A DNA stretch of 64,000 bases from Acidobacteriota bacterium (GCA_029263355.1 JAJCXQ010000420.1:1540-65539), one strand, 5' to 3'; shown: positions 1-64,000, counted from the first letter of the stretch. Notes: generated from the sequence alone by a model not told the origin. A program made the numbers and translations.

Positions 1-340
1 CGGTGGAGTGTTTGCCATCCATCATCTTGGGCTCAAAATCGAGACCCGCGGCGGTGCAAAACTTGCCCATGTCGGTCAAGTAGCAGTCGGAGATCATCTC
101 CAACCCCATGCTGATCAGGCTGTCGTGAATCTTGCGCTGGCGATGGAGCTCGTTCTCTTCCAGGTACTCCTCGGGGAGGGTGAATTCCATCTGCTTGAAC
201 CGATAGTCGTGCATCCGGGCAGCATAGACATGACAGCCCACGAGCTTCGACTGAAACGCCTTACCCAGATTCAGGGATGTCTGGATGGCGCGATTCGAGT
301 GGTCTGAGTTGTCCACAGGGACGTAGATCGTCTCGTACAT
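1..340 (-). CDS. universal stress protein (UspA family), N-terminal part; gene runs off the left edge
   Basis: Not in the ORF track because it is open at the window edge. Reverse-strand ATG at 338-340 is preceded by GGAG. Translation MYETIYVPVDNSDHSNRAIQTSLNLGKAFQSKLVGCHVYAARMHDY... fits the UspA N-terminal pattern (hhVPVDxSxxSxxAl). Confidence 0.65.
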   Translation of the reverse strand, partial: MYETIYVPVDNSDHSNRAIQTSLNLGKAFQSKLVGCHVYAARMHDYRFKQMEFTLPEEYLEENELHRQRKIHDSLISMGLEMISDCYLTDMGKFCTAAGLDFEPKMMDGKHST

Positions 341-350
341 GTTGTCTCCG

Positions 351-2168
351 TTAACTGACTGTCTTGCCGTTCCGGCGCCGCACCATAGCGATAAAAAACA
401 ATTCGAGACCTAGGACGGTCAATCCAGCGCGGGTCATCGGACCCACCGGCGAAGGCTTTTCCAGCGGCTCGAGGTAAACCTGATACCAACCTGACAAGCC
501 GCGTTTGTTGCCACGCTCGCGATTGAAGCCGTCCCACACTGAGAAGGCGATCGGCAGGAAGGTGTCTTCCTCGAAGCTCAAGCTGCTGCTCTTACGCTTA
601 CGCTTGAAGATCACCGACCACTCACCGTTGTCGTAACTCGCCTGGGTGACGACCTCGTCACCACCTTCGGTTGGGCTCAGCGCGCTGCTGCCACGCCCTT
701 CGTAACGCTGCCCAGCGGACTTCGCCAAATCCATGAACCACAGATCCACTGGATTCTGAACGTCTCCAAACAGGAAATAAGGCTGCTGCACCCCTTCGGG
801 ATTCTTGAGCGGGAACTGCAGCGCAATGGCGTCCGAGAACTCAGTCTCCAGGGTGTCGGAGGCAGCGGAGTCGTCACCCTCTTCCTCACCCCAGAAATCG
901 TCACCGCCATCATCGCCAGCGCCGTCGTCTTCGGTGACCTCGTCGTCACCCCAGAAGCTGCCCCCGTCGTCTTCGTCCTCAGCAACTTCCTCGTCACCCC
1001 AGAAGCTGCCGCCATCGTCTTCCGTATCAGCTTCGCCTGAGGCGTCGCCGGACTGGCCGATCTCGGCCAAATGCTCGTCCCAACTCGGCGCTTGCAGATC
1101 TGGACCGTTGACACCGCCGGTTTCGGCCCGCATGTCGTTCCAGGTCACGCGAAAAGCGATCTCTTCTTCGTTGTGGATCGCTTGGGCGGTGACTTCGACG
1201 GCGGAGGGATAGAAGTTGCGGCCGGGTTCGACAATTTGGCCGAAGAGCGGGAATATCGCCGCAGGAGCCGCGGCAAAAAGCTCGGCGCCCTGCTCGAGAT
1301 CGATCTCGGTCTCGACCGGCACCGAACGCAGGAGATTGGCGTAAGGAGTATCACCTTCATCTCGCGGGCCACCGGCCAACGACAACATGTAGTCGACGAT
1401 CGCCCACATACGCTCTTGGCTCTCTTCCGGTGTGGCACCAAGGTTGTTGTGGAAGCCGGGCATCGGCGTGCCGTTGAAGCCAGTCGACATAGAACGGAAA
1501 ATGTCTTCCCGTGTTGCGCCACCACGAAACGTCCAAGGCTTGCTGAGATCGGCCACCTTGATGTGGTTGCCCCAATCGTCGACCAAGGTGGGCGCCGAGT
1601 TGCCGTCACCGCGGCCATACTCACCGTGACACCGCGCACAGCCGGTCTCTTCGTAAACTTGCCGACCAAGCGTCTGTGCAGCCTCGAGATCGTACTTCGG
1701 CGGCTCGGGAATGGTGATGGTCTCGGGATTCTGCAGCTCAGGATCTTCGAACCAATCCGAGAACGACTTGATGTACTCCACCACCGCGGAGACCTCTGCA
1801 TCCGAGAGATAGGCCTCGGTGAAGGCTGGCATCGAAGTGCCGTACAAACCGAGACGGATCGCCCGTGTGAGATCGGCGTCGGTTGGAATGTTGCCGGTGG
1901 TGGTCATCCGGACTTTGTATTTGCCGCTGGTGAAGTCACGGGGGCGAGGCTTGAGACGCGAAGCTGCAACACCTTCACCGTCGCCTTGATCTCCGTGGCA
2001 ATGCCCGCACCACTTGGTATAAACCTCGAATCCAAGCTCGTTGCTCGCATCCTGCGCGGACAGCGAAGCCGGCAACAGGGCGATGACGAGGCCCACGACG
2101 AGGATGGTGCGCATGCTGAAGCCCCTGACAGCCGCTGAGTCGAACATTTCCGATCGCGATGTACTCAT
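351..2168 (-). CDS. secreted diheme c-type cytochrome fused to a C-terminal EB_dh/DOMON-like heme-binding domain
   Basis: Two CxxCH motifs (CGHCH, CARCH). Sec signal MRTILVVGLVIALLPASLSAQD. C-terminal block ...FSVWDGFNRERGNKRGLSGWYQVYLE resembles the ethylbenzene-dehydrogenase gamma-like (EB_dh) fold. The ATG at 2166-2168 overlaps the upstream stop by 1 nt (TGATG); an alternative start is 2114. The ORF-track extension to 2333 overlaps the upstream gene. Confidence 0.75.
   Translation of the reverse strand: MSTSRSEMFDSAAVRGFSMRTILVVGLVIALLPASLSAQDASNELGFEVYTKWCGHCHGDQGDGEGVAASRLKPRPRDFTSGKYKVRMTTTGNIPTDADLTRAIRLGLYGTSMPAFTEAYLSDAEVSAVVEYIKSFSDWFEDPELQNPETITIPEPPKYDLEAAQTLGRQVYEETGCARCHGEYGRGDGNSAPTLVDDWGNHIKVADLSKPWTFRGGATREDIFRSMSTGFNGTPMPGFHNNLGATPEESQERMWAIVDYMLSLAGGPRDEGDTPYANLLRSVPVETEIDLEQGAELFAAAPAAIFPLFGQIVEPGRNFYPSAVEVTAQAIHNEEEIAFRVTWNDMRAETGGVNGPDLQAPSWDEHLAEIGQSGDASGEADTEDDGGSFWGDEEVAEDEDDGGSFWGDDEVTEDDGAGDDGGDDFWGEEEGDDSAASDTLETEFSDAIALQFPLKNPEGVQQPYFLFGDVQNPVDLWFMDLAKSAGQRYEGRGSSALSPTEGGDEVVTQASYDNGEWSVIFKRKRKSSSLSFEEDTFLPIAFSVWDGFNRERGNKRGLSGWYQVYLEPLEKPSPVGPMTRAGLTVLGLELFFIAMVRRRNGKTVS
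880..1030 (-). repeat. imperfect tandem repeats encoding an acidic (D/E)-rich FWG(D/E) linker
   Basis: The core tcaccccagaa recurs at 885, 945 and 983. The protein reads DDGGSFWGDEEVAEDEDDGGSFWGDDEVTEDDGAGDDGGDDFWGEEEGDD. Confidence 0.7.
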
Positions 2169-2977
2169 CAGTGCATCTCGACGGCGCGTGGCTGGTGGCC
2201 GGTAAAATCGTAGAGGAAGAGGATGACGTTCCACATCTCTTCTTCGGTCAGGAAGTTTTCCCATGCAGGCATGGCGCTCTGCCACGGACCGCCTTCTTCT
2301 GGCATGCCGGGAGCACCCTTGGAAATCCGCCAAAATAGAAATGCTTCACGCAGCATGGCGATGGTGCCCGGATCTTGGAAGTTGGTCGGAATCGGATTCA
2401 GAGCGTGCGCATACATGCCGGCGCCCGCCATGAGATCGCCGTGACAGTAGAAGCAATTTTCGTAATAGATCGCACGCCCCAGCTCAAGACGCTCCTTGAA
2501 TTCTTCCGGATTCGACGTCTCGAGCTCACGGTAGGGATTGTCGGCGGTACCGAGAGCGAGCTCACTGTCGTGCACGGTGATCGAATCCGGCGGCGCCGGA
2601 TGCACCGTGCGGGCAAAAAATGGCGCCTGGGGCGTGGCCGTCATGTCGGCATAGATGCGAAACGCCACCAACGCTGGAATGGCCAACGCGACCAGCACCA
2701 GTAACGGCCGATAACGCGGCTCGACGACGAACGCCTGAATCGGCTGCCAGAATTCGCTCATGCGCCGTGAGTCGGTCAGCACAAACGCAAACAGCGACAG
2801 GCTAATGATGCCCATGTAAATTTTGATCACCGAAACGGGCACCGGCACCACAAAAACGTAGTTCAGGACCAGGAACATGCCGAGCCACCAGGCCGCAACC
2901 CAGGTCAATATGCCTACCCGGCGCCAGCGCAGCACGAGCATCACCGCTACGAAGGCTATTAGGACCCACCAATTCAT
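2168..2977 (-). CDS. membrane-anchored monoheme cytochrome c (about 4 N-terminal TM helices)
   Basis: 269-aa ORF with a hydrophobic N-terminal half and CFYCH in the C-terminal soluble domain. ATGA overlap with the upstream gene at 2974-2977. Confidence 0.8.
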   Translation of the reverse strand: MNWWVLIAFVAVMLVLRWRRVGILTWVAAWWLGMFLVLNYVFVVPVPVSVIKIYMGIISLSLFAFVLTDSRRMSEFWQPIQAFVVEPRYRPLLVLVALAIPALVAFRIYADMTATPQAPFFARTVHPAPPDSITVHDSELALGTADNPYRELETSNPEEFKERLELGRAIYYENCFYCHGDLMAGAGMYAHALNPIPTNFQDPGTIAMLREAFLFWRISKGAPGMPEEGGPWQSAMPAWENFLTEEEMWNVILFLYDFTGHQPRAVEMH

Positions 2978-3789
2978 CCTTCTTCGCCTCTCTTGTCTGC
3001 CAGGTGTTGCACCAAGGTGGCGAGCTCGCCCATGGTCACTTGATCCAGGCCATCGTCGCCAGGGTGATTATAAAGCTTCGACAGCAGCTGATCAGGGCTC
3101 AGACGCGCGCCGATGCCTCTGAGGCTTGGGCTGACGGGATCGGTGGGCGTGTCGGCATCGTGACAGCGCGCGCAACCGTAGGTGTCGAGCACCGTGTTTC
3201 CGCCAGGCACCGTGTTTCCGCCAGACACATCGCCGCCACCGGCTTCGGCCACCAATACTTCACCGCCATCGCCGCCCCCAGCTGGGCCCCCACCGAGCAC
3301 ACCACCGGTGTAAACCAACTTGGTCTCCATGGTCACGGTCGCCTGCCCACCCAGGGTCTGCAAATAGGCGATCACTGCCAAGATTTCCTGGTCGGTGAGG
3401 CCAATCGGCGGCTTGTTGATCTTGGGCATTCCTGGGCTGTAGCCATCGACGATGTAAATGTCGGGCTCGTAGAGCGCCTCGGCAATGTAGTCGATGGCGG
3501 TGTAACCCTCAGCGCGACGGCGTTCCGCCGCTCGCACCGCGAGCCCATCCATATCGGGGAAACGTAATGAACCCGTCTTGCCGATCGTGTGGCAAGTCGA
3601 GCAAATACCCTTACCCAAGTAGATCTCTTTGCCGATCTCGACCATCTCCTCGGTGGAGACGTCAGACGCGATCTCGATGACTTCGGGAGGCTGAACCTCT
3701 TTCTGAGGCACAGCTTGACCAACCATCATGTAGAAGCCGGTCAAGCCCACCGTGAGTACGGCGAGTTGCAATGGAATCGGTATCTTCAT
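2974..3789 (-). CDS. diheme c-type cytochrome with N-terminal anchor/signal
   Basis: CSTCH and CARCH motifs separated by a Gly-rich linker. Its start overlaps the stop of the upstream gene by 1 nt (TAATG at 3787-3791). Confidence 0.8.
   Translation of the reverse strand: MKIPIPLQLAVLTVGLTGFYMMVGQAVPQKEVQPPEVIEIASDVSTEEMVEIGKEIYLGKGICSTCHTIGKTGSLRFPDMDGLAVRAAERRRAEGYTAIDYIAEALYEPDIYIVDGYSPGMPKINKPPIGLTDQEILAVIAYLQTLGGQATVTMETKLVYTGGVLGGGPAGGGDGGEVLVAEAGGGDVSGGNTVPGGNTVLDTYGCARCHDADTPTDPVSPSLRGIGARLSPDQLLSKLYNHPGDDGLDQVTMGELATLVQHLADKRGEEG
3190..3225 (-). repeat. 18-bp tandem duplication inside the diheme cytochrome gene
   Basis: caccgtgtttccgccagg / caccgtgtttccgccaga (17/18 identical), encoding GGNTVPGGNTV. 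Confidence 0.85.
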
Positions 3790-5810
3790 TACGTCTTCAG
3801 AGTTGAGGGTGGTTCGTTGCTAGCGGTGTTGTAGCCCGAAGCGCCCGTCGACAACCCACCGCTGGCGCTCATGGCAGTCGCCCCAGGTCCGGCCGAAAGA
3901 CCGGGCGCAGCCGACAAACCGGGGGCCGCCGACAGATCGGGTGCGGTAGACGACTCCGGCGCGGTGCCTTTGAGCTCCTGATACTTCTTCCTGTTGGTCA
4001 AGCCGGTCAGGTAGAAGATGAACCCGATCAACGCGAAGAAGACCAGCACCGTGAAGGAGACGACTTGGGTCGCAAAACCCAGCGTTGGCGTGTAGGCGTC
4101 AACCGAGGTGTCTCGGATCACACCGAAGACGTGCCAATGCTGGCGCAATCCGGCGCGGACATAACCCATCAGGCCCATGAGCCAAGTGAAGGTGACCGCC
4201 AGCATGATCAGCAAATACTGGGAGATCGGTCGGATCTTCCCCCAATTTGTTTCGGCGGTCTCGGCCTTGCGCAGCAGGAAGACGTCGATCAAGGTAACCA
4301 GCACCAGCGCCGCTAGCACGGATCCTACCTGTGGCACCGAGAATCCAATTCGGGTCTTGGCATCAACAAAATAGCCGGCGATACCGTAGCCGATCACCGT
4401 GGTGGCAGCGCCGGCGAAGATCAGGAACTGTACAAAGTTGGCTTGTTTGGCCCACGACACGGTTGGGATCTTGCCACTGCGTCGATAGAGCACGAAGCTC
4501 AAGAAGGTGGTGAGAATGAGAATGTTGACGGCGGTGTTTTTGGCCGACATCACCCCGAGGTAACCCAGCATTGGATGTGACGAGCCGCCCATCGCCTGGA
4601 TCTCTTCGGTGGTGGAGAGGATCGAGCGCGGTGTCGCCCAGATGGCGAAGCAGATCGTGATCACCACCAGCATCGGCCAGATGAAGGAACGGTAACGTTC
4701 CGCACCCTTGATTCGGCCCATGCCCAACCATAAGTACCAGTTGGCGAACAGGAATAGGTTGCCGATCAGGATCGCCTGGATAATGAATAGCCAGGAGAAC
4801 GCGCCGCCCATCATCGTCAAGCCCATGGTCTGCGAGAAGGCGTAGATCTCAGATGCCAGCCAGTAGCCGGCGAAAGGCAAAGGCAAGAGGCCGCAGATGG
4901 CGACGAAGTTGCCCATGTAACCCATCCAGTCGTAATGGGCGCGCTCTTCGTCGGTTTTGGCTTGGAGAAATTGGAACGCGGCGTAGGCGGCGGCGATCGA
5001 GCCGCCGAAGGCGACATTGGCGATGATGCGGTGGATGTTGATTGGCATCCAGGTGTAATTGGTGATCGCCTCCCAGGTCGAGATCACCGCGCCGCTCTCG
5101 GCAATACCCGCCGGTGTCGACATGAACGTCAGCCAGGCGTTGGCGATGAACATCAACGCGGTGCCAACCACATTGAGCATCAGGCCGAGGAAGAGATGTA
5201 CCCGCGGCGAAAACTTGCCCCAGCCGTAGTAGTAGCTGTAGAGGAAGCCCGCTTCAGCGAAGAACAACAACACGTAGGGCAGAAAAGTCGGCGAGAACAC
5301 CGACATCAGATAGTTGGTGAACTTCGGGTACAGGATGATCAACATGAAGGTCAATCCGGCGCCCAAACTAGCGGTGAACGCAAACGACGCCGACAGCAAC
5401 TTGGTGAACTCGTAAGCCAGCTTGTCGTAACGCTCATCCTTGGTTCGATAGCCGATGAACTCGATGATCAGAGCGAAGATCGGCACCGCCAGCACGAAGG
5501 CGGCAAACAGTAGATGGAGCTGGGCCACAATCCAGATAGCGACCCGGCTGCCGATTCGAGGGACGGTGCGATACTCCGCTTCCTCGTAGGGCTTTTCGAG
5601 CTCTTTGGCGGCTGTCGCCTCCGCGGACTCCCGCAGCGCCTGGGCACGCGGCGTCTCCGCCGGGGCCTCGACCGAAGCCTTCGTACGTACCGGCGACTTG
5701 AACGCCATTTTGTCGTCGAAGGTACTGAGGAACTTGAACGAGGCCACGATCACGGCGACCATGGCCAAAACCCCGAACAATATCGGGAGAACAGGCGGCT
5801 TACGGCTCAT
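3789..5810 (-). CDS. cytochrome bd subunit I (CydA)-superfamily polytopic membrane protein, no CydB partner
   Basis: By-eye alignment to E. coli CydA: AQLHLLF (His19 region), FFAEAGFLYSYYYGW (Glu99 region), IANAWLTFMSTPAG (ANGWMQNP motif), NIHRIIANVAFGGSIAAAY (His186 helix). Start chosen at the ATG at 5808-5810 (MSRKPPVLPILFG...), downstream of the preceding stop. The C-terminal tail is low-complexity (SAAPGL repeats). Confidence 0.7.
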   Translation of the reverse strand: MSRKPPVLPILFGVLAMVAVIVASFKFLSTFDDKMAFKSPVRTKASVEAPAETPRAQALRESAEATAAKELEKPYEEAEYRTVPRIGSRVAIWIVAQLHLLFAAFVLAVPIFALIIEFIGYRTKDERYDKLAYEFTKLLSASFAFTASLGAGLTFMLIILYPKFTNYLMSVFSPTFLPYVLLFFAEAGFLYSYYYGWGKFSPRVHLFLGLMLNVVGTALMFIANAWLTFMSTPAGIAESGAVISTWEAITNYTWMPINIHRIIANVAFGGSIAAAYAAFQFLQAKTDEERAHYDWMGYMGNFVAICGLLPLPFAGYWLASEIYAFSQTMGLTMMGGAFSWLFIIQAILIGNLFLFANWYLWLGMGRIKGAERYRSFIWPMLVVITICFAIWATPRSILSTTEEIQAMGGSSHPMLGYLGVMSAKNTAVNILILTTFLSFVLYRRSGKIPTVSWAKQANFVQFLIFAGAATTVIGYGIAGYFVDAKTRIGFSVPQVGSVLAALVLVTLIDVFLLRKAETAETNWGKIRPISQYLLIMLAVTFTWLMGLMGYVRAGLRQHWHVFGVIRDTSVDAYTPTLGFATQVVSFTVLVFFALIGFIFYLTGLTNRKKYQELKGTAPESSTAPDLSAAPGLSAAPGLSAGPGATAMSASGGLSTGASGYNTASNEPPSTLKT
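3889..3960 (-). repeat. about 4 imperfect 18-bp repeats encoding the (S/T)AAPGL tail of the CydA-like protein
   Basis: gcagccgacaaaccgggg / gccgccgacagatcgggt / gcggtagacgactccggc, with a flanking degenerate copy. The protein reads APDLSAAPGLSAAPGLSAGPG. Confidence 0.6.
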
Positions 5811-5835
5811 CTGACTCAAAACGACTCCAGCAGTC

Positions 5836-6402
5836 TCATGATCCGGCCTCGCTCTGCAGGCGGCGCACGTAGGCGATGATCGCCCAACGGTCACGCGGCG
5901 GAATCGGATATTTGTAGCCCGACATCAAGCCGAGGCCATTGGTGATGACGTCGAACATCTGGCCGTCAGGTATGTCAAGCAACCTTTGCTGGTGGAGGTC
6001 CGCGGATTCGATCTGCGCCCGTTCCCACAGCACCCCTTTGCCGGTACCACGCTGATTGTGGCACGGGGCACAGTAGATGTCGTAGCGCTCTTTGCCGCGC
6101 AGCACGAGCTCTTCATCAATTTCAAAAGGAATCTTGGAGACGATCGCCCCAGCTTCATCGAGGCCGGTGTAGAACGCCGTGTCTTCATGCAACTCGCCGC
6201 GCGCCACGGTACCTTCCAGCGGCAATCGCATCGTCGCGCCATCGTAGAAGAAGTCGCTCGCCGCTTGCGCCCGATACTTCGGTTGATGGTCCATGTTGGG
6301 ATTGGGATGAATCGGCGGACGAGGTGAGGTCGCACCGCGCCAACAACCAGACACTGTGACCAACAGCAAGACTGCGATTACCTTGGCTCTTGTGCCGTTC
6401 AC
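5836..6402 (-). CDS. lipoprotein monoheme cytochrome c (ActE-like)
   Basis: CAPCH motif and lipobox LLVTVSGC. GTG start at 6400-6402 is preceded by GAGGA. The ORF-track extension to 6561 overlaps the actB 3' end. Confidence 0.7.
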   Translation of the reverse strand: MNGTRAKVIAVLLLVTVSGCWRGATSPRPPIHPNPNMDHQPKYRAQAASDFFYDGATMRLPLEGTVARGELHEDTAFYTGLDEAGAIVSKIPFEIDEELVLRGKERYDIYCAPCHNQRGTGKGVLWERAQIESADLHQQRLLDIPDGQMFDVITNGLGLMSGYKYPIPPRDRWAIIAYVRRLQSEAGS

Positions 6403-6455
6403 TGCTGTTCCTCTAGCTTTTCGCCGGCTTTCCGTCAACAGATTCTCCTCGCGGC

Positions 6456-9422
6456 TCACGCCCAGTCGGGGTTGGGGTTCCGCAACCGGCCGAGGTAGGA
6501 GGTTCGCGGTCGATTGTTGAGCTCGCCCAGCAGGTCGTAGTCGCGATCCGATCCTTTCCATTGTGAGACGCTGCTCTCAGAGTCGCGAATGTTGCCGAAG
6601 ACGATGGCTTCGGTGGGACAGGTCTGCTGGCAGGCGGTCTTGATCTCGCCGTCGCGCGGCGTCCGGCCTTCTTTCTTGGCGGTGATTTTGGTCTCGCTGA
6701 TGCGCTGCACACAGTAGGTGCATTTTTCCATCACGCCGCGAGAGCGCACCGTCACGTCCGGGTTCATTGCCATCTTCATCAACTCGGGCGTGTCTTTGGT
6801 GTAGTTGAAGAAGTTGAAGCGCCGTACCTTGTAGGGACAGTTGTTCGAGCAGTAACGCGTGCCGATGCAACGGTTGTAGACCATGGCGTTCAAGCCTTCG
6901 TCATCGTGCACGGTCGCGGCGACCGGGCACACTTGCTCGCAGGGTGCGTTCTCACAATGCATGCAGGGAATCGGCTGGAAGGCCACCTCGGGCTCTTCCG
7001 GCTTTCCTGAAAAATAGCGGTCGATCCGCAGCCAATGCATTTCCCGTCCGCGTGACACTTGCTCTTTGCCGACCACCGGGATGTTGTTTTCACTCTGGCA
7101 AGCGATAACGCAGGCGTTGCAGCCGATGCACGAGTTGAGATCGATCGCCATACCCCACTGTGGCGACTTGTCATAGGAGTGCGACGGGAAGAGTTGGTGC
7201 GATTCGTCAGGGTCGTGCTTATGGCCCACAAAGTGCGGGTCCTCACGATACTCCTCGAGGGTCGCCTCGCGAATGAGCGGCCGCCCCTCCATGTCCCAAT
7301 GCTCTTGGGTCTGCGCCAACAAATGTGAACCCTTGACTTTAGTGAGACTCAAGCCGCCATCGAAATAGGGAGCGGACGAGTCACGCAGCGCGTAGGCGTT
7401 GGCGCCGACGCCATCACCCACTCGGCCGGCTGACGTGCGACCGTATCCCAGGGCCAGCGCTACCGAGTCATCGGCCTGTCCCGGCAATACAAAAATCGGC
7501 AACTCGAGGTTACGGTCACGGTAACCCAGACTCACCATATCGCCGCTTTCGAGGTCAAATTGCTCGGCGGTCGCGGGGCTGATCAGCGCCGCGTTGTCCC
7601 AGGTGATTTTGGTGATGGCGTCGGGCAACTCTTGGAGCCACGAGCTATTGGCAAAACGGCCATCGAACGTTGCCCGTGAGGCATGCAGGGTAAGCTCGAG
7701 GGCGCCATCAGCTTCGGGGGACACTAGCTCGGGGACGTTGATCTCGGTTACGGCGACAGCCGGCGAGGCACCCCCCTCGGCCACGTCTTGCGCTCTTCCG
7801 TCGTGCAGCACCCGGCGCCACTTGGCTTCGAACCCCTCGGCGCCAAGCAAACTGAGCCAGGTTTCGCGTACCACGTCGTACCCCGACCGAGCGGCCGCAC
7901 CCCGCACCAATCGTTCAACGATTTCGAGCTCGCTGCGGCCACCGAGCAGCGGTGCGATCAGCGGCTGGACAACACTCAACGTGCCGTCAGCGGAGCGGGC
8001 GTCTCCCCAAGCTTCGAAAGCATGTGCCGCCGGCAAATGCCAGTGGACTTGCCGCGAGGTCTCATCGAGATGACTCGACAAATGAATACTTTGCCCAACC
8101 TCTGCTAGAGCGCCCGCAAAATCGAGATCTGCTGGCGCAGAATACACCGGGTTGCCACCTAGGATCAGCAGCGTCTCGACGGCCCCACCACGCATGTCTT
8201 CGACCAGTGAGACCAGAGCATCGGGGCCGCCGTAGGCAACGTCGTCGAGCGCATGCAGGGTCAAGGTTGAACCCACAGCACCTAGCGCCTGGTTCATGGC
8301 GAGAGCCAGAGCATGCACCTCAGGCGGCTGGCTGCGACCAGCGATAACTACTGCCTCGCCGGGAGACGCCGCCAGATCCGCTGCGATCATCTTGGCTCGC
8401 GCCCCTGCCTCACCCGGCAACTCAGCTGCCGACGCGGTGACCGTAACACCTAGGTCACGCGCCACTGCGACCGCGAACGACGCCACCTCGCGGCTCTTCA
8501 GACGGACGCGATGATCAGCGGTCGATCCGGTGATCGACAGGCTGCTTTCGACCGCATAGAGCCGATTGACGTCGTCGGACGGCCCCGCGACTCGGCGTCC
8601 CTTGGCATAACCCCGGGCCGCAGCCAGGCTGTCGCTCTCGGTGTGCAGAATGTCGGCGTCGAGAGTCAGGATCTTGCGCGCTTGGTCGAGGTGATAAACC
8701 GGCCGACTCGCGACACCGGTGGCCATCTCGCAGCCGACGAAGATGTTGGCGTCGCCGAGCGGCTCATGGACGACCCACTTGGCTTGTGGCATCGCGCTCG
8801 CCAACTCCGTCGCTAGCCTTGCCAGGGCTGGCGAACAGTGGGCGCCGCTCAAGATCGCTAGACCAGCGCCACCGGTCGCTTCCAACTCGCTACGTCGTGC
8901 GTCGAAGAAGGCGTCGAAAGCCAGCCAGTCGGAAGGCGCCGACTCGGTGTCTTCGGCTCCGCGATGGCGCACCTTGCCCGATCGGTCAGGATCGAAGAGG
9001 CTCAACGGCGAGGCCTGAGTCCAAGTACTGGCTGCCCCCTGAGAGGCGGGGTGGAGCTCGTTACCTTCAACCTTGGAGGGCCGGCCCTCGTGGCTCTCCA
9101 CCACCACGCCGTAGGCGCTGCTGCCGAAAGGCAGGGTCGACGCAAAATGTTTGGGGACGCCCGGAATCGTGTACTCGGGAGCGTTGACATAGGGGACGAT
9201 CTTCTCCACCGGACGACGGCAACCCTCGAGCCCGACCATGGCGAAGGAAGCGCCCATCAGCGACATCATCGTCCGACGACTCACCGCATCGGGCGGGGAG
9301 TCGGCGCCATCGGGAAACTCAGGCTGCGCGGCGAGCTCTTCCTGCACCGCAGGCGAGCCGAGGAGCCGGTCGAGACTCCGCCAGTATTGCTTGCTTTCGG
9401 GCGGGGATTTCAACGATGACAT
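6456..9422 (-). CDS. actB: alternative complex III subunit ActB (Tat-exported Mo-pterin-like domain fused to a 4-cluster FeS domain)
   Basis: Begins MSSLKSPPESKQYWRSLDRL...SRRTMMSLMGASFAMVGLEGC (twin-arginine signal). C-terminal ferredoxin motifs CIGCNACVIAC, CMHCENAPCEQVCP, CIGTRYCSNNCPYKVRRFNF, CTYC...TACQQTCP. The ORF-track start at 9866 lies inside actA and was rejected. Confidence 0.85.
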   Translation of the reverse strand: MSSLKSPPESKQYWRSLDRLLGSPAVQEELAAQPEFPDGADSPPDAVSRRTMMSLMGASFAMVGLEGCRRPVEKIVPYVNAPEYTIPGVPKHFASTLPFGSSAYGVVVESHEGRPSKVEGNELHPASQGAASTWTQASPLSLFDPDRSGKVRHRGAEDTESAPSDWLAFDAFFDARRSELEATGGAGLAILSGAHCSPALARLATELASAMPQAKWVVHEPLGDANIFVGCEMATGVASRPVYHLDQARKILTLDADILHTESDSLAAARGYAKGRRVAGPSDDVNRLYAVESSLSITGSTADHRVRLKSREVASFAVAVARDLGVTVTASAAELPGEAGARAKMIAADLAASPGEAVVIAGRSQPPEVHALALAMNQALGAVGSTLTLHALDDVAYGGPDALVSLVEDMRGGAVETLLILGGNPVYSAPADLDFAGALAEVGQSIHLSSHLDETSRQVHWHLPAAHAFEAWGDARSADGTLSVVQPLIAPLLGGRSELEIVERLVRGAAARSGYDVVRETWLSLLGAEGFEAKWRRVLHDGRAQDVAEGGASPAVAVTEINVPELVSPEADGALELTLHASRATFDGRFANSSWLQELPDAITKITWDNAALISPATAEQFDLESGDMVSLGYRDRNLELPIFVLPGQADDSVALALGYGRTSAGRVGDGVGANAYALRDSSAPYFDGGLSLTKVKGSHLLAQTQEHWDMEGRPLIREATLEEYREDPHFVGHKHDPDESHQLFPSHSYDKSPQWGMAIDLNSCIGCNACVIACQSENNIPVVGKEQVSRGREMHWLRIDRYFSGKPEEPEVAFQPIPCMHCENAPCEQVCPVAATVHDDEGLNAMVYNRCIGTRYCSNNCPYKVRRFNFFNYTKDTPELMKMAMNPDVTVRSRGVMEKCTYCVQRISETKITAKKEGRTPRDGEIKTACQQTCPTEAIVFGNIRDSESSVSQWKGSDRDYDLLGELNNRPRTSYLGRLRNPNPDWA

Positions 9423-10057
9423 GAGGTGCAATCTTGAGGAGGTTGAATCTGGCGCTCTTCCTTGGCCTGAGCGGCAAAAGCCAGTTGATTCTTGCCCGGT
9501 TTCCAGGTTGTATTGGTGATCTGGTCGAATTCGCGCAAATGAAGGTCGGGAGCGCGATGACACTCGAGGCACCATGCCATCGACAGCGGCTCCGTCTGGG
9601 TCACGACTTCCATGCTCCGGATATCCCCGTGGCAACTGGAGCAGCCGACTCCGGCTCGAACATGAACCCCGTGATTGAACACTGCGTAGTCGGGAATATT
9701 GTGGACTCGAACCCACTCTACCGGCTGGCCGGAACTGAAGCTGTCGCGGATCACCGCCAGCTTCTCGCTGTCGCGTGTCACCAACTGATGGCAGTTCATA
9801 CAGACCTGGGTGGGAGGTACCGATGCCACTGCGGCGATCTCGACCTGCGCGTGGCAATATCGGCAATCGAGCTCCAACTCGCCAGCGTGTAGCTGATGGC
9901 TGAACGGTACCGGCTGTTCGGGCTGATAGCCGACATCGGTAAACTCCGGAGAGAAGTAATACCAGATCAGCACAGGAGCCACCGCCGCTACCGCCACCAA
10001 ACCGCCGACCAAATAGAGCGGAGCTTTATTGGTCCATTCTGGAAAAATCTGTGGCAA
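9410..10057 (-). CDS. actA: alternative complex III pentaheme cytochrome c subunit ActA
   Basis: Five CxxCH motifs (CRYCH, CMNCH, CSSCH, CLECH, CTSCH) after one N-terminal TM helix. TTG start at 10055-10057 lies 8 nt after AGGAGG. 13-nt overlap with actB. Confidence 0.85.
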   Translation of the reverse strand: MPQIFPEWTNKAPLYLVGGLVAVAAVAPVLIWYYFSPEFTDVGYQPEQPVPFSHQLHAGELELDCRYCHAQVEIAAVASVPPTQVCMNCHQLVTRDSEKLAVIRDSFSSGQPVEWVRVHNIPDYAVFNHGVHVRAGVGCSSCHGDIRSMEVVTQTEPLSMAWCLECHRAPDLHLREFDQITNTTWKPGKNQLAFAAQAKEERQIQPPQDCTSCHR

Positions 10058-10438
10058 GGACTAACCTCCTGCCAGGTGGAGGATTAAGGTCACTGTCTTG
10101 ACTTGAGCGCGGGAAGGATAGCCGTGCAGTTCGGGAACTGTCAAGGGACGAAGCTAGGCCCCCGGGCGTAGCTTCCCGAGCCTCGACGACCGTCCTACCT
10201 GCACCTCTGAGAGCTGACGGTATGACGATCATGAGACCTGAAGGTATGACGATGAGAATGACGGTCAGGAGGCTATCCGAGGTCTCCTGGATGCGATAAC
10301 ATCCACATTTAGACTCGTCTCGTCCATCTCGGCAGTGAACGCCAAAGGGCAACGGGTGAGGCGTAGATCGGATCGGATGACTTACGTATCACCGCACGAG
10401 TCGAGAGACTCTATCCTCGCTCCGCGCGGGAGGTGACA
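10058..10438. promoter_or_regulatory. divergent intergenic region between the actA operon and the receiver-domain gene
   Basis: 381 nt non-coding. Direct repeat GGTATGACGAT at 10218-10228 and 10243-10253. Inverted repeat GAAGCTA/TAGCTTC at 10150-10156 and 10169-10175. No promoter hexamers could be assigned confidently. Confidence 0.3.
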
Positions 10439-10843
10439 ATGCAAAGCGGGACGACCCACGTCCTTCTGGTGGAAGACGAAGACGCACACGCCGAGCTGAT
10501 TCAGCTGTCCTTCGAGTCCCAACCCAACCTGCATTTGACGGTTGTGAGGACTCTCGAACAAGCCCGCCAGAGCGTTGCCCGTGCCACCCCTGATCTGGCA
10601 ATCATCGACTCCTTGCTCCCCGATGGCCCTGGGATCGAGTTTGCAGCGGATTTGGCGGCGCCATCGCAATGCCCGGTGATCCTTCTGACCAGCCAGGCAG
10701 ACCAAGCCATGGAACAGCGGGCTTTGGAGGCGGGCGTTGCCCGCTACGTCGTCAAGTCTGAGCTCACTCTGATCGAAATGCCCGACATCGTTGAAGACAC
10801 GCTCCGCGTGTGGCGCGCACACCGGCCCAGCGCCTCGCCCTAG
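10439..10843 (+). CDS. single-domain CheY-like response regulator
   Basis: HVLLVEDEDAHAELI...DLAIIDSLLPDGPG...LLTSQ...YVVKS receiver pattern. ATG at 10439 is preceded by GGGAGG; the track start GTG at 10433 is also possible. Confidence 0.8.
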   Translation: MQSGTTHVLLVEDEDAHAELIQLSFESQPNLHLTVVRTLEQARQSVARATPDLAIIDSLLPDGPGIEFAADLAAPSQCPVILLTSQADQAMEQRALEAGVARYVVKSELTLIEMPDIVEDTLRVWRAHRPSASP

Positions 10844-10916
10844 TCCCCTTGAGTCTTTCCCTTCAGACGATTAGAGTAACTAGCCCTCCTATGTTCTCAG
10901 CGCAAAAGAATGACTC

Positions 10917-11483
10917 TTGGATCATCCGGTCAACAGGTGTCACGTCAACAGGCATCAGATTGTGAGTGCGCCACCTTTCGAGATCCTGCTCGTCGAGGAC
11001 AATCCGGACCACGCGGAGCTTGTCAAACGCAGCCTGGAAGATCATCCGATCGACAACACGATCCATCATCTCAGCGATGGCGAAGCGGCTCTCGCCTACC
11101 TGTTTCGGCCAGGAGTTGACACCGATCTCCGTGGCCACCATCGCCCCCACATGGTGTTGCTTGATCTTCGCCTTCCCAAAGTCGATGGCCTCGACGTGTT
11201 GCGTGAAATTCGTAACGCCCGAGAGCTCGACGAGGTGCCGGTGATCATTCTGACCACATCGAGTGCCGAGTCGGATGTCAAAAAAGCCTACCAATCACAT
11301 GCCAATAGCTTCCTTGTCAAACCGAATGACTTCCAGACGTTCGACGAGCTCATCAAGGCCCTTGGCACTTATTGGCTAGGCTGGAACCACGATCAGGGCA
11401 AAGCGCTGTCGAAATCGAGCACCACGCCTCGACGTGTCCGGAATCAGACTCCGCCCCCGTATTCCTCCAGCGAAGGTTCATGA
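10917..11483 (+). CDS. single-domain response regulator (Rcp1-like receiver)
   Basis: ILLVEDNPDHAELVKRSL...VLLDLRLPKVDG...ILTTS...ANSFLVKP. The start is uncertain: ATG 10917 or GTG 10962. Confidence 0.75.
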   Translation: MDHPVNRCHVNRHQIVSAPPFEILLVEDNPDHAELVKRSLEDHPIDNTIHHLSDGEAALAYLFRPGVDTDLRGHHRPHMVLLDLRLPKVDGLDVLREIRNARELDEVPVIILTTSSAESDVKKAYQSHANSFLVKPNDFQTFDELIKALGTYWLGWNHDQGKALSKSSTTPRRVRNQTPPPYSSSEGS

Positions 11484-11959
11484 GCCAATTCGAGACCAAG
11501 ACGATGAACGGAAATGCCCTGAACATTCTCTTCGTGGAAGATAATCCAGACCATGCCGAACTGGTGATGCGCAGCTTTCAAGATCACCGCGTCGCCAACA
11601 CCATCCATCATCTCACCGATGGCGAAGCTGCCCTCGACTATCTGCTGCGGCGCAACGCCTACAGCGATCCGCAGAAGAGCCCACGTCCTCACGTGGTGCT
11701 GTTGGACCTACGATTGCCCAAGGTAGATGGCCTGGAAGTACTCAAAGTCATCCGCAGCTCGCAAGGTTTGGAAAAGATCCCCGTTGTCGTACTCACGACC
11801 TCGCATGCGGAGCTCGACGTCGGCAAGGCTTACGAATATCACGCCAACAGTTACCTTGTGAAACCCTTAGACTTCGAAAAGTTCACTAATTTGATGGATG
11901 ACCTGGGTTTTTATTGGCTCGGATGGAACCACTATCCCTGGCCAGGCACCAGTTCGTGA
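11480..11959 (+). CDS. single-domain response regulator (Rcp1-like receiver), tandem paralog
   Basis: ILFVEDNPDHAELVMRSF...VLLDLRLPKVDG...VLTTS...ANSYLVKP. ATGA overlap with the previous gene at 11480-11483. Confidence 0.8.
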   Translation: MSQFETKTMNGNALNILFVEDNPDHAELVMRSFQDHRVANTIHHLTDGEAALDYLLRRNAYSDPQKSPRPHVVLLDLRLPKVDGLEVLKVIRSSQGLEKIPVVVLTTSHAELDVGKAYEYHANSYLVKPLDFEKFTNLMDDLGFYWLGWNHYPWPGTSS

Positions 11960-11992
11960 TTCGCTTCCACCGGAAATAATACGGAGCAGCCG

Positions 11993-13555
11993 GTGAGCAA
12001 ACAGGACATTAATGTTCTATTGGTCGAAGATGAAGAGGCTCACGCCGAGCTGATACGCAGATCGTTCGAACCTCGCGCCGAGATGATGCGCCTGACCGTG
12101 GCGACCAGCCTGCGAGAGGCGCGCTCTCACCTGAACGAGACCAAACCGGATCTCGCGTTGATCGATCTCTTGCTTCCCGATGGCAAGGGGATCGAGTTAC
12201 TTCCGGCAGAAGACGAGGAACCGCAGTATCCGATCGTCATCATGACTAGCCATGGTGACGAAGAGGTCGCGGTCGAAGCGATGAAAGCTGGGGCGCTGAA
12301 CTACGTCGTCAAGTCGGGAGAGACCCTTTCGAACATGCCTCAGATCGTTGAGGGCGCGCTGCGGGAATGGGGGCATGTCGTCGAACGTCGACGAGCCGAG
12401 GAGGCTCTACAGGTCAGTGAGGCGCACTTTCGGTCGTTGATAGAAAACGCTCTCGACATCATCACCGTGGTCGACCAACAAGGGACCATCCACTACGCCA
12501 GCCCATCGATGGAGAGGGTCCTCGGCTACACTCCTGATGATCGTACCGGAACCAACATGTTCGGTTTGCTACATCCGGAAGACAGAGAGCACGTCATCCG
12601 AAAGATTTTTTCGTCGTTCGATCAACCCGGTAGCACAAACTTTTTCGAGTCACGTTACCGCCACAGAGATGGCTCGACGAGAGTTCTAGAGGCCGTCGCC
12701 AGCACCCGAGCTCAGACTGATGGCGAGATGCGAGGAGTGATCAATTCTCGCGACGTGACCGACCGCAAGCGTGACCAGGAGGAGAATGCGAGGCTCGAGG
12801 AACAGCTCCGCCACTCACAAAAATGGGAAATCATCGGCAGCCTGGCGGGCGGCATCGCCAACGAGTTCAACAATATGTTGACGCCGATTCTGGGCTTCGC
12901 ACAAATGGCGATCGACGAAGCGCCCGCCGGCAGCAAGGTCCAAAAGAGATTGGAGCACATCCTCACCGCCGCCGACCGCTCCCGCGGGCTGGCGGAACAG
13001 ATCCTCGCCTTCAGCCGGCAGGCTGAGCCCCAGCGTAAAGCGGTGCAACTCGACGACATCGTCGCCGATGCCCTGAAGCTGCTGCGCCCCTCGCTGCCGA
13101 CCAATATCAAGATCCGCTACGAAGTCGACCTCGTGCACAATTCCGTCATCGCGGATCCCGATCAGATGCATCAAGTCTTGATGAATCTTTGCACCAATGC
13201 CCATCATGCGATGCTGGAGGGAGGGACGCTGGAAGTCCGCCTCACCGATATCGAGGTGGATTCAGAGAGCGAACGGGTCCATCAACGTCCTCGAGAAGGT
13301 TCTTATGTACGTCTGACGATCAGCGACACCGGTCACGGCATGGATTCCGAGACCAAAGAACGGATCCTCGAGCCCTTCTTCACCACCCGCGGTACCGCCG
13401 AACGGAGCGGACTCGGCTTATCGGTGGCGCATGGCATCGTAGTGAGCCATGGCGGTGAGCTCATCGTCGAGAGTGAGCCGGGCAAGGGGACCTCGATTCA
13501 CGTCTATCTGCCGCAAGCCGAACGCGTGCCCGAACGGGAAGCCAAAGCTTCCTGA
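11993..13555 (+). CDS. cytoplasmic REC-PAS-HisKA-HATPase hybrid sensor kinase with a degenerate H-box (His to Asn)
   Basis: N-terminal receiver (VLLVEDEEAHAELI...DLALIDLLLPDGKG). PAS region (FRSLIENALDIITVVDQQGTIHYASPS). H-box reads LAGGIANEFNNML where this kinase class has AHDFNN. N, G1 and G2 boxes are intact (NLCTNAHHAM, DTGHGM, GLGLS). No TM segment. Confidence 0.8.
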   Translation: MSKQDINVLLVEDEEAHAELIRRSFEPRAEMMRLTVATSLREARSHLNETKPDLALIDLLLPDGKGIELLPAEDEEPQYPIVIMTSHGDEEVAVEAMKAGALNYVVKSGETLSNMPQIVEGALREWGHVVERRRAEEALQVSEAHFRSLIENALDIITVVDQQGTIHYASPSMERVLGYTPDDRTGTNMFGLLHPEDREHVIRKIFSSFDQPGSTNFFESRYRHRDGSTRVLEAVASTRAQTDGEMRGVINSRDVTDRKRDQEENARLEEQLRHSQKWEIIGSLAGGIANEFNNMLTPILGFAQMAIDEAPAGSKVQKRLEHILTAADRSRGLAEQILAFSRQAEPQRKAVQLDDIVADALKLLRPSLPTNIKIRYEVDLVHNSVIADPDQMHQVLMNLCTNAHHAMLEGGTLEVRLTDIEVDSESERVHQRPREGSYVRLTISDTGHGMDSETKERILEPFFTTRGTAERSGLGLSVAHGIVVSHGGELIVESEPGKGTSIHVYLPQAERVPEREAKAS

Positions 13556-13590
13556 GGACTCATCCGACCGCCCTTCCGGCCTGTCGGTTG

Positions 13591-15519
13591 TCAATCACGT
13601 TCCAGATAGGTATATCCCGCCAGTCCTTCTTCATAGGTGCGTAACAGCTGTCGCGCTTGTTCACGGCTCATGCGCCGCAAACGTATGGATTTTTCGGACA
13701 GCTTGCGTACCCGCGCCATCAGCCCGTCCCGCCGATAGCCAACATACCCCAAGACGTCCATCACGGTATCACCCTCGACCACATGGTCGATCCGGTAGCC
13801 GCCCTCCTCGTCGAGGGTGACGTGGACGGTGTTGGTGTCTCCGAAAAGATTGTGCAAGTCGCCAAGGATTTCCTGATAGGCGCCGACCAGGCAAACCGCA
13901 AGGTAGTAGGGTTCATCACGGAGCTCGTGGAGATCCAACACCGGCCTGTCACCTTGCCCTGGCGTTTGCGTATTGATGAAGTGATCGATCTTGCCGTCGG
14001 AATCGCAGGTCATGTCTGCGATCACCCCGAAGCAACTTGGCTTCTCATCGAGACGGTGGATCGGGACCACCGGAAAAAGCTGATCGATAGCCCACGAATC
14101 AGGCATCGACTGAAAAACCGAGAAGTTGCAGAAGTAGGTATCAGCCAGCGCCGGCTCGACGCTCTCGAGCTCTGGCGAAACCAGTGCCTCGCCACGCACA
14201 ACATGGCGCATTTTGTGACAAACGGCGCCATAGATATCCTCAGCCAGCGCTCGATGCTCGAGGGATAGGTGGCCAAGGCGAAACAGGCTCAGACATTCCT
14301 CTCGATACTGCTGCACATCATGGTAGATCTCGCGGGCGTTGTGCGTCGTGAGCTCATGGAAGGAGTCCAACATGTTGCTCAAAATCGGTTCGGTATCGGA
14401 CGGCAGCTCGGCCGGCAGCGAGCCCAGCAGAGGTTCTCCGACACCGAGTACCTCGACGACCAGCAGCGCGTGATGAGCGACCGTTGCCCGACCTGCCTCA
14501 GTCACTAAGATGGGGTGATCGACGCCAGCTGGGTCACAGACTTCCTTGACGCCAAAAACCACATCGTTAGCGTACTCTTGCAAGCTGTAGTTGACCGACG
14601 ACCTCTGAGCTGCCTGAGAACCATCGTAGTCAACTCCCAACCCGCCGCCGACATCGAGGTACCGCAGTGGCGCCCCCATCCGCACCAGGTTGACATAGAT
14701 CTGGCTGCCCTCACGCAACGCCACCTTGAGGTTACGGATAGACGCGATCTGGCTACCGAGATGGAAGTGTAAAAGCACAAACGCATCGAGCATCCCTTCC
14801 TGGCGCAGATAGTCGGTGGCAGCGAGCAGTGCTCGAGCACTGAGTCCGAACTTTGAGCGATCACCGCCCGACGCCTCCCAATGACCCGCGCCTCTTGTAG
14901 CTAGCCGCATTCGGATCCCGATCTGAGGATGGATTCCAGTCTTCTTTGCCGCCGCAACGATCAACGGTAGCTCCGAGAGCTTCTCGACCACCAACACAAC
15001 CTTGGGCCCTAGTCGGGACGCCAAAAGTGCGGTCTCGATGTACTCTTCATCTTTGTAACCGTTGCAGATGATCAACGCCTCGGGGTCAGACAGGACGGCG
15101 ATCACCGCCAATAATTCCGGTTTGGAGCCAGCCTCCATACCAAAATGGAAGGGTCGCCCGTATCTCGCCAGATCCTGAACCAGGAAGCGATTCTGGTTGA
15201 CTTTGATCGGATAGACCCCGCGATAGTCACTATTGTACTCGTTGTCGCTGATGGCTCGATGGAACGCGGCATGAATCTCATTGACGCGTGCCTCCAGCAA
15301 ATCGGAAAATCGGATCAAGAGGGGTGACACGATGCCGCGCTCTTTGACCTCGTCAACCAACGCTTTGAGGTCGAGGGTCTTCGAATGCTCAACGTCGGGA
15401 CCTACCTCGAGATGGCCGCGCTCGTTGACCGAAAAGAAGCCACGGCCCCAGGTATCAATCCCGTAGAGATCAATTGCGTCTGTGATCGACCAACCATCCA
15501 AAGGACGCTTCTCATCCAT
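13591..15519 (-). CDS. speA: biosynthetic arginine decarboxylase
   Basis: WSITDAIDLYGIDTWGRGFFSVNERGHLEV...LLIRFSDLLEARV...YRGVYPIKVNQ is the SpeA N-terminal signature. ATG at 15517-15519 lies 7 nt after AAGGAGA. Confidence 0.85.
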   Translation of the reverse strand: MDEKRPLDGWSITDAIDLYGIDTWGRGFFSVNERGHLEVGPDVEHSKTLDLKALVDEVKERGIVSPLLIRFSDLLEARVNEIHAAFHRAISDNEYNSDYRGVYPIKVNQNRFLVQDLARYGRPFHFGMEAGSKPELLAVIAVLSDPEALIICNGYKDEEYIETALLASRLGPKVVLVVEKLSELPLIVAAAKKTGIHPQIGIRMRLATRGAGHWEASGGDRSKFGLSARALLAATDYLRQEGMLDAFVLLHFHLGSQIASIRNLKVALREGSQIYVNLVRMGAPLRYLDVGGGLGVDYDGSQAAQRSSVNYSLQEYANDVVFGVKEVCDPAGVDHPILVTEAGRATVAHHALLVVEVLGVGEPLLGSLPAELPSDTEPILSNMLDSFHELTTHNAREIYHDVQQYREECLSLFRLGHLSLEHRALAEDIYGAVCHKMRHVVRGEALVSPELESVEPALADTYFCNFSVFQSMPDSWAIDQLFPVVPIHRLDEKPSCFGVIADMTCDSDGKIDHFINTQTPGQGDRPVLDLHELRDEPYYLAVCLVGAYQEILGDLHNLFGDTNTVHVTLDEEGGYRIDHVVEGDTVMDVLGYVGYRRDGLMARVRKLSEKSIRLRRMSREQARQLLRTYEEGLAGYTYLERD

Positions 15520-15713
15520 CCTCGATTCTCCTTGGTACGGGTAGGTTTGGGAGCGTGACATTAGCACGCACTGGACGTCTATTCACCATTTCGAATCTGG
15601 CCTACAGCTCAGCATCGCTAGTAAGATTTCGCCTCCTGCACCCAAGTGCTCTCGCGCCCACAATACCGGTCCACATGCCGGTCCACAGCGCCGGCACCTT
15701 CTTGGAGATCAAA

Positions 15714-16694
15714 ATGTCGAATCAGTTCGCAGCGGTCAAAGAGTTCATGCGACACCACTACCGACACTTCAACGCCCGAACTGTGGTCGAAGCCTCCCAA
15801 GGTTGGGTCGATCAACTCGCCGCCGGCAACAAGATGTTCCTTACAATGGCCGGCGCCATGTCGACCGCCGAGCTCGGCATGACCGTGGCATCATTGATCC
15901 GCGAAGACAAAATCCACGGTCTGTGTTGCACCGGCGCCAACCTGGAAGAGGATCTCTTCAACCTGGTGGCCCATAACTCCTATCGACGAATTCCCGATTG
16001 GCGCAGTCTCACCGCAGAACAAGAGCTCGAGCTGGCGCAGCAGGGGCTCAACCGGGTCACCGACACCTGCATTCCAGAAACCGAAGCCATGCGCAAGATC
16101 GAAGCTGCGGTGCTCAACCGCTGGCAGCAGGCCGACAGAGCTGGCGAGAGCCATCTTCCGCACGAGTATCTCTACCAGGTGATCCGTGGCGGCGACGTTG
16201 CTGGAGAGTATGAGATCGACCCGACCGACTCCTGGCTAGTGGCGGCGGCCGAGGTTGATCTACCGATCTTCGTTCCTGGTTGGGAGGATTCAACTCTCGG
16301 CAACATGTTCGTCGCGAATCAGATGGTAGGCAACATCCAGAATCTCAGCACGGTGACGGGTGGACTCGGGTACATGAAAAAGCTGGTGCACTGGTATCTG
16401 GAGCAAAGCCGAAACCATGGAATCGGCTTCTTTCAGATTGGCGGCGGAATCGCGGGTGACTTTCCGATCTGTGTTGTGCCTTTGATCGAGCAAGATCTAG
16501 GTAGGTCGGTTCGAATGTGGTCGTACTTTTGCCAGATAAGCGACTCGACAACGTCCTACGGCTCTTACAGTGGCGCCGTACCGAACGAAAAGATCACCTG
16601 GGGCAAGCTGACTCCGGAATCACCTAAGTTCATCATCGAGTCCGACGCCACAATCGTCGCCCCGCTCGTCTTTTCTTACGTCCTGGCGTCGTAG
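15714..16694 (+). CDS. deoxyhypusine synthase family protein (bacterial homospermidine-synthase-like)
   Basis: FNARTVVEA...MFLTMAGAMSTAELG...KIHGLCCTGANLEEDLFNL...FQIGGGIAGDFP. ATG at 15714 is preceded by GGAGA; the track's upstream extension was rejected. Confidence 0.75.
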   Translation: MSNQFAAVKEFMRHHYRHFNARTVVEASQGWVDQLAAGNKMFLTMAGAMSTAELGMTVASLIREDKIHGLCCTGANLEEDLFNLVAHNSYRRIPDWRSLTAEQELELAQQGLNRVTDTCIPETEAMRKIEAAVLNRWQQADRAGESHLPHEYLYQVIRGGDVAGEYEIDPTDSWLVAAAEVDLPIFVPGWEDSTLGNMFVANQMVGNIQNLSTVTGGLGYMKKLVHWYLEQSRNHGIGFFQIGGGIAGDFPICVVPLIEQDLGRSVRMWSYFCQISDSTTSYGSYSGAVPNEKITWGKLTPESPKFIIESDATIVAPLVFSYVLAS

Positions 16695-16788
16695 CGAGGG
16701 CACAGCCTCGAACTCAGACTATTCCGCGGGGTTTTGGTAAGGCCCTTATTTTCAACTCGTTGTGAATTACCGAGACGTCGAGATCGGC

Positions 16789-17544
16789 TCACTCCTCGTC
16801 GGTACCTGGGTCGCCTTCTAGAATACTGTCCTCCGAAGATTTGTCCGCGGACTCGATCGGTGGGTTGAGCAGTTCTTCCAACGTTTCAGAAGCCTGGGCG
16901 AAGCGCTCCTTGGCGGCTTCCAAATGTTCCGCCTCCGGAACCTGCTGGAGTGCCGCCAGACTAGAGGCCAATGCCCGACACGTCGGTTCCAGAGCAGCGT
17001 GAACCTCACAGTCTTCGAGCGGCGGCAGCCGGCCCTCGAGTTGATTGACCCGGTTACGCCAGATCCGGCCCCACAAACGCCATCGGTTGCGAATAAGCAG
17101 CGCTCGTGTCTCGTTGGTGGAGTCGAGTCCCGAGAACTCTGAAAGCTCATCTAGACCTTCCGCGACCAGTACCTTCGTGGCCTTGGGCAACGGCCGGAGG
17201 GCGTTCTCGATGTCGACATAAGCCCACGCCGGCCTCTCCGGCTCCGCGCTCTTCGGAGCCGGAGAGGCCGGAGTGTCCAGGGGATCGGTCACCACCTCCG
17301 GCGTCCGCTGGATGTTCGGTAACCAGCGGTCAACAGCTGGGGCGACCGAAGAGCGCAGCGCATAGAGCAGCCAGCCAGCGGCCACGATCAAGACGATCGT
17401 CAACGCCCAGGCCCATCGCAGAGCGCTCTCGGATCCAGAAGAGCTCAGCGCGATTCGCAGGTTGGAGGATCGCAAGTTCTTGCGATCCGGATCTGGTCGC
17501 TGCAGAGCGCCTTCTACTGGCGGCTTCGAGGTTGGCTTCGACAT
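16789..17544 (-). CDS. hypothetical single-pass membrane protein
   Basis: One TM helix (WAWALTIVLIVAAGWLLYAL) and an acidic C-terminus; no recognisable domain. The start is uncertain: 17544 is preferred over 17667 because 17545-17667 is low-GC and carries operator-like repeats. Confidence 0.5.
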   Translation of the reverse strand: MSKPTSKPPVEGALQRPDPDRKNLRSSNLRIALSSSGSESALRWAWALTIVLIVAAGWLLYALRSSVAPAVDRWLPNIQRTPEVVTDPLDTPASPAPKSAEPERPAWAYVDIENALRPLPKATKVLVAEGLDELSEFSGLDSTNETRALLIRNRWRLWGRIWRNRVNQLEGRLPPLEDCEVHAALEPTCRALASSLAALQQVPEAEHLEAAKERFAQASETLEELLNPPIESADKSSEDSILEGDPGTDEE

Positions 17545-17618
17545 CAGCAGAGACCAGAAGCTACCACAAGCGATTCGGTCACGAAACAACAAACAATGCC
17601 AACTAGATAACCAGCTCC

Positions 17619-17743
17619 GATATCGACACAGAGATATTAACAACAGAAATGTTTGGCGATGATTCACTCAGGTTCCAGCGCTCAGTCACGAGACAACAGA
17701 AAAAACCAATCAATCGGCGCACTGATATCAGTTTAGTGATATT
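17619..17743. promoter_or_regulatory. paired operator-like motifs GATATC-N8-GATATT (two copies)
   Basis: GATATCgacacagaGATATT at 17619-17638 and GATATCagtttagtGATATT at 17724-17743. Spacing within each pair is identical and the copies are 105 nt apart. The second copy sits within the 12-bp palindrome ACTGATATCAGT (17721-17732). Confidence 0.35.
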
Positions 17744-17872
17744 CGCAAAGGAACTATTCGACAATGATTCCCTGGAGTTCAAGTCTCGGTCTACCGCCTC
17801 GAAATAGGCAGGGTCGCTGTTTGCGACAGCCCGATCTTCTCATTCATTTAGAGCAGCAAAACGAAAAGACTA

Positions 17873-17901
17873 TTGACTCAGGGGCTGAATCGGTATTTAT
17901 T
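17873..17901 (+). promoter_or_regulatory. candidate sigma70-type promoter for the NRPS operon
   Basis: TTGACT (17873-17878), 17-nt spacer, TTTATT (17896-17901), in the low-GC intergenic region upstream of 18134. Hexamer match only. Confidence 0.25.
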
Positions 17902-18133
17902 TTTCTTGCCCAAGTCGCTAAACCAGCTGCTCTTAGGCAATCTATCTCTAACCGTTCTTCTCCTACGGCAGTCAAGAAGTGACGGGCCTCTCGGTTGAAC
18001 GGAGAAGGGGCGATAGAACTGACTAGTTACCATTGTTTCTGCGACCATTAGTCACCGACCGGCTCAGGAAGACGGAGGGTGCCGAGCTGAACGTCTACGT
18101 TTGCTGTAACGCACTAGTTCCTCCCTTTACGGG

Positions 18134-21100
18134 ATGCCAGGCGACCGATGCCGAGCACTTCGAGCGGCTGGCGAAGCCAGCGTTCTCCAAAACATCGTTG
18201 AGGCGCGAACTGTGACAGGTGTCTACCCCTCCGAAGCTTCGCTTTGGCAGTTGTTCGCTGACCAGGCAGAGACGCGACCCGACGCAGTGGCGGTCGAGTA
18301 TGGCGCCGAGCTACTCGACTACGGCGAGCTCGCCCATCGAGCGCGCCGAATAGCCGCCGCACTGCAAACAGCCGGCGTCGAGCGCGGCGACCGTATCGGC
18401 CTCTACCTCGAGCGTTCGCCGGCACTGATCGAGTCGATGCTCGGCATCCTCGCTGCCGGTGGCGCCTATGTCCCGCTCGACCTCGACTATCCCGCCGAGC
18501 GCATCGCCTTCATGATTGAAGACGCCGACGTTTCGGTGGTGGTCACGGCCGCAAGCGAGCTCCCCGGCGGCATCGAAGCCACCGTTCTTGCCCTGTCTCA
18601 GGTTCCGGCAATCGCGGCGGCACCTTCTGAGCTGCCGAGCATCGGTGGCGCAGATCTTGGGTGCGTTATCTACACTTCCGGTTCTACTGGGCGCCCCAAG
18701 GGCGTCAGCGTACCGCAACGAGCCGTCAGCAGGCTGGTGCTAGGCACCGATTACCTCCAGATCGTACCCGGCGACCGCGTCGGTCAAGTCTCGAACGCCT
18801 CCTTTGATGCGGCGACCTTCGAAATCTGGAGCGCCCTGCTCAATGGTGGCCGACTCGTCGGCCTCGAGCGCCAGCTGAGCCTCGACGCGGACCAACTCGC
18901 CACCGAGCTTCGCAGCCGGCGCGTCGACAGCCTGCTCCACACCACCGCCCCGTTCAACCACATCGTTCACCAGAACCCGACGACCTACAGCAGTTTGCGC
19001 GATCTGATGATCGGCGCCGAAGCCGCCGTGCCTCGAGTAGTACGCCGCGTCCTCGACACCGCTTCACCCCAGCGTCTGCTGAATCTCTATGGTCCCACTG
19101 AAGCCACCACTCTCGCCACTTGGCACCCGGTGACCGAGGTCCCCGACGACGCCACAACAATACCCATCGGCCGCCCGATTGCTAATACCGCCGCCTACAT
19201 TGTCGACGAGCACCTCAAACCGGTACCGGGCGGCGTCGCAGGCGAGCTGCTGCTGGGCGGCGACGGTCTTGCCCACGGCTACTTCGCTAAGCCGGCGCTG
19301 AGTGCCGAGCGTTTCGTACCCAATCCCTTCGGCGACGGCGAGCGCCTCTATCGCACCGGCGATCGCGTGCGCAGCCGCGATGACGACAACATCGAGTTCC
19401 TCGGCCGCGTCGACAACCAGGTCAAGCTCCGCGGCTTCCGCATCGAACTCGGAGAGATCGAGGCCACCCTCGCTCAGCATCCCGAGGTCGATTCCGCGAC
19501 CGTACTCTTGCGCGAAGACGAGCCCGGAGACAAGCACCTCGTGGCGTACATCATCGGTCGTCCGGGATCGTCTCCTGAGGACGTTCTGCTGCGAACTTTC
19601 CTCGAGGACCGCCTGCCCAACTTCATGCTGCCGAGCGCCTATGTCTTCCTCGACGCGCTGCCTCTAACCCCCAACGGCAAGGTTGACCGGAACGCTCTAC
19701 CTGTTCCACCTAAGGTGCGCTCGACGACGAGCGAAGAGGCCGCGCTGGCAACTCCTCTCGAGCGGCAACTCGCAGAAATCGTCAGCGAGCTCTTGGGCCT
19801 CGAAGAGGTCGGGATTCACGAGAATCTGTTTACGCTGGGGGCACATTCCCTGCTCGCGGCTCGCCTGATCACCCGGCTGCGGCGCGAGCTGAACCAAGAG
19901 CTGTCAGTGACCGAGCTCTTTGCTCACCCCACCGTCGCCGAACTCGCCGAATCAATCGAAGGGAAAGCTGGCCAGCCACGAGCCGAGTCTCTGAACCTCG
20001 TTCAGGTGGATCGCTCGGCAGGCCTGCCGCTGTCATTCCCCCAAGAGCGAATATGGTTCCTAGAGCAGCTCGCACCGGGGAACATCGCCTACAACTTTCA
20101 GGCGCAGATCGAGCTCGACGGGCCACTCGACCCCCATCTTTGTCAGCGCAGCCTGAGCGAGATCGTGCGACGGCACGAAATCTTTCGCACCCGATTCGCG
20201 GCGGTCAACGGACAGCCGGTCCAAGTGGTCACTCCTCCCTTCTCAGTCGAACTGCCCGTGATCGACCTCGGCGCCATACCCAGAGAGGAAGCCGAGCGTC
20301 GCATCGAACGGGCTGTTGCGATCGATGTGCGCCGCCCCTTCGACATCCTGCAGCTACCCCTCATCCGCTGGCGTCTCTTCCGGCTCGCCGACGAGCGCTG
20401 GGTGCTTTTCCAAATGGAGCACCACTTCGTACACGACGGCTGGAGCTTCTCGGTGTACCTTCGAGAGTTCAAGGAGATTTATCAGGCCTTCGCCGCAGGC
20501 CGACCTTCGCCACTCCCCGAGTTGCGCATCCAGTTCGGCGACTATGTGGCCTGGCACCGCCGACGGATGCAAGGCGAGGTGCTAGAGGAATGTCAAAATT
20601 ACTGGCTGCGGCGCCTCCAGGGTAGCCCTCAAACCCTCGAGCTCCCGACGGACCACCCTCGTCCGCCGGTGCTCCGGTACCGGGGTGGAATGGTACAGGT
20701 CGAGCTGCCTCTGGACCTCGCTCGTCGGGCGCGCGAGCGCAGTCGCGCTTTGGGCGTCACGTTGTTCAACACGATGAAGGCAGCGTTCGACGTCCTCCTA
20801 TATCGGTACACCGGGCAGACCGATCTGCTGGTCGGAACCGGCGCCGCCAACCGCCGCTGGCCCGAGACCGAAGGGCTACTCGGGATGCTGGTCAACAGTC
20901 TGATCCTGCGCTCAGATCTGGCTGGAAATCCGAGTTTCGAGCAGCTGGCCAAAGTTTCCCGAGAGGCTTTTCGTCGCGACTGGGTCTACGAGGATGTACG
21001 TCTCGATCTGCTGGTTGAGAAGCTAGCTCCGGAGCGGGACCTTTCCCGCAACCCGCTTTTTCAGGTGACGTTCAGTTTTCACGACTCGCCCGAGCCAGAC

Positions 21101-24100
21101 CTCGAGTTCGCAGGCCTACGGGGCGTGCCACGGATGCTGCACAATGGCTCCGCCAAAGCCGATTTCAACGTCGTCGTCATTCCTCGCGCCGAGCAGCGCG
21201 TGGGACGCGAGCCCCGGCCGGAACAAGAGTGGATCCGGCTCCATTGGGAGTACAGCACCGACCTGTTCGAGCGCTCTACGGTCGAGCGCATCGCGAGCCA
21301 TTACCTCAACCTCCTCGCAGATGCAGTTCAGCACCCCGAGAAAGAAATCAGCAATCTGACGCTGCTCTCCGCAGAGGAGCGCAGAGAGGTTGTGGTCGAC
21401 TGGAACCAAACCGCGCAACCCTACCCCGCCGAGGCGTCACTGTGGCGGCTGTTTGCGGACCAGGCCGCGGCACGGACCGACGCTGTGGCGGTCGAGTATG
21501 ACGCTGAGCAACTCAGCTACGGCAAACTAGCCCACCGAGCTCGCCGACTGGCCGCGACGCTGAAAGCGGCCGGCGTCGAGCGCGGTGACTGCGTTGGCCT
21601 CTATCTCGAGCGATCAGCTCCGCTGATCGAAGCGATCCTCGGTATCCTGGCTGCTGACGCGGCCTACGTGCCGCTCGACCCCGACTATCCCGAAGAGCGC
21701 TTGGGCTTCATGATTGGTGACACTGGCCTGTCGGTGGTCGTGACCGACGCTGACGAGCTGCCTGCGACCTTTGGCGCCACGGCGCTCAACCTCTCGCAGC
21801 TGTCAGCAGCGGAGCTCACGCACCCACCCGTCAGCGACGGCTCTGATCTCGCATACGTCATCTATACCTCGGGGTCGACCGGCCGCCCCAAAGGCGTTGC
21901 GGTACCCCAACACGCCGTCGCCCGATTGGTGCTCGGCAGCGACTACCTTCAGCTAGCAACCAGCGACCGGGTCGCTCAGGCCTCGACCTTCTCCTTCGAC
22001 GCCGCTACATTCGAAATCTGGAGCGCCCTGCTCAACGGCGGCCGCTTGGTTGGCCTCGAGCGCCAGAAGACCCTTGACGCCGAGAGCCTCGACAGCGAGC
22101 TCCGAGGCCGACGGATCGACAGTCTCTTTACTACCACAGCGCTGTTCAATCAGATCGTCCAACAGGACCCAACCGCTTACGCCAGCCTACGCGATCTGTT
22201 GTTCGGTGGCGAGGCCGTCGACACCCGAGCCGTGCGGCGCGTCGCCCTAGCCGCGCCGCCCAAGCGGCTACTCCACGTCTACGGGCCGACTGAAGTCACG
22301 ACGTTTGCCACTTGGACTTCCGTCACTGAGATCTCCGACGGCGCCATCACCGTGCCAATCGGTCGACCGATCGCCAATACCACCGCCTACGTCGTCGACG
22401 AACGCCTCCGACCGCTACCCGTAGGTGTCCCTGGCGAGCTGCTGCTTGGTGCTGATGGGCTCGCCCGCGGCTATTTCGCCCGCCCTGCCCTCAGCGCCGA
22501 GCGTTTCGTACCTAACCCTTTCGGCGACGGAGAACGCCTCTACCGCACTGGCGACCGCGTACGCACCCGCCACAACGGGGCGATCGAGTTTCTCGGCCGC
22601 GTCGACCACCAAGTCAAGCTCCGCGGCTTCCGTATCGAGCTCGGCGAAATCGAAGCCAATCTGTCGCAACATCCCGAGCTCTCTGCCGCCGCCGTCCTCT
22701 TGCGCGAAGACCGGCCTGGCGACAAGCGCCTGGTGGCCTATGTGGCCACTAGCACCGACGCCGACGACTTGCCGTTGCAACTACGGACGTTCCTGAATGA
22801 GCGCTTGCCCTCCTTCATGATGCCGCATGTTTTTGTAGCTCTCGATACGCTGCCTCTAACCCCTGGCGGCAAGGTCGACCGCAGCAGCTTGCCACTGCCG
22901 GAAGCCTTTGCAGGCGAGGAGGACGGCGGCGAGCATTACGTGGCGCCCAGGACACCGACCGAGGAGGTCTTGGCGGCAATCTGGGAGGGTCTCCTGGGAA
23001 GCAGCCGGGTCGGCCTGCACGACGACTTCTTCGATCTGGGCGGCCACTCTCTGCTTGCGATGCAGGTTATCTCCCGAGCGCGGCAGGCCTTTGATGTCGA
23101 GCTGCCACTGGAGGTTCTGTTCGAATCCCCAACCGTCGCTCGGCTGGCGGCCCGGGTCAAGGCGACGCTGAATACCAAAGCGGACACACTACCGGCGTTG
23201 CAGCCGCAGCCAGCGAACACCGAGCCCGTCCTCTCCTTCGCACAGGTTCGACTCTGGTTCCTCGATCGGCTGGAGGGCCCGACCTCGCGCTACAACGTGC
23301 CGGTCGGCATCCGCCTGCGAGGCGCCCTCCGGACAGCGGCCCTAACAGACAGCTTGAACACTGTTGTCGATCGTCACGAGCCCTTGCGCGCATACTTTCC
23401 GGAAGTAGGAGGGCACCCACGCCTGACGATTGTCGAGCAGCTTCGATTGAGACTGTCCTCGATTGATCTCCGAGGCTTGTCGCCGGCGGTGGCTGAGATC
23501 GAGCGCGAGCAACTGCTACTTGACGCCTTCACGAGGTCCTTCGACCTCGAGCGTGGCCCTCTGGTGCGCGCTTACCTGCTGCGGCTTGCCGATGACGACC
23601 ATGTGCTCTTCCTGAACATGCATCACATCGTCACCGATGGTTGGTCGATAGGCGTGCTCGTGCGAGAAGTGGCCGCCCTCTACGCGGCGAAAATTGACGG
23701 CCGCCCTTCACCGTTGGCGCCGCTACCGATTCGCTACGCTGACTTTGCCGCCTGGCAACGGCACTGGTTCGAAGGCGACTTTCTCGATCAGCACCTCGGA
23801 TTCTGGCGCCAGCAACTAGCCGGCTCGCCACCGCTCTTGGAGGTGCCCACGGACCGACCGCGCCGCGAGGACAGCACCGCTCCGGGGGCTTGGGAGACGG
23901 TTGTCTACCCAGTTGCGAGAACCGCCGAACTCAACCATCTCGCCATAGCCGAGGACAGCACTCAGTTCATGACACTCCTGGCTGGCTTCCAGGCACTCCT
24001 CAGTCGCTATTCACGTCAGCAGGACCTGACGGTCGGCACGCCAGTCTCGGGTCGCAATCGACTAGAAGTCGAAAACCTGATCGGCTTCTTTGTCAATCTC

Positions 24101-27100
24101 CTCGTGCTACGTACCGATTTGACGGGGGATCCAAACTTTCGCCAGCTGCTGCGGCGGGTGCGACGCACCACGGTCACCGCCTTCGCCCACCAGGACGTGC
24201 CCTTCGAGCAGGTGGTCGAAGCTCTAAAACCGCCGCGCTCGCTGGCCCGGACCCCTCTATTCCAGGCGATGTTCGTACTCCAAGAGCCGGCCCTCTCCGA
24301 GCTCCGGATGCAGGGTCTCGAAGTCGAGCCTGTGGTGGTGATTCCAGTCGAGGCCAAATACGACCTCAACCTAGCGGTGACACCTCGCCGTGAGGGACTT
24401 GTTGCCGCCATGGAGTACAACACCGATCTCTTCGATCGGGTCACCATTCATCGTTTCCTCGGCCATCTCGGCGCCCTCTTCGAGGCGGTCGTCGAGAATC
24501 CCGAAACCCGCCTATCGAGGATTCCCCTGCTGACCCCGGCTGAGCGCTCCGAGCTCGCGGCTAACATGAACGTAGCTCAGCCATTGGCTGACGGAGCGAG
24601 GCCTGATGCCGTTGCCGCTTTCGAGGCACAAGTCCAGCGTAGCCCGACGGCTCCGGCCTTGATGGCGAGGGACCGTAGCCTGGCTTTCGAGGACGTCGAC
24701 TGTTCGGCCAATCGGCTGGCCCGCTTCCTCCTCGACAATGGGATCGGTCCCGAGCAAACGGTGGGCCTCGCCGGCGAACGGACACCCGAGCTGGCGATCG
24801 CCCTGCTCGCTATCTTCAAAGCCGGCGCCGTCGCGTTACCTCTCGACTCCCGGCTGCCCGGCGAGCGCTTCGACTTCATCGTTGCCGATTCCGGTGTCGC
24901 GGCAATCCTCGGTTCGGCACCGCAGATGTCCGAGCGCGACGACAACACCGACTCGATCGTATTGCTTCCGTTCCCGTCAAAGGAGGATCTCGCCCGCTAC
25001 AGCAGCGAGAGCCTCGAGCTCGTCCGCCAGCCCGAACAGCTCGCCTACATCATCTACACCTCCGGTTCGACCGGGGCGCCAAAGGGCGTCGGTGTCTCCC
25101 ACGGCGCCCTCGGAAGGCAACTCGCCTTCGGCCCCCGCTACTACCGCTTCTCACCACAAGACCGTCTGCTGCACACCGCTTCCTTCAGCTTTGACGTCGC
25201 CTTCGAGGATCTACTAGCACCGCTGACCGTCGGCGCCGCAGTCATCTTCTCCGACCCCGATCTCCCCGCTCCGGCGCAACTCCTGGCCGACATCCGGCAC
25301 CGCGGGGTCACGGCGGTTGATCTGACACCTGCGTATTGGGCACAGATTCTCGACGAAGTAGAGAAGCACGACACAACGGGGCTCGAGGAGCTGACGACGG
25401 TGATCGTCGGGGGCGAAGCCCTGCCCCCGAGTGCTGTCGAGCGCTGGTGTCGACTTGCACCGCCCACGCAGCGTCTGTTGAATGCCTACGGTCCGACCGA
25501 GGCCGTGATCACCACCACGATCTACGAGGTCGATCGACGAAGGGCCGACATCGGATGGCCGCGGACACCCATTGGTCAGGTATTCGGCGACCGGCTCCTG
25601 GTCGTCACCGATCCTGGCGGCGAGCCGACGCCCGTCGGCGTGCCCGGGGAGCTCGCTATCGGCGGCCAGTTCCTCGCACGCGGCTACCACGCACGGCCTC
25701 GGGAGACCGCCAACAACTTTCGCCCTGACACCTTCTCGCACACCGCTGGCACCAGGCTTTATCGCACCGGCGATCTGGTACGCACCCGCGGCGACGGCGA
25801 TCTCGAGTTCCTCGGGCGGATCGATCACCAGATCAAGCTACGTGGCTTTCGCATCGAGCTCGGCGAGATCGAGGCGGTCCTTTGCCTGCATCGCGAAGTC
25901 AACGAGTGCGCCATCTTGCTGCGCGAAGACACACCCGGCAACCCGCGTCTAGTCGCCTACCTCATTGTCGCCCGAGGGCAACAGCCGGCCGACGATCTGC
26001 GCGCCTTCCTAGCGGCCCAGCTGCCGGACTATATGGTGCCCTCGGTCTTCGTCGGCCTACCCTCCCTGCCACTAACGGCTAACGGCAAGATCGACCGTCA
26101 GGCGCTGCCGTTGCCAGAAGACGTCACAAGCCAGACAACCGAACGTATCCCCAAGCCGAGCACCTCTCCATTTGGAGAGCTGGTAGCAGCGATCTTCAGC
26201 GACGTGCTCTCAGCCGGCGAAGTCCGTCTCGACGCTGATTTCTTCGACCTCGGTGGGCACTCTCTGTTGGCTACCCAGGTCATCTCTCGAGTGAAGCGAG
26301 CTTTGGGTGTCGGCCTGCCCTTACGCGCACTCTTCGAGAACCCGACACCAGAGGCGCTCGGCCAAAAGATCGCCGACGCCCGGTCCGACGGCCGATCCGA
26401 CGGACATGCGCGCCGCGAGCCGCCACTACTGATCTCCGTCGGCCGTCAACGCCCGACAGTCCTTTCTTTTGCCCAACAGCGTCTCTGGTTTCTAGAGCAG
26501 CTTCAAGGCGAGCCGGGGCTCTACAATTTCCCGGTTGTCCTCGAGCTCGACGGCGCCCTCGACGCCGAGGCTCTAGCCGCGAGCCTTCATGCCATCATTC
26601 GCCGCCACGAGGCCCTGCGCACCACCTTTCCAGCGACCGACGGCAAGCCGACACAGCGTATCCTCGAGCGGATACAACTGTCACTCGGTCCGATCGAGGA
26701 CGCCGGGAACGCAACAGAGGAACGCCTGACAGCTGAGGCCAGCCGCCCCTTCGACCTCGCGACCGGGCCACTGATCCGTAGCCGACTGTTCCGGATCGGC
26801 CCCGACCGCCACCTCCTGTTGCTAACGCTGCACCACATCATCTGCGATGGTTGGTCGCTAGCGGTCCTGAACCGTGAGCTGATGACGCTTTACGATGCTT
26901 TCTGCTCGGGTCGACCTAACCCTCTGGAGGAGCTGCCGGCACAGTATGCCGACTTCGCCGCCTGGCAACGTCGCTGGTTGAGCGGTGAGGTGCTCGACGG
27001 TCAGCTCGGCTACTGGAGCCAACGTCTGGCGGCGATGCCTCCCCTACTCGAGATGCCCACCGATCGGCCGCGCCCGGCCGTGCGCACCTTTCGCGGCGCC

Positions 27101-30100
27101 AACCAAGAGCTCTCCCTGCCGTCCGAGCTGGCCAGCCGACTGGTCGCTTTCAGTCGACAGCGGGATGTGACCCTTTTCATGACGTTGCTGGCCACCTTCC
27201 AAACCCTGCTGATGCGCCACAGCGGACAGACGGACATTGTCGTCGGTACCGGTATCGCGAACCGCAACCGCGCCGAGATCGAGGACCTGATCGGCTTCTT
27301 CGTCAACACCCTGCTGATGCGCGGCGATCTGTCCGGTCGCCCTTCGTTCCTCACCCTGCTGGATCGCGTACGCGAAGCCGCGCTCGGAGCCTATGAGCAT
27401 CAAGACCTGCCCTTCGAGCTACTCGTAGAGCACCTGCAGCCGGAGCGTTCGCTCAGTCACTCGCCGCTAGCTCAGGTCTTCTTTCTGCTACAAAACGCTC
27501 CTCTCGGCGACCCACGTATCCCCGGGCTCGAGGTGCGTCCGAGAGAAATCGACACCCACACCTCCAAGTTTGACCTCTCGCTCTCCCTGATTGAGACCGA
27601 GACCGGCCTGGAAGGCTCGTTGGTCTATCGCAGCGATCTCTTTGACCACACCACTGTGAGTCGGCTTCTAAACCAATTCACGGTCTTGCTGCGCTCGGCG
27701 GTTGCCGGTCCGCGGCGCTCGATTGTCGACCTAGCCATGCTCAGCAACGAGGAGCGTCACCAAGCGCTCGTTGAATGGAACGACACCACCGCTCCGACTC
27801 TCGCTACAACACTTCAACACCGATTCGCGGCACAGGCGGCGATGGCGCCCGACCACATCGCCGCCGTGTTCGGCGCTCACACCCTGAGCTACGGTGAGCT
27901 CGAACGCCGTACGGAGCACCTCGCGCGTCACCTGTGCCAGCTCGGCGCCGGGCCTGAAACTCCGGTCGCTTTAGCCGTCGAGCGCTCGCTGGAGTTGGTG
28001 GTTGGCGTACTCGCAGTGCTCAAAACGGGTGGCGCCTGGGTGCCGATGGATCCTGCGCTACCGGAAGAGCGGCTGGCCTACATACTTGAAGACTCCGGTG
28101 CTCGGCTGATCCTGACTCAACTCCAAAGCCAACTGCCTCCGTTCTGGGAAGGCACTGGAGTGTCGACCGTCTATCTCGACGCCGAGCCATCAGATGCCGA
28201 GGACAACAACTCGCCGGCTCCGCTTCCACAGGTCAGTGAGAACAACCTCGCTTACGTGATCTATACCTCAGGCTCGACCGGCCGGCCGAAAGGTGCCGGT
28301 CTCACCCACCGTGGACTCGCCAACCTCTGTTCGGCGCAAGGAGCAGCTTTCGGCGTCGGCTCCAGCGACCGAGTGTTGCAGTTCTCGGCACTGTCTTTCG
28401 ATGCCTCCGTATTCGAGATTGCAATGGCCTTGCCGGCGGGGGCGACACTATGCCTTGCGGAGCGTTTCGAGCTGCTTCCAGGACCCGACCTCATTGGCCT
28501 GCTGAAGGACTTGAGGATCACGGCGGTGACATTGACACCGACCGCCGTCGCCGCTCTACCCGTTGGCGAGCTGCCGGCCCTCCGCACAATGGTCGTCGCC
28601 GGAGAGGCTTTCCCTCCAGACTTGGCACGACGGTGGGGAACCGGTCGTCGCCTCGTCAACGCCTACGGGCCGACCGAGGCAACAGTGTGGGCCACGGCCT
28701 GCACTTATCGGACCGGCAGCGAGACTCTGCCTATCGGTTTGCCAATTCAGGGTGTCGTGGCCAATGTAACTGATGCGTCGCTGAAGGCGACCCCGATCGG
28801 CGTAGCGGGCGAGCTGACACTCACTGGCCATGGCCTGGCCCGCGGGTATCTTGGTCTACCGGCGAAAACAGCCTCAGCCTTCGTCCCAAGCGCCTGGGGC
28901 ACCGAGCCTGGCGCACGTCTGTATCGCACCGGTGATCGTGTCCAACGCCTTTCCGACGGAGCCTTCGAATTTCTCGGGAGGATCGATTACCAGGTCAAGC
29001 TGCGAGGCTTCCGTATTGAGCTCGGAGAGATCGAGAGCGTCTTGGCGGACCATCACGAGATTGAACAGTGTGCCGTGGTCCTGCGCGAAGACGGCTCGGG
29101 CGACAAGCTTCTTGTCGCCTTCCTGACCGCGGCGTTCGACCCACCACCCACCGTCGAAGAACTCCGGGCTTTCCTCCAAGCTCAGCTCCCAGAGTACATG
29201 GTGCCGGGTCGATTCGTTCCCCTTCCCGAGCTGCCACTCAATCCAAGTGGCAAGATCGACCGCAATGCCCTGCCAGACCCCGACCGACTCGTTGACGAGG
29301 GAGCCGACTACACACCGCCGAGCAACCTGACAGAGGAAGTGGTCGCGAGCATCTGGGCCGAAATTCTAGGCTGTGAGCGAGTTGGCGCTGGGGCCAACTT
29401 CTTCGATCTCGGCGGCCACTCGTTGCTGGCGACTCAGGTTGTTGCCCGATTGCGACGCGCCTTCAACGTAGAGATCCCATTGCGCACCCTGTTCCAGCAC
29501 CCTTCGCTGGAGGATTTGGCGGCCCGCATCGACGCCGAGACGGTCGCGGACCGGCCAGCGGCTTCAGCGCCACCGATTCGTGCTGCTCGCCGTGATGGCG
29601 AGATTCCTCTGTCCTTTGCGCAGAGACGCCTGTGGTTCTTGGACCAACTCCTACCCGGCACCAGTCACTACAACATCCCCGCCTTCTTTCGCCTCGAGGG
29701 ACACCTCGACCTTGCGGCCTTGGAAGCCACTGCCAGCGCCTTGCTGCTGCGACACGAAGCACTGCGTACGCGGTTCCCGGAGGTAGGAGGAGTAGCGACA
29801 CAAGTCATCAGCGAGCCGGCACCGGTAGCGCTGCCACTCGTCGACCTCGGCGGGATCGCGGAAACCGAGCGGGGGAACGAAGTCGAGCGCCTCCTTCGCC
29901 GGGAAGCAGAGCGGCCGTTCGACTTGGTTGCCGGACCCGTGACTCGCTGGCACGTCGTGCGGCTCGGGGCAGAGGAACACGTCTTGCTGCTCACTCTTCA
30001 CCACATCGTATTCGACGGTTGGTCGATGGGAGTTCTGGTCAGGGAGCTCGACGCCCTCTATCGCGCCGCCGTCGAAGGCGAGCAGTGCGCGTTGTCGGCG

Positions 30101-33100
30101 CCAACAGTTCAATACGCCGACTTTTCCATCTGGCAGCACGAGTGGCTAAGCGGTGACCATCTGCAAGAGCTGATCGGTTACTGGATAGAGAAGCTCGGCG
30201 GCGCGCCGCCAGTGCTGGAGCTCCCTACCGATCACCCGCGCCCGCCAGTGCCTACTTTCCACGGCGCGACTGCGGCAGAGCGGTGGTCACAAGAACTGGT
30301 CGAGGGGCTCCAGAAGCTCAGCCGGCGTGAGTCCTCGACTCTCTACATGGTGCTGCTCACCGGACTCAAGGCACTCCTGACGCGCTACACCGGCCTGACG
30401 GATATTAGTGTGGCATCGCCGATCGCCAACCGCAGTCGGCCCGAGATCGAAAATCTCATCGGGTTTTTTGTCAACACCCTGGTGATGCGGACGGATCTCG
30501 GCGGCGACATCGATTTCGACGAAGCGCTGGACCGCGTCCGCGAAGTAGCGCTAGGGGCCTTCGGTCATCAAGACGTGCCTTTTGAGCAGGTCGTCGAGGT
30601 CATGCAGCCGGAGCGAACTCTCAGCCACTCGCCACTGTTTCAGGTGATGTTCGTTCTACAGAACGCCACTTCGGACTCGATGCGTCTCCACGGTCTCGAA
30701 GTGACCCCGCTGGCCAGCCGTTCCGAGACCGCAAGGTTCGATCTCACCCTGGTGGTGACTGAACAGACGACCGGCGAACTGCAGGTCATGCTGGAGTACA
30801 GCACCGATCTTTTCGAGCACGCCACAATCTGTCGACTCCTCGATCACTATCGACGACTCCTCGAGGTTGTGGTGGCTGATCCCGAGCAGAGCCTCTGGGA
30901 GGCCGACATGCTGGCGCCGCACGAGCGCAACCAGCTACTCGCCGAGTGGTCTGGCAAACAGACCGACTACCCGAGCTCGGCTACCGTCGGCCAGCTTCTG
31001 GCTGAGCAGGCCGGCGAGCGGTCAGATGCCATCGCCGTCGTTTTCGACGACGAGCATCTGACCTATTCGGAGCTGGTGCGCCGAGCCGCGGCCCTCGCCT
31101 CGAGCCTGCGGCAAACAGGCCTTCGCCCCGGGGCTGTCGTCGGCCTCCTGACGGACCGCTCTCTGGAGTTGGTGGTGGCGCTGGCCGGCATCCTGCAGTC
31201 GGGCGCCGCATACCTGCCGCTCGATCCCTCTTATCCGGAGGAGCGACTGGCCTTCATGCTCGAGGACGCTGGCGTCGAGGTCCTCGTGGCACAGCCCCCG
31301 CTGCTCAAAGGCTTGCCGGCCGAGGGACTGACGGTGCTCGCCCTCGAACCCGGAACCGCCACCGCGCCCTCGGACACTGCGTCGAGGCACAAAGAGGAGC
31401 CAGCAGCGCTCTCCACCCAACAGCTGCATACGGCGCCAGAGAGCCTGGCCTACGTGATGTACACCTCGGGTTCGACTGGGCGGCCCAAGGGCGTCGGAGT
31501 GCCACACCGCGCCGTGGTCCGCCTAGTCCGGGACACCGACTATGTCCGTCTCGACGCCGGAGAGGTCATCCTGCAGCTGGCACCAATCTCTTTCGACGCG
31601 TCGACCCTCGAGATTTGGGGCTGTCTCCTCAACGGTGGCCGCTTAGCCGTGGCGCCGCCCGTAGCGCCAACTCTCAGCGAGCTCGGTAACTCGCTGCAGC
31701 GCCACCGGGTGTCGACGCTGTGGCTGACCGCGCCGTTATTCCATCAGATGGTGGACGCCGAGCCCGAGGCCCTGGCTGGGGTCCGTCAGATCCTCGCTGG
31801 CGGCGACGTGTTATCTCTCCCCCATTCCCGACGGGCCTTGGAAGCGGGTGTCGAACGCCTGATCAATGGCTACGGTCCGACCGAGAACACCACCTTCACC
31901 TGCTGCTTCGGCATGGACCACGTCGACGACGCATGGACCACCATTCCGATTGGGCGACCGATCGCCAATACCTCCGTTTATGTCCTGGACGCGCACGGTC
32001 TGCCGGTACCGCACGGCGTACCCGGAGAGCTGTACACCGGCGGCGACGGCCTTGCCTGGGGCTATTGGGACCGCCCTGCCCACACCGCTGCTCGTTTCGT
32101 GCCTGACCCCTTCGCCTCCGATGGCCGGTTATACCGGACCGGCGACCGCGTACGCTGGACAACAGCTGGCACGGTGGAGTTTCTGGGGCGGGTTGACCAC
32201 CAGATCAAGCTTCGCGGTTTCCGCATCGAGCTCGGCGAGATAGAAGTCTGTCTGGCCCAACATCCCCAGGTCGAAGAATGTGCGGTCGTACTTCGCGAGG
32301 ATACGCCGAGTGAGAAAAGGCTCATCGCTTACGTCGTCGCGACGTCAGAGCCGCCGCCGTCCGCTTCAGCCTTGCGATCCTTTGTCAAGGAACATCTTCC
32401 GGGTTACATGGTGCCTGCGATCGCCTTGTTGTTGCCCGAGCTACCGCTCAATCCGAACGGCAAGATCGACCGTGCTGCTCTGCCGGCCCCAGAAGATTTG
32501 ACGGCTGAGACCGGTATCGTGCCGCCGCAGACCCCGATCGAGGAAGTTGTAGCGGGAATCTGGGGCGACGTGCTGGGGGTCGACGCCGTCGGTCGCAGCT
32601 CTGACTTTTTCGACCTCGGTGGCCATTCGCTGCAAGCGACGCGAGTGACCTCACGGTTACGACGAGCCTTCGGCATCAACGTGCCGCTCAGAACGCTGTT
32701 CGAGGGCGCGACGGTGGCCAGCCTGGCAACCCTGGTCGAGAGCTCTCGCATCGAAGGAAAACCCAGCGCGCCACCGATCCTCCCCGTGAGCCGCGACAGT
32801 CACATGCCACTGTCTTTCGCACAGCAGCGACTATGGTTCCTCGACCAGCTCGAGCCCGATTCGATCCACTACAACGTGCCGGCCGTTTTCCGAATGGTTG
32901 GGCGGCTCGATCGGTCGGCTTTGGCCGCGACTCTCGACGCATTAGTGCAGCGCCACGAGGTACTGCGCACCCGCTTCCCTGCGATCGAAGGCAGGCCGGT
33001 GCAAGAAGTCCAAGAGATCTCGGCGGAGCTGCCGTTGATCGACCTGAGCTCTCTCGCCGAGCCACAACGCGACGCCCAGGTTCAGCACCTCTGCCGGACT

Positions 33101-36100
33101 GAGAACACTCGCCCCTTCGACCTCTTGAACGGCCCTGTGCTGCGCCTTCGGTTGCTGGCTCTCGGTCCCGAGGAGCACCTCCTCCAACTCAGCCTCCACC
33201 ACATTGTGGCCGATCTCTGGTCAATGGAAGCCCTGGTGAGCGAACTGCGGGAGCTTTACCAGGGACTGCTCGAGGATCGACCGATTAACCTTCCGGACTT
33301 GCCGGTGCAATATGCGGACTTCGCGACCTGGCAACGAAAGTGGCTAGCCAGCGACCTCTCTAAGGAGCTCACAGCTTACTGGCTGGAGCACCTCCGTGAT
33401 ATGGCGTCCTTGGTCGAGCTTCCGGCCGATCGGCCCCGTCCAACATCGCGCAGCCTGCGCGGTGCTATTGAGCGGGCTGCCTTGCCAACGGATCTGAGTG
33501 ATGACCTGCGCAGATTTGCGCGGCAAGAAGATGTCACCCTCTATATGACCCTCCTGGCCGGATTCCAGCTCCTCATCGCCCGCTACACGGGTCAATGGGA
33601 TGTCAGCGTCGCAGCGCCGATCGCGAACCGTCACCGACCGGAGATCGAGAACCTGATCGGGTTTTTCGTCAACACGCTGGTCATGCGGGCCGACCTATCA
33701 GGCCAACCGAGCTTCCAGGAAACCGTCGCTCGTGTGCGAGAAACCGCACTCGGTGCCTACGCCCATCAGGATTTGCCGTTCGAGCGCTTGGTAGAGCTGC
33801 TGCAGCCCGAAAGGGCCCTCAGCCATACGCCTCTGGTGCAGGTCATGTTCGTCCACCAGAGCTCTCAGGCGACGGCGTTGGAGCTCTCCGGACTCGAAAT
33901 CAGCTCACTCCCCCAGCGCACGGACACCGCCAAATTTGACCTCACTGTCGTCGTCGATGAGGACTCTGACCAGCTTCAGACAGTCGAAGTCGAATACAGC
34001 ACGGATTTGTTCGACCCAGGGACCATCCGACGCCTGATCGATGCGTTCCGCGTCCTGCTGACCGGCGCCATGGCCGATCCAGAGATGCCGACCGGCTACC
34101 TGCCACTGCTCTCCGCTACGGAGCGTCGCAAGATCGTGGAAGGCTGGAACCAGACCCAGCGGTCCTACCCTTCCGAGTCTTCTCTGTGGAGCCTCTTTTC
34201 CGAGCAAGCCGCCGCCCGACCTGACGCCGTAGCGATCGAGTATGGAGCCGACCAACTCAGCTACGGGGAGCTCGCGCGGCGGGCTCGACGCCTGGCTTCG
34301 GAGCTGCAAGCATCCGGTGTCGAGCGTGGCCACTGTGTGGGGGTTTATCTCGAACGCTCGCTGGCGCTTGCGGAAGCGGTCGTCGGCATCTTGGCGGCTG
34401 GCGGCGCCTACGTTCCGCTCGACCCCGAGTATCCCGCCGAGCGTCTCGACTTCATGATCGAGGATACGGGCTTGGCAATGGTGATCACGGCCACGAACGA
34501 GCTGCCGGTGGGCATCGTTGCCGCCGAGATCAACCTCCATCGACTATCGGACGCCACGCCTGAGGCTACCGAGATGGTGAGCGACGGTGACGATATTGCG
34601 TACGTCATCTATACCTCGGGCTCCACTGGACACCCCAAGGGTGTCACCGTACCCCAGCATGCCGTCGCCCGGCTTCTGCTCGGCACCGACTTCCTTCAGC
34701 TCGCTCCAGGCGACCGTGTCGCCCAGGCATCGACCACCTCATTCGACGCCGCGACCTTCGAAATCTGGGGGGCCCTGCTCAACGGCGGCCGCTTGATCGG
34801 CCTCGAGCGCCAGGTAACTCTGGAAGCCAAACATCTTGCCGAGGACCTTCGGCGGCGACGGGTCGACAGCCTGTTCACCACAACAGCGCTCTTCAACCAG
34901 ATTGTCCGTCAAGACTCCACTGCCTACGGTAGCTTGCGCGATCTTCTTTTCGGCGGCGAGGCGGTCGATCCCAATGCCGTGCGCCAAGTCTTAGCTGGAA
35001 GCCCACCCCAGCGGCTACTCCATGTCTACGGTCCTACCGAGGTGACAACATTCGCCACCTGGCACCTAGTGACTGAAGTTCCCGCCGCAGCCACAACCGT
35101 GACCATCGGCCACCCGATCGGCAACACCACGGCCTACATCACTGACGAGCGCCTCCAGCCCTTACCCATCGGCGTCCCGGGTGAGCTTCAACTCGGCGGC
35201 GACGGTCTTTCCCGCGGCTACTTCGCCCGCCCTGCACTCAGCGCCGAGCGTTTCGTGCCCAACCCTTTTGCCGATAGCGAGCGCCTCTACCGCACCGGAG
35301 ACCGCGTGCGCAGCCGCCAAGACGGCACCATCGAGTTTCTCGGCCGCGTTGACCATCAAATCAAGCTCCGAGGTTTCCGTATCGAGCTGGGAGAAATCGA
35401 AGCCCTTCTCGCCCAGCACCCCGAGATCGACGCCGCGACCGTGCTCCTGCGCGAAGATCGGCCCGGCGACAAGCGACTCGTGGCCTACGTCGTAGCCCAT
35501 CCAGACTTGCCTCTCCTCGCCGACCAACTCCAAGCTTTCCTCGGAGAGCAACTGCCCCAATTCATGATCCCGGGCTTCTTCGTCAGCCTCGATAGCCTGC
35601 CGTTGACAGCCAACGGCAAGATAGATCGAAGCGCTCTGGTTGCTCCCGAAGATTTACAGCTGCTCGCAGAAGGCGATCTGGCACCGCCACAAACGCCCGT
35701 TGAAGAAGCGGTTTCGACCATCTGGGAGGAGGTTCTGCAGCGCAACAGAATCGGGCGCAACGCCAACTTCTTCGACCTCGGGGGCCATTCACTACTTGCC
35801 ACCCAGGTGGTTTCCCGAGTGCGCCAGACTTTTCAAATCGACCTACCGATCGCCGAAATCTTCGAATCTCAGACCGTGAAGGGACTCGCCGCCCGAATCA
35901 GCGAAGCGTTGCCCACTGCCGACACCCTCGTCGCGCCTCCCATACGTCGCAGGGCCCGCGGTGAGCGACTGCCTTTGTCTTTCGCTCAGCAGCGCCTCTG
36001 GTTTCTCGACCAGCTGCAACCCGACAGTGACCAGTACAACATCCCGGCGTTCTTTCGTGTTCAGGGCTTGCTCGACACCACGGCTTTCGAAGCGGCCCTA

Positions 36101-37489
36101 AGAGAGATAGTGCGTCGGCACGAAGTTCTACGGACTCGCTTTCTGAGGGTCGATGGCACGCCTGAACAAATCATCGACGAAACGTCCGACTTCGTCGTCG
36201 AGCGCGCCGACTTGACCGACATGCCACCGGAGCAGCGAGAGGTCGAGGTCCGACGCCTGGCGCGGAAAGAGGCGAAGCAGCCCTTCGACCTCGCAACCGA
36301 TCCCGTTCTGCGCGCAAAGCTCCTAAGCCTTAGCGATGACGAACACGCCTTGTTCCTGACCGTGCACCACATTGCCGCCGACGGTTGGTCGCTGGGTATC
36401 CTGATGCGCGAGCTGACCCCCCTCTACGAGGCGTTTCGCCGCAACGAACCATCGCCACTGCCGGAGCTCACCCTTCAGTACGCGGACTTCTCGGTCTGGC
36501 AGCGCAAATGGCTCTCGGACACAGTGCTCGATCGCCAACTGGATTATTGGCGACAACGTCTCGATGGCGCACCACCGGCTCTCGACCTACCTGCTGATCG
36601 ACCACGGCAGGCCCAACCGACACTAGCCGGCGGCAGGGAACCACTAGAGATCCCCAAGCAGCTCGCCGGACAGATCAAAGAGTTCGCCCGGACCCGCAAC
36701 GCGACACTGTTCATGACCTTGCTGGCGGCCTTCAAGACACTTCTCATGCGCTACTCCGGGGTGGACGACATCGTTGTCGGCACCCCGGTTGCCAACCGCA
36801 ATCGGGTAGAGACTGACGGATTGATTGGCTTCTTCGTCAACACCCTGGTCCTGCGTTCTGACCTCGGTGACAACCCAAGTTTCTTGCAACTTCTCGAGCG
36901 AGTTCGAGAGGTCACACTCTCAGCTTACGCCCATCAAGACTTACCTTTTGAGCGCTTGGTCGAGGAGCTCGTCCCAGCACGAGACCTCTCGCGCACGCCG
37001 CTCTTTCAGGTGATGTTCGTGGTGCAGAACACTTCTCCGATCGCGACCGAGTTGGCGGACCTTAACCTCACTCCGATGCCGATCAAAGGTGATAGTTCGA
37101 AGTTCGACCTGACTCTCAGCGTGGCAGAGACTGAGGACACTATTACCGCACTCGCCGAGTACAGCAGAGATCTCTTCGATCCACCAACCATCCGACGGTT
37201 GTTGCAGAGTTTCCGTATTTTGCTCGAAGGCATCGTGGAAAACCCAGAGGCACGTTTGGCAGATCTTCCCTTGCTCGAACCCAGCGAGCGCGCCCGCTTG
37301 CTGGCGGCCGGCGGACCTGCCTTCGAAACCACTCCGAGCGGAGTCAGTCTCGGCACGCTCTTCGCGCGCCAGGCAGCGGCCGATCCGGAACGTGTCGCGA
37401 TGGTGTCCGCCGACGACAGCTGGACCTATGGTGACGTCGATTCACAATCGACCGGCCTGGCGCAGCTACTCAAGGAGCTGGTCCAATGA
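18134..37489 (+). CDS. non-ribosomal peptide synthetase 1: (A-T-C)x6 plus the first ~70 aa of adenylation domain 7
   Basis: 6451-aa ORF. A3 cores YTSGSTGxPKG lie near nt 18670, 21870, 25060, 28260, 31460 and 34610. Carrier-protein serines lie near 19846 (GAHSL), 23045, 26260, 29420, 32625 and 35785 (GGHSL). LCL-type C domains (LSFAQQRLWFL, HHxxxDG) lie near 20420, 23620, 26835, 30000, 33200 (HHIVADL) and 36365. There is no starter C domain. The gene ends ...WTYGDVDSQSTGLAQLLKELVQ*, just after the A1 motif. An alternative start is GTG 18212. Confidence 0.95.
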   Translation: MPGDRCRALRAAGEASVLQNIVEARTVTGVYPSEASLWQLFADQAETRPDAVAVEYGAELLDYGELAHRARRIAAALQTAGVERGDRIGLYLERSPALIESMLGILAAGGAYVPLDLDYPAERIAFMIEDADVSVVVTAASELPGGIEATVLALSQVPAIAAAPSELPSIGGADLGCVIYTSGSTGRPKGVSVPQRAVSRLVLGTDYLQIVPGDRVGQVSNASFDAATFEIWSALLNGGRLVGLERQLSLDADQLATELRSRRVDSLLHTTAPFNHIVHQNPTTYSSLRDLMIGAEAAVPRVVRRVLDTASPQRLLNLYGPTEATTLATWHPVTEVPDDATTIPIGRPIANTAAYIVDEHLKPVPGGVAGELLLGGDGLAHGYFAKPALSAERFVPNPFGDGERLYRTGDRVRSRDDDNIEFLGRVDNQVKLRGFRIELGEIEATLAQHPEVDSATVLLREDEPGDKHLVAYIIGRPGSSPEDVLLRTFLEDRLPNFMLPSAYVFLDALPLTPNGKVDRNALPVPPKVRSTTSEEAALATPLERQLAEIVSELLGLEEVGIHENLFTLGAHSLLAARLITRLRRELNQELSVTELFAHPTVAELAESIEGKAGQPRAESLNLVQVDRSAGLPLSFPQERIWFLEQLAPGNIAYNFQAQIELDGPLDPHLCQRSLSEIVRRHEIFRTRFAAVNGQPVQVVTPPFSVELPVIDLGAIPREEAERRIERAVAIDVRRPFDILQLPLIRWRLFRLADERWVLFQMEHHFVHDGWSFSVYLREFKEIYQAFAAGRPSPLPELRIQFGDYVAWHRRRMQGEVLEECQNYWLRRLQGSPQTLELPTDHPRPPVLRYRGGMVQVELPLDLARRARERSRALGVTLFNTMKAAFDVLLYRYTGQTDLLVGTGAANRRWPETEGLLGMLVNSLILRSDLAGNPSFEQLAKVSREAFRRDWVYEDVRLDLLVEKLAPERDLSRNPLFQVTFSFHDSPEPDLEFAGLRGVPRMLHNGSAKADFNVVVIPRAEQRVGREPRPEQEWIRLHWEYSTDLFERSTVERIASHYLNLLADAVQHPEKEISNLTLLSAEERREVVVDWNQTAQPYPAEASLWRLFADQAAARTDAVAVEYDAEQLSYGKLAHRARRLAATLKAAGVERGDCVGLYLERSAPLIEAILGILAADAAYVPLDPDYPEERLGFMIGDTGLSVVVTDADELPATFGATALNLSQLSAAELTHPPVSDGSDLAYVIYTSGSTGRPKGVAVPQHAVARLVLGSDYLQLATSDRVAQASTFSFDAATFEIWSALLNGGRLVGLERQKTLDAESLDSELRGRRIDSLFTTTALFNQIVQQDPTAYASLRDLLFGGEAVDTRAVRRVALAAPPKRLLHVYGPTEVTTFATWTSVTEISDGAITVPIGRPIANTTAYVVDERLRPLPVGVPGELLLGADGLARGYFARPALSAERFVPNPFGDGERLYRTGDRVRTRHNGAIEFLGRVDHQVKLRGFRIELGEIEANLSQHPELSAAAVLLREDRPGDKRLVAYVATSTDADDLPLQLRTFLNERLPSFMMPHVFVALDTLPLTPGGKVDRSSLPLPEAFAGEEDGGEHYVAPRTPTEEVLAAIWEGLLGSSRVGLHDDFFDLGGHSLLAMQVISRARQAFDVELPLEVLFESPTVARLAARVKATLNTKADTLPALQPQPANTEPVLSFAQVRLWFLDRLEGPTSRYNVPVGIRLRGALRTAALTDSLNTVVDRHEPLRAYFPEVGGHPRLTIVEQLRLRLSSIDLRGLSPAVAEIEREQLLLDAFTRSFDLERGPLVRAYLLRLADDDHVLFLNMHHIVTDGWSIGVLVREVAALYAAKIDGRPSPLAPLPIRYADFAAWQRHWFEGDFLDQHLGFWRQQLAGSPPLLEVPTDRPRREDSTAPGAWETVVYPVARTAELNHLAIAEDSTQFMTLLAGFQALLSRYSRQQDLTVGTPVSGRNRLEVENLIGFFVNLLVLRTDLTGDPNFRQLLRRVRRTTVTAFAHQDVPFEQVVEALKPPRSLARTPLFQAMFVLQEPALSELRMQGLEVEPVVVIPVEAKYDLNLAVTPRREGLVAAMEYNTDLFDRVTIHRFLGHLGALFEAVVENPETRLSRIPLLTPAERSELAANMNVAQPLADGARPDAVAAFEAQVQRSPTAPALMARDRSLAFEDVDCSANRLARFLLDNGIGPEQTVGLAGERTPELAIALLAIFKAGAVALPLDSRLPGERFDFIVADSGVAAILGSAPQMSERDDNTDSIVLLPFPSKEDLARYSSESLELVRQPEQLAYIIYTSGSTGAPKGVGVSHGALGRQLAFGPRYYRFSPQDRLLHTASFSFDVAFEDLLAPLTVGAAVIFSDPDLPAPAQLLADIRHRGVTAVDLTPAYWAQILDEVEKHDTTGLEELTTVIVGGEALPPSAVERWCRLAPPTQRLLNAYGPTEAVITTTIYEVDRRRADIGWPRTPIGQVFGDRLLVVTDPGGEPTPVGVPGELAIGGQFLARGYHARPRETANNFRPDTFSHTAGTRLYRTGDLVRTRGDGDLEFLGRIDHQIKLRGFRIELGEIEAVLCLHREVNECAILLREDTPGNPRLVAYLIVARGQQPADDLRAFLAAQLPDYMVPSVFVGLPSLPLTANGKIDRQALPLPEDVTSQTTERIPKPSTSPFGELVAAIFSDVLSAGEVRLDADFFDLGGHSLLATQVISRVKRALGVGLPLRALFENPTPEALGQKIADARSDGRSDGHARREPPLLISVGRQRPTVLSFAQQRLWFLEQLQGEPGLYNFPVVLELDGALDAEALAASLHAIIRRHEALRTTFPATDGKPTQRILERIQLSLGPIEDAGNATEERLTAEASRPFDLATGPLIRSRLFRIGPDRHLLLLTLHHIICDGWSLAVLNRELMTLYDAFCSGRPNPLEELPAQYADFAAWQRRWLSGEVLDGQLGYWSQRLAAMPPLLEMPTDRPRPAVRTFRGANQELSLPSELASRLVAFSRQRDVTLFMTLLATFQTLLMRHSGQTDIVVGTGIANRNRAEIEDLIGFFVNTLLMRGDLSGRPSFLTLLDRVREAALGAYEHQDLPFELLVEHLQPERSLSHSPLAQVFFLLQNAPLGDPRIPGLEVRPREIDTHTSKFDLSLSLIETETGLEGSLVYRSDLFDHTTVSRLLNQFTVLLRSAVAGPRRSIVDLAMLSNEERHQALVEWNDTTAPTLATTLQHRFAAQAAMAPDHIAAVFGAHTLSYGELERRTEHLARHLCQLGAGPETPVALAVERSLELVVGVLAVLKTGGAWVPMDPALPEERLAYILEDSGARLILTQLQSQLPPFWEGTGVSTVYLDAEPSDAEDNNSPAPLPQVSENNLAYVIYTSGSTGRPKGAGLTHRGLANLCSAQGAAFGVGSSDRVLQFSALSFDASVFEIAMALPAGATLCLAERFELLPGPDLIGLLKDLRITAVTLTPTAVAALPVGELPALRTMVVAGEAFPPDLARRWGTGRRLVNAYGPTEATVWATACTYRTGSETLPIGLPIQGVVANVTDASLKATPIGVAGELTLTGHGLARGYLGLPAKTASAFVPSAWGTEPGARLYRTGDRVQRLSDGAFEFLGRIDYQVKLRGFRIELGEIESVLADHHEIEQCAVVLREDGSGDKLLVAFLTAAFDPPPTVEELRAFLQAQLPEYMVPGRFVPLPELPLNPSGKIDRNALPDPDRLVDEGADYTPPSNLTEEVVASIWAEILGCERVGAGANFFDLGGHSLLATQVVARLRRAFNVEIPLRTLFQHPSLEDLAARIDAETVADRPAASAPPIRAARRDGEIPLSFAQRRLWFLDQLLPGTSHYNIPAFFRLEGHLDLAALEATASALLLRHEALRTRFPEVGGVATQVISEPAPVALPLVDLGGIAETERGNEVERLLRREAERPFDLVAGPVTRWHVVRLGAEEHVLLLTLHHIVFDGWSMGVLVRELDALYRAAVEGEQCALSAPTVQYADFSIWQHEWLSGDHLQELIGYWIEKLGGAPPVLELPTDHPRPPVPTFHGATAAERWSQELVEGLQKLSRRESSTLYMVLLTGLKALLTRYTGLTDISVASPIANRSRPEIENLIGFFVNTLVMRTDLGGDIDFDEALDRVREVALGAFGHQDVPFEQVVEVMQPERTLSHSPLFQVMFVLQNATSDSMRLHGLEVTPLASRSETARFDLTLVVTEQTTGELQVMLEYSTDLFEHATICRLLDHYRRLLEVVVADPEQSLWEADMLAPHERNQLLAEWSGKQTDYPSSATVGQLLAEQAGERSDAIAVVFDDEHLTYSELVRRAAALASSLRQTGLRPGAVVGLLTDRSLELVVALAGILQSGAAYLPLDPSYPEERLAFMLEDAGVEVLVAQPPLLKGLPAEGLTVLALEPGTATAPSDTASRHKEEPAALSTQQLHTAPESLAYVMYTSGSTGRPKGVGVPHRAVVRLVRDTDYVRLDAGEVILQLAPISFDASTLEIWGCLLNGGRLAVAPPVAPTLSELGNSLQRHRVSTLWLTAPLFHQMVDAEPEALAGVRQILAGGDVLSLPHSRRALEAGVERLINGYGPTENTTFTCCFGMDHVDDAWTTIPIGRPIANTSVYVLDAHGLPVPHGVPGELYTGGDGLAWGYWDRPAHTAARFVPDPFASDGRLYRTGDRVRWTTAGTVEFLGRVDHQIKLRGFRIELGEIEVCLAQHPQVEECAVVLREDTPSEKRLIAYVVATSEPPPSASALRSFVKEHLPGYMVPAIALLLPELPLNPNGKIDRAALPAPEDLTAETGIVPPQTPIEEVVAGIWGDVLGVDAVGRSSDFFDLGGHSLQATRVTSRLRRAFGINVPLRTLFEGATVASLATLVESSRIEGKPSAPPILPVSRDSHMPLSFAQQRLWFLDQLEPDSIHYNVPAVFRMVGRLDRSALAATLDALVQRHEVLRTRFPAIEGRPVQEVQEISAELPLIDLSSLAEPQRDAQVQHLCRTENTRPFDLLNGPVLRLRLLALGPEEHLLQLSLHHIVADLWSMEALVSELRELYQGLLEDRPINLPDLPVQYADFATWQRKWLASDLSKELTAYWLEHLRDMASLVELPADRPRPTSRSLRGAIERAALPTDLSDDLRRFARQEDVTLYMTLLAGFQLLIARYTGQWDVSVAAPIANRHRPEIENLIGFFVNTLVMRADLSGQPSFQETVARVRETALGAYAHQDLPFERLVELLQPERALSHTPLVQVMFVHQSSQATALELSGLEISSLPQRTDTAKFDLTVVVDEDSDQLQTVEVEYSTDLFDPGTIRRLIDAFRVLLTGAMADPEMPTGYLPLLSATERRKIVEGWNQTQRSYPSESSLWSLFSEQAAARPDAVAIEYGADQLSYGELARRARRLASELQASGVERGHCVGVYLERSLALAEAVVGILAAGGAYVPLDPEYPAERLDFMIEDTGLAMVITATNELPVGIVAAEINLHRLSDATPEATEMVSDGDDIAYVIYTSGSTGHPKGVTVPQHAVARLLLGTDFLQLAPGDRVAQASTTSFDAATFEIWGALLNGGRLIGLERQVTLEAKHLAEDLRRRRVDSLFTTTALFNQIVRQDSTAYGSLRDLLFGGEAVDPNAVRQVLAGSPPQRLLHVYGPTEVTTFATWHLVTEVPAAATTVTIGHPIGNTTAYITDERLQPLPIGVPGELQLGGDGLSRGYFARPALSAERFVPNPFADSERLYRTGDRVRSRQDGTIEFLGRVDHQIKLRGFRIELGEIEALLAQHPEIDAATVLLREDRPGDKRLVAYVVAHPDLPLLADQLQAFLGEQLPQFMIPGFFVSLDSLPLTANGKIDRSALVAPEDLQLLAEGDLAPPQTPVEEAVSTIWEEVLQRNRIGRNANFFDLGGHSLLATQVVSRVRQTFQIDLPIAEIFESQTVKGLAARISEALPTADTLVAPPIRRRARGERLPLSFAQQRLWFLDQLQPDSDQYNIPAFFRVQGLLDTTAFEAALREIVRRHEVLRTRFLRVDGTPEQIIDETSDFVVERADLTDMPPEQREVEVRRLARKEAKQPFDLATDPVLRAKLLSLSDDEHALFLTVHHIAADGWSLGILMRELTPLYEAFRRNEPSPLPELTLQYADFSVWQRKWLSDTVLDRQLDYWRQRLDGAPPALDLPADRPRQAQPTLAGGREPLEIPKQLAGQIKEFARTRNATLFMTLLAAFKTLLMRYSGVDDIVVGTPVANRNRVETDGLIGFFVNTLVLRSDLGDNPSFLQLLERVREVTLSAYAHQDLPFERLVEELVPARDLSRTPLFQVMFVVQNTSPIATELADLNLTPMPIKGDSSKFDLTLSVAETEDTITALAEYSRDLFDPPTIRRLLQSFRILLEGIVENPEARLADLPLLEPSERARLLAAGGPAFETTPSGVSLGTLFARQAAADPERVAMVSADDSWTYGDVDSQSTGLAQLLKELVQ

Positions 37490-37650
37490 TCGAGAATCGA
37501 CAACTTCACCTACCACAGCGAGATCTCATCGCCGCCGGGTTGAAGTCACCGGCATTCCACGATCGCCTCGGCCCCGACCGGCCCCTCGATCCGGGCAAGA
37601 CAGCTGCGCCCCGAGAGTCCATCGGAAACCGAGGAGCCCGAAGCTCATGA
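37486..37650 (+). CDS. 54-codon ORF nested between NRPS genes 1 and 2 (hypothetical; possibly just a coupling spacer)
   Basis: MIENRQLHLPQRDLIAAGLKSPAFHDRLGPDRPLDPGKTAAPRESIGNRGARSS. Its ATG overlaps the NRPS1 stop (CAATGA, 37484-37489) and its TGA overlaps the NRPS2 ATG (TCATGA, 37645-37650). It is below the ORF-track size cut-off and has no recognisable domain. Confidence 0.35.
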   Translation: MIENRQLHLPQRDLIAAGLKSPAFHDRLGPDRPLDPGKTAAPRESIGNRGARSS

Positions 37651-40600
37651 GTACGTCCAGCGGTTCGCGCGAATCGCTCGTCGGCCTGATGGCCGACAAA
37701 GGGCCAGAGGTCGTCGTCGGGATCCTCAGTATCCTGCGTTCGGGCTGTGCCCTGGTGCCGATCTCCCCCGACTACCCCGAAGAGCGGATCGGGTTCATTG
37801 TCGAAGAATGCGGCATCGAAGTCCTCCTGACCCAGAGCCACTATCTCGAAAAGGTAGTCCGGTTGGCGACCGTCACCACGGAGCTCCGCCATGTAGTCTG
37901 CCTCGACGGAGAGCCGGAGGCACCGATCGTCGGGGCACCCTTCACGGTGCATGGGCCCGAGGCCTGGCAGCATCGCGACGGCGAGGCCAATAGCGCGGCG
38001 GCCGAGCAGCTGGCCTACGTCATCTACACCTCAGGCTCCACCGGCCAACCTAAGGGTGTGCCCATCACCCATGACAACTTGGTCCCGCTCCTCCTCTGGA
38101 GCCGCGACTACTTCGGCTTCGGCGAGCAAACCCGTGTGGCGTCGAGCCTCTCCTACTGGTTCGACTTCGGCCTCTTCGAGATCCTCAGCACCCTGCTCTT
38201 CGGCGGCCAGCTCTACCTGCCGCAAGCCGACGAAAGCGACGATCCCGCCCGGTTTGCCTCTTGGATCGCCGAGCGCCGGCTCAACACCCTGCATGGCACG
38301 CCGTCATTCATGCGCGAGATCACTGGCGCGGCAACACAACCGCTGACCGATCTTCAGGTACTTCACCTCGGCGGAGAGGCGCTGGTTCGCCCCGAGATCG
38401 ACCGGCTGTTCGAGGCGGTGGGAGAGCAGTGCGTGCTCTACAACGGCTACGGCCCTACCGAGACCAGTGTCAACAGCGCAATCTTCACGATCGGTAGCCG
38501 CGCCGAGCGGCACGACGACGGCAGTGCCAATACACCGATCGGCAACGCCTCCGCCGACAACCGCTTGTATGTCCTGGACCGCCAAGGAAACCCGGTACCG
38601 ATCGGAGTCGCCGGGGAGCTGCACATCGGAGGTGCTGGGCTGTCACGTGGGTACTGGCAGCGACAGCAGCTGACTGCAGAGCGATTCCGGCCCGATCCCT
38701 TCGGCGACGTCCGAGGCGCCCGCCTCTATCGCACCGGTGACATCGTCCACTTCCGGCCCGATCTCGCCATCGAATTCCTGGGACGCGTCGACTATCAGGT
38801 CAAGCTCCGCGGCTTTCGTATCGAGCCCGGCGAGATCGAAGCGGCGCTATTGGAGCACCCAGCGGTCAATGAGTGCGTCGTGGTGCTGTGGGGGGAGTCT
38901 CCAGAGGAGCAACGCCTGGTCGCCTACGTCGCAGCTGCCACCGAGCAATCTCCGGGACCCGAGGAGCTCCGTGCCTTCCTGCGTGAGCTGCTGCCCCATT
39001 TCATGATCCCTGGCACCTTTCTCGCCGTGCCTCAGCTACCGCGCACGGCAACCGGCAAGCTCGACCGGCAGGCTCTACCCGCACCGCCACAAGTCGAAGC
39101 CGATAATGCGCTTGTTCTGCCTCCGGCGACACCGACAGAAGAGGTGGTGGCAGGCACTTGGCAAGAGGTGCTGGAGCGCACCGAGATCGGCCGCGATGCC
39201 AACTTCTTCGACCTCGGTGGCCACTCTCTCCTCGGTACCCAGGTGATCTCCCGGCTGCGCCGTGCCTTCGATGTTGATCTGGCGATCGCCTCGCTGTTTC
39301 ATTCTCCCACCGTCCGCGGGTTGGCGGAGGAAATCGACGCCGCGCTCGAGGCTACCGGTGGGGCAAGTCTGCCTCCGATTCGCCCGGTGCCCCGAGATCG
39401 GGTGTTGCCGCTGTCCTTCGCCCAGCAGCGGCTCTGGTTCCTCAACCAGGCAGCACTGGACAATCCAGCCTACAACGTGCCCAGAGTGACGCGGCTCGAG
39501 GGCGAGCTCGACATCCCAGCGCTGGCAGCAACCTTCGACGAGATTCTCCGCCGCCACGAGATTCTGCGCACCAGCTACCCGGTCGTCAGCGGCCAGGTCC
39601 GTCAAGTGATCGCCGATGACGCCACGCTCGGACTGTCCGTTATCGACCTCGCGGCGCTACCGGCTGAGGAACGAGAGGAGCTCCGCCTGCGTCTCGTTCG
39701 GCAAGAGTCCCGCAGGCCGTTCGACCTCGCACACGGGCCGGTCATCCGCGGTCATGTGGTTCGTCTCGACCCGCGCGATCACGTCCTTCTACTCACCCTC
39801 CACCACATCGCTTGGGATGGCTGGTCACTCGGTATTTTCGATCGCGAAGTGCATGTGCTGTATGAAGCTTTTCGCCATCGACAACCCTCACCGTTGCCGG
39901 AGCTTCCGGTCCAGTATGCGGACTACGCCGTCTGGCAGAGGCAGGTGCTGGAGGGTGAGATGCGGGAGCAGCAGCTCGGCTACTGGCGGCAAGTGCTGGC
40001 GGGGGCGCCGCCGCTGCTGGCGCTGCCCACCGATCGTCCACGCCCCTCGGTTCTCAACCAGCAGGGAGCGATGGAGCACATCGGCTGGCCTTATGAGCTT
40101 CTCAAGGAGTTGCGCCAGCTCAGTCGCAGCCAGGACGTCACTTTATTCATGACGCTCCTCGCTGGCTGGCAGGAAATCCTCAGCCGCTACTCTGGACAGC
40201 TGGACATCTGCATCGGCTCCGGGACCGCCAATCGTAACCGGGTCGAGACCGAAGGGATGATCGGTTTCTTCGTCAACACGTTTGCCCTGAGGACTGATCT
40301 GTCGGGGAGGCTGACTTTTCAAGAGCTTCTCGGTCGCGCACGCGAGACGGCCCTCGGAGCTTATGCGCACCAGGAAGTACCCTTCGAGCAGGTGGTCGAA
40401 GCAGTCCAGCCGCAGCGCTCTGCGAGCTATTCACCAATATTTCAGGTGACGTTCGGCCTGCAAAACATCGCCGCCGAGGCGACCAACCTTTCCGGGCTCG
40501 AACAGCGTTCGGACTTGATCGGCACCGGCGGTGCCGTGTTCGACTTGACCCTGTTTATGCTCGAGACCCCCGAAACTCTGGATAGCCTCGTCGAATACAG

Positions 40601-43600
40601 TGTCGATCTGTTCGACCGCGTCACCATCGAGCGGCTGATGAAGCACCTCCGCCGCCTGCTGGAGCAGGCGGTTGCCGACCCGCGTCGAGAGGTCGCGACA
40701 CTCAGCTTGCTGAGCGCCGAGGAGCGGCAGCAGCTAATGACGGGTTGGAATCTCACCGCCCGGCCATACCCTCGGCAGGCGGGCCTGGCGGAGCTATTCG
40801 CCGGCCAGGTCGCCCGACGCCCCGAGGCGGTTGCATTGCAGTTCAGCGATGGCCAGCTGAGTTACGTCGAGCTCGATCGGCGGGCTCGCCTGCTGGCTAC
40901 CGAGCTCGGTGCCAGCGGCGTCGGCAATGGCTCGCTCGTCGGCCTCTGCCTCGAGCGCTCCACCGCCCTGGCGGTTGGCATCCTTGGTATTCTCCAGGCC
41001 GGCGGTGCTTACGTCCCCCTCGATCCCGACTACCCCGACGAACGCCTCGCCTTTATGGCCGAGGACGCCGGCCTCGCGGCGGTGGTCACCGGGCAAACAC
41101 ACGCCACCGACCTGCCTGACTTGGGGGTCCCGACGCTACTCCTCGAGCGCGTGCTCACCGTCGAGGCCAACGTTTCGGCGAGTGCTGACGGCGGCGGCGA
41201 CCTCGCCTACGTCATCTACACCTCTGGCTCTACCGGCCGCCCCAAGGGCGTGGGAGTGCCGCAGCGCGCCGTGGCCCGCCTAGTCCTTGGCGCCGACTAC
41301 GTCGACCTGTGCCCCGGTGACCGCATCGCCCAGGTTTCCACCGCCTCGTTCGACGCCGCAACCTTCGAGATCTGGGGCGCCCTGCTCACCGGCGGACGCC
41401 TCGTCGGGCTCGAACGCAAAATCACCTTGGAGCCCGCCGAGCTCGCCGCCGCCCTCGCTCGCCATCGCATCGATACCCTGTTCCTCACCACCGCTTTGTT
41501 CAATCAGGTTGTCCACCTCGAGCCCGCTGCCTTCGCAGGGTTGCGCGAGCTACTGTTCGGCGGCGAGGCAGTCGACCCCAATGCGGTGCGCAGCGCCCTG
41601 GCCGCGGGGCCACCTCGCCGTCTGCTGCATGTTTATGGCCCCACCGAGTCGACCACCTTCGCCACCTGGTACGAGGTCGACCACGTCGCTGCCAAGGCCG
41701 CCACCGTCCCGATCGGCCAGCCACTGGCCAACACAACCGCCTACGTGTTCGACCGTCACGGCGAGCTTTCGGCCATCGACGTGCCGGGCGAGCTCTTCCT
41801 GGGCGCCGACGGCCTCGCCCTAGGCTACCTCCACCGCCCCGCCTTGACCGCGGAACGCTTCGTCCCCCACCCCTTCATAGAGGACGAACGCCTCTACCGC
41901 ACCGGCGATCGAGTACGCCGACGCGCCGACGGCACCATCGAGTTCCTGGGCCGCGGCGACCACCAGATCAAGCTCCGCGGGTTTCGCATCGAACTCGGCG
42001 AGATCGAGGCCGTTCTGCGCAAGCATCCGGCCATCGGCGATGCGGCCGTCGTTCTCGCCGAATCGCTCCCGTTCGACAAGCAACTGGTTGCTTACGCGGT
42101 GCCCACGGCACAGGCCACCCTGCCTACCGCCGAACTGCGGGACTTTCTCGGTGAGCGCCTGCCGGACTATATGGTTCCTCACCTTTTCGTCGGCCTCCCC
42201 GAGCTGCCGCTCAACGCCAACGGCAAGCTTGATCGCAGCGCTCTGCCGGAGCCGGAATCTGGCTCCAGCCTCGAGCCAGATTCCGACGACGCCAGCCCAA
42301 AAACTCCCGTAGAGCGGCTGGTGGCGGAGATCTGGAGCGAGCTCCTGGGAATCGGGCCCGTCAATATCCACGACGATTTCTTCGAGCTCGGCGGCCACTC
42401 GCTGTCCGCAACCCGGATGATGGCTCAACTGAATCAGGCCCTGGGCATCTCCCTGCCGATCTGGGACCTGTTCGAAGGCCCAACCCTCGGCGAGCTAGCC
42501 GAGCGGGCGGCGGCAGCGCAGCTTTCCGAGGCCGGCGCGAGACCGGCGATCCTACCGGCTCCCGAGGAGACCGAACGCTGTCTGTCGTTCGCCCAGGAGA
42601 GGCTCTGGTTCCTCGACCACCTGGAGCCCGAGAGCCCAGTCTACAACGTCCCCCTCGCCCTCCGGCTCCAGGGTCCTCTCAATGCACGGGCCCTGAAGAC
42701 GAGTCTCGACGAGATCCTCCGCCGTCACGAGGTCCTGCGCACCTCTATGCCAGCAGTCAATGGCAAGGCGAGCATAAGGATCCACACGGACCGGCGGCTC
42801 GATCTTGCCGACATCGACCTGCGGTCAGTGGCCGAGTCAGCGAAAGCTGTGGCCTTGCGGCACATAGCGGGAGAGGAGTCGACACGCCCGTTCCGGCTCG
42901 CCATTGGGCCGCTAGTCCGCGGTCGGCTCGTCCGGCTGGCGGCAGAGGACTATGTCCTGCTGCTGACCATCCATCACATCGTCTGCGATGGATGGTCTAT
43001 GCCTGTCCTGATCCGCGAGTTGTTTGCCCTCTACGGAGCATTTTCCATCGATCGCCCTTCGCCGCTCGAGCCATTGCCGGTCCAGTACTCGGACTATGCC
43101 CGCTGGCAGCGCGACTGGCTCGAAGGGGAGACGCTCGAAGAGCAGATCGGCTACTGGCGGCAAACGCTCAGCGGGGCGCCATCGTTACTCCGGCTACCCA
43201 CCGACCGACCGCGGCCGTCGGTCCAGACCTACCGTGGCAACCTGGCCTCGACCGTCTACTCGCGGTCCCTTCTCGAGCGGGCCGCAGCGCTGGGTCGCAG
43301 CCATGAAGCGACCCTGTTCATGACCCTCCTCGCCGCCTTCCAAACGCTCCTCGGCCGTTACTCCGGCCAGCGCGACATCTGTATCGGTACGCCGGTCGCC
43401 AACCGCTCTCAGGCGGAAATCGAGGGGCTGATCGGTTTCTTCGTCAACACTTTGGTCATGCGCACATCCCTGTCCGATGAGTCGAGCTTCAGCCAGCTGC
43501 TGGCACAGGTGCGAGAGACGGCGCTCAGCGCCTTCAACCACCAGGAGCTGCCGTTCGAACGGGTGGTCGATACGTTGGCTCCAGAGCGTTCGCTGAGTTA

Positions 43601-46600
43601 CAGTCCGCTCTTCCAGGTACTCTTCACCCTGCAGGATGAACCGCTTCGAGAGCTCGAGGTCGGCAAGCTGAAGATCGCTCCCGCCGACTTCGGCGACGAC
43701 CAGGTTGCCAAGTTCGACCTCTCCATGGGGCTGATCGAGAACAAGCAGGGCCTTGTGGCGGCGATCGAGTACAACGTCGATCTTTTTGACCGGACCACAG
43801 TACTGAGGCTCCTGGAGCATCTCGGAACGCTTCTCGAGCAGGCGGTCGCCAGCCCTGACGAGTCAATCGAGCGCCTCGAGCTACTCACCGTCCGGCAGCG
43901 CTTCCAGTTGCTCGAGGAGTGGAACGCGACGCCGGTGATCGTCCCGCCGCTGGTGACGCTTGCCAGCCTCTTCGCAGCTCAAGCGAAGCGCGATCCGGAT
44001 CGCGTGGCGCTGATCGTCGGTGACGAGTCGCTCACTTTCGGCGAGCTCCGCAGCCGGGCTAAGCGCTGGGCGCGTCGGCTGGTGGACGACGGGATTGGAC
44101 CGGAGGTTGGCGTCGGGGTCTTCCTCGACCGCTCCTCCGATCTGGTGGTGGCGCTGCTGGCGGTGCTCGAGGCCGGCGGCTTCTACATTCCTCTCGATCC
44201 AAACTACCCGCCATCACGGGTGGAGCTACTGCTCCGAGACTCCGGTGCCAAAGTGGTGCTCACAAGCCTTGGTCTGTGCCACCAGCTGCCGCCGAACAGT
44301 GCTCGCCTGATCTGCGTCGACGCCGAGGCACCTGAACCGACATCGAACGCAGCAGGCGGCCGGCGTGCGGCCGAGAGCAACAACCTGGCTTACGTGATCT
44401 ACACCTCCGGCTCGACGGGTGTTCCCAAAGGGGTCGGTATCGAGCACCGCGCCACTGTCGCTCTGTTGAGCTGGGCTGCGCAGGTTTATGGCGAGGAGGA
44501 GCGGCGCGGCGTCCTGGCCTCGACATCGGTCTGCTTCGACCTCTCGATCTTCGAGCTCTTCCTGCCGCTGACCATGGGCGGCACCGTGGTGCTCGCCGAG
44601 AACCTCTTCGACCTCCCACGGCTGCCAGCGGCGGACCGGGTGAGTCTGGTGAACACGGTGCCCTCGGTTCTCGCTGAGCTCCTGCGATTCGGCGGCATGC
44701 CGCCGTCGGTCACAACCATCAACCTCGCTGGCGAGGCCCTGCAGAGCGACCTCGTCGACCGCCTCGGCGAGGCGGCCCGCGCCCCAGCAATCTACAACCT
44801 CTACGGGCCGTCCGAGTGCACCACCTACTCAACGACAGCGACGATCTCACCCGGGGTGGCCGACCCGGTGCCGATCGGTCAGCCGATCTCCAACACTCGG
44901 GCGTACATCCTCGACCGCCATCTCCAGCCGACAGCGCCCGGAGTCTTGGGAGAGCTGTTCCTGGCCGGTGCCGGCGTGGCGCGGGGTTATCTCGGGCGCC
45001 CCGTACAGACGGCCGAGAGCTTTCTGCCGAGCCCGTTCGGAGATGGCGATCGCCTGTACCGCACGGGGGACCTCGCACGGTTCGGTGGCGATGGCAGCCT
45101 GGAGTTCCATGGCCGTATCGACCGACAAGTCAAACTGCACGGCTTCCGGATCGAGCTAGAAGAGACCGAGGTTGTGCTGGCCCGACACCCTCAGGTCGGC
45201 GAAAGCGCTGTCGTCCTTCAGGATGACTCGGCTGGCCATCCACATCTCGCTGCTTACTTGGTGGCTTCCGACGGTCAAGCCCCCACCTCGGCCACGCTGG
45301 CGAGCTACCTCCGCGAGCACCTGCCGAACTATATGGTTCCCGGTACTTTCCGTCTCCTCGAGGAGCTGCCACGCACGCCCAACGGCAAGGTCGATCGTCG
45401 GGCACTGGCAACGATCCGCCTGGAGGCCGAGCTCGAGGGCCCGGAGCGTGGCGACTACGTCGCCCCGCGAAACGCTGTCGAAGAGCAGCTCACCGCCATC
45501 TGGAGCGAGGTTCTACAGAGAGAAACGGTGGGCGTCGATGACAACTTCTTCGAAATCGGCGGCGACTCGATCCTCAGCATCCAAGTCGCCTCCCGCGCCC
45601 AGCAAGCCGGCCTGCGCTTGACGACGAAGCAGCTATTCCAGGCGCAGACCATCGCCGAGCTGGCCAAGCTGGTCGGCACGGCGGCGACCGAGGCCGAACA
45701 GGGCATGGTGGTCGGCGAGGTACCGCTAACCCCCGCCCAGCGTTGGTTCTTCGCCCAGCGACCCGCCCACCCGCATCACTTCAACCAGGCCATTGTCCTC
45801 ACGCCGCGAGAGCAGCTGACCATGACGGCCCTGGACCGGGCACTATCGAGCCTGGTCGGCCACCACGACGCCCTGCGTCTGCGCTTCCGGCGACAAGGGG
45901 AGCACTGGGAAGCTTTCCAGTGTGACGACCTCGCGAGCTCGTTCCGCCTGCGCCGTGTGGATCTCTCCCGCCTCAGCGACGCCGACCGTCGCACCGCGCT
46001 CGAACGGTCTTTCGCGGTCGCCCACGCCAGCCTCCGGCTTGAGCAGGGGCCGCTCTTCGAGGCCACACTCCTCGACCTGGAACCAGAGACGCCGGGCCGC
46101 CTGCACCTGGTGGTCCATCACCTGGCGATGGACTGGGTGTCCTGGGGCATCCTGCTCACCGACCTGACACGAGCCTACGAGTCGGCAACGCGCGATGAGA
46201 AGATCGACCTCGGGCTGAAGACCACTTCCTTCCGCCAATGGGCGAGCTCCCTGGTCGAGGATGGAGTCCCCAGCATTGCCGAAGAGCGCGAGCACTGGCA
46301 CAGCACCGTCTTGCCATCGGTGCCTTCGCTGCCACGGGACTTTCCGGCCGGCGACAATTCCAGCGCTACCACAGAGCTGGCCAGCTCTGTGCTGAGCCGG
46401 GGAGAGACAGCCTCCCTGCTTCAAGCCGCTGGGGTCGCCTACCGAGTCCAGCCCCGGGATCTCGTGGTCGCGGCGCTCGCCGCGGGTATCGCCTCGGCGA
46501 CCGGTCAACGCCGCCTTCGCCTCGTCCTCGAGGGCCACGGCCGCGAGGAGCTACGCGACAGCCATGATCTCTCGCGAACCGTCGGCTGGTTTACGAGTAT

Positions 46601-47165
46601 CTATCCCCTGATGATCGACCTGGAAGGCAAACAATCGTCGGAAGAGGTCATCGTCGCGGTCAAGGAGAGCTTGCGTCGGGTGCCACGCCAGGGTATCGGG
46701 TGGGGAATCTCGCGTTACCTATCTACAGAATCGGACGACCGAGCACTTGCAGAAGCGCCGGAGCCCGAGATCAGCTTCAACTACCTCGGCCACTATGCAA
46801 CCACTTCGTCGCAAGCCTCCCTCTTAGAGGTGGCGCCGGAATCTAGTGGCCCTGTGCGCCATCCGGATTCGCAGCGTCCGCACCTCCTCGAGGTCTCCGC
46901 CGTTATCGCCGACGACCGTCTGCAGCTCAATATCGCTTACTCCCGCGGGCTCCACCGACAACAGACTGTCGAAGCCTGGCTGACGGCGATCACGGAGGCA
47001 TTGAGGGCTCTGATCGACCACTGTCTGGCGCCCGGCGCTGGACGCCTCACCGCGGATGACTTCACTGAGTTCGGCTGGCAGCAGCCCGATCTCGACCAGA
47101 TCCTGGGTGAGATCGACCGCACCTCCGAGGGGATGACAGTCGAACGCGGGGACAGCAGCCGGTGA
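37647..47165 (+). CDS. non-ribosomal peptide synthetase 2: (rest of A7)-T-C-A-T-C-A-T-E
   Basis: ATG at 37647 lies 10 nt after GAGGAG. The protein starts MSTSSGSRESLVGLMADKGPEVVVGILSILRSGCALVPISPDYPEERI, i.e. the A2 motif onward. A3 cores near 38030, 41215 and 44400. Carrier serines near 39225, 42395 and 45565 (GGDSI, the E-partner type). C domains near 39805 and 42975. The E domain has PLTPAQRWFF, HHLAMDWVSW (~46120), EGHGRE, RTVGWFTSIYP and FNYLGHY. The ORF-track extension to 37392 was rejected. Confidence 0.92.
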   Translation: MSTSSGSRESLVGLMADKGPEVVVGILSILRSGCALVPISPDYPEERIGFIVEECGIEVLLTQSHYLEKVVRLATVTTELRHVVCLDGEPEAPIVGAPFTVHGPEAWQHRDGEANSAAAEQLAYVIYTSGSTGQPKGVPITHDNLVPLLLWSRDYFGFGEQTRVASSLSYWFDFGLFEILSTLLFGGQLYLPQADESDDPARFASWIAERRLNTLHGTPSFMREITGAATQPLTDLQVLHLGGEALVRPEIDRLFEAVGEQCVLYNGYGPTETSVNSAIFTIGSRAERHDDGSANTPIGNASADNRLYVLDRQGNPVPIGVAGELHIGGAGLSRGYWQRQQLTAERFRPDPFGDVRGARLYRTGDIVHFRPDLAIEFLGRVDYQVKLRGFRIEPGEIEAALLEHPAVNECVVVLWGESPEEQRLVAYVAAATEQSPGPEELRAFLRELLPHFMIPGTFLAVPQLPRTATGKLDRQALPAPPQVEADNALVLPPATPTEEVVAGTWQEVLERTEIGRDANFFDLGGHSLLGTQVISRLRRAFDVDLAIASLFHSPTVRGLAEEIDAALEATGGASLPPIRPVPRDRVLPLSFAQQRLWFLNQAALDNPAYNVPRVTRLEGELDIPALAATFDEILRRHEILRTSYPVVSGQVRQVIADDATLGLSVIDLAALPAEEREELRLRLVRQESRRPFDLAHGPVIRGHVVRLDPRDHVLLLTLHHIAWDGWSLGIFDREVHVLYEAFRHRQPSPLPELPVQYADYAVWQRQVLEGEMREQQLGYWRQVLAGAPPLLALPTDRPRPSVLNQQGAMEHIGWPYELLKELRQLSRSQDVTLFMTLLAGWQEILSRYSGQLDICIGSGTANRNRVETEGMIGFFVNTFALRTDLSGRLTFQELLGRARETALGAYAHQEVPFEQVVEAVQPQRSASYSPIFQVTFGLQNIAAEATNLSGLEQRSDLIGTGGAVFDLTLFMLETPETLDSLVEYSVDLFDRVTIERLMKHLRRLLEQAVADPRREVATLSLLSAEERQQLMTGWNLTARPYPRQAGLAELFAGQVARRPEAVALQFSDGQLSYVELDRRARLLATELGASGVGNGSLVGLCLERSTALAVGILGILQAGGAYVPLDPDYPDERLAFMAEDAGLAAVVTGQTHATDLPDLGVPTLLLERVLTVEANVSASADGGGDLAYVIYTSGSTGRPKGVGVPQRAVARLVLGADYVDLCPGDRIAQVSTASFDAATFEIWGALLTGGRLVGLERKITLEPAELAAALARHRIDTLFLTTALFNQVVHLEPAAFAGLRELLFGGEAVDPNAVRSALAAGPPRRLLHVYGPTESTTFATWYEVDHVAAKAATVPIGQPLANTTAYVFDRHGELSAIDVPGELFLGADGLALGYLHRPALTAERFVPHPFIEDERLYRTGDRVRRRADGTIEFLGRGDHQIKLRGFRIELGEIEAVLRKHPAIGDAAVVLAESLPFDKQLVAYAVPTAQATLPTAELRDFLGERLPDYMVPHLFVGLPELPLNANGKLDRSALPEPESGSSLEPDSDDASPKTPVERLVAEIWSELLGIGPVNIHDDFFELGGHSLSATRMMAQLNQALGISLPIWDLFEGPTLGELAERAAAAQLSEAGARPAILPAPEETERCLSFAQERLWFLDHLEPESPVYNVPLALRLQGPLNARALKTSLDEILRRHEVLRTSMPAVNGKASIRIHTDRRLDLADIDLRSVAESAKAVALRHIAGEESTRPFRLAIGPLVRGRLVRLAAEDYVLLLTIHHIVCDGWSMPVLIRELFALYGAFSIDRPSPLEPLPVQYSDYARWQRDWLEGETLEEQIGYWRQTLSGAPSLLRLPTDRPRPSVQTYRGNLASTVYSRSLLERAAALGRSHEATLFMTLLAAFQTLLGRYSGQRDICIGTPVANRSQAEIEGLIGFFVNTLVMRTSLSDESSFSQLLAQVRETALSAFNHQELPFERVVDTLAPERSLSYSPLFQVLFTLQDEPLRELEVGKLKIAPADFGDDQVAKFDLSMGLIENKQGLVAAIEYNVDLFDRTTVLRLLEHLGTLLEQAVASPDESIERLELLTVRQRFQLLEEWNATPVIVPPLVTLASLFAAQAKRDPDRVALIVGDESLTFGELRSRAKRWARRLVDDGIGPEVGVGVFLDRSSDLVVALLAVLEAGGFYIPLDPNYPPSRVELLLRDSGAKVVLTSLGLCHQLPPNSARLICVDAEAPEPTSNAAGGRRAAESNNLAYVIYTSGSTGVPKGVGIEHRATVALLSWAAQVYGEEERRGVLASTSVCFDLSIFELFLPLTMGGTVVLAENLFDLPRLPAADRVSLVNTVPSVLAELLRFGGMPPSVTTINLAGEALQSDLVDRLGEAARAPAIYNLYGPSECTTYSTTATISPGVADPVPIGQPISNTRAYILDRHLQPTAPGVLGELFLAGAGVARGYLGRPVQTAESFLPSPFGDGDRLYRTGDLARFGGDGSLEFHGRIDRQVKLHGFRIELEETEVVLARHPQVGESAVVLQDDSAGHPHLAAYLVASDGQAPTSATLASYLREHLPNYMVPGTFRLLEELPRTPNGKVDRRALATIRLEAELEGPERGDYVAPRNAVEEQLTAIWSEVLQRETVGVDDNFFEIGGDSILSIQVASRAQQAGLRLTTKQLFQAQTIAELAKLVGTAATEAEQGMVVGEVPLTPAQRWFFAQRPAHPHHFNQAIVLTPREQLTMTALDRALSSLVGHHDALRLRFRRQGEHWEAFQCDDLASSFRLRRVDLSRLSDADRRTALERSFAVAHASLRLEQGPLFEATLLDLEPETPGRLHLVVHHLAMDWVSWGILLTDLTRAYESATRDEKIDLGLKTTSFRQWASSLVEDGVPSIAEEREHWHSTVLPSVPSLPRDFPAGDNSSATTELASSVLSRGETASLLQAAGVAYRVQPRDLVVAALAAGIASATGQRRLRLVLEGHGREELRDSHDLSRTVGWFTSIYPLMIDLEGKQSSEEVIVAVKESLRRVPRQGIGWGISRYLSTESDDRALAEAPEPEISFNYLGHYATTSSQASLLEVAPESSGPVRHPDSQRPHLLEVSAVIADDRLQLNIAYSRGLHRQQTVEAWLTAITEALRALIDHCLAPGAGRLTADDFTEFGWQQPDLDQILGEIDRTSEGMTVERGDSSR
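45705..47162 (+). other. epimerisation (E) domain of module 9
   Basis: All seven E-domain core motifs are readable (see the NRPS2 evidence). The preceding carrier domain has the GGDSI signature, and the following C domain starts with the DCL-type LSPMQQGMLFH. Confidence 0.85.
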
Positions 47166-50100
47166 GAGATCACATCGCCGACTTCTACCCGCTCTCCCCG
47201 ATGCAGCAGGGGATGCTCTTCCATGCCCTGGAGAGCCCTGAGTCTACCGTCCACCACGAGTTCCTTCGCTGCGAGCTCGAGGGTAAACTCGCTGAAGACA
47301 CCCTCGAGTATGCCTTACAAGCGGTCGTGGACCGCCACGCTGTCTTGCGGAGCGCCTTTCTCTGGGAGGGACTGCGCGAGCCGGTGCAGGTCGTCCATCG
47401 TGATGTTCCGCTGCCTTTGCAGCGCCTCGATTTGAGCGGGATCACGGCAAGCGAACAGGAGCGACGTCTCACGGTCTTGGCGCAGGAGGAGCGCGAGAGC
47501 CACTTCGAGCTCTCCCAACCGCCGCTGCTGCGAATGACCCTGGTCAAGCTCGGTCTCCACCGCAGTCTCCTGCTGTGGAGCTTTCACCACATGCTGCTCG
47601 ATGGCTGGAGCACGGCCCAGGTGTTGCAGGAGTTCTTCGAGCTGTACGAGATAGGTTGCCGCAACACGGAGCCACAACTGCCCCCGGCGGTGCCCTACCG
47701 CAACTACATCGCCTGGCTCAAGCGGCAATCCATGACCCGCGCTGAGGCTTTCTGGCGGCAACGCCTCGCCGGGTTCTCCCGGCCGACCCCGCTCCCTTTG
47801 GCACTGCCACGGGCGCGGCGAGCCGAAGGGGTGGAAGAGTGCCGGCTGTCGATCGATTCCGCCACCAGTGACCAGCTCAAATCGTTAGCAAGTCGCCTGA
47901 AGCTGACACCCAACACCGTCGTCCAGGCGGCCTGGGCCCGGCTGCTGGCCCTCTACAGCGGCGAGCTCGATATTCTCTTCGGTGCCGTAGTTTCCGGCCG
48001 GCCGCCGGAGCTTTCCGGAATCGAATCGCTCGTCGGCCTGATGATCAACACCCTGCCGGTACGGATCGCGGTGCCGAAGCAGACGGCCATCGAGACCTGG
48101 ATGCGAGAGTTACAGACACTGCGGGCCGAGGAGAGCGAATTCGAGTTCACACCCCTCTATAGGATCCAGGAGTGGGCAGGCGTCGCCGGCTCACCACTGT
48201 TCGAGACCCTGCTCGGCTACCAGAATTATCCTTTTGACTCCGTTGCCGCTCAACCTAGCAGCGGCCTACGACTGGTCGCGGTGGACGCGATCGAGCAGAC
48301 CAACGTCCCCTTGACCCTGACCATCGGGCTCGGCCAAGAAATGGGCCTGCGCGCTCTACTCGACCCGCGTCGTTTCGACCTGCACGCCGTCGACCGGGTG
48401 TTGCGTTCGCTCGCGACCCTTTTGCGGAACATCGTCGCCAACCCCGACGCACCGGTCCAGAGCCTCGGTTTTTTGAGCGCTGAGGAGCGGCAGCAAGTGT
48501 TGACGGGGTGCAACCTCACCCCACAACCCTACCCGCGCCAAGCCGGCTTGGCGGAGCTGTTCGCCGATCAGGTAGCCCGGCATCCCGAGGCGGTGGCCTT
48601 GGAGTTCGGCGACGGCCTGCTGAGCTACGCCGAGCTCGACCGGCAAGCCCGGTGCCTGGCCACCAACCTTGGCGCCAGCGGCGTCAGCCACGGATCCCTC
48701 GTCGGCCTCTGTCTCGAGCGCTCCACCGCGCTAGCGGTCGGCATCCTCGGCATTCTCCAGGCTGGCGGCGCCTACGTCCCCCTCGACCCCGACCACCCTT
48801 CCGAGCGCCTCGACTTCATGGCCGAGGATGCCGGCTTGGCGGCGGTCGTCACCGAAGAGGCGCACGCCGCTGCCCTGCCACACTGGGGGCTCCCAACGCT
48901 AGTGCTCACCACTGGGACGAACGCAAATCTCGCCAAAGAGATCACCGCTACCCCAAATGTTGTCGTTAGCGGCGAGAGCCTGGCCTACGTCATCTATACC
49001 TCCGGCTCCACCGGCCGACCCAAGGGCGTGGCCGTTCCGCAGCGAGCCGTTGCCCGCCTCGCACTCGGCACCGACTACGTCGATCTCCGCCCCGGCAACC
49101 GCATGGCCCAGGCCTCTACCGCCTCGTTCGACGCCGCCACCTTCGAGATCTGGGGCGCCCTGCTCACCGGTGGCCGCCTCGTTGGTCTCGAGCGCGAGCT
49201 GACTTTGGCGCCAGCCGAGCTCGCTGCCGCCCTCGATCGCCACCGGATTGACACCCTGTTCCTCACTACTGCTCTGTTCAACCAGGTCGTTCGGCTCGAG
49301 CCGGCGGCCTTCGCACGGCTCCGCGAGCTACTGTTCGGAGGCGAGGCGGTCGATCCTGACATCGTTCGCCGCGTCCTGGCCGAGGGCTCGCCGCGTCGTC
49401 TGTTACATGTCTACGGACCCACCGAGTCAACCACCTTCGCGACCTGGCACGAGGTCGACTGCGGCGCCGACACGGACGCCACTATCCCCATTGGCCGGCC
49501 CTTGGCCAACACCACCGCCTATGTGCTCGACAGCAACAGCGAACCGGTTCCTGTCAATGTGCCGGGCGAGCTCTACCTGGGCGCCGACGGCCTGGCGCGA
49601 GGTTACCTCCACCGGCCCGCACTGACCGCGGAGTGCTTCGTCCCCCATCCCTTCGCCGATAGCGAGCGCCTCTACCGCACCGGTGACCGCGTGCACCGCG
49701 GTGCCGACGGCGCGATCGAGTTTCTGGGGCGCTTCGACCATCAGATCAAACTACGCGGCTTCCGTATCGAGCTCGGCGAGATCGAAGAGGCCCTGCGTGG
49801 GCACCCGGCTATCGGCGACGCCGTCGTTGTCCTCACTAACTCGTTACCGGTCGGCGAGCAGCTTGTGGCCTACGCCGTACCCACCTCACCGAATGCCCTG
49901 CCTATCGCCGAGTTGCGGAACTTTCTCGGCGAGCGCCTGCCGCACTACATGGTGCCCCAGCTTTTCGTAAGTCTTCCCGAGCTGCCTCTCAACGCCAACG
50001 GTAAACTCGATCGCGACGCCCTGCCGAAACCGATCCCCGCAGAAGTGTACGGATCGGTATCGACTTCCGAACTGCCCGCGACAGCGGTCGAAGCGACACT

Positions 50101-53100
50101 CGCCGAGATCTGGGCCGATGTGCTCGGCTGCTCACAAGTCGGTCGTAGCGAAGACTTTTTCGACCTTGGTGGGCACTCCCTGCTCGCCATCCAGCTCATT
50201 TCCCGCGCCCGGCGTGCCTTTGGCATCGATCTGCCCCTCTCAGCCTTGTTCGAAAACTCCACGGTCGAGCGATTGGCGACCGTCGTCCAGCGAGCGATCG
50301 CCACCGGCCCCGAGGCGCCGCCGATCGAACGGATCACCCGGGATGCTCCCCTTCCATTGTCGTTCGGACAACAGCGGCTGTGGTTTCTCCACCAGCTCTT
50401 GCCCATGACCGACCAGTACAACGTACCTGCGAACCTCCGCCTCACGGGTCGGCTGGTAGCTCCGGTTCTGTCCGCCTGCCTAGATGAAATCGTGCGTCGC
50501 CATGAGGTAATGCGCACTCGGTTTGTCGAAGCGGACGGTGTGCCGGTGCAGATCATCGACGAGCCGCGAGGTCTGCCGCTCCCGACCATCGACCTATCCG
50601 GCTTGCCGGAGGCGGAGCGCAGCTCGACCCTCGCACGGTTGCAGCGCAACGAATCGCTGCAAGCCTTCGACCTCGTGGCCGGGCCGGTAGTCCGCGCCCT
50701 ACTCGTTCGTTTGCAGAAGAAAGACCACGCGCTGCTGCTCAGCATGCACCACGCGGTCGCGGACCTGTGGTCGATGGCAGTGCTGATGGGAGAGCTGGCC
50801 AAACTATACACAGCTTTCGTCGCAGGACTCCCCTCACCCCTCGAGGAACTGCCGGTTCAATACGCCGACTACGCGGTTTGGCAGCGACGCCAGATGGAAG
50901 GGGAAGCCTGGCAAGAGCAGATCCGCTACTGGCGCAAGCGCCTAGAGAGAACACCGCCGGCACTGGAGCTGCCGGCCGACCGGCCGCGGCCCGCGGTACA
51001 GAGCTTCCGGGGAGCACTCGAGTCGATCCGCTGGCCTGGTGACCGGCGTGACGCCGCCCGCCGCCTGAGCCGCTCGCAGGACGCGACCCTCTACATGACC
51101 CTGCTGGCCTGTTTCCAGATCCTACTTGCACGTTACAGCGGAACGCGGGACGTCTGTGTCGGTTCGCCGATTCTCAATCGCACTCGACCTGAAATCGAGC
51201 CGCTGATCGGTTTCTTTGTCAACACCGTGGTGCTGCGTACCGACCTTTCCAACGCACCGCGGTTCCGGGAGGTGTTAGCGCAGGTCCGCCGTCTGGCGCT
51301 CGAAGCCTACGCCAACCCGGACGTCCCGTTCGAGCAGATCGTCGAGGAAATTCAGCCGGAGCGGACACTGACTTTTACGCCGCTCTTTCAGGTGATGTTC
51401 GTGCTCCACAACGCCGGTGCTGGGCGGATCACTCTGCCTGGGCTCGAAGCCACTCCTCTCCCCAACGCAACGGAAACCGCGAAGTTCGATCTGACGTTGA
51501 TCGTGCAAGAAGAGACGGAGGCCGGCTTTGTCGCAACCGTCGAGTACAACACGGATCTGTTCGACCGGACCACGATAGTGCGTATGTTGGGCCATCTGGA
51601 GAGGTTGCTGATGAGTGCAGCCGCCGAACCCAACAGGCGAGTGAGTGCCCTCCCTGCCCTAGCTCTGAGCGAGTGCCATCAACTCTTGACCGAATGGTCC
51701 GGGCCCGCCGCCGATGGGCTGTCGGCCGATCTCCACGCGGACGAGGTCGGCATAGACCGGCTCTTCGCTCACCAGGCGACAGTCAGCCCGGACCGCATCG
51801 CACTGGTGTCGGCCGGCGACGCCTGGACCTACGGCGATCTCGCCGCGCGTTCGCACGGCCTGGCTCAGCTCCTAGAGGAGCTGGCACGATCCACATCCAC
51901 CAACTCTCGTGAAGTGCTCGTCGGCATGATCGCCGAGCAGGGGCCCGACATCGTCGTCGGGATCCTCGGTATCCTTCGCTCGCCCTGCGCACTGGTGCCG
52001 GTCTCCCCCGCCTACCCCGAGGAGAGGATCCGGTTTATTGTCGACGAGTGCGGTATCGAAGTCCTCGTCACTCAGAGCCACCATCTCGAGAAGCTGCTCA
52101 ACCTGGCCAGCTCCACCCCGACGCTACGCCACGTGGTCTGCCTCGACGCCGAACCGGAGGCTTCGTTGGCGGCGGCGTCCCTCGCTGTCTACGGACCCGC
52201 TGCCTGGCGGTATCGTGACAGTGAGGGTGGTGCAGCTGGCGCGACGGCTAAGCGGCTGGCCTACGTGATCTACACCTCGGGCTCCCCCGGCCGCCCCAAG
52301 GGGGTACCCATCTCCCACGCCAACTTAATCCCGTTGCTGCTCTGGGGCCGCGACTGCTTCGGGATCGACGAGCACACCCGTGTGGCATCGAGCCTTTCCT
52401 GCTGGTTCGACTTCGGCCTCTTCGAAATCTTGAGCACCTTGCTCTTCGGCGGCCAGCTCCACCTGCTGCGATCGCAGGAATCCGGTGATCCCGCCCTCTA
52501 TGCTCCTTGGATCGCCGAGCGACGGCTGAATACGCTGCACGGCACACCATCGTTCGTGCGCGAGATCACTGCCGCGGCATCGCAGCCGCTGGCCGAGCTA
52601 GAGATCCTGCACATGGGCGGCGAGGCGCTGGCCCGCGCAGATGTCGACCGGTTATTCGAGGCGGTGGGAGAACGGTGCCTGCTCTACAACGGCTACGGGC
52701 CCACCGAGGCCAGCGTCAACAGCGCGATTTTCAACATCGGCAGCCTCGCCGAACGCCACGACAGCGCCGATGCCAACACGCCGATCGGCGGCGCCTCGAC
52801 CGGCAAACGCCTCTACGTTCTGGACCGATGGCAGAGCCCGACACCGGTCGGGGTGGCCGGCGAACTTCACATCGGTGGTGGCGGGCTGTCACGGGGGTAC
52901 TGGCGGCGACCAAGCCTGACCGCCGAACGATTCTGGCCCGATCCCAACGGTTCCGCCCCAGGCGCCCGCCTCTATCGCACTGGTGACCGGGTGCGCTGGC
53001 GTGCCAGCAGCAACATCGAGTTTCTGGGGCGCTTCGACCACCAGATCAAGCTGCGCGGGTTCCGCATCGAGCTGGGAGAGATTGAGGCAGCGCTGATCGA

Positions 53101-55084
53101 ACACCCCGAGATCAACGCGAGCACGGCCCTTCTGCGCGAGGACCGTCCAGGCGAGCGACGGCTCGTTGCCTATATCGTGGCGCAATTCGAGCCACCGCCA
53201 AGCACCGAAGAACTGCGCAGTTTTCTCGCCGAGATCCTGCCATGGTACATGGTGCCTTCAGTGTTCATGAACCTGGCGACGCTGCCGCTGACGCCCACTG
53301 GCAAAGTCGACCGCCGGGCTCTGCCGCCACCGGCGCAGGGGGAAGAAGAGAGCAAATCGTACGAGCCGCCGTCCACACCGACGGAAGAGACCGTGGCTGG
53401 CATCTGGTCGGAGGTTCTAGGCCGGGAGCAGGTCGGAAGGCAGGCGAATTTCTTCGATCTCGGCGGCCATTCTCTGCTGGCGACGCAGGTCATCTCGCGG
53501 GTGCGCCAAGCGTTCGACGTCAACTTACAACTGCGAGCCCTCTTCGAGGCCGTCGACCTCGCCCGCTTTGCTGAACGGATCGACCTGGCCCGCCTGGAGG
53601 AGGTACCGGAGGGTGGCGACGCCATGGTGTCTCCAGCGAGGTTCCAAGCCGAGGTCGAATCGGCCCAACGGCGGCTCGACAGTGATCCGAATATCGAGGA
53701 GATTCTTCCCCTCGCCCCCGGCCCGCGCGCGCTGGTCGCTCAAACCCTGGCCTCGGACCGGCCGAGCACTTGGATGATGCAGCTCACCTATGGATTGGCC
53801 GCTCCGCTGGAGGAACGACTTCTCGGAGCTGCCTGGGGAGCAATTCTCCAACGTTATGCCCTGCTCCGCTCAGTCGTCGCTTGGCGCGGGCTGGAGCAGC
53901 CCGTGCAGGTGATTCGCCGCGATCTCGAGATGCCGGTCCGCTGGCTCGACTGGACAGCTCTGAACGAAGCCGAGCAAAACGACGAGCTGCAACGACTTCT
54001 CCACCGCGATCGCGAAGCTGGCCTCGACTTTAGTGCCGGCCCTTTGCTGCGCCTGGTCGCGATTCGCCGGCGGCGAGATGCCCACGATCTGGTTTTGAGC
54101 TTTCACCACCTGCTCCTCGACGGCTGGAGCAACACGATGTTACTGCACGACCTGCTCGCCACCTATGAAGCGCTGCGCACCGGTCGTGGGCCGGCGACCC
54201 TACCGGCGATCGTGCCCTACCAGACCTACCTCGATTGGCTCGAGCGCAAAAACCTCGCTCCTGCGGAGGCCTACTGGCGGCAGACCCTTGGCGGCTTCAC
54301 CGCGCCGCCCCCACTGCCCATCGATCCGATGGTGACGCCGGGCGTTGAGGGCCAGGAAGAGATCCAGGTGTTCCTCGACAAGGCTCTGAGCCGCCGGCTG
54401 GAGATATTCGCACAGCGCCACCGCTTGACGATCAATACCCTCGCCCAGGGAGTCTGGAGCCTGGTCCTCTCTTCGCTGGCAGACTGCGAGGAGTTGGTCC
54501 TCGGGGTCGTGACGTGGGGACGCCCGCCAGATCTCGAACGTGCAGAGTCGATCTTCGGTTGTCTCATGACCACGCTTCCTTTCCGCACTCGATTCATACT
54601 CGACCAACAGATCGTTCCATGGCTCCAAGAGCTGCAGATCGATCTTGCGGCGCTGCGCGAGTACGAGCATTGCAGCGCCGAGCAAATCAAGCAATGGGCG
54701 GGGTGGCCAACAGATGCACCGCTCTACGATTTTCAGTTCGTTTGCAACAATTTTCCACCCCCGGAGGCGGATCCGACAAACCTCGGCTTCGAGATTACGT
54801 CGTCCGAGGTCTTCGAAGAGAATCGTTACCTGCTTGATCTCGAGGTCATCCCGGCAACGCGCTGGCGGCTGGCACTGCTGTTTCAGCGCAGTCACTTCAA
54901 CCGCCGCGCGGCCCGCAGCCTGCTCGGTCGTTACGAGGCCGTGCTCGAACAGCTGGTTGCCGACCCCGAGCTGCTCCTCGCGAGCCTCCGGTCCCCGATC
55001 CCGTCCCTCGACCAACCCGAGAAGATCGCGGCTACAACCGAGATGACCCGTTCCGGCACACCAGCCGTGGAGCTCGAGCGGTGA
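47162..55084 (+). CDS. non-ribosomal peptide synthetase 3: C(DCL)-A-T-C-A-T-C(terminal)
   Basis: The GTG start overlaps the NRPS2 stop (GTGA). DCL C domain (YPLSPMQQGMLFH, HHMLLDGWS ~47590). A3 cores near 49000 and 52275 (the latter reads YTSGSPGRPKG). Carrier serines near 50175 and 53470. LCL C domain with HHAVADLWS (~50750). Terminal C-like domain with HHLLLDGWS (~54105). No GxSxG thioesterase or reductase domain. Confidence 0.95.
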   Translation: MRDHIADFYPLSPMQQGMLFHALESPESTVHHEFLRCELEGKLAEDTLEYALQAVVDRHAVLRSAFLWEGLREPVQVVHRDVPLPLQRLDLSGITASEQERRLTVLAQEERESHFELSQPPLLRMTLVKLGLHRSLLLWSFHHMLLDGWSTAQVLQEFFELYEIGCRNTEPQLPPAVPYRNYIAWLKRQSMTRAEAFWRQRLAGFSRPTPLPLALPRARRAEGVEECRLSIDSATSDQLKSLASRLKLTPNTVVQAAWARLLALYSGELDILFGAVVSGRPPELSGIESLVGLMINTLPVRIAVPKQTAIETWMRELQTLRAEESEFEFTPLYRIQEWAGVAGSPLFETLLGYQNYPFDSVAAQPSSGLRLVAVDAIEQTNVPLTLTIGLGQEMGLRALLDPRRFDLHAVDRVLRSLATLLRNIVANPDAPVQSLGFLSAEERQQVLTGCNLTPQPYPRQAGLAELFADQVARHPEAVALEFGDGLLSYAELDRQARCLATNLGASGVSHGSLVGLCLERSTALAVGILGILQAGGAYVPLDPDHPSERLDFMAEDAGLAAVVTEEAHAAALPHWGLPTLVLTTGTNANLAKEITATPNVVVSGESLAYVIYTSGSTGRPKGVAVPQRAVARLALGTDYVDLRPGNRMAQASTASFDAATFEIWGALLTGGRLVGLERELTLAPAELAAALDRHRIDTLFLTTALFNQVVRLEPAAFARLRELLFGGEAVDPDIVRRVLAEGSPRRLLHVYGPTESTTFATWHEVDCGADTDATIPIGRPLANTTAYVLDSNSEPVPVNVPGELYLGADGLARGYLHRPALTAECFVPHPFADSERLYRTGDRVHRGADGAIEFLGRFDHQIKLRGFRIELGEIEEALRGHPAIGDAVVVLTNSLPVGEQLVAYAVPTSPNALPIAELRNFLGERLPHYMVPQLFVSLPELPLNANGKLDRDALPKPIPAEVYGSVSTSELPATAVEATLAEIWADVLGCSQVGRSEDFFDLGGHSLLAIQLISRARRAFGIDLPLSALFENSTVERLATVVQRAIATGPEAPPIERITRDAPLPLSFGQQRLWFLHQLLPMTDQYNVPANLRLTGRLVAPVLSACLDEIVRRHEVMRTRFVEADGVPVQIIDEPRGLPLPTIDLSGLPEAERSSTLARLQRNESLQAFDLVAGPVVRALLVRLQKKDHALLLSMHHAVADLWSMAVLMGELAKLYTAFVAGLPSPLEELPVQYADYAVWQRRQMEGEAWQEQIRYWRKRLERTPPALELPADRPRPAVQSFRGALESIRWPGDRRDAARRLSRSQDATLYMTLLACFQILLARYSGTRDVCVGSPILNRTRPEIEPLIGFFVNTVVLRTDLSNAPRFREVLAQVRRLALEAYANPDVPFEQIVEEIQPERTLTFTPLFQVMFVLHNAGAGRITLPGLEATPLPNATETAKFDLTLIVQEETEAGFVATVEYNTDLFDRTTIVRMLGHLERLLMSAAAEPNRRVSALPALALSECHQLLTEWSGPAADGLSADLHADEVGIDRLFAHQATVSPDRIALVSAGDAWTYGDLAARSHGLAQLLEELARSTSTNSREVLVGMIAEQGPDIVVGILGILRSPCALVPVSPAYPEERIRFIVDECGIEVLVTQSHHLEKLLNLASSTPTLRHVVCLDAEPEASLAAASLAVYGPAAWRYRDSEGGAAGATAKRLAYVIYTSGSPGRPKGVPISHANLIPLLLWGRDCFGIDEHTRVASSLSCWFDFGLFEILSTLLFGGQLHLLRSQESGDPALYAPWIAERRLNTLHGTPSFVREITAAASQPLAELEILHMGGEALARADVDRLFEAVGERCLLYNGYGPTEASVNSAIFNIGSLAERHDSADANTPIGGASTGKRLYVLDRWQSPTPVGVAGELHIGGGGLSRGYWRRPSLTAERFWPDPNGSAPGARLYRTGDRVRWRASSNIEFLGRFDHQIKLRGFRIELGEIEAALIEHPEINASTALLREDRPGERRLVAYIVAQFEPPPSTEELRSFLAEILPWYMVPSVFMNLATLPLTPTGKVDRRALPPPAQGEEESKSYEPPSTPTEETVAGIWSEVLGREQVGRQANFFDLGGHSLLATQVISRVRQAFDVNLQLRALFEAVDLARFAERIDLARLEEVPEGGDAMVSPARFQAEVESAQRRLDSDPNIEEILPLAPGPRALVAQTLASDRPSTWMMQLTYGLAAPLEERLLGAAWGAILQRYALLRSVVAWRGLEQPVQVIRRDLEMPVRWLDWTALNEAEQNDELQRLLHRDREAGLDFSAGPLLRLVAIRRRRDAHDLVLSFHHLLLDGWSNTMLLHDLLATYEALRTGRGPATLPAIVPYQTYLDWLERKNLAPAEAYWRQTLGGFTAPPPLPIDPMVTPGVEGQEEIQVFLDKALSRRLEIFAQRHRLTINTLAQGVWSLVLSSLADCEELVLGVVTWGRPPDLERAESIFGCLMTTLPFRTRFILDQQIVPWLQELQIDLAALREYEHCSAEQIKQWAGWPTDAPLYDFQFVCNNFPPPEADPTNLGFEITSSEVFEENRYLLDLEVIPATRWRLALLFQRSHFNRRAARSLLGRYEAVLEQLVADPELLLASLRSPIPSLDQPEKIAATTEMTRSGTPAVELER
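53698..55081 (+). other. terminal condensation-like domain (putative release/cyclisation or amine-capping catalyst)
   Basis: About 460 aa after the last carrier domain with an intact HHLLLDGWS. It is colinear with the DCL C domain at the start of the same protein (..VAWRGLEQPVQVIRRDLEMP.. versus ..FLWEGLREPVQVVHRDVPLP..), but the donor-side LSPMQ motif is degenerate (LAPGPRA). Confidence 0.75.
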
Positions 55085-55620
55085 GCGAACTCACCACAGC
55101 AGGGAGCTTCGAAGTCGACAGAGGCGACCTAGGGTGGGGCATTTTCGCCCGCCGGGAGTTCCACAGGGGCGATTACATCTTCACCTTCACCGGCCCCCTG
55201 ATCGACTTCGACGGCACCGTGGCCAAGGGCGAGCGCGAGAGCGACCCTCTGCAGATCGGCGAAAACCTCTACATCGACCTCGAGGAACCGGGCAGGTCCA
55301 TCAACCACTCCTGCGCCCCCAACAGCGGCGTCATCGAGAATCGAATTCTGATCGCGATCCGGAGTATTCAGCCGGGCGAGGAAATCAGCCTAGACTACTC
55401 CACGACCATGGGGGACGGTCACTGGACGATGATCTGTGCCTGCGGCAATGCTTCGTGCCGCGGAGTGATCCGCGACTTCGAGTATCTCGACCAAGAGTTG
55501 CGTCAGAGCTATCTCGAGCTGAACGTTGTACAGGGGTACTTGCGCCACCGCCTCGGCGAGCAGCTGCAGGCGGACCGTCACGGCAGAGGCGAGATGGCCT
55601 CGAAGGATTTTCGACGATGA
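55081..55620 (+). CDS. SET-domain (lysine) N-methyltransferase with post-SET Cys cluster
   Basis: The GTG start overlaps the NRPS3 stop (GTGA), with GGAG 10 nt upstream. SET motifs GWGIFARREF, SINHSCAPN, EEISLDY; post-SET CACGNASCRG. Confidence 0.85.
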   Translation: MSELTTAGSFEVDRGDLGWGIFARREFHRGDYIFTFTGPLIDFDGTVAKGERESDPLQIGENLYIDLEEPGRSINHSCAPNSGVIENRILIAIRSIQPGEEISLDYSTTMGDGHWTMICACGNASCRGVIRDFEYLDQELRQSYLELNVVQGYLRHRLGEQLQADRHGRGEMASKDFRR

Positions 55621-56429
55621 GCTGGCGCGAGATCGAACGGGTGGAGCTGCCATCGCCGCGCGAGTTTCAGCGGAAGTACCTTGCCGGGTCGCGACCGGCC
55701 GTGTTCACCAATGCCATGGACCATTGGCCGGCCCGAGAGATGTGGACTCCTGAGTACTTCAAGTCGAGGTACGGGGACATCAAACTTCTGGTTCAGAATC
55801 ACGAAGCGCTGACCGGAGAGGCGAGTGGACCGATCGAGGAGCAGTACGCGGAACAGCGCTTGGGTGACTACATCGACGACCTGCTGACGCCGGAGCAGAA
55901 GACAGGCTACATCGTGCAGTGCCCGCTGCTCGACGCGGTGCCCGAGCTTCGCCATGATGTCGACTTTCCGCCCTTCTTTTCGCCGCTCTCCCGACCGAAG
56001 CTGCAACTGTGGATCGGCCCGGCAAACACCAACTCCAAGCTCCACTACGACCAGGACGAGAATCTCTTCGCTCAGATCTATGGCAGGAAGCGGATTATCC
56101 TAGCGCCGCCGGAAGCGACGAAGTACTGCTACCCGACCAACGTCACCTGGGGGGAAGGCTACAGCCCGATCCACCCTCACGACCCTGATCTGACTCACTA
56201 CCCGCTGTTCGCGAAGGTTCGACGTTACCAGACCGTTCTCGGACCGGGCGAGATCCTCTACATCCCTCTCCGCTGGTGGCACGATGTCACTGCGCTCGAA
56301 CCCGCTATCTCGGTCAACTTATGGTGGTGGCCGCCGAAACTGATGATCCGCAACGTCGCCTACCGGGAATGGGACCGCCTCAGCAAGCGCTTGACAGGCA
56401 AGCTAGGTGTCTCCTACGGCCCCCGCTAA
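55617..56429 (+). CDS. JmjC/cupin-8 Fe(II)/2-oxoglutarate oxygenase, FIH-like (JmjC-only hydroxylase type)
   Basis: ATGA overlap with the SET gene. LHYDQDENLFAQIYGRKRIILAPP (HxD facial triad, compare FIH [24 protein letters not shown]), ...GPGEILYIPLRWWHDV...SVNLWW (distal His). The ORF-track extension to 55134 was rejected. Confidence 0.85.
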   Translation: MSWREIERVELPSPREFQRKYLAGSRPAVFTNAMDHWPAREMWTPEYFKSRYGDIKLLVQNHEALTGEASGPIEEQYAEQRLGDYIDDLLTPEQKTGYIVQCPLLDAVPELRHDVDFPPFFSPLSRPKLQLWIGPANTNSKLHYDQDENLFAQIYGRKRIILAPPEATKYCYPTNVTWGEGYSPIHPHDPDLTHYPLFAKVRRYQTVLGPGEILYIPLRWWHDVTALEPAISVNLWWWPPKLMIRNVAYREWDRLSKRLTGKLGVSYGPR

Positions 56430-56462
56430 ACTACGACAAGCAAGCTTGGAGAACTCGAGTCT

Positions 56463-57422
56463 ATGAGCGACACCATCCTTCACGTCGAGACCATCGGCAA
56501 GAGCTTCGAAACCGTCCGCGCTCTTGACGACCTCAGCTTCCAGATCGAAGCCGGCGAGATCTTTGCCCTCCTCGGGCCAAACGGTGCCGGCAAGTCGACA
56601 ACCGTACGCATCCTGATGGGGATACTACGGCCAGACTCCGGCCAGATTCGATATCAGATCGGTTCCTACCTCGGACCGGAACCGCCGTCTAGGACTCTCG
56701 GCTATCTGCCGGAGGATCGTGGCCTCTACCCGGACGTACCGATCCTCAAGACCCTTGTCTACATGGGGATCCTACGCGGGATGCCACGCGCTGAGGCTAC
56801 TGAGGCTACCCGCCACTGGCTGGGGCGCCTAGGCCTCCTCGAGCGCGAAGGGGAAAAGCTGGACGCCCTATCGAAAGGTAACCAGCAGAGAGTGCAGTTC
56901 ATCGGCTCGATCCTCCACAGTCCTAGCTTCGCGGTCCTCGACGAACCGTTCTCCGGCCTCGATCCGATCAACCAGGAACAGATCCTCGACATCTTGCGCG
57001 ATCTCCGCAAGGCGGGTACGACGATCTTACTCAGCGCTCACCACCTCGATCTCGTCGAGCGCATCGCCGACCGGGTTCTGCTGCTCGACCAGGGACGAGA
57101 AGTGCTCGCGGGCACCATCGACGAGGTCAAGAAAGTAACCGCGGCGCGGCGGCTTGTTTTCGAGATCGCAGGTACCCCCGACACAGAAATCATCGAGTCC
57201 TTACCAGGCGTCGAGGCGGTCGAGATTCGCGATTCGGGCGAGATAGCTACTACGCTTGGAAGGACTGTCGAGCTGAATGCGTTCTTGAATGCGTTGACCT
57301 CACGCTTCGAGGTCACTTCGATCCGATCGACGGAGATGGACTTGCACGACATTTTTGTCGGCAAGATCTCGGAGCGGCGCGCGGCGGCCGAGAGCGCGCC
57401 AGGCGCTAAGGAGGCAATCTGA
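56463..57422 (+). CDS. ABC transporter ATP-binding protein (ABC-2/DrrA-like)
   Basis: Walker A GPNGAGKST, signature LSKGNQQRV, Walker B LDEPFSGLD. Confidence 0.9.
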   Translation: MSDTILHVETIGKSFETVRALDDLSFQIEAGEIFALLGPNGAGKSTTVRILMGILRPDSGQIRYQIGSYLGPEPPSRTLGYLPEDRGLYPDVPILKTLVYMGILRGMPRAEATEATRHWLGRLGLLEREGEKLDALSKGNQQRVQFIGSILHSPSFAVLDEPFSGLDPINQEQILDILRDLRKAGTTILLSAHHLDLVERIADRVLLLDQGREVLAGTIDEVKKVTAARRLVFEIAGTPDTEIIESLPGVEAVEIRDSGEIATTLGRTVELNAFLNALTSRFEVTSIRSTEMDLHDIFVGKISERRAAAESAPGAKEAI

Positions 57423-58612
57423 TGAGCTCGAGCAGACTTCTCTTTGAGATCGCCCGATGGGAGTTCGGTCGCTGGTTCAAATTCGGCGACCGGCTCCGCT
57501 CGCTGGTTTCCTCCGCCCTCATCGGCCTCGCGGTATGGGGTGGCCTCGCACTTGTCGAACGGTTTAGCCGAACCGAGGTGACGGTAGTCGTCTTCGGCAC
57601 GGAAACACTGCCTCTCGCCGCGCCTGAAGATGCGTTAATCCAACTCGAACCGGCAGCAGGCCGCAGCCTCGATGACTTGCGAAAGGAACTTGCCCAGCAG
57701 GAAATCGATGCTGTACTCAACCTTCAGACGGCCGACGCTGGCCAGCTTCTTGTCACGCGTGAGCCCGGTTACCTCACCGAACTGACAGAAATCCTGTCCC
57801 TGGCGCGACGGCAAGTGAGACTCGACGAGTTGGAGATCAACGAGGAACAATTAGCCACCCTCAACCGCCCCTACGAGCTGAGCGTCGAGTCGGTGGCAAA
57901 AGGCGGACGCAAGACGACGGCTGACAAGATCGCGGCGGGTGTGCTGATCGGCCTGATGACGCTCGGAGTCTTCATCGGTCTGAGCTACCAATTTGTCGTC
58001 ATCACCGGCGAGAAGCGCCTGCGTATTACCGAGCAGATCGTCTCGGCGGTGTCACCTCAGAGCTGGATTGATGGCAAGATCCTCGGGCTATCCGCTCTGT
58101 CGATGGTCAGCCTGTTGACTTATCTTGCCGGTACCTTGATTTTCCTGTTTGTGGCCACACTTTTCGGTAATCCCATCACGATACCTAGCAGCGCCGCCAA
58201 TCCCGGTTTGTGGCTGCTCTTGGGCCTGTTCTCTGCCGGAGGTTTCTTTCTCTGGAACACCCTTTTTGCGGCCTTCGCCGCCACCATTGACGACCCCAAC
58301 ACCTCGGCGCGAGGGTCGCTCATGATGCTGCCATTCTTCCCCCTGGCACTCGCCTTCTTCGTGCTCAAAAGTCCCGACGCGGAGATCATCCGCCTGCTCG
58401 GCCTCTTTCCCTTGACTTCGCCGACGGTGATGGCGGCACGTCTCGTCCTGACCCAGGTCACGTGGTGGGAGATCCTACTCAGCCTTGGTCTACTCGCGGC
58501 CACCATCTTAGTGTTGCGACGAGTCGCCGGTAAAATCTTTGCCCTCTCGATCCTCATGTATGGCAAGGAGCCCTCATGGTCCGAGATGGCCCGCTGCCTT
58601 CGTGAGGCTTGA
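57422..58612 (+). CDS. ABC-2 family transporter permease
   Basis: 1-nt overlap with the ATPase gene (TGATG). N-terminal TM helix, a large loop, then about 5 TM helices. Confidence 0.8.
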   Translation: MSSSRLLFEIARWEFGRWFKFGDRLRSLVSSALIGLAVWGGLALVERFSRTEVTVVVFGTETLPLAAPEDALIQLEPAAGRSLDDLRKELAQQEIDAVLNLQTADAGQLLVTREPGYLTELTEILSLARRQVRLDELEINEEQLATLNRPYELSVESVAKGGRKTTADKIAAGVLIGLMTLGVFIGLSYQFVVITGEKRLRITEQIVSAVSPQSWIDGKILGLSALSMVSLLTYLAGTLIFLFVATLFGNPITIPSSAANPGLWLLLGLFSAGGFFLWNTLFAAFAATIDDPNTSARGSLMMLPFFPLALAFFVLKSPDAEIIRLLGLFPLTSPTVMAARLVLTQVTWWEILLSLGLLAATILVLRRVAGKIFALSILMYGKEPSWSEMARCLREA

Positions 58613-58733
58613 TCGTGAGAGCCGCAACCACCAAGAATTGTATCGAAGACGAGAAGTTTCGCCCTAAACGGAACAGCTGTCGTCTCTTCTCTAGGTCGTT
58701 GCGTAGCCGGGCGTTCCGGCAAGAAAGCGTCAT

Positions 58734-59435
58734 ATGAAAAAAGATGTGTTCTTCCATTGGTCTCAGGCCCGTTTCCTCAAAGACACGTTGCGCAACAAAA
58801 ACATCGAGGTCGGCGACAACACGTACTACTCGGGTTTTTACCACGGCGAGCACTTCGATGAGTTGTGTGTGCGTTACTTGCTCGGTGACCCAGAGTCGCT
58901 GAAGATTCTGCGGGCTAACGACACTGAGATCGACCGGCTGATCATTGGAAAATTCTGCTGTTTCGCCAGCGGAGTGGTCATCGTCATGGGCGGCAACCAG
59001 GGCCACAACCCAGAGAACATCACCGTCTACCCTTTTCCAGACAAATTGGCTGAGCTCAAGAAGCTCAAGGGAGACACCGTGATCGGCAACGATGTCTGGC
59101 TGGGAACCGAGGCAATGATTCTGCCAGGGGTGAAGATTGGCGATGGCGCAATCATCGGCGCGCGGGCGCTGGTTTCGAAGGATGTCGAGCCCTATAACGT
59201 CGTCGTCGGCAATCCGGGGCGGGTCATCAAGCAACGATTCTCGGACGACGAAGTCGACAAGCTGCTCAAAATCCGCTGGTGGGACTGGCCCATGAAAGAA
59301 GTCTTCGCTCAGCAGGACATTCTGTGCAGTGGCAACATCGATCTCTTGTGGGAGATACATCTCCGGCGCCCAGCGGCGAAGATGCATCTCCGCCGCCCAG
59401 CGGCGGAGAAAAGACTCGGCTCCCCACCCGCCTGA
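58734..59435 (+). CDS. Vat-family (streptogramin A / xenobiotic) hexapeptide-repeat O-acetyltransferase
   Basis: By-eye alignment to Vat(D): ..IGKFCCFASGVVIVMGGNQGHN...YPFP...GDTVIGNDVWLGTEAMILPGVKIGDGAIIGARALVSKDVEPYNVVVGNPGRVIKQRFSDDEVDKLLKIRWWDWP. The extra C-terminal tail arises from a 27-bp tandem duplication. Confidence 0.85.
   Translation: MKKDVFFHWSQARFLKDTLRNKNIEVGDNTYYSGFYHGEHFDELCVRYLLGDPESLKILRANDTEIDRLIIGKFCCFASGVVIVMGGNQGHNPENITVYPFPDKLAELKKLKGDTVIGNDVWLGTEAMILPGVKIGDGAIIGARALVSKDVEPYNVVVGNPGRVIKQRFSDDEVDKLLKIRWWDWPMKEVFAQQDILCSGNIDLLWEIHLRRPAAKMHLRRPAAEKRLGSPPA
59358..59411 (+). repeat. 27-bp tandem duplication at the 3' end of the vat-like gene
   Basis: catctccggcgcccagcggcgaagatg / catctccgccgcccagcggcggagaaa, encoding HLRRPAAKM / HLRRPAAEK. 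Confidence 0.8.
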
Positions 59436-59586
59436 GACCTAGTGATCCACCTTTCTTCCAACGTCATGAAGAGTCAACATCTAATCAACCCTAACAACCG
59501 TGTCCAGGACACTCCGTCAAGCCTGACGCCACCGATTGTCGAAGCACCCCTTGCTAGCAAGATCGATCTGGAAGGAAGGAGAGCCA

Positions 59587-61515
59587 ATGTACAAAGTCAG
59601 CCTGGTCAATATGCCCTTCAGCCAACTGAGCCAGCCCTCAATGGCACTCACACAACTCAAGTCGGTCGTGGAGGAGCGACTCGGTGACAGGGTCCGGGTG
59701 AGGATCCTCTATCTGAGCCACGACTTCGGTCATTTCCTTGGCACTGAGGCTACCGAGCAACTCAACAACCAATCTTCGAACTCGGGGCTCGGAGATTGGT
59801 TCTTCCGGCGAGTCGCATTCCCCGAGTTGCAAGACAACGCCCGTGATTACTTCCAGCGCTACTTCCCTGGCCGAGATACCCAATTCGCGGCTCTCAAAGG
59901 GCGCCTGTTGGCCAAGCGCAACAGTCTCGACCGTTTCATGAAACAGCTCCTCGCACAGTACAGTTTGGATCAGGAAGACCTCCTGGGATTCACCACCATG
60001 TTCTCCCAGACGACCGCCTCATTGGCGATGGCCAAGCTGGTCAAAGGCAGGAACTCGGACGTCGTGACGGTCATGGGAGGAGCCAACTGCGAGGGCTCAA
60101 TGGGCCGTGCCTACGCCGAGAACTGCAATGATCTCGACTATGTGTTCTCCGGACCCTCGCTGGTGAACTTTCCAGATCTTGTCGAACATCTGGTCGATGG
60201 CCAGCAGGAGAAATGCCAGAAACTTGCCGGCGTTTATACGCAACAGAACTTCGAATCAGCTCACCTCGAGGGCCATGGTGCCTACGGCCCCGAACGGCCG
60301 ATGAGCCAAATCGTTGACCTCGACTACGACTCTTTCCTCAATGACATCGATCGGCGGTTCCCAAATCGCCAATTCGAGCCAAACATCTCCTTTGAAACCT
60401 CTCGCGGATGCTGGTGGGGGGAACGCTCTCATTGCACTTTCTGTGGACTCAACGGCAACACGATGGCCTTTCGTGAGATGCCACCCAAGGACGCTGTCGT
60501 CTACCTGCAAGGTCTTATTGACCGCTACGGGGATCGAGCCAAGGACTTCAATTGTGTCGACAACATCCTGCCCCGAAGCTACATCAACGATGTTTTCCCG
60601 GCCCTCGAGATACCCGAGGATGTGAGCTTCTTCTACGAGGTCAAAGCCGACCTCAAAGAGCACGAGATGGAAACCGTCGCTGCCGCTCGGGTCACCCGTA
60701 TCCAGCCCGGAATCGAGGCGTTGAACACCTCGACCTTGAAGCTGATGAAGAAGGGCACGACGACGTTCCACAACCTGGTGTTCCTGAAACACTGCATCAC
60801 CTACAACGTGGCGCCAGCGTGGAACCTGCTGATCGGATTCCCCGGCGAGGAGGCCGAGGTGTACCAGGGTTATCTCGAGCTGCTACCGCTGCTGCCGCAT
60901 CTTCCGCCTCCGGTCGGCGCCTTTCCGGTACGTTTCGATCGTTTTAGCCCCTACTTCTATCGCGCTAAAGAGTATGGCCTCGACCTCTCGCCGTACGACT
61001 TCTACCGTTACATCTACCCATTCGAAGAATCGGTGTTGGCCGAGCTTGCGTATTACTTCGAAGACCGAAACTACGAATCACGCTACCAAGTCGATATGGT
61101 GACTTGGCAGCAGAAGCTCAATACCGCGGTTCAAGCCTGGCATACGCTTTGGAGAAGGGACGATGGCGGAGAACAACCGCGTCTCTTGTTCCAAAAGACC
61201 AACGACCGATTCGTCGTTTACGACTCGCGATCCGGCAGACCGAAGATTCATCAGCTCGGCGATCTGGACTTGGAGCTTCTGGATCGGACCCGGGTCACAG
61301 GACGCAAAGTCAGGTCGCTAGCCTCTTCAACCAAGCTCTCCATTGACGAGGTGACGGACGCGATAGGGCGGCTGACGGGACTCGGTCTGATCTATGAGGA
61401 GAACGACAAGTTCATGAGCCTCGTAGTCGATGGCGACCGCCGTGAGCTGTATCGGAGCCAGATCGCCCCGCCCAAGGCGGAGCATCAGCCGTCCTCGCTG
61501 CGGGTAGTCGCCTAG
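59587..61515 (+). CDS. B12-binding-domain radical SAM enzyme of the RiPP-maturation (C-methyltransferase-like) type
   Basis: ATG at 59587 lies 6 nt after AAGGAG. N-terminus MYKVSLVNMPFSQLSQPSMALTQLKSVV and cluster motif SRGCWWGERSHCTFCGLNG, as I recall for the TIGR03975-type family. The track's TTG start at 59536 was rejected. Confidence 0.7.
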   Translation: MYKVSLVNMPFSQLSQPSMALTQLKSVVEERLGDRVRVRILYLSHDFGHFLGTEATEQLNNQSSNSGLGDWFFRRVAFPELQDNARDYFQRYFPGRDTQFAALKGRLLAKRNSLDRFMKQLLAQYSLDQEDLLGFTTMFSQTTASLAMAKLVKGRNSDVVTVMGGANCEGSMGRAYAENCNDLDYVFSGPSLVNFPDLVEHLVDGQQEKCQKLAGVYTQQNFESAHLEGHGAYGPERPMSQIVDLDYDSFLNDIDRRFPNRQFEPNISFETSRGCWWGERSHCTFCGLNGNTMAFREMPPKDAVVYLQGLIDRYGDRAKDFNCVDNILPRSYINDVFPALEIPEDVSFFYEVKADLKEHEMETVAAARVTRIQPGIEALNTSTLKLMKKGTTTFHNLVFLKHCITYNVAPAWNLLIGFPGEEAEVYQGYLELLPLLPHLPPPVGAFPVRFDRFSPYFYRAKEYGLDLSPYDFYRYIYPFEESVLAELAYYFEDRNYESRYQVDMVTWQQKLNTAVQAWHTLWRRDDGGEQPRLLFQKTNDRFVVYDSRSGRPKIHQLGDLDLELLDRTRVTGRKVRSLASSTKLSIDEVTDAIGRLTGLGLIYEENDKFMSLVVDGDRRELYRSQIAPPKAEHQPSSLRVVA

Positions 61516-61616
61516 ATCGCAGGTTCCGGCGCAGAAAGATTACGGTGGGCCGACCGTAGACTTCTCCGAAATTCACACGCCGGCAGCAGCAGCCCGTTAG
61601 AGCTGGTCGCTCTCTG

Positions 61617-61736
61617 ATGGACACGTGGTATGAGTTATGCGAATGGTGCGGCGGCGCGTTTCATGCCCAATACGAAGGCTGGGACGCGCGTCGCATCCGC
61701 TGGCAAGCGTGTTGGGGGGACGCTCGTCCTCTCTAA
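61617..61736 (+). CDS. possible 39-aa Trp/Cys-rich small ORF (very tentative)
   Basis: MDTWYELCEWCGGAFHAQYEGWDARRIRWQACWGDARPL. It lies 101 nt downstream of the radical SAM gene, has no clear SD, and overlaps the convergent SDR stop by 4 nt. Confidence 0.2.
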   Translation: MDTWYELCEWCGGAFHAQYEGWDARRIRWQACWGDARPL

Positions 61737-62590
61737 ACGAAGAAGTCCGGCATGAAGTCCTTTTCCCCTGGTGTCACTGAGTAGGCATCGAGGTTGTTGA
61801 CGCCTTCAGCTTGCAGCACTTCGTCATCGATATAGAAGTTGCCGGTAAATTTGCGGCTGTCCCGATGCAGGATCGCAATCGCGGCGTCACCCATGATGGC
61901 CGGTTTTCGGCATCGCTGAATCATCTCTTCGCCACCTAGCAAATTGCGGACCGCCGAAGTGGCAATTGCCGTGCGAGGCCACAGCGCATTAACGGCGATC
62001 CCCTGGTCGGCGAGCTCTGCCGCCATCCCCAGGACACACATACTCATGCCGAACTTGGCCATGGTGTATGCCACATGATTCTTGAACCACCTCGCCTCCA
62101 TGTTGAGCGGTGGTGAGAGGTTCAAGATATGCGGATTCTCCGCCTGGGCTAGGTGAGGAATCGCGACCTTGGAACACAGAAAAGTACCGCGGGTATTGAC
62201 CGAGTGCATCAGGTCATAACGTTTCATCTCAGTGTCGAGGGTTGCGGTGAGGCTGATCGCACTGGCGTTGTTGATCAGCACATCGAGGACACCAAAGGAC
62301 TCGACAGTCTTGGCGATCGCGGCCTCGACCTGGTCTTCGAAGCGGATATCGACTGCGCAAGGCAAGGCCTTACCTCCTGCTGCCTCGACTTCGGCAGCTG
62401 CGGTGAAGATCGTGCCTGGTAACTTGGGATGAGGCTCGGTGGTCTTGGCGGCAATCGCGACATTGGCGCCTTCGCGGGCAGCGGCGAGGGCAATCGCCTT
62501 ACCGATACCGCGACTGCCACCGGTAATGAAGACGGTTTTGCCCTTCAGCCGGGTGGTGGAACGGGCGGCCGGATCTGTATTGGACATCAC
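61733..62590 (-). CDS. short-chain dehydrogenase/reductase (HSDL2-like SDR)
   Basis: TGGSRGIGKAIA cofactor motif, NNAS, catalytic YTMAK. Confidence 0.85.
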   Translation of the reverse strand: MMSNTDPAARSTTRLKGKTVFITGGSRGIGKAIALAAAREGANVAIAAKTTEPHPKLPGTIFTAAAEVEAAGGKALPCAVDIRFEDQVEAAIAKTVESFGVLDVLINNASAISLTATLDTEMKRYDLMHSVNTRGTFLCSKVAIPHLAQAENPHILNLSPPLNMEARWFKNHVAYTMAKFGMSMCVLGMAAELADQGIAVNALWPRTAIATSAVRNLLGGEEMIQRCRKPAIMGDAAIAILHRDSRKFTGNFYIDDEVLQAEGVNNLDAYSVTPGEKDFMPDFFV

Positions 62591-62670
62591 GATCTCCTTT
62601 ATTCAGTGGAAGGGCAGGATCTATCAGATCCCTGGCCGAAGGCGGTACTAGGGCGGTAAAATACGTTCGC

Positions 62671-63828
62671 GTGAGCTCTTTAGAACCCGAAACGTTGACC
62701 GTGCGCCGCATCCTACACTGCGACATGGACTGCTTCTATGCCGCTGTCCACATGCGGGACGACCCCTCGTTGCGTCACCAGCCATTGGTGATCGGCGGCA
62801 ATCCCAACGGGCGTGGGGTTGTCGCCGCCGCCAACTACGAGGCGCGAAAGTATGGCATTCACTCGGCGATGCCCGCAGCACAGGCCCTGCGGCGCTGCTC
62901 ACACGTGGTGTTCATCAAACCCGAGTTTCCGCGTTACACCGAAGAGAGCCGAGCTATCTTTGACATCTTCCGCACCTTCACCCCCGTTGTCCAGCCCGCA
63001 TCCCTCGACGAGGCTTATCTCGATGTTTCAGACCATTTGGAGCCCTATGGCAGCGCCACCGCCGTCGCCCGTGCGATCCGGCTCAGAGTTCAAGAGGAGC
63101 GCAATCTCACTGTGAGTGTGGGGGTTGGGCCGAATCGGCTGATCGCCAAGATCGCGTCGGACTTCGACAAACCCGATGGCTTGACGGTGGTCAAACCTCG
63201 GCGAGTCCAAGCGTTCCTCGACCCATTGCCGGTACGACGACTGCACGGTGTTGGGCCAGCGACCGAGAAGGCGCTGCAAGAGCTCGGCGTCAAGACCATC
63301 GCCGATCTGCGATCTCTCGAGCAGAACACCTTGCAGCGTCGTTTCGGCCGTCACGGGCGGGGCCTCTACAACTTCAGCCGTGGCATCGACGAACGTCCCG
63401 TTCGAACCGACCGTGAGCGCAAGAGCTTGGGCAGTGAGCGCACCTACGCCCAAGACATTCGCAATCTCGAGGAGATGGACGCGCAACTCGAAGATCTAGC
63501 GCAACGGGTCGCAACCGGGCTGCAACGCCGTGAGATCACAGCTCGCACGATCACCGTCAAAGTGCGTTACCCCGACTTCACGACCTTGACTCGCTCCCGC
63601 AGCCTGGAGCGCCCCACAGCTTCAGCCGAGTTGATCGCTACACTCGCGATGGAACTATTGCGCTCGACCGACGCCGGAGCTCGCAACGTCCGGCTGCTCG
63701 GGGTCACCGGATCAGGGCTATCGACCGGCAATGACGGTCCCGAGCAGCTGGATCTTTTCGAGCGATCGGGAGCTCCAACCGAGCCCCCGATTGCATCTCG
63801 AGAATCAACCATCTCGAGAATCGTCTGA
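62671..63828 (+). CDS. dinB: DNA polymerase IV (Y-family)
   Basis: ILHCDMDCFYAAVHMRDDPSLRHQPLVIGG...GVVAAANYEARKYGIHSAMP...SLDEAYLDV...VSVGVGPNRLIAKIASD. Confidence 0.9.
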   Translation: MSSLEPETLTVRRILHCDMDCFYAAVHMRDDPSLRHQPLVIGGNPNGRGVVAAANYEARKYGIHSAMPAAQALRRCSHVVFIKPEFPRYTEESRAIFDIFRTFTPVVQPASLDEAYLDVSDHLEPYGSATAVARAIRLRVQEERNLTVSVGVGPNRLIAKIASDFDKPDGLTVVKPRRVQAFLDPLPVRRLHGVGPATEKALQELGVKTIADLRSLEQNTLQRRFGRHGRGLYNFSRGIDERPVRTDRERKSLGSERTYAQDIRNLEEMDAQLEDLAQRVATGLQRREITARTITVKVRYPDFTTLTRSRSLERPTASAELIATLAMELLRSTDAGARNVRLLGVTGSGLSTGNDGPEQLDLFERSGAPTEPPIASRESTISRIV

Positions 63829-63834
63829 CGAGGT

Positions 63835-64000
63835 TTAGCTCGTCGCCGGCTTGTCGTCCAGATTGCCGATCATCTTCTTGATCACCGGACTGGAGACCAG
63901 AAAAACCGCTCCAGCGATGAGCACAATCATCGCGACGGTGCGGAAGAGATCCGGCATCGGCATATCTTCGATGTAACCGGTCACGAGTCCTGCGATGAGA
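63835..64000 (-). CDS. C-terminal fragment of a membrane protein (gene continues beyond the right edge)
   Basis: Reverse-strand reading ...LIAGLVTGYIEDMPMPDLFRTVAMIVLIAGAVFLVSSPVIKKMIGNLDDKPATS* ending at a TAA (63835-63837). It shows a terminal TM helix plus a polar tail. The family is not assignable from 55 aa. Confidence 0.45.
   Translation of the reverse strand, partial: LIAGLVTGYIEDMPMPDLFRTVAMIVLIAGAVFLVSSPVIKKMIGNLDDKPATS

What the first reader, a model, noticed from the sequence alone, without database searches (positions are those of the whole stretch)
55081..56429. Chromatin-type SET methyltransferase and FIH-like JmjC oxygenase translationally fused into an NRPS operon
Seen: a 179-aa SET/post-SET protein starts with a GTGA overlap on the stop of the last NRPS gene. 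A 270-aa JmjC/cupin-8 protein follows with an ATGA overlap, and an ABC exporter sits 34 nt later. Both enzymes keep their catalytic signatures (NHSCAPN and EEISLDY; HYD...WWH). Established: SET domains are protein-lysine N-methyltransferases. JmjC-only enzymes of the FIH type hydroxylate, or demethylate, side chains of folded proteins. NRPS tailoring normally uses class-I methyltransferase domains and TauD/SyrP-type or P450 oxygenases, and I do not know of a characterised NRPS pathway using a SET enzyme. Inference: the pair modifies a residue of the peptide or of a carrier-bound intermediate, for example N-methylation and/or C-hydroxylation of the cationic residue predicted at position 3. Alternatively it forms a methyl writer/eraser pair acting on the product or on the synthetase itself. 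Either would be a new tailoring logic.
Basis: partly seen in the sequence, partly recalled or inferred. Interest (0 to 1): 0.85.

Follow-up and report, generated by a model that had tools for sequence, protein, structure and literature searches.

The report
SET methyltransferase and JmjC hydroxylase in NRPS operon
Two enzymes best known from chromatin biology, a SET methyltransferase and a JmjC oxygenase, sit as a conserved pair at the end of an 11-module peptide-synthetase operon and most likely decorate its peptide; each type has a precedent near such synthetases, so this is an unusual variant rather than a new principle.

Summary
A 179-aa SET/post-SET gene (55081-55620) overlaps the stop of the last NRPS gene by GTGA. 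A 270-aa Cupin_8/JmjC gene (55617-56429) follows with an ATGA overlap, and an ABC exporter starts 33 nt later. All catalytic motifs are intact.

The same block recurs at 48-63% protein identity in an unrelated 70%-GC metagenome contig: terminal C domain, SET, JmjC, ABC ATPase, ABC-2 permease, radical-SAM methyltransferase. The pair therefore belongs to the cluster.

The "new tailoring logic" claim is overstated:
- The oxygenase is JMJD5-like, not FIH-like, and lacks JMJD5's arginine-binding dyad.
- Cupin_8 genes sit directly beside NRPS genes in Eleftheria, Mycetohabitans, Burkholderia and Nostoc, and were proposed as hydroxylases for laxaphycins.
- A SET enzyme (BurB) is already characterised in an NRPS-PKS pathway.
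- I found a Brevibacillus laterosporus NRPS ending in a fused T-C-SET, the same order as here.

Best reading: JmjC hydroxylates a side chain. SET methylates a nucleophile at or after C-domain-mediated release. Substrates are not determined. A writer/eraser pair is unlikely. Novelty: new variant of a known kind. Interest about 0.6.

The parts
18134..37489 (+). NRPS gene 1: modules 1-6, the C domain of module 7 and the first ~75 residues of the module-7 A domain
   Evidence: Core-motif scan. Specificity codes. The C-terminus aligns to the start of an A domain.
24520..26100 (+). A domain of module 3, the only cationic-type code in the assembly line (DVEDIGAITK; coordinates approximate)
   Evidence: Code extracted against GrsA. 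It matches ApnA-A1 DVEDIGAIEK, which incorporates Arg only, in 9 of 10 positions (PMC5311044).
37486..37650 (+). 54-codon ORF that splits the module-7 A domain; ATGA overlaps at both ends
   Evidence: No Pfam match.
37647..47165 (+). NRPS gene 2 (true start ATG 37647): remainder of A7, modules 8 and 9, and an E domain
47162..55084 (+). NRPS gene 3: modules 10 and 11, ending in a terminal Condensation domain; no thioesterase
53690..54990 (+). Terminal Condensation domain with an intact HHLLLDG motif (coordinates approximate)
   Evidence: Pfam Condensation E 8e-28 on the last 294 aa. Motif at residue 2315. It is 47.6% identical to the terminal C domain of L001, against 29% or less for internal C domains.
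55081..55620 (+). SET/post-SET SAM-dependent methyltransferase, 179 aa, GTG start overlapping the NRPS stop
55617..56429 (+). JMJD5-fold Cupin_8/JmjC Fe(II)/2-oxoglutarate oxygenase, 270 aa
56463..57422 (+). DrrA-type ABC transporter ATPase
   Evidence: 56% identical to the counterpart in L001.
57422..58612 (+). ABC-2 type permease
   Evidence: 53% identical to the counterpart in L001.
58734..59435 (+). Hexapeptide-repeat (CatB/Vat-like) acetyltransferase; present in this window but absent from L001
59584..61515 (+). B12-type radical-SAM C-methyltransferase (TIGR03975); a conserved member of the block
   Evidence: NCBIfam 519 bits. 62.6% identical to the sixth gene of L001. A homologue lies between NRPS/PKS genes in L026.

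Best explanation
SET and JmjC are two dedicated, trans-acting tailoring enzymes of an 11-module NRPS pathway.

The synthetase has no thioesterase and ends in an active C domain. It builds a mostly hydrophobic undecapeptide with one cationic residue at position 3. Predicted order: X, Ile, Arg/Lys, aromatic, Val, Ile, X, Ile, D-Ala, Ile, X.

The JmjC protein is a JMJD5-fold Fe(II)/2-oxoglutarate oxygenase. I propose that it hydroxylates an unactivated side-chain carbon, probably C3, of a residue in the carrier-bound or released peptide (+16 Da).

The SET protein uses SAM to methylate a nucleophilic heteroatom one to three times (+14/28/42 Da). The target is most likely an amine of the peptide, or of the amine that the terminal C domain captures. 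It acts at or just after the release step. The product is then exported by the adjacent DrrAB-type pump.

The two enzymes need not act on the same residue.

Shown: the domain identities, the intact catalytic residues, co-inheritance of the block, and independent recurrence of each enzyme type at NRPS termini. Inferred: the substrates, the regiochemistry, the order of action, and peptide versus precursor as the substrate.
For: 1. Catalytic competence.
- SET keeps NHSCxPN, the catalytic Tyr106 and the four-Cys post-SET site.
- JmjC keeps the equivalents of H321, D323, H400, K336, Y272, N327, S318 and W310.
- Both models are confident and hit MLL1/ASH1L/NSD and JMJD5 respectively.

2. Co-inheritance.
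- L001 is a 70%-GC metagenome contig; the window is 62% GC.
- L001 carries terminal C (47.6%), SET (57.5%), JmjC (56.5%), ABC (55.8%), ABC-2 (53.0%) and radical SAM (62.6%) in the same order.

3. Pair specificity. Across all fetched loci, SET and JmjC occur together only at these NRPS ends.

4. Fusion evidence for SET.
- A Brevibacillus laterosporus B9 NRPS ORF ends ...A(Thr code)-T-C-SET.
- Its SET keeps LHSCDPN, the DY tyrosine and CxCx4C.
- This is the same C-then-SET order as in the window.

5. Recurrence for JmjC.
- Cupin_8 genes lie directly after or between NRPS genes in Eleftheria terrae (4-nt overlap), Mycetohabitans endofungorum, Burkholderia arboris and Nostoc UHCC 0926.
- Cupin-8 proteins LxaF and LxaG were proposed as Leu/Asn hydroxylases of laxaphycins (PMC7524897).
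- The JmjC enzyme BipG hydroxylates ornithine in a peptide (PMC12707348).

6. Operon coupling. Overlaps of 4, 4 and 1 nt link NRPS, SET, JmjC and the exporter genes. No promoter-like sites were found inside the block.
Against: - The nearest SET homologues outside the two NRPS loci (50-57% identity) are solitary genes in unrelated contexts. They share every conserved position, so there is no NRPS-specific signature.
- The same holds for JmjC homologues at 41-47% identity.
- JMJD5's arginine-binding dyad is not conserved, so the hydroxylation target cannot be read from homology.
- The only characterised SET enzyme in an assembly-line pathway, BurB, methylates a free amino acid on sulfur, not a peptide amine (PMC12542666).
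- Only two independent lineages carry the pair.
- No product is known.
- The A7 domain is interrupted, so the pathway could be impaired in this genome.
Confidence: 0.6

Rival explanations
1. Precursor supply. One or both enzymes modify a free amino acid or amine before an A domain loads it or the terminal C domain captures it, as BurB does with methionine. The product would be selected by one of the three A domains with unassignable codes (DFFHHGGVNK in modules 7 and 11, DAFLMGLTLK in module 1), or used as the release nucleophile.
For: - BurB is a 172-aa SET protein that acts on free Met for an NRPS-PKS line (PMC7496086, PMC12542666). It appears among the structural matches (rank 15) and matches the family profile at E 2.5e-18.
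- The NRPS-linked SETs look like ordinary members of a widespread family, which suits a common small-molecule substrate.
- One family member is fused to an AdoMet decarboxylase domain and is translationally coupled to a deoxyhypusine-synthase-like gene.
- Three A domains have codes with no match in my literature search.
Against: - The family scores higher against MLL1 (3e-24) than against BurB.
- Partners like BurI, BurD and BurE are absent from the window.
- Solved and characterised relatives of the JmjC clade all act on peptides, proteins or tRNA (PMC12707348).
- The T-C-SET fusion places SET at the release end rather than with a loading module.
Confidence: 0.2
2. Self-protection or regulation. 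The pair modifies a cellular protein, for example the peptide's target, alongside the exporter and the acetyltransferase, and does not touch the peptide.
For: - SET and JmjC enzymes canonically act on folded proteins; JMJD5 and YcfD hydroxylate ribosomal proteins (PMC5862942).
- The pair lies next to a DrrAB-type exporter and a CatB/Vat-like acetyltransferase.
- The closest homologues are solitary genes.
Against: - The fused T-C-SET NRPS in Brevibacillus makes a protein-target role for this SET family unlikely.
- Cupin_8 genes sit at NRPS ends that have no exporter next to them.
- The acetyltransferase is not conserved in L001.
Confidence: 0.07
3. Methyl writer/eraser pair. JmjC removes, by N-methyl hydroxylation, the methyl groups that SET installs on the peptide or on the synthetase.
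For: In eukaryotes SET and JmjC families are opposing activities. JMJD5 was once annotated as KDM8 (names).
Against: - JMJD5 was shown to be an arginyl C3 hydroxylase (title and abstract of PMC5862942).
- The next solved relatives are also hydroxylases: JMJD7, TYW5 and FIH.
- Translationally coupled opposing enzymes would form a futile cycle.
- Cupin_8 genes occur at NRPS ends without any SET.
Confidence: 0.03
4. Passenger genes with no role in the pathway.
For: Each family is mostly found outside biosynthetic clusters.
Against: - The six-gene order is conserved across lineages with 48-63% protein identity and different GC content.
- The genes are translationally coupled.
- The GC content of the pair (61%) matches its neighbours.
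Confidence: 0.05

Closest known systems
BurB, the SET-domain methionine S-methyltransferase of the Burkholderia malleicyprol (bur) NRPS-PKS pathway
   Same: A small (172 aa) stand-alone bacterial SET protein encoded in a thiotemplate cluster. It is a structural match and matches the family profile at E 2.5e-18.
   Different: - BurB methylates sulfur of free Met to start DMSP synthesis and works with BurI, BurD and BurE, none of which is present here.
- The window's family scores higher against MLL-type lysine methyltransferases.
- The window's SET carries a CxCx4C post-SET site, and the gene sits at the release end of the NRPS.
Cupin-8 proteins LxaF/LxaG of the laxaphycin/scytocyclamide NRPS cluster, and the NRPS-adjacent cupin_8 genes of Eleftheria, Mycetohabitans, Burkholderia and Nostoc
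   Same: Pfam Cupin_8/JmjC proteins of about 240-285 aa encoded directly beside NRPS genes. In Eleftheria the gene has the same 4-nt overlap with the NRPS stop.
   Different: - Only 30-35% identical to the window's protein.
- Their function is proposed, not demonstrated.
- None is paired with a SET gene.
Human JMJD5 (arginyl C3 hydroxylase)
   Same: Best sequence match (E 2e-37) and best structural match (target-normalised TM-score 0.86-0.90). The metal and 2-oxoglutarate ligands are identical.
   Different: The substrate-binding residues E238 and Y243 are Q and L here. The clade also has an inserted loop, VQxxExLT-G...., so substrate specificity is not transferable.
BipG, the JmjC ornithine hydroxylase of biphenomycin (a ribosomal peptide)
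   Same: A bacterial JmjC oxygenase that hydroxylates a basic residue of a peptide natural product (PMC12707348).
   Different: It acts on a ribosomal precursor peptide. Its sequence relationship to the window's protein was not tested.
MLL/SET1, NSD and ASH1L histone lysine methyltransferase SET domains
   Same: Best sequence, profile and fold matches. They share the SAM-binding motif, the catalytic Tyr and the post-SET zinc site.
   Different: - The window's protein has no flanking AWS/SET-N or reader domains.
- It has a family-specific invariant Gln58 (PLQIG) and a conserved C-terminal helix.
- It is bacterial and NRPS-linked.

Membership tests
SET-domain (class V) methyltransferases | SET fold / Pfam PF00856 match above the curated threshold | tested here: met
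   48.2 bits against a cut-off of 22.4. The model (pLDDT 94) matches MLL1/ASH1L/NSD SET domains with probability 1.00.
SET-domain (class V) methyltransferases | SAM-binding NHxCxPN motif and the catalytic Tyr of ELxxDY | tested here: met
   N75-H-S-C-A-P-N81 and E100-E-I-S-L-D-Y106. H76, S77, C78, P80 and Y106 are invariant in 96 family members.
SET-domain (class V) methyltransferases | Post-SET zinc site: three Cys plus the Cys of NHSC | tested here: met
   C78, C119, C121 and C126 are present and conserved in the family.
SET-domain (class V) methyltransferases | Protein-lysine N-methylation activity | not testable with these tools
   Substrate unknown. BurB shows that small bacterial SET proteins can use non-lysine, non-protein substrates (PMC12542666).
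BurB-type SET methionine S-methyltransferase | Closest sequence relationship to BurB | tested here: not met
   The family profile scores MLL1 at 3e-24 and BurB at 2.5e-18. BurB was not among the 60 best single-sequence hits.
BurB-type SET methionine S-methyltransferase | Accompanying DMSP genes (decarboxylase, transaminase and dehydrogenase of the BurI/D/E type) in the cluster | tested here: not met
   The Pfam scan of all flanking genes finds none. The only decarboxylase is a bona fide SpeA (852 bits to the NCBIfam biosynthetic arginine decarboxylase model NF003763).
JmjC-only 2-oxoglutarate hydroxylases (JMJD5/JMJD7/FIH/TYW5 group) | Cupin_8/JmjC double-stranded beta-helix fold | tested here: met
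   Cupin_8 at 2.5e-50. Foldseek gives JMJD5 at E 3e-25, with TM-scores of 0.77 (query-normalised) and 0.88 (target-normalised).
JmjC-only 2-oxoglutarate hydroxylases (JMJD5/JMJD7/FIH/TYW5 group) | HxD...H iron triad and the 2-oxoglutarate ligands (Lys, Tyr, Asn, Ser) | tested here: met
   H143, D145, H222, K158, Y98, N149 and S140 align with JMJD5 H321, D323, H400, K336, Y272, N327 and S318.
JMJD5-type arginyl C3 hydroxylase | Guanidino-binding Glu238 and Tyr243, both essential in JMJD5 | tested here: not met
   They align with Q60 and L65 in the window, in L001 and in the wider clade. The role of E238 and Y243 is from PMC5862942. A nearby conserved E63 could substitute, but I could not check this without model coordinates.
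NRPS-associated cupin-8 hydroxylases (LxaF/G-like) | Cupin_8 gene encoded directly beside NRPS genes | tested here: met
   True for the window and L001 and for four cultured-strain loci.
NRPS-associated cupin-8 hydroxylases (LxaF/G-like) | Hydroxylated residue in the product | not testable with these tools
   The product is unknown.
Methyl writer/eraser (SET plus JmjC demethylase) pair | JmjC member belongs to a demethylase clade | tested here: not met
   The best-matching solved structures are all hydroxylases (JMJD5, JMJD7, TYW5, FIH).

The most novel reading that the evidence does not exclude
SET domains are a previously unrecognised class of NRPS release-step methyltransferases. They occur fused as T-C-SET in Brevibacillus laterosporus and as a translationally coupled gene here. 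They would N-methylate, possibly to a quaternary ammonium, a lysine-like amine of the peptide or of a (poly)amine captured by the terminal C domain. In this cluster the JmjC partner would hydroxylate the same cationic moiety, giving a hydroxy-(tri)methyl-lysine-like or carnitine-like unit. That would be the first N-methylating SET in secondary metabolism and the first cooperative bacterial SET-JmjC pair.
Probability: 0.22. Interest if true: 0.8.

Novelty: new variant of a known kind. Interest (0 to 1): 0.62.

Why it matters
Natural-product methylation is attributed almost entirely to class I (Rossmann-fold) and class III (tetrapyrrole-methylase) methyltransferases (PMC7496086) and, as I recall, radical-SAM enzymes. 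BurB is the only SET example, and it acts on a free amino acid.

This finding adds a SET enzyme physically tied to an NRPS terminal C domain, coupled here and fused in a cultured Brevibacillus. That points to a second, different use of the SET fold in assembly-line chemistry and gives an experimentally tractable entry point.

The work also shows that JMJD5-like cupin-8 oxygenases are a recurrent, essentially uncharacterised class of NRPS accessory enzymes across at least four phyla.

Small bacterial SET and JMJD5-like proteins are widespread and of unknown function. Defining a substrate here could help explain what these "chromatin-type" enzymes do in bacteria.

Tried and rejected
Searches that added nothing:
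- The species-representative genome scan with the JmjC alignment found only three distant, non-NRPS loci.
- The metagenome scan with clade-specific patterns found nothing closer than 34% identity. No third lineage with the pair was found.
- An exact look-up of the SET protein failed.
- Cluster-member names gave no taxonomy.

RiPP reading of the downstream block (SET, JmjC and the TIGR03975 radical-SAM enzyme acting on a ribosomal precursor):
- No plausible precursor ORF was seen in the downstream intergenic gap next to the radical-SAM gene or in the two upstream intergenic regions examined.
- A close radical-SAM homologue is embedded between NRPS/PKS genes.
- I rejected this reading.

Other checks:
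- The promoter/terminator scan was uninformative: 0 promoter-like sites, and terminator-like hits not clearly above the shuffle expectation (10 vs 6.1 ± 2.2).
- Rfam found nothing.
- I tried to obtain a BurB orthologue from a Burkholderia savannae plasmid SET hit. It is not in a bur-like context.
- A literature search for the unassigned specificity codes found nothing.
- The Indioceanicola SET hit has no NRPS neighbours.
- A polyamine link was considered and kept only as a lead. The speA and deoxyhypusine-synthase-like genes 1.4 kb upstream look like a housekeeping homospermidine pathway.

Full report
**Observation**

- NRPS gene 3 (47162-55084) ends ...CGG TGA. A GTG at 55081 opens a 179-codon ORF, and an ATG at 55617 overlaps its stop and opens a 270-codon ORF ending at 56429.
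- An ABC ATPase gene starts 33 nt later. Both starts have Shine-Dalgarno-like purine runs.
- For the SET ORF, the GTG is the only possible start upstream of the domain.
- Pfam confirms SET (48 bits, cut-off 22.4) and Cupin_8 (E 2.5e-50) plus JmjC_2.
In the family alignments, H76, S77, C78, P80 and Y106 of the SET and H143, D145 and H222 of the JmjC are invariant; the rest of the quoted motifs are nearly so or vary.
- AlphaFold models are confident: pLDDT 94 for SET and 89 for JmjC.

**The surrounding cluster**

Motif mapping shows 11 modules and no thioesterase. The last domain is a Condensation domain with an intact HHLLLDG.

Specificity codes read against GrsA suggest X, Ile, cationic, aromatic, Val, Ile, X, Ile, D-Ala, Ile, X.
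- The Ile, Val, Ala and aromatic assignments rest on codes recalled from memory. They are leads, not tests.
- The module-3 code DVEDIGAITK matches DVEDIGAIEK in 9 of 10 positions. That code incorporates only Arg in anabaenopeptin synthetase (PMC5311044).
- DFFHHGGVNK (modules 7 and 11) and DAFLMGLTLK (module 1) could not be assigned.

Downstream of the pair lie:
- a DrrA-like ABC ATPase and an ABC-2 permease;
- a CatB/Vat-like hexapeptide acetyltransferase;
- a TIGR03975 radical-SAM methyltransferase.

**Do the two genes belong to the cluster?**

Yes, on three lines of evidence.

1. Conserved block. A 5.4-kb contig from an unrelated organism (L001, 70% GC against 62% here) carries the same order:

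| Gene | Identity to the window |
|---|---|
| NRPS terminal C domain | 47.6% |
| SET | 57.5% |
| JmjC | 56.5% |
| ABC ATPase | 55.8% |
| ABC-2 permease | 53.0% |
| Radical-SAM methyltransferase | 62.6% |

- The acetyltransferase is missing from L001.
- The terminal C domain is orthologous: it is 47.6% identical to the window's terminal C, against 29% or less for the internal C domains.

2. Pair specificity.
- In every other locus retrieved through a SET homologue (50-57% identity), SET stands alone with no NRPS or cupin nearby.
- The same is true for loci retrieved through JmjC homologues (41-47% identity).
- So the pair is specific to the NRPS context.

3. Independent NRPS association of each enzyme type, in cultured bacteria.
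- Searching the plasmid collection with the JmjC protein, four of the six best hits lie directly beside NRPS genes. They are Eleftheria terrae (the gene overlaps the stop of an NRPS ending in T-R by 4 nt), Mycetohabitans endofungorum (after a T-TE end), Burkholderia arboris, and Nostoc UHCC 0926 (between NRPS ORFs).
- Searching with SET found a Brevibacillus laterosporus B9 NRPS ORF of 4769 aa. Its C-terminus reads A (classical Thr code DFWNIGMVHK), T, C, SET in one reading frame.
- Pfam gives Condensation at 4.5e-103 and SET at 26.3 bits, above threshold. LHSCDPN, the DY tyrosine, the family's invariant Gln and a CxCx4C post-SET motif are retained.
- This fusion has the same order as in the window (terminal C, then SET). 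It is the strongest argument that this SET family can work on an NRPS product or on the release step.

**What the enzymes are**

The oxygenase is JMJD5-like, not FIH-like.
- JMJD5 scores E 2e-37 against about 1e-20 for FIH, and the target-normalised TM-score against JMJD5 structures is 0.86-0.90.
- All metal and 2-oxoglutarate ligands are conserved.
- The two residues that hold the arginine guanidino group in JMJD5, E238 and Y243, are both essential (PMC5862942). They align with Q60 and L65 in the window, in L001 and in the whole bacterial clade, which also has an inserted loop there.
- Membership in the JmjC-only hydroxylase group is therefore met. Membership in "arginyl C3 hydroxylase" is not.

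The SET protein belongs to a widespread family of 150-200-aa bacterial and archaeal proteins (105 clusters found).
- Family hallmarks are PLQIG, NHSCxPN, DYSTTM, CxCx4CR and a conserved C-terminal helix.
- Its best solved relatives are MLL1, ASH1L and NSD.
- The position that tunes methylation multiplicity in histone enzymes (the residue two before the catalytic Tyr; from memory) is Leu here. That would be compatible with multiple methyl transfers. This is inference only.

**Precedents that lower the novelty**

- BurB of Burkholderia thailandensis is a 172-aa SET protein in the malleicyprol NRPS-PKS cluster. It S-methylates free methionine, and its structure is solved (PMC7496086, PMC12542666). 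It appears among the fold matches.
- The window's family is not a BurB orthologue. The profile E-value is 2.5e-18 against 3e-24 for MLL1, and the partner genes are absent.
- Cupin-8 proteins were proposed as Leu/Asn hydroxylases in the laxaphycin NRPS cluster (PMC7524897).
- The JmjC enzyme BipG hydroxylates ornithine in the biphenomycin ribosomal peptide (PMC12707348).
- I found no paper describing a SET-JmjC pair or a SET fusion in a bacterial NRPS.

**Mechanism**

Most likely (0.6): both are dedicated tailoring enzymes.
- JmjC installs a hydroxyl on a side-chain carbon of the peptide.
- SET methylates a nucleophile, probably an amine, at or just after C-domain-mediated release. The product is then exported.
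- The single cationic residue (module 3) is the most economical shared target, but nothing demonstrates this.

Rival 1 (0.2): precursor supply on a free amino acid or amine, as with BurB.
- It is favoured by the fact that the NRPS-linked enzymes carry no signature separating them from their solitary relatives.
- It is also favoured by an AdoMet-decarboxylase-SET fusion coupled to a deoxyhypusine-synthase-like gene in another organism. That gene is 48% identical to the one 1.4 kb upstream of this NRPS.

Rival 2 (0.07): self-protection by modifying a cellular protein. The fusion evidence argues against it.

Rival 3 (0.03): a writer/eraser cycle. The hydroxylase affinities, the prospect of a futile cycle and SET-less cupin/NRPS loci argue against it.

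Rival 4 (0.05): passenger genes. Conserved synteny and translational coupling argue against it.

**Verdict**

The pair belongs to the cluster and is probably tailoring, but "new tailoring logic" is too strong and the proposed target is unsupported.
- The real advance would be a SET enzyme linked to NRPS chain release. This is testable in a cultured Brevibacillus.
- Novelty: new variant of a known kind. Interest: about 0.6.

Noticed in passing
window 37486-37650 (and the ends of the NRPS genes at 37489 and 37647): The module-7 adenylation domain is split about 75 residues from its start. NRPS gene 1 stops, a 54-codon ORF with no family match follows with ATGA overlaps at both ends, and NRPS gene 2 restarts at ATG 37647. 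The two halves align without a gap to the intact A11 domain, so about 160 nt are inserted inside the domain's coding sequence.
   Followed up: partly
window 59584-61515; L001 4577-5410; L026 10001-11920: A radical-SAM enzyme annotated as a 'RiPP maturation C-methyltransferase' (TIGR03975, 519 bits) is a conserved member of this NRPS block. In an Acidobacteriota MAG a homologue lies between PKS/NRPS genes. No precursor peptide ORF was seen, so this clade may methylate non-ribosomal peptides.
   Followed up: partly
L035 (Brevibacillus laterosporus B9, NZ_CP011076), reverse strand 26805-41111: An NRPS ORF ends in a fused T-C-SET tridomain after a Thr-specific module. The cluster has at least ten modules (codes for Pro, Leu, Pro, Leu, Ile/Val, ...). 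No publication on it was found.
   Followed up: partly
L027 1861-3773: A member of the same SET family (48% identical) is fused to an AdoMet decarboxylase domain. It overlaps by 4 nt a deoxyhypusine-synthase-like gene that is 48% identical to window 15555-16694. This hints that the family may be linked to polyamine chemistry.
   Followed up: partly
window 13591-16694: A biosynthetic arginine decarboxylase (speA, minus strand) and a divergent deoxyhypusine/homospermidine-synthase-like gene (plus strand, below all NCBIfam equivalog cut-offs) lie 1.4 kb upstream of an NRPS that ends in a C domain and could release onto an amine.
   Followed up: partly
L008/L009/L010 (Kofleriaceae MAG), around 4994-11892: A JmjC homologue (46% identical) lies beside a lysine/ornithine N-monooxygenase, a cupin_2/Met-tRNA-synthetase-like fusion (a gene pair I recall from hydrazine-forming pathways), an MFS transporter and an EamA transporter.
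   Followed up: no
window 58734-59435: A CatB/Vat-like hexapeptide acetyltransferase is inserted between the exporter and the radical-SAM gene here but is absent from L001. It could be a self-resistance or tailoring acetyltransferase.
   Followed up: no
window 10433-13555: Three consecutive stand-alone response-regulator receiver ORFs (136, 188 and 195 aa) are followed by a hybrid receiver-PAS histidine kinase.
   Followed up: no
window 351-10057, minus strand: A run of multihaem cytochrome c, Fe-S (1136 aa) and membrane subunit genes that resembles an alternative-complex-III-type respiratory module.
   Followed up: no
L034 (Nostoc sp. UHCC 0926 plasmid pn1) 5396-8796: An ORF combining a Condensation domain with a C-terminal TauD-type dioxygenase domain is followed directly by a Cupin_8/JmjC gene, all inside an NRPS cluster.
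   Followed up: no
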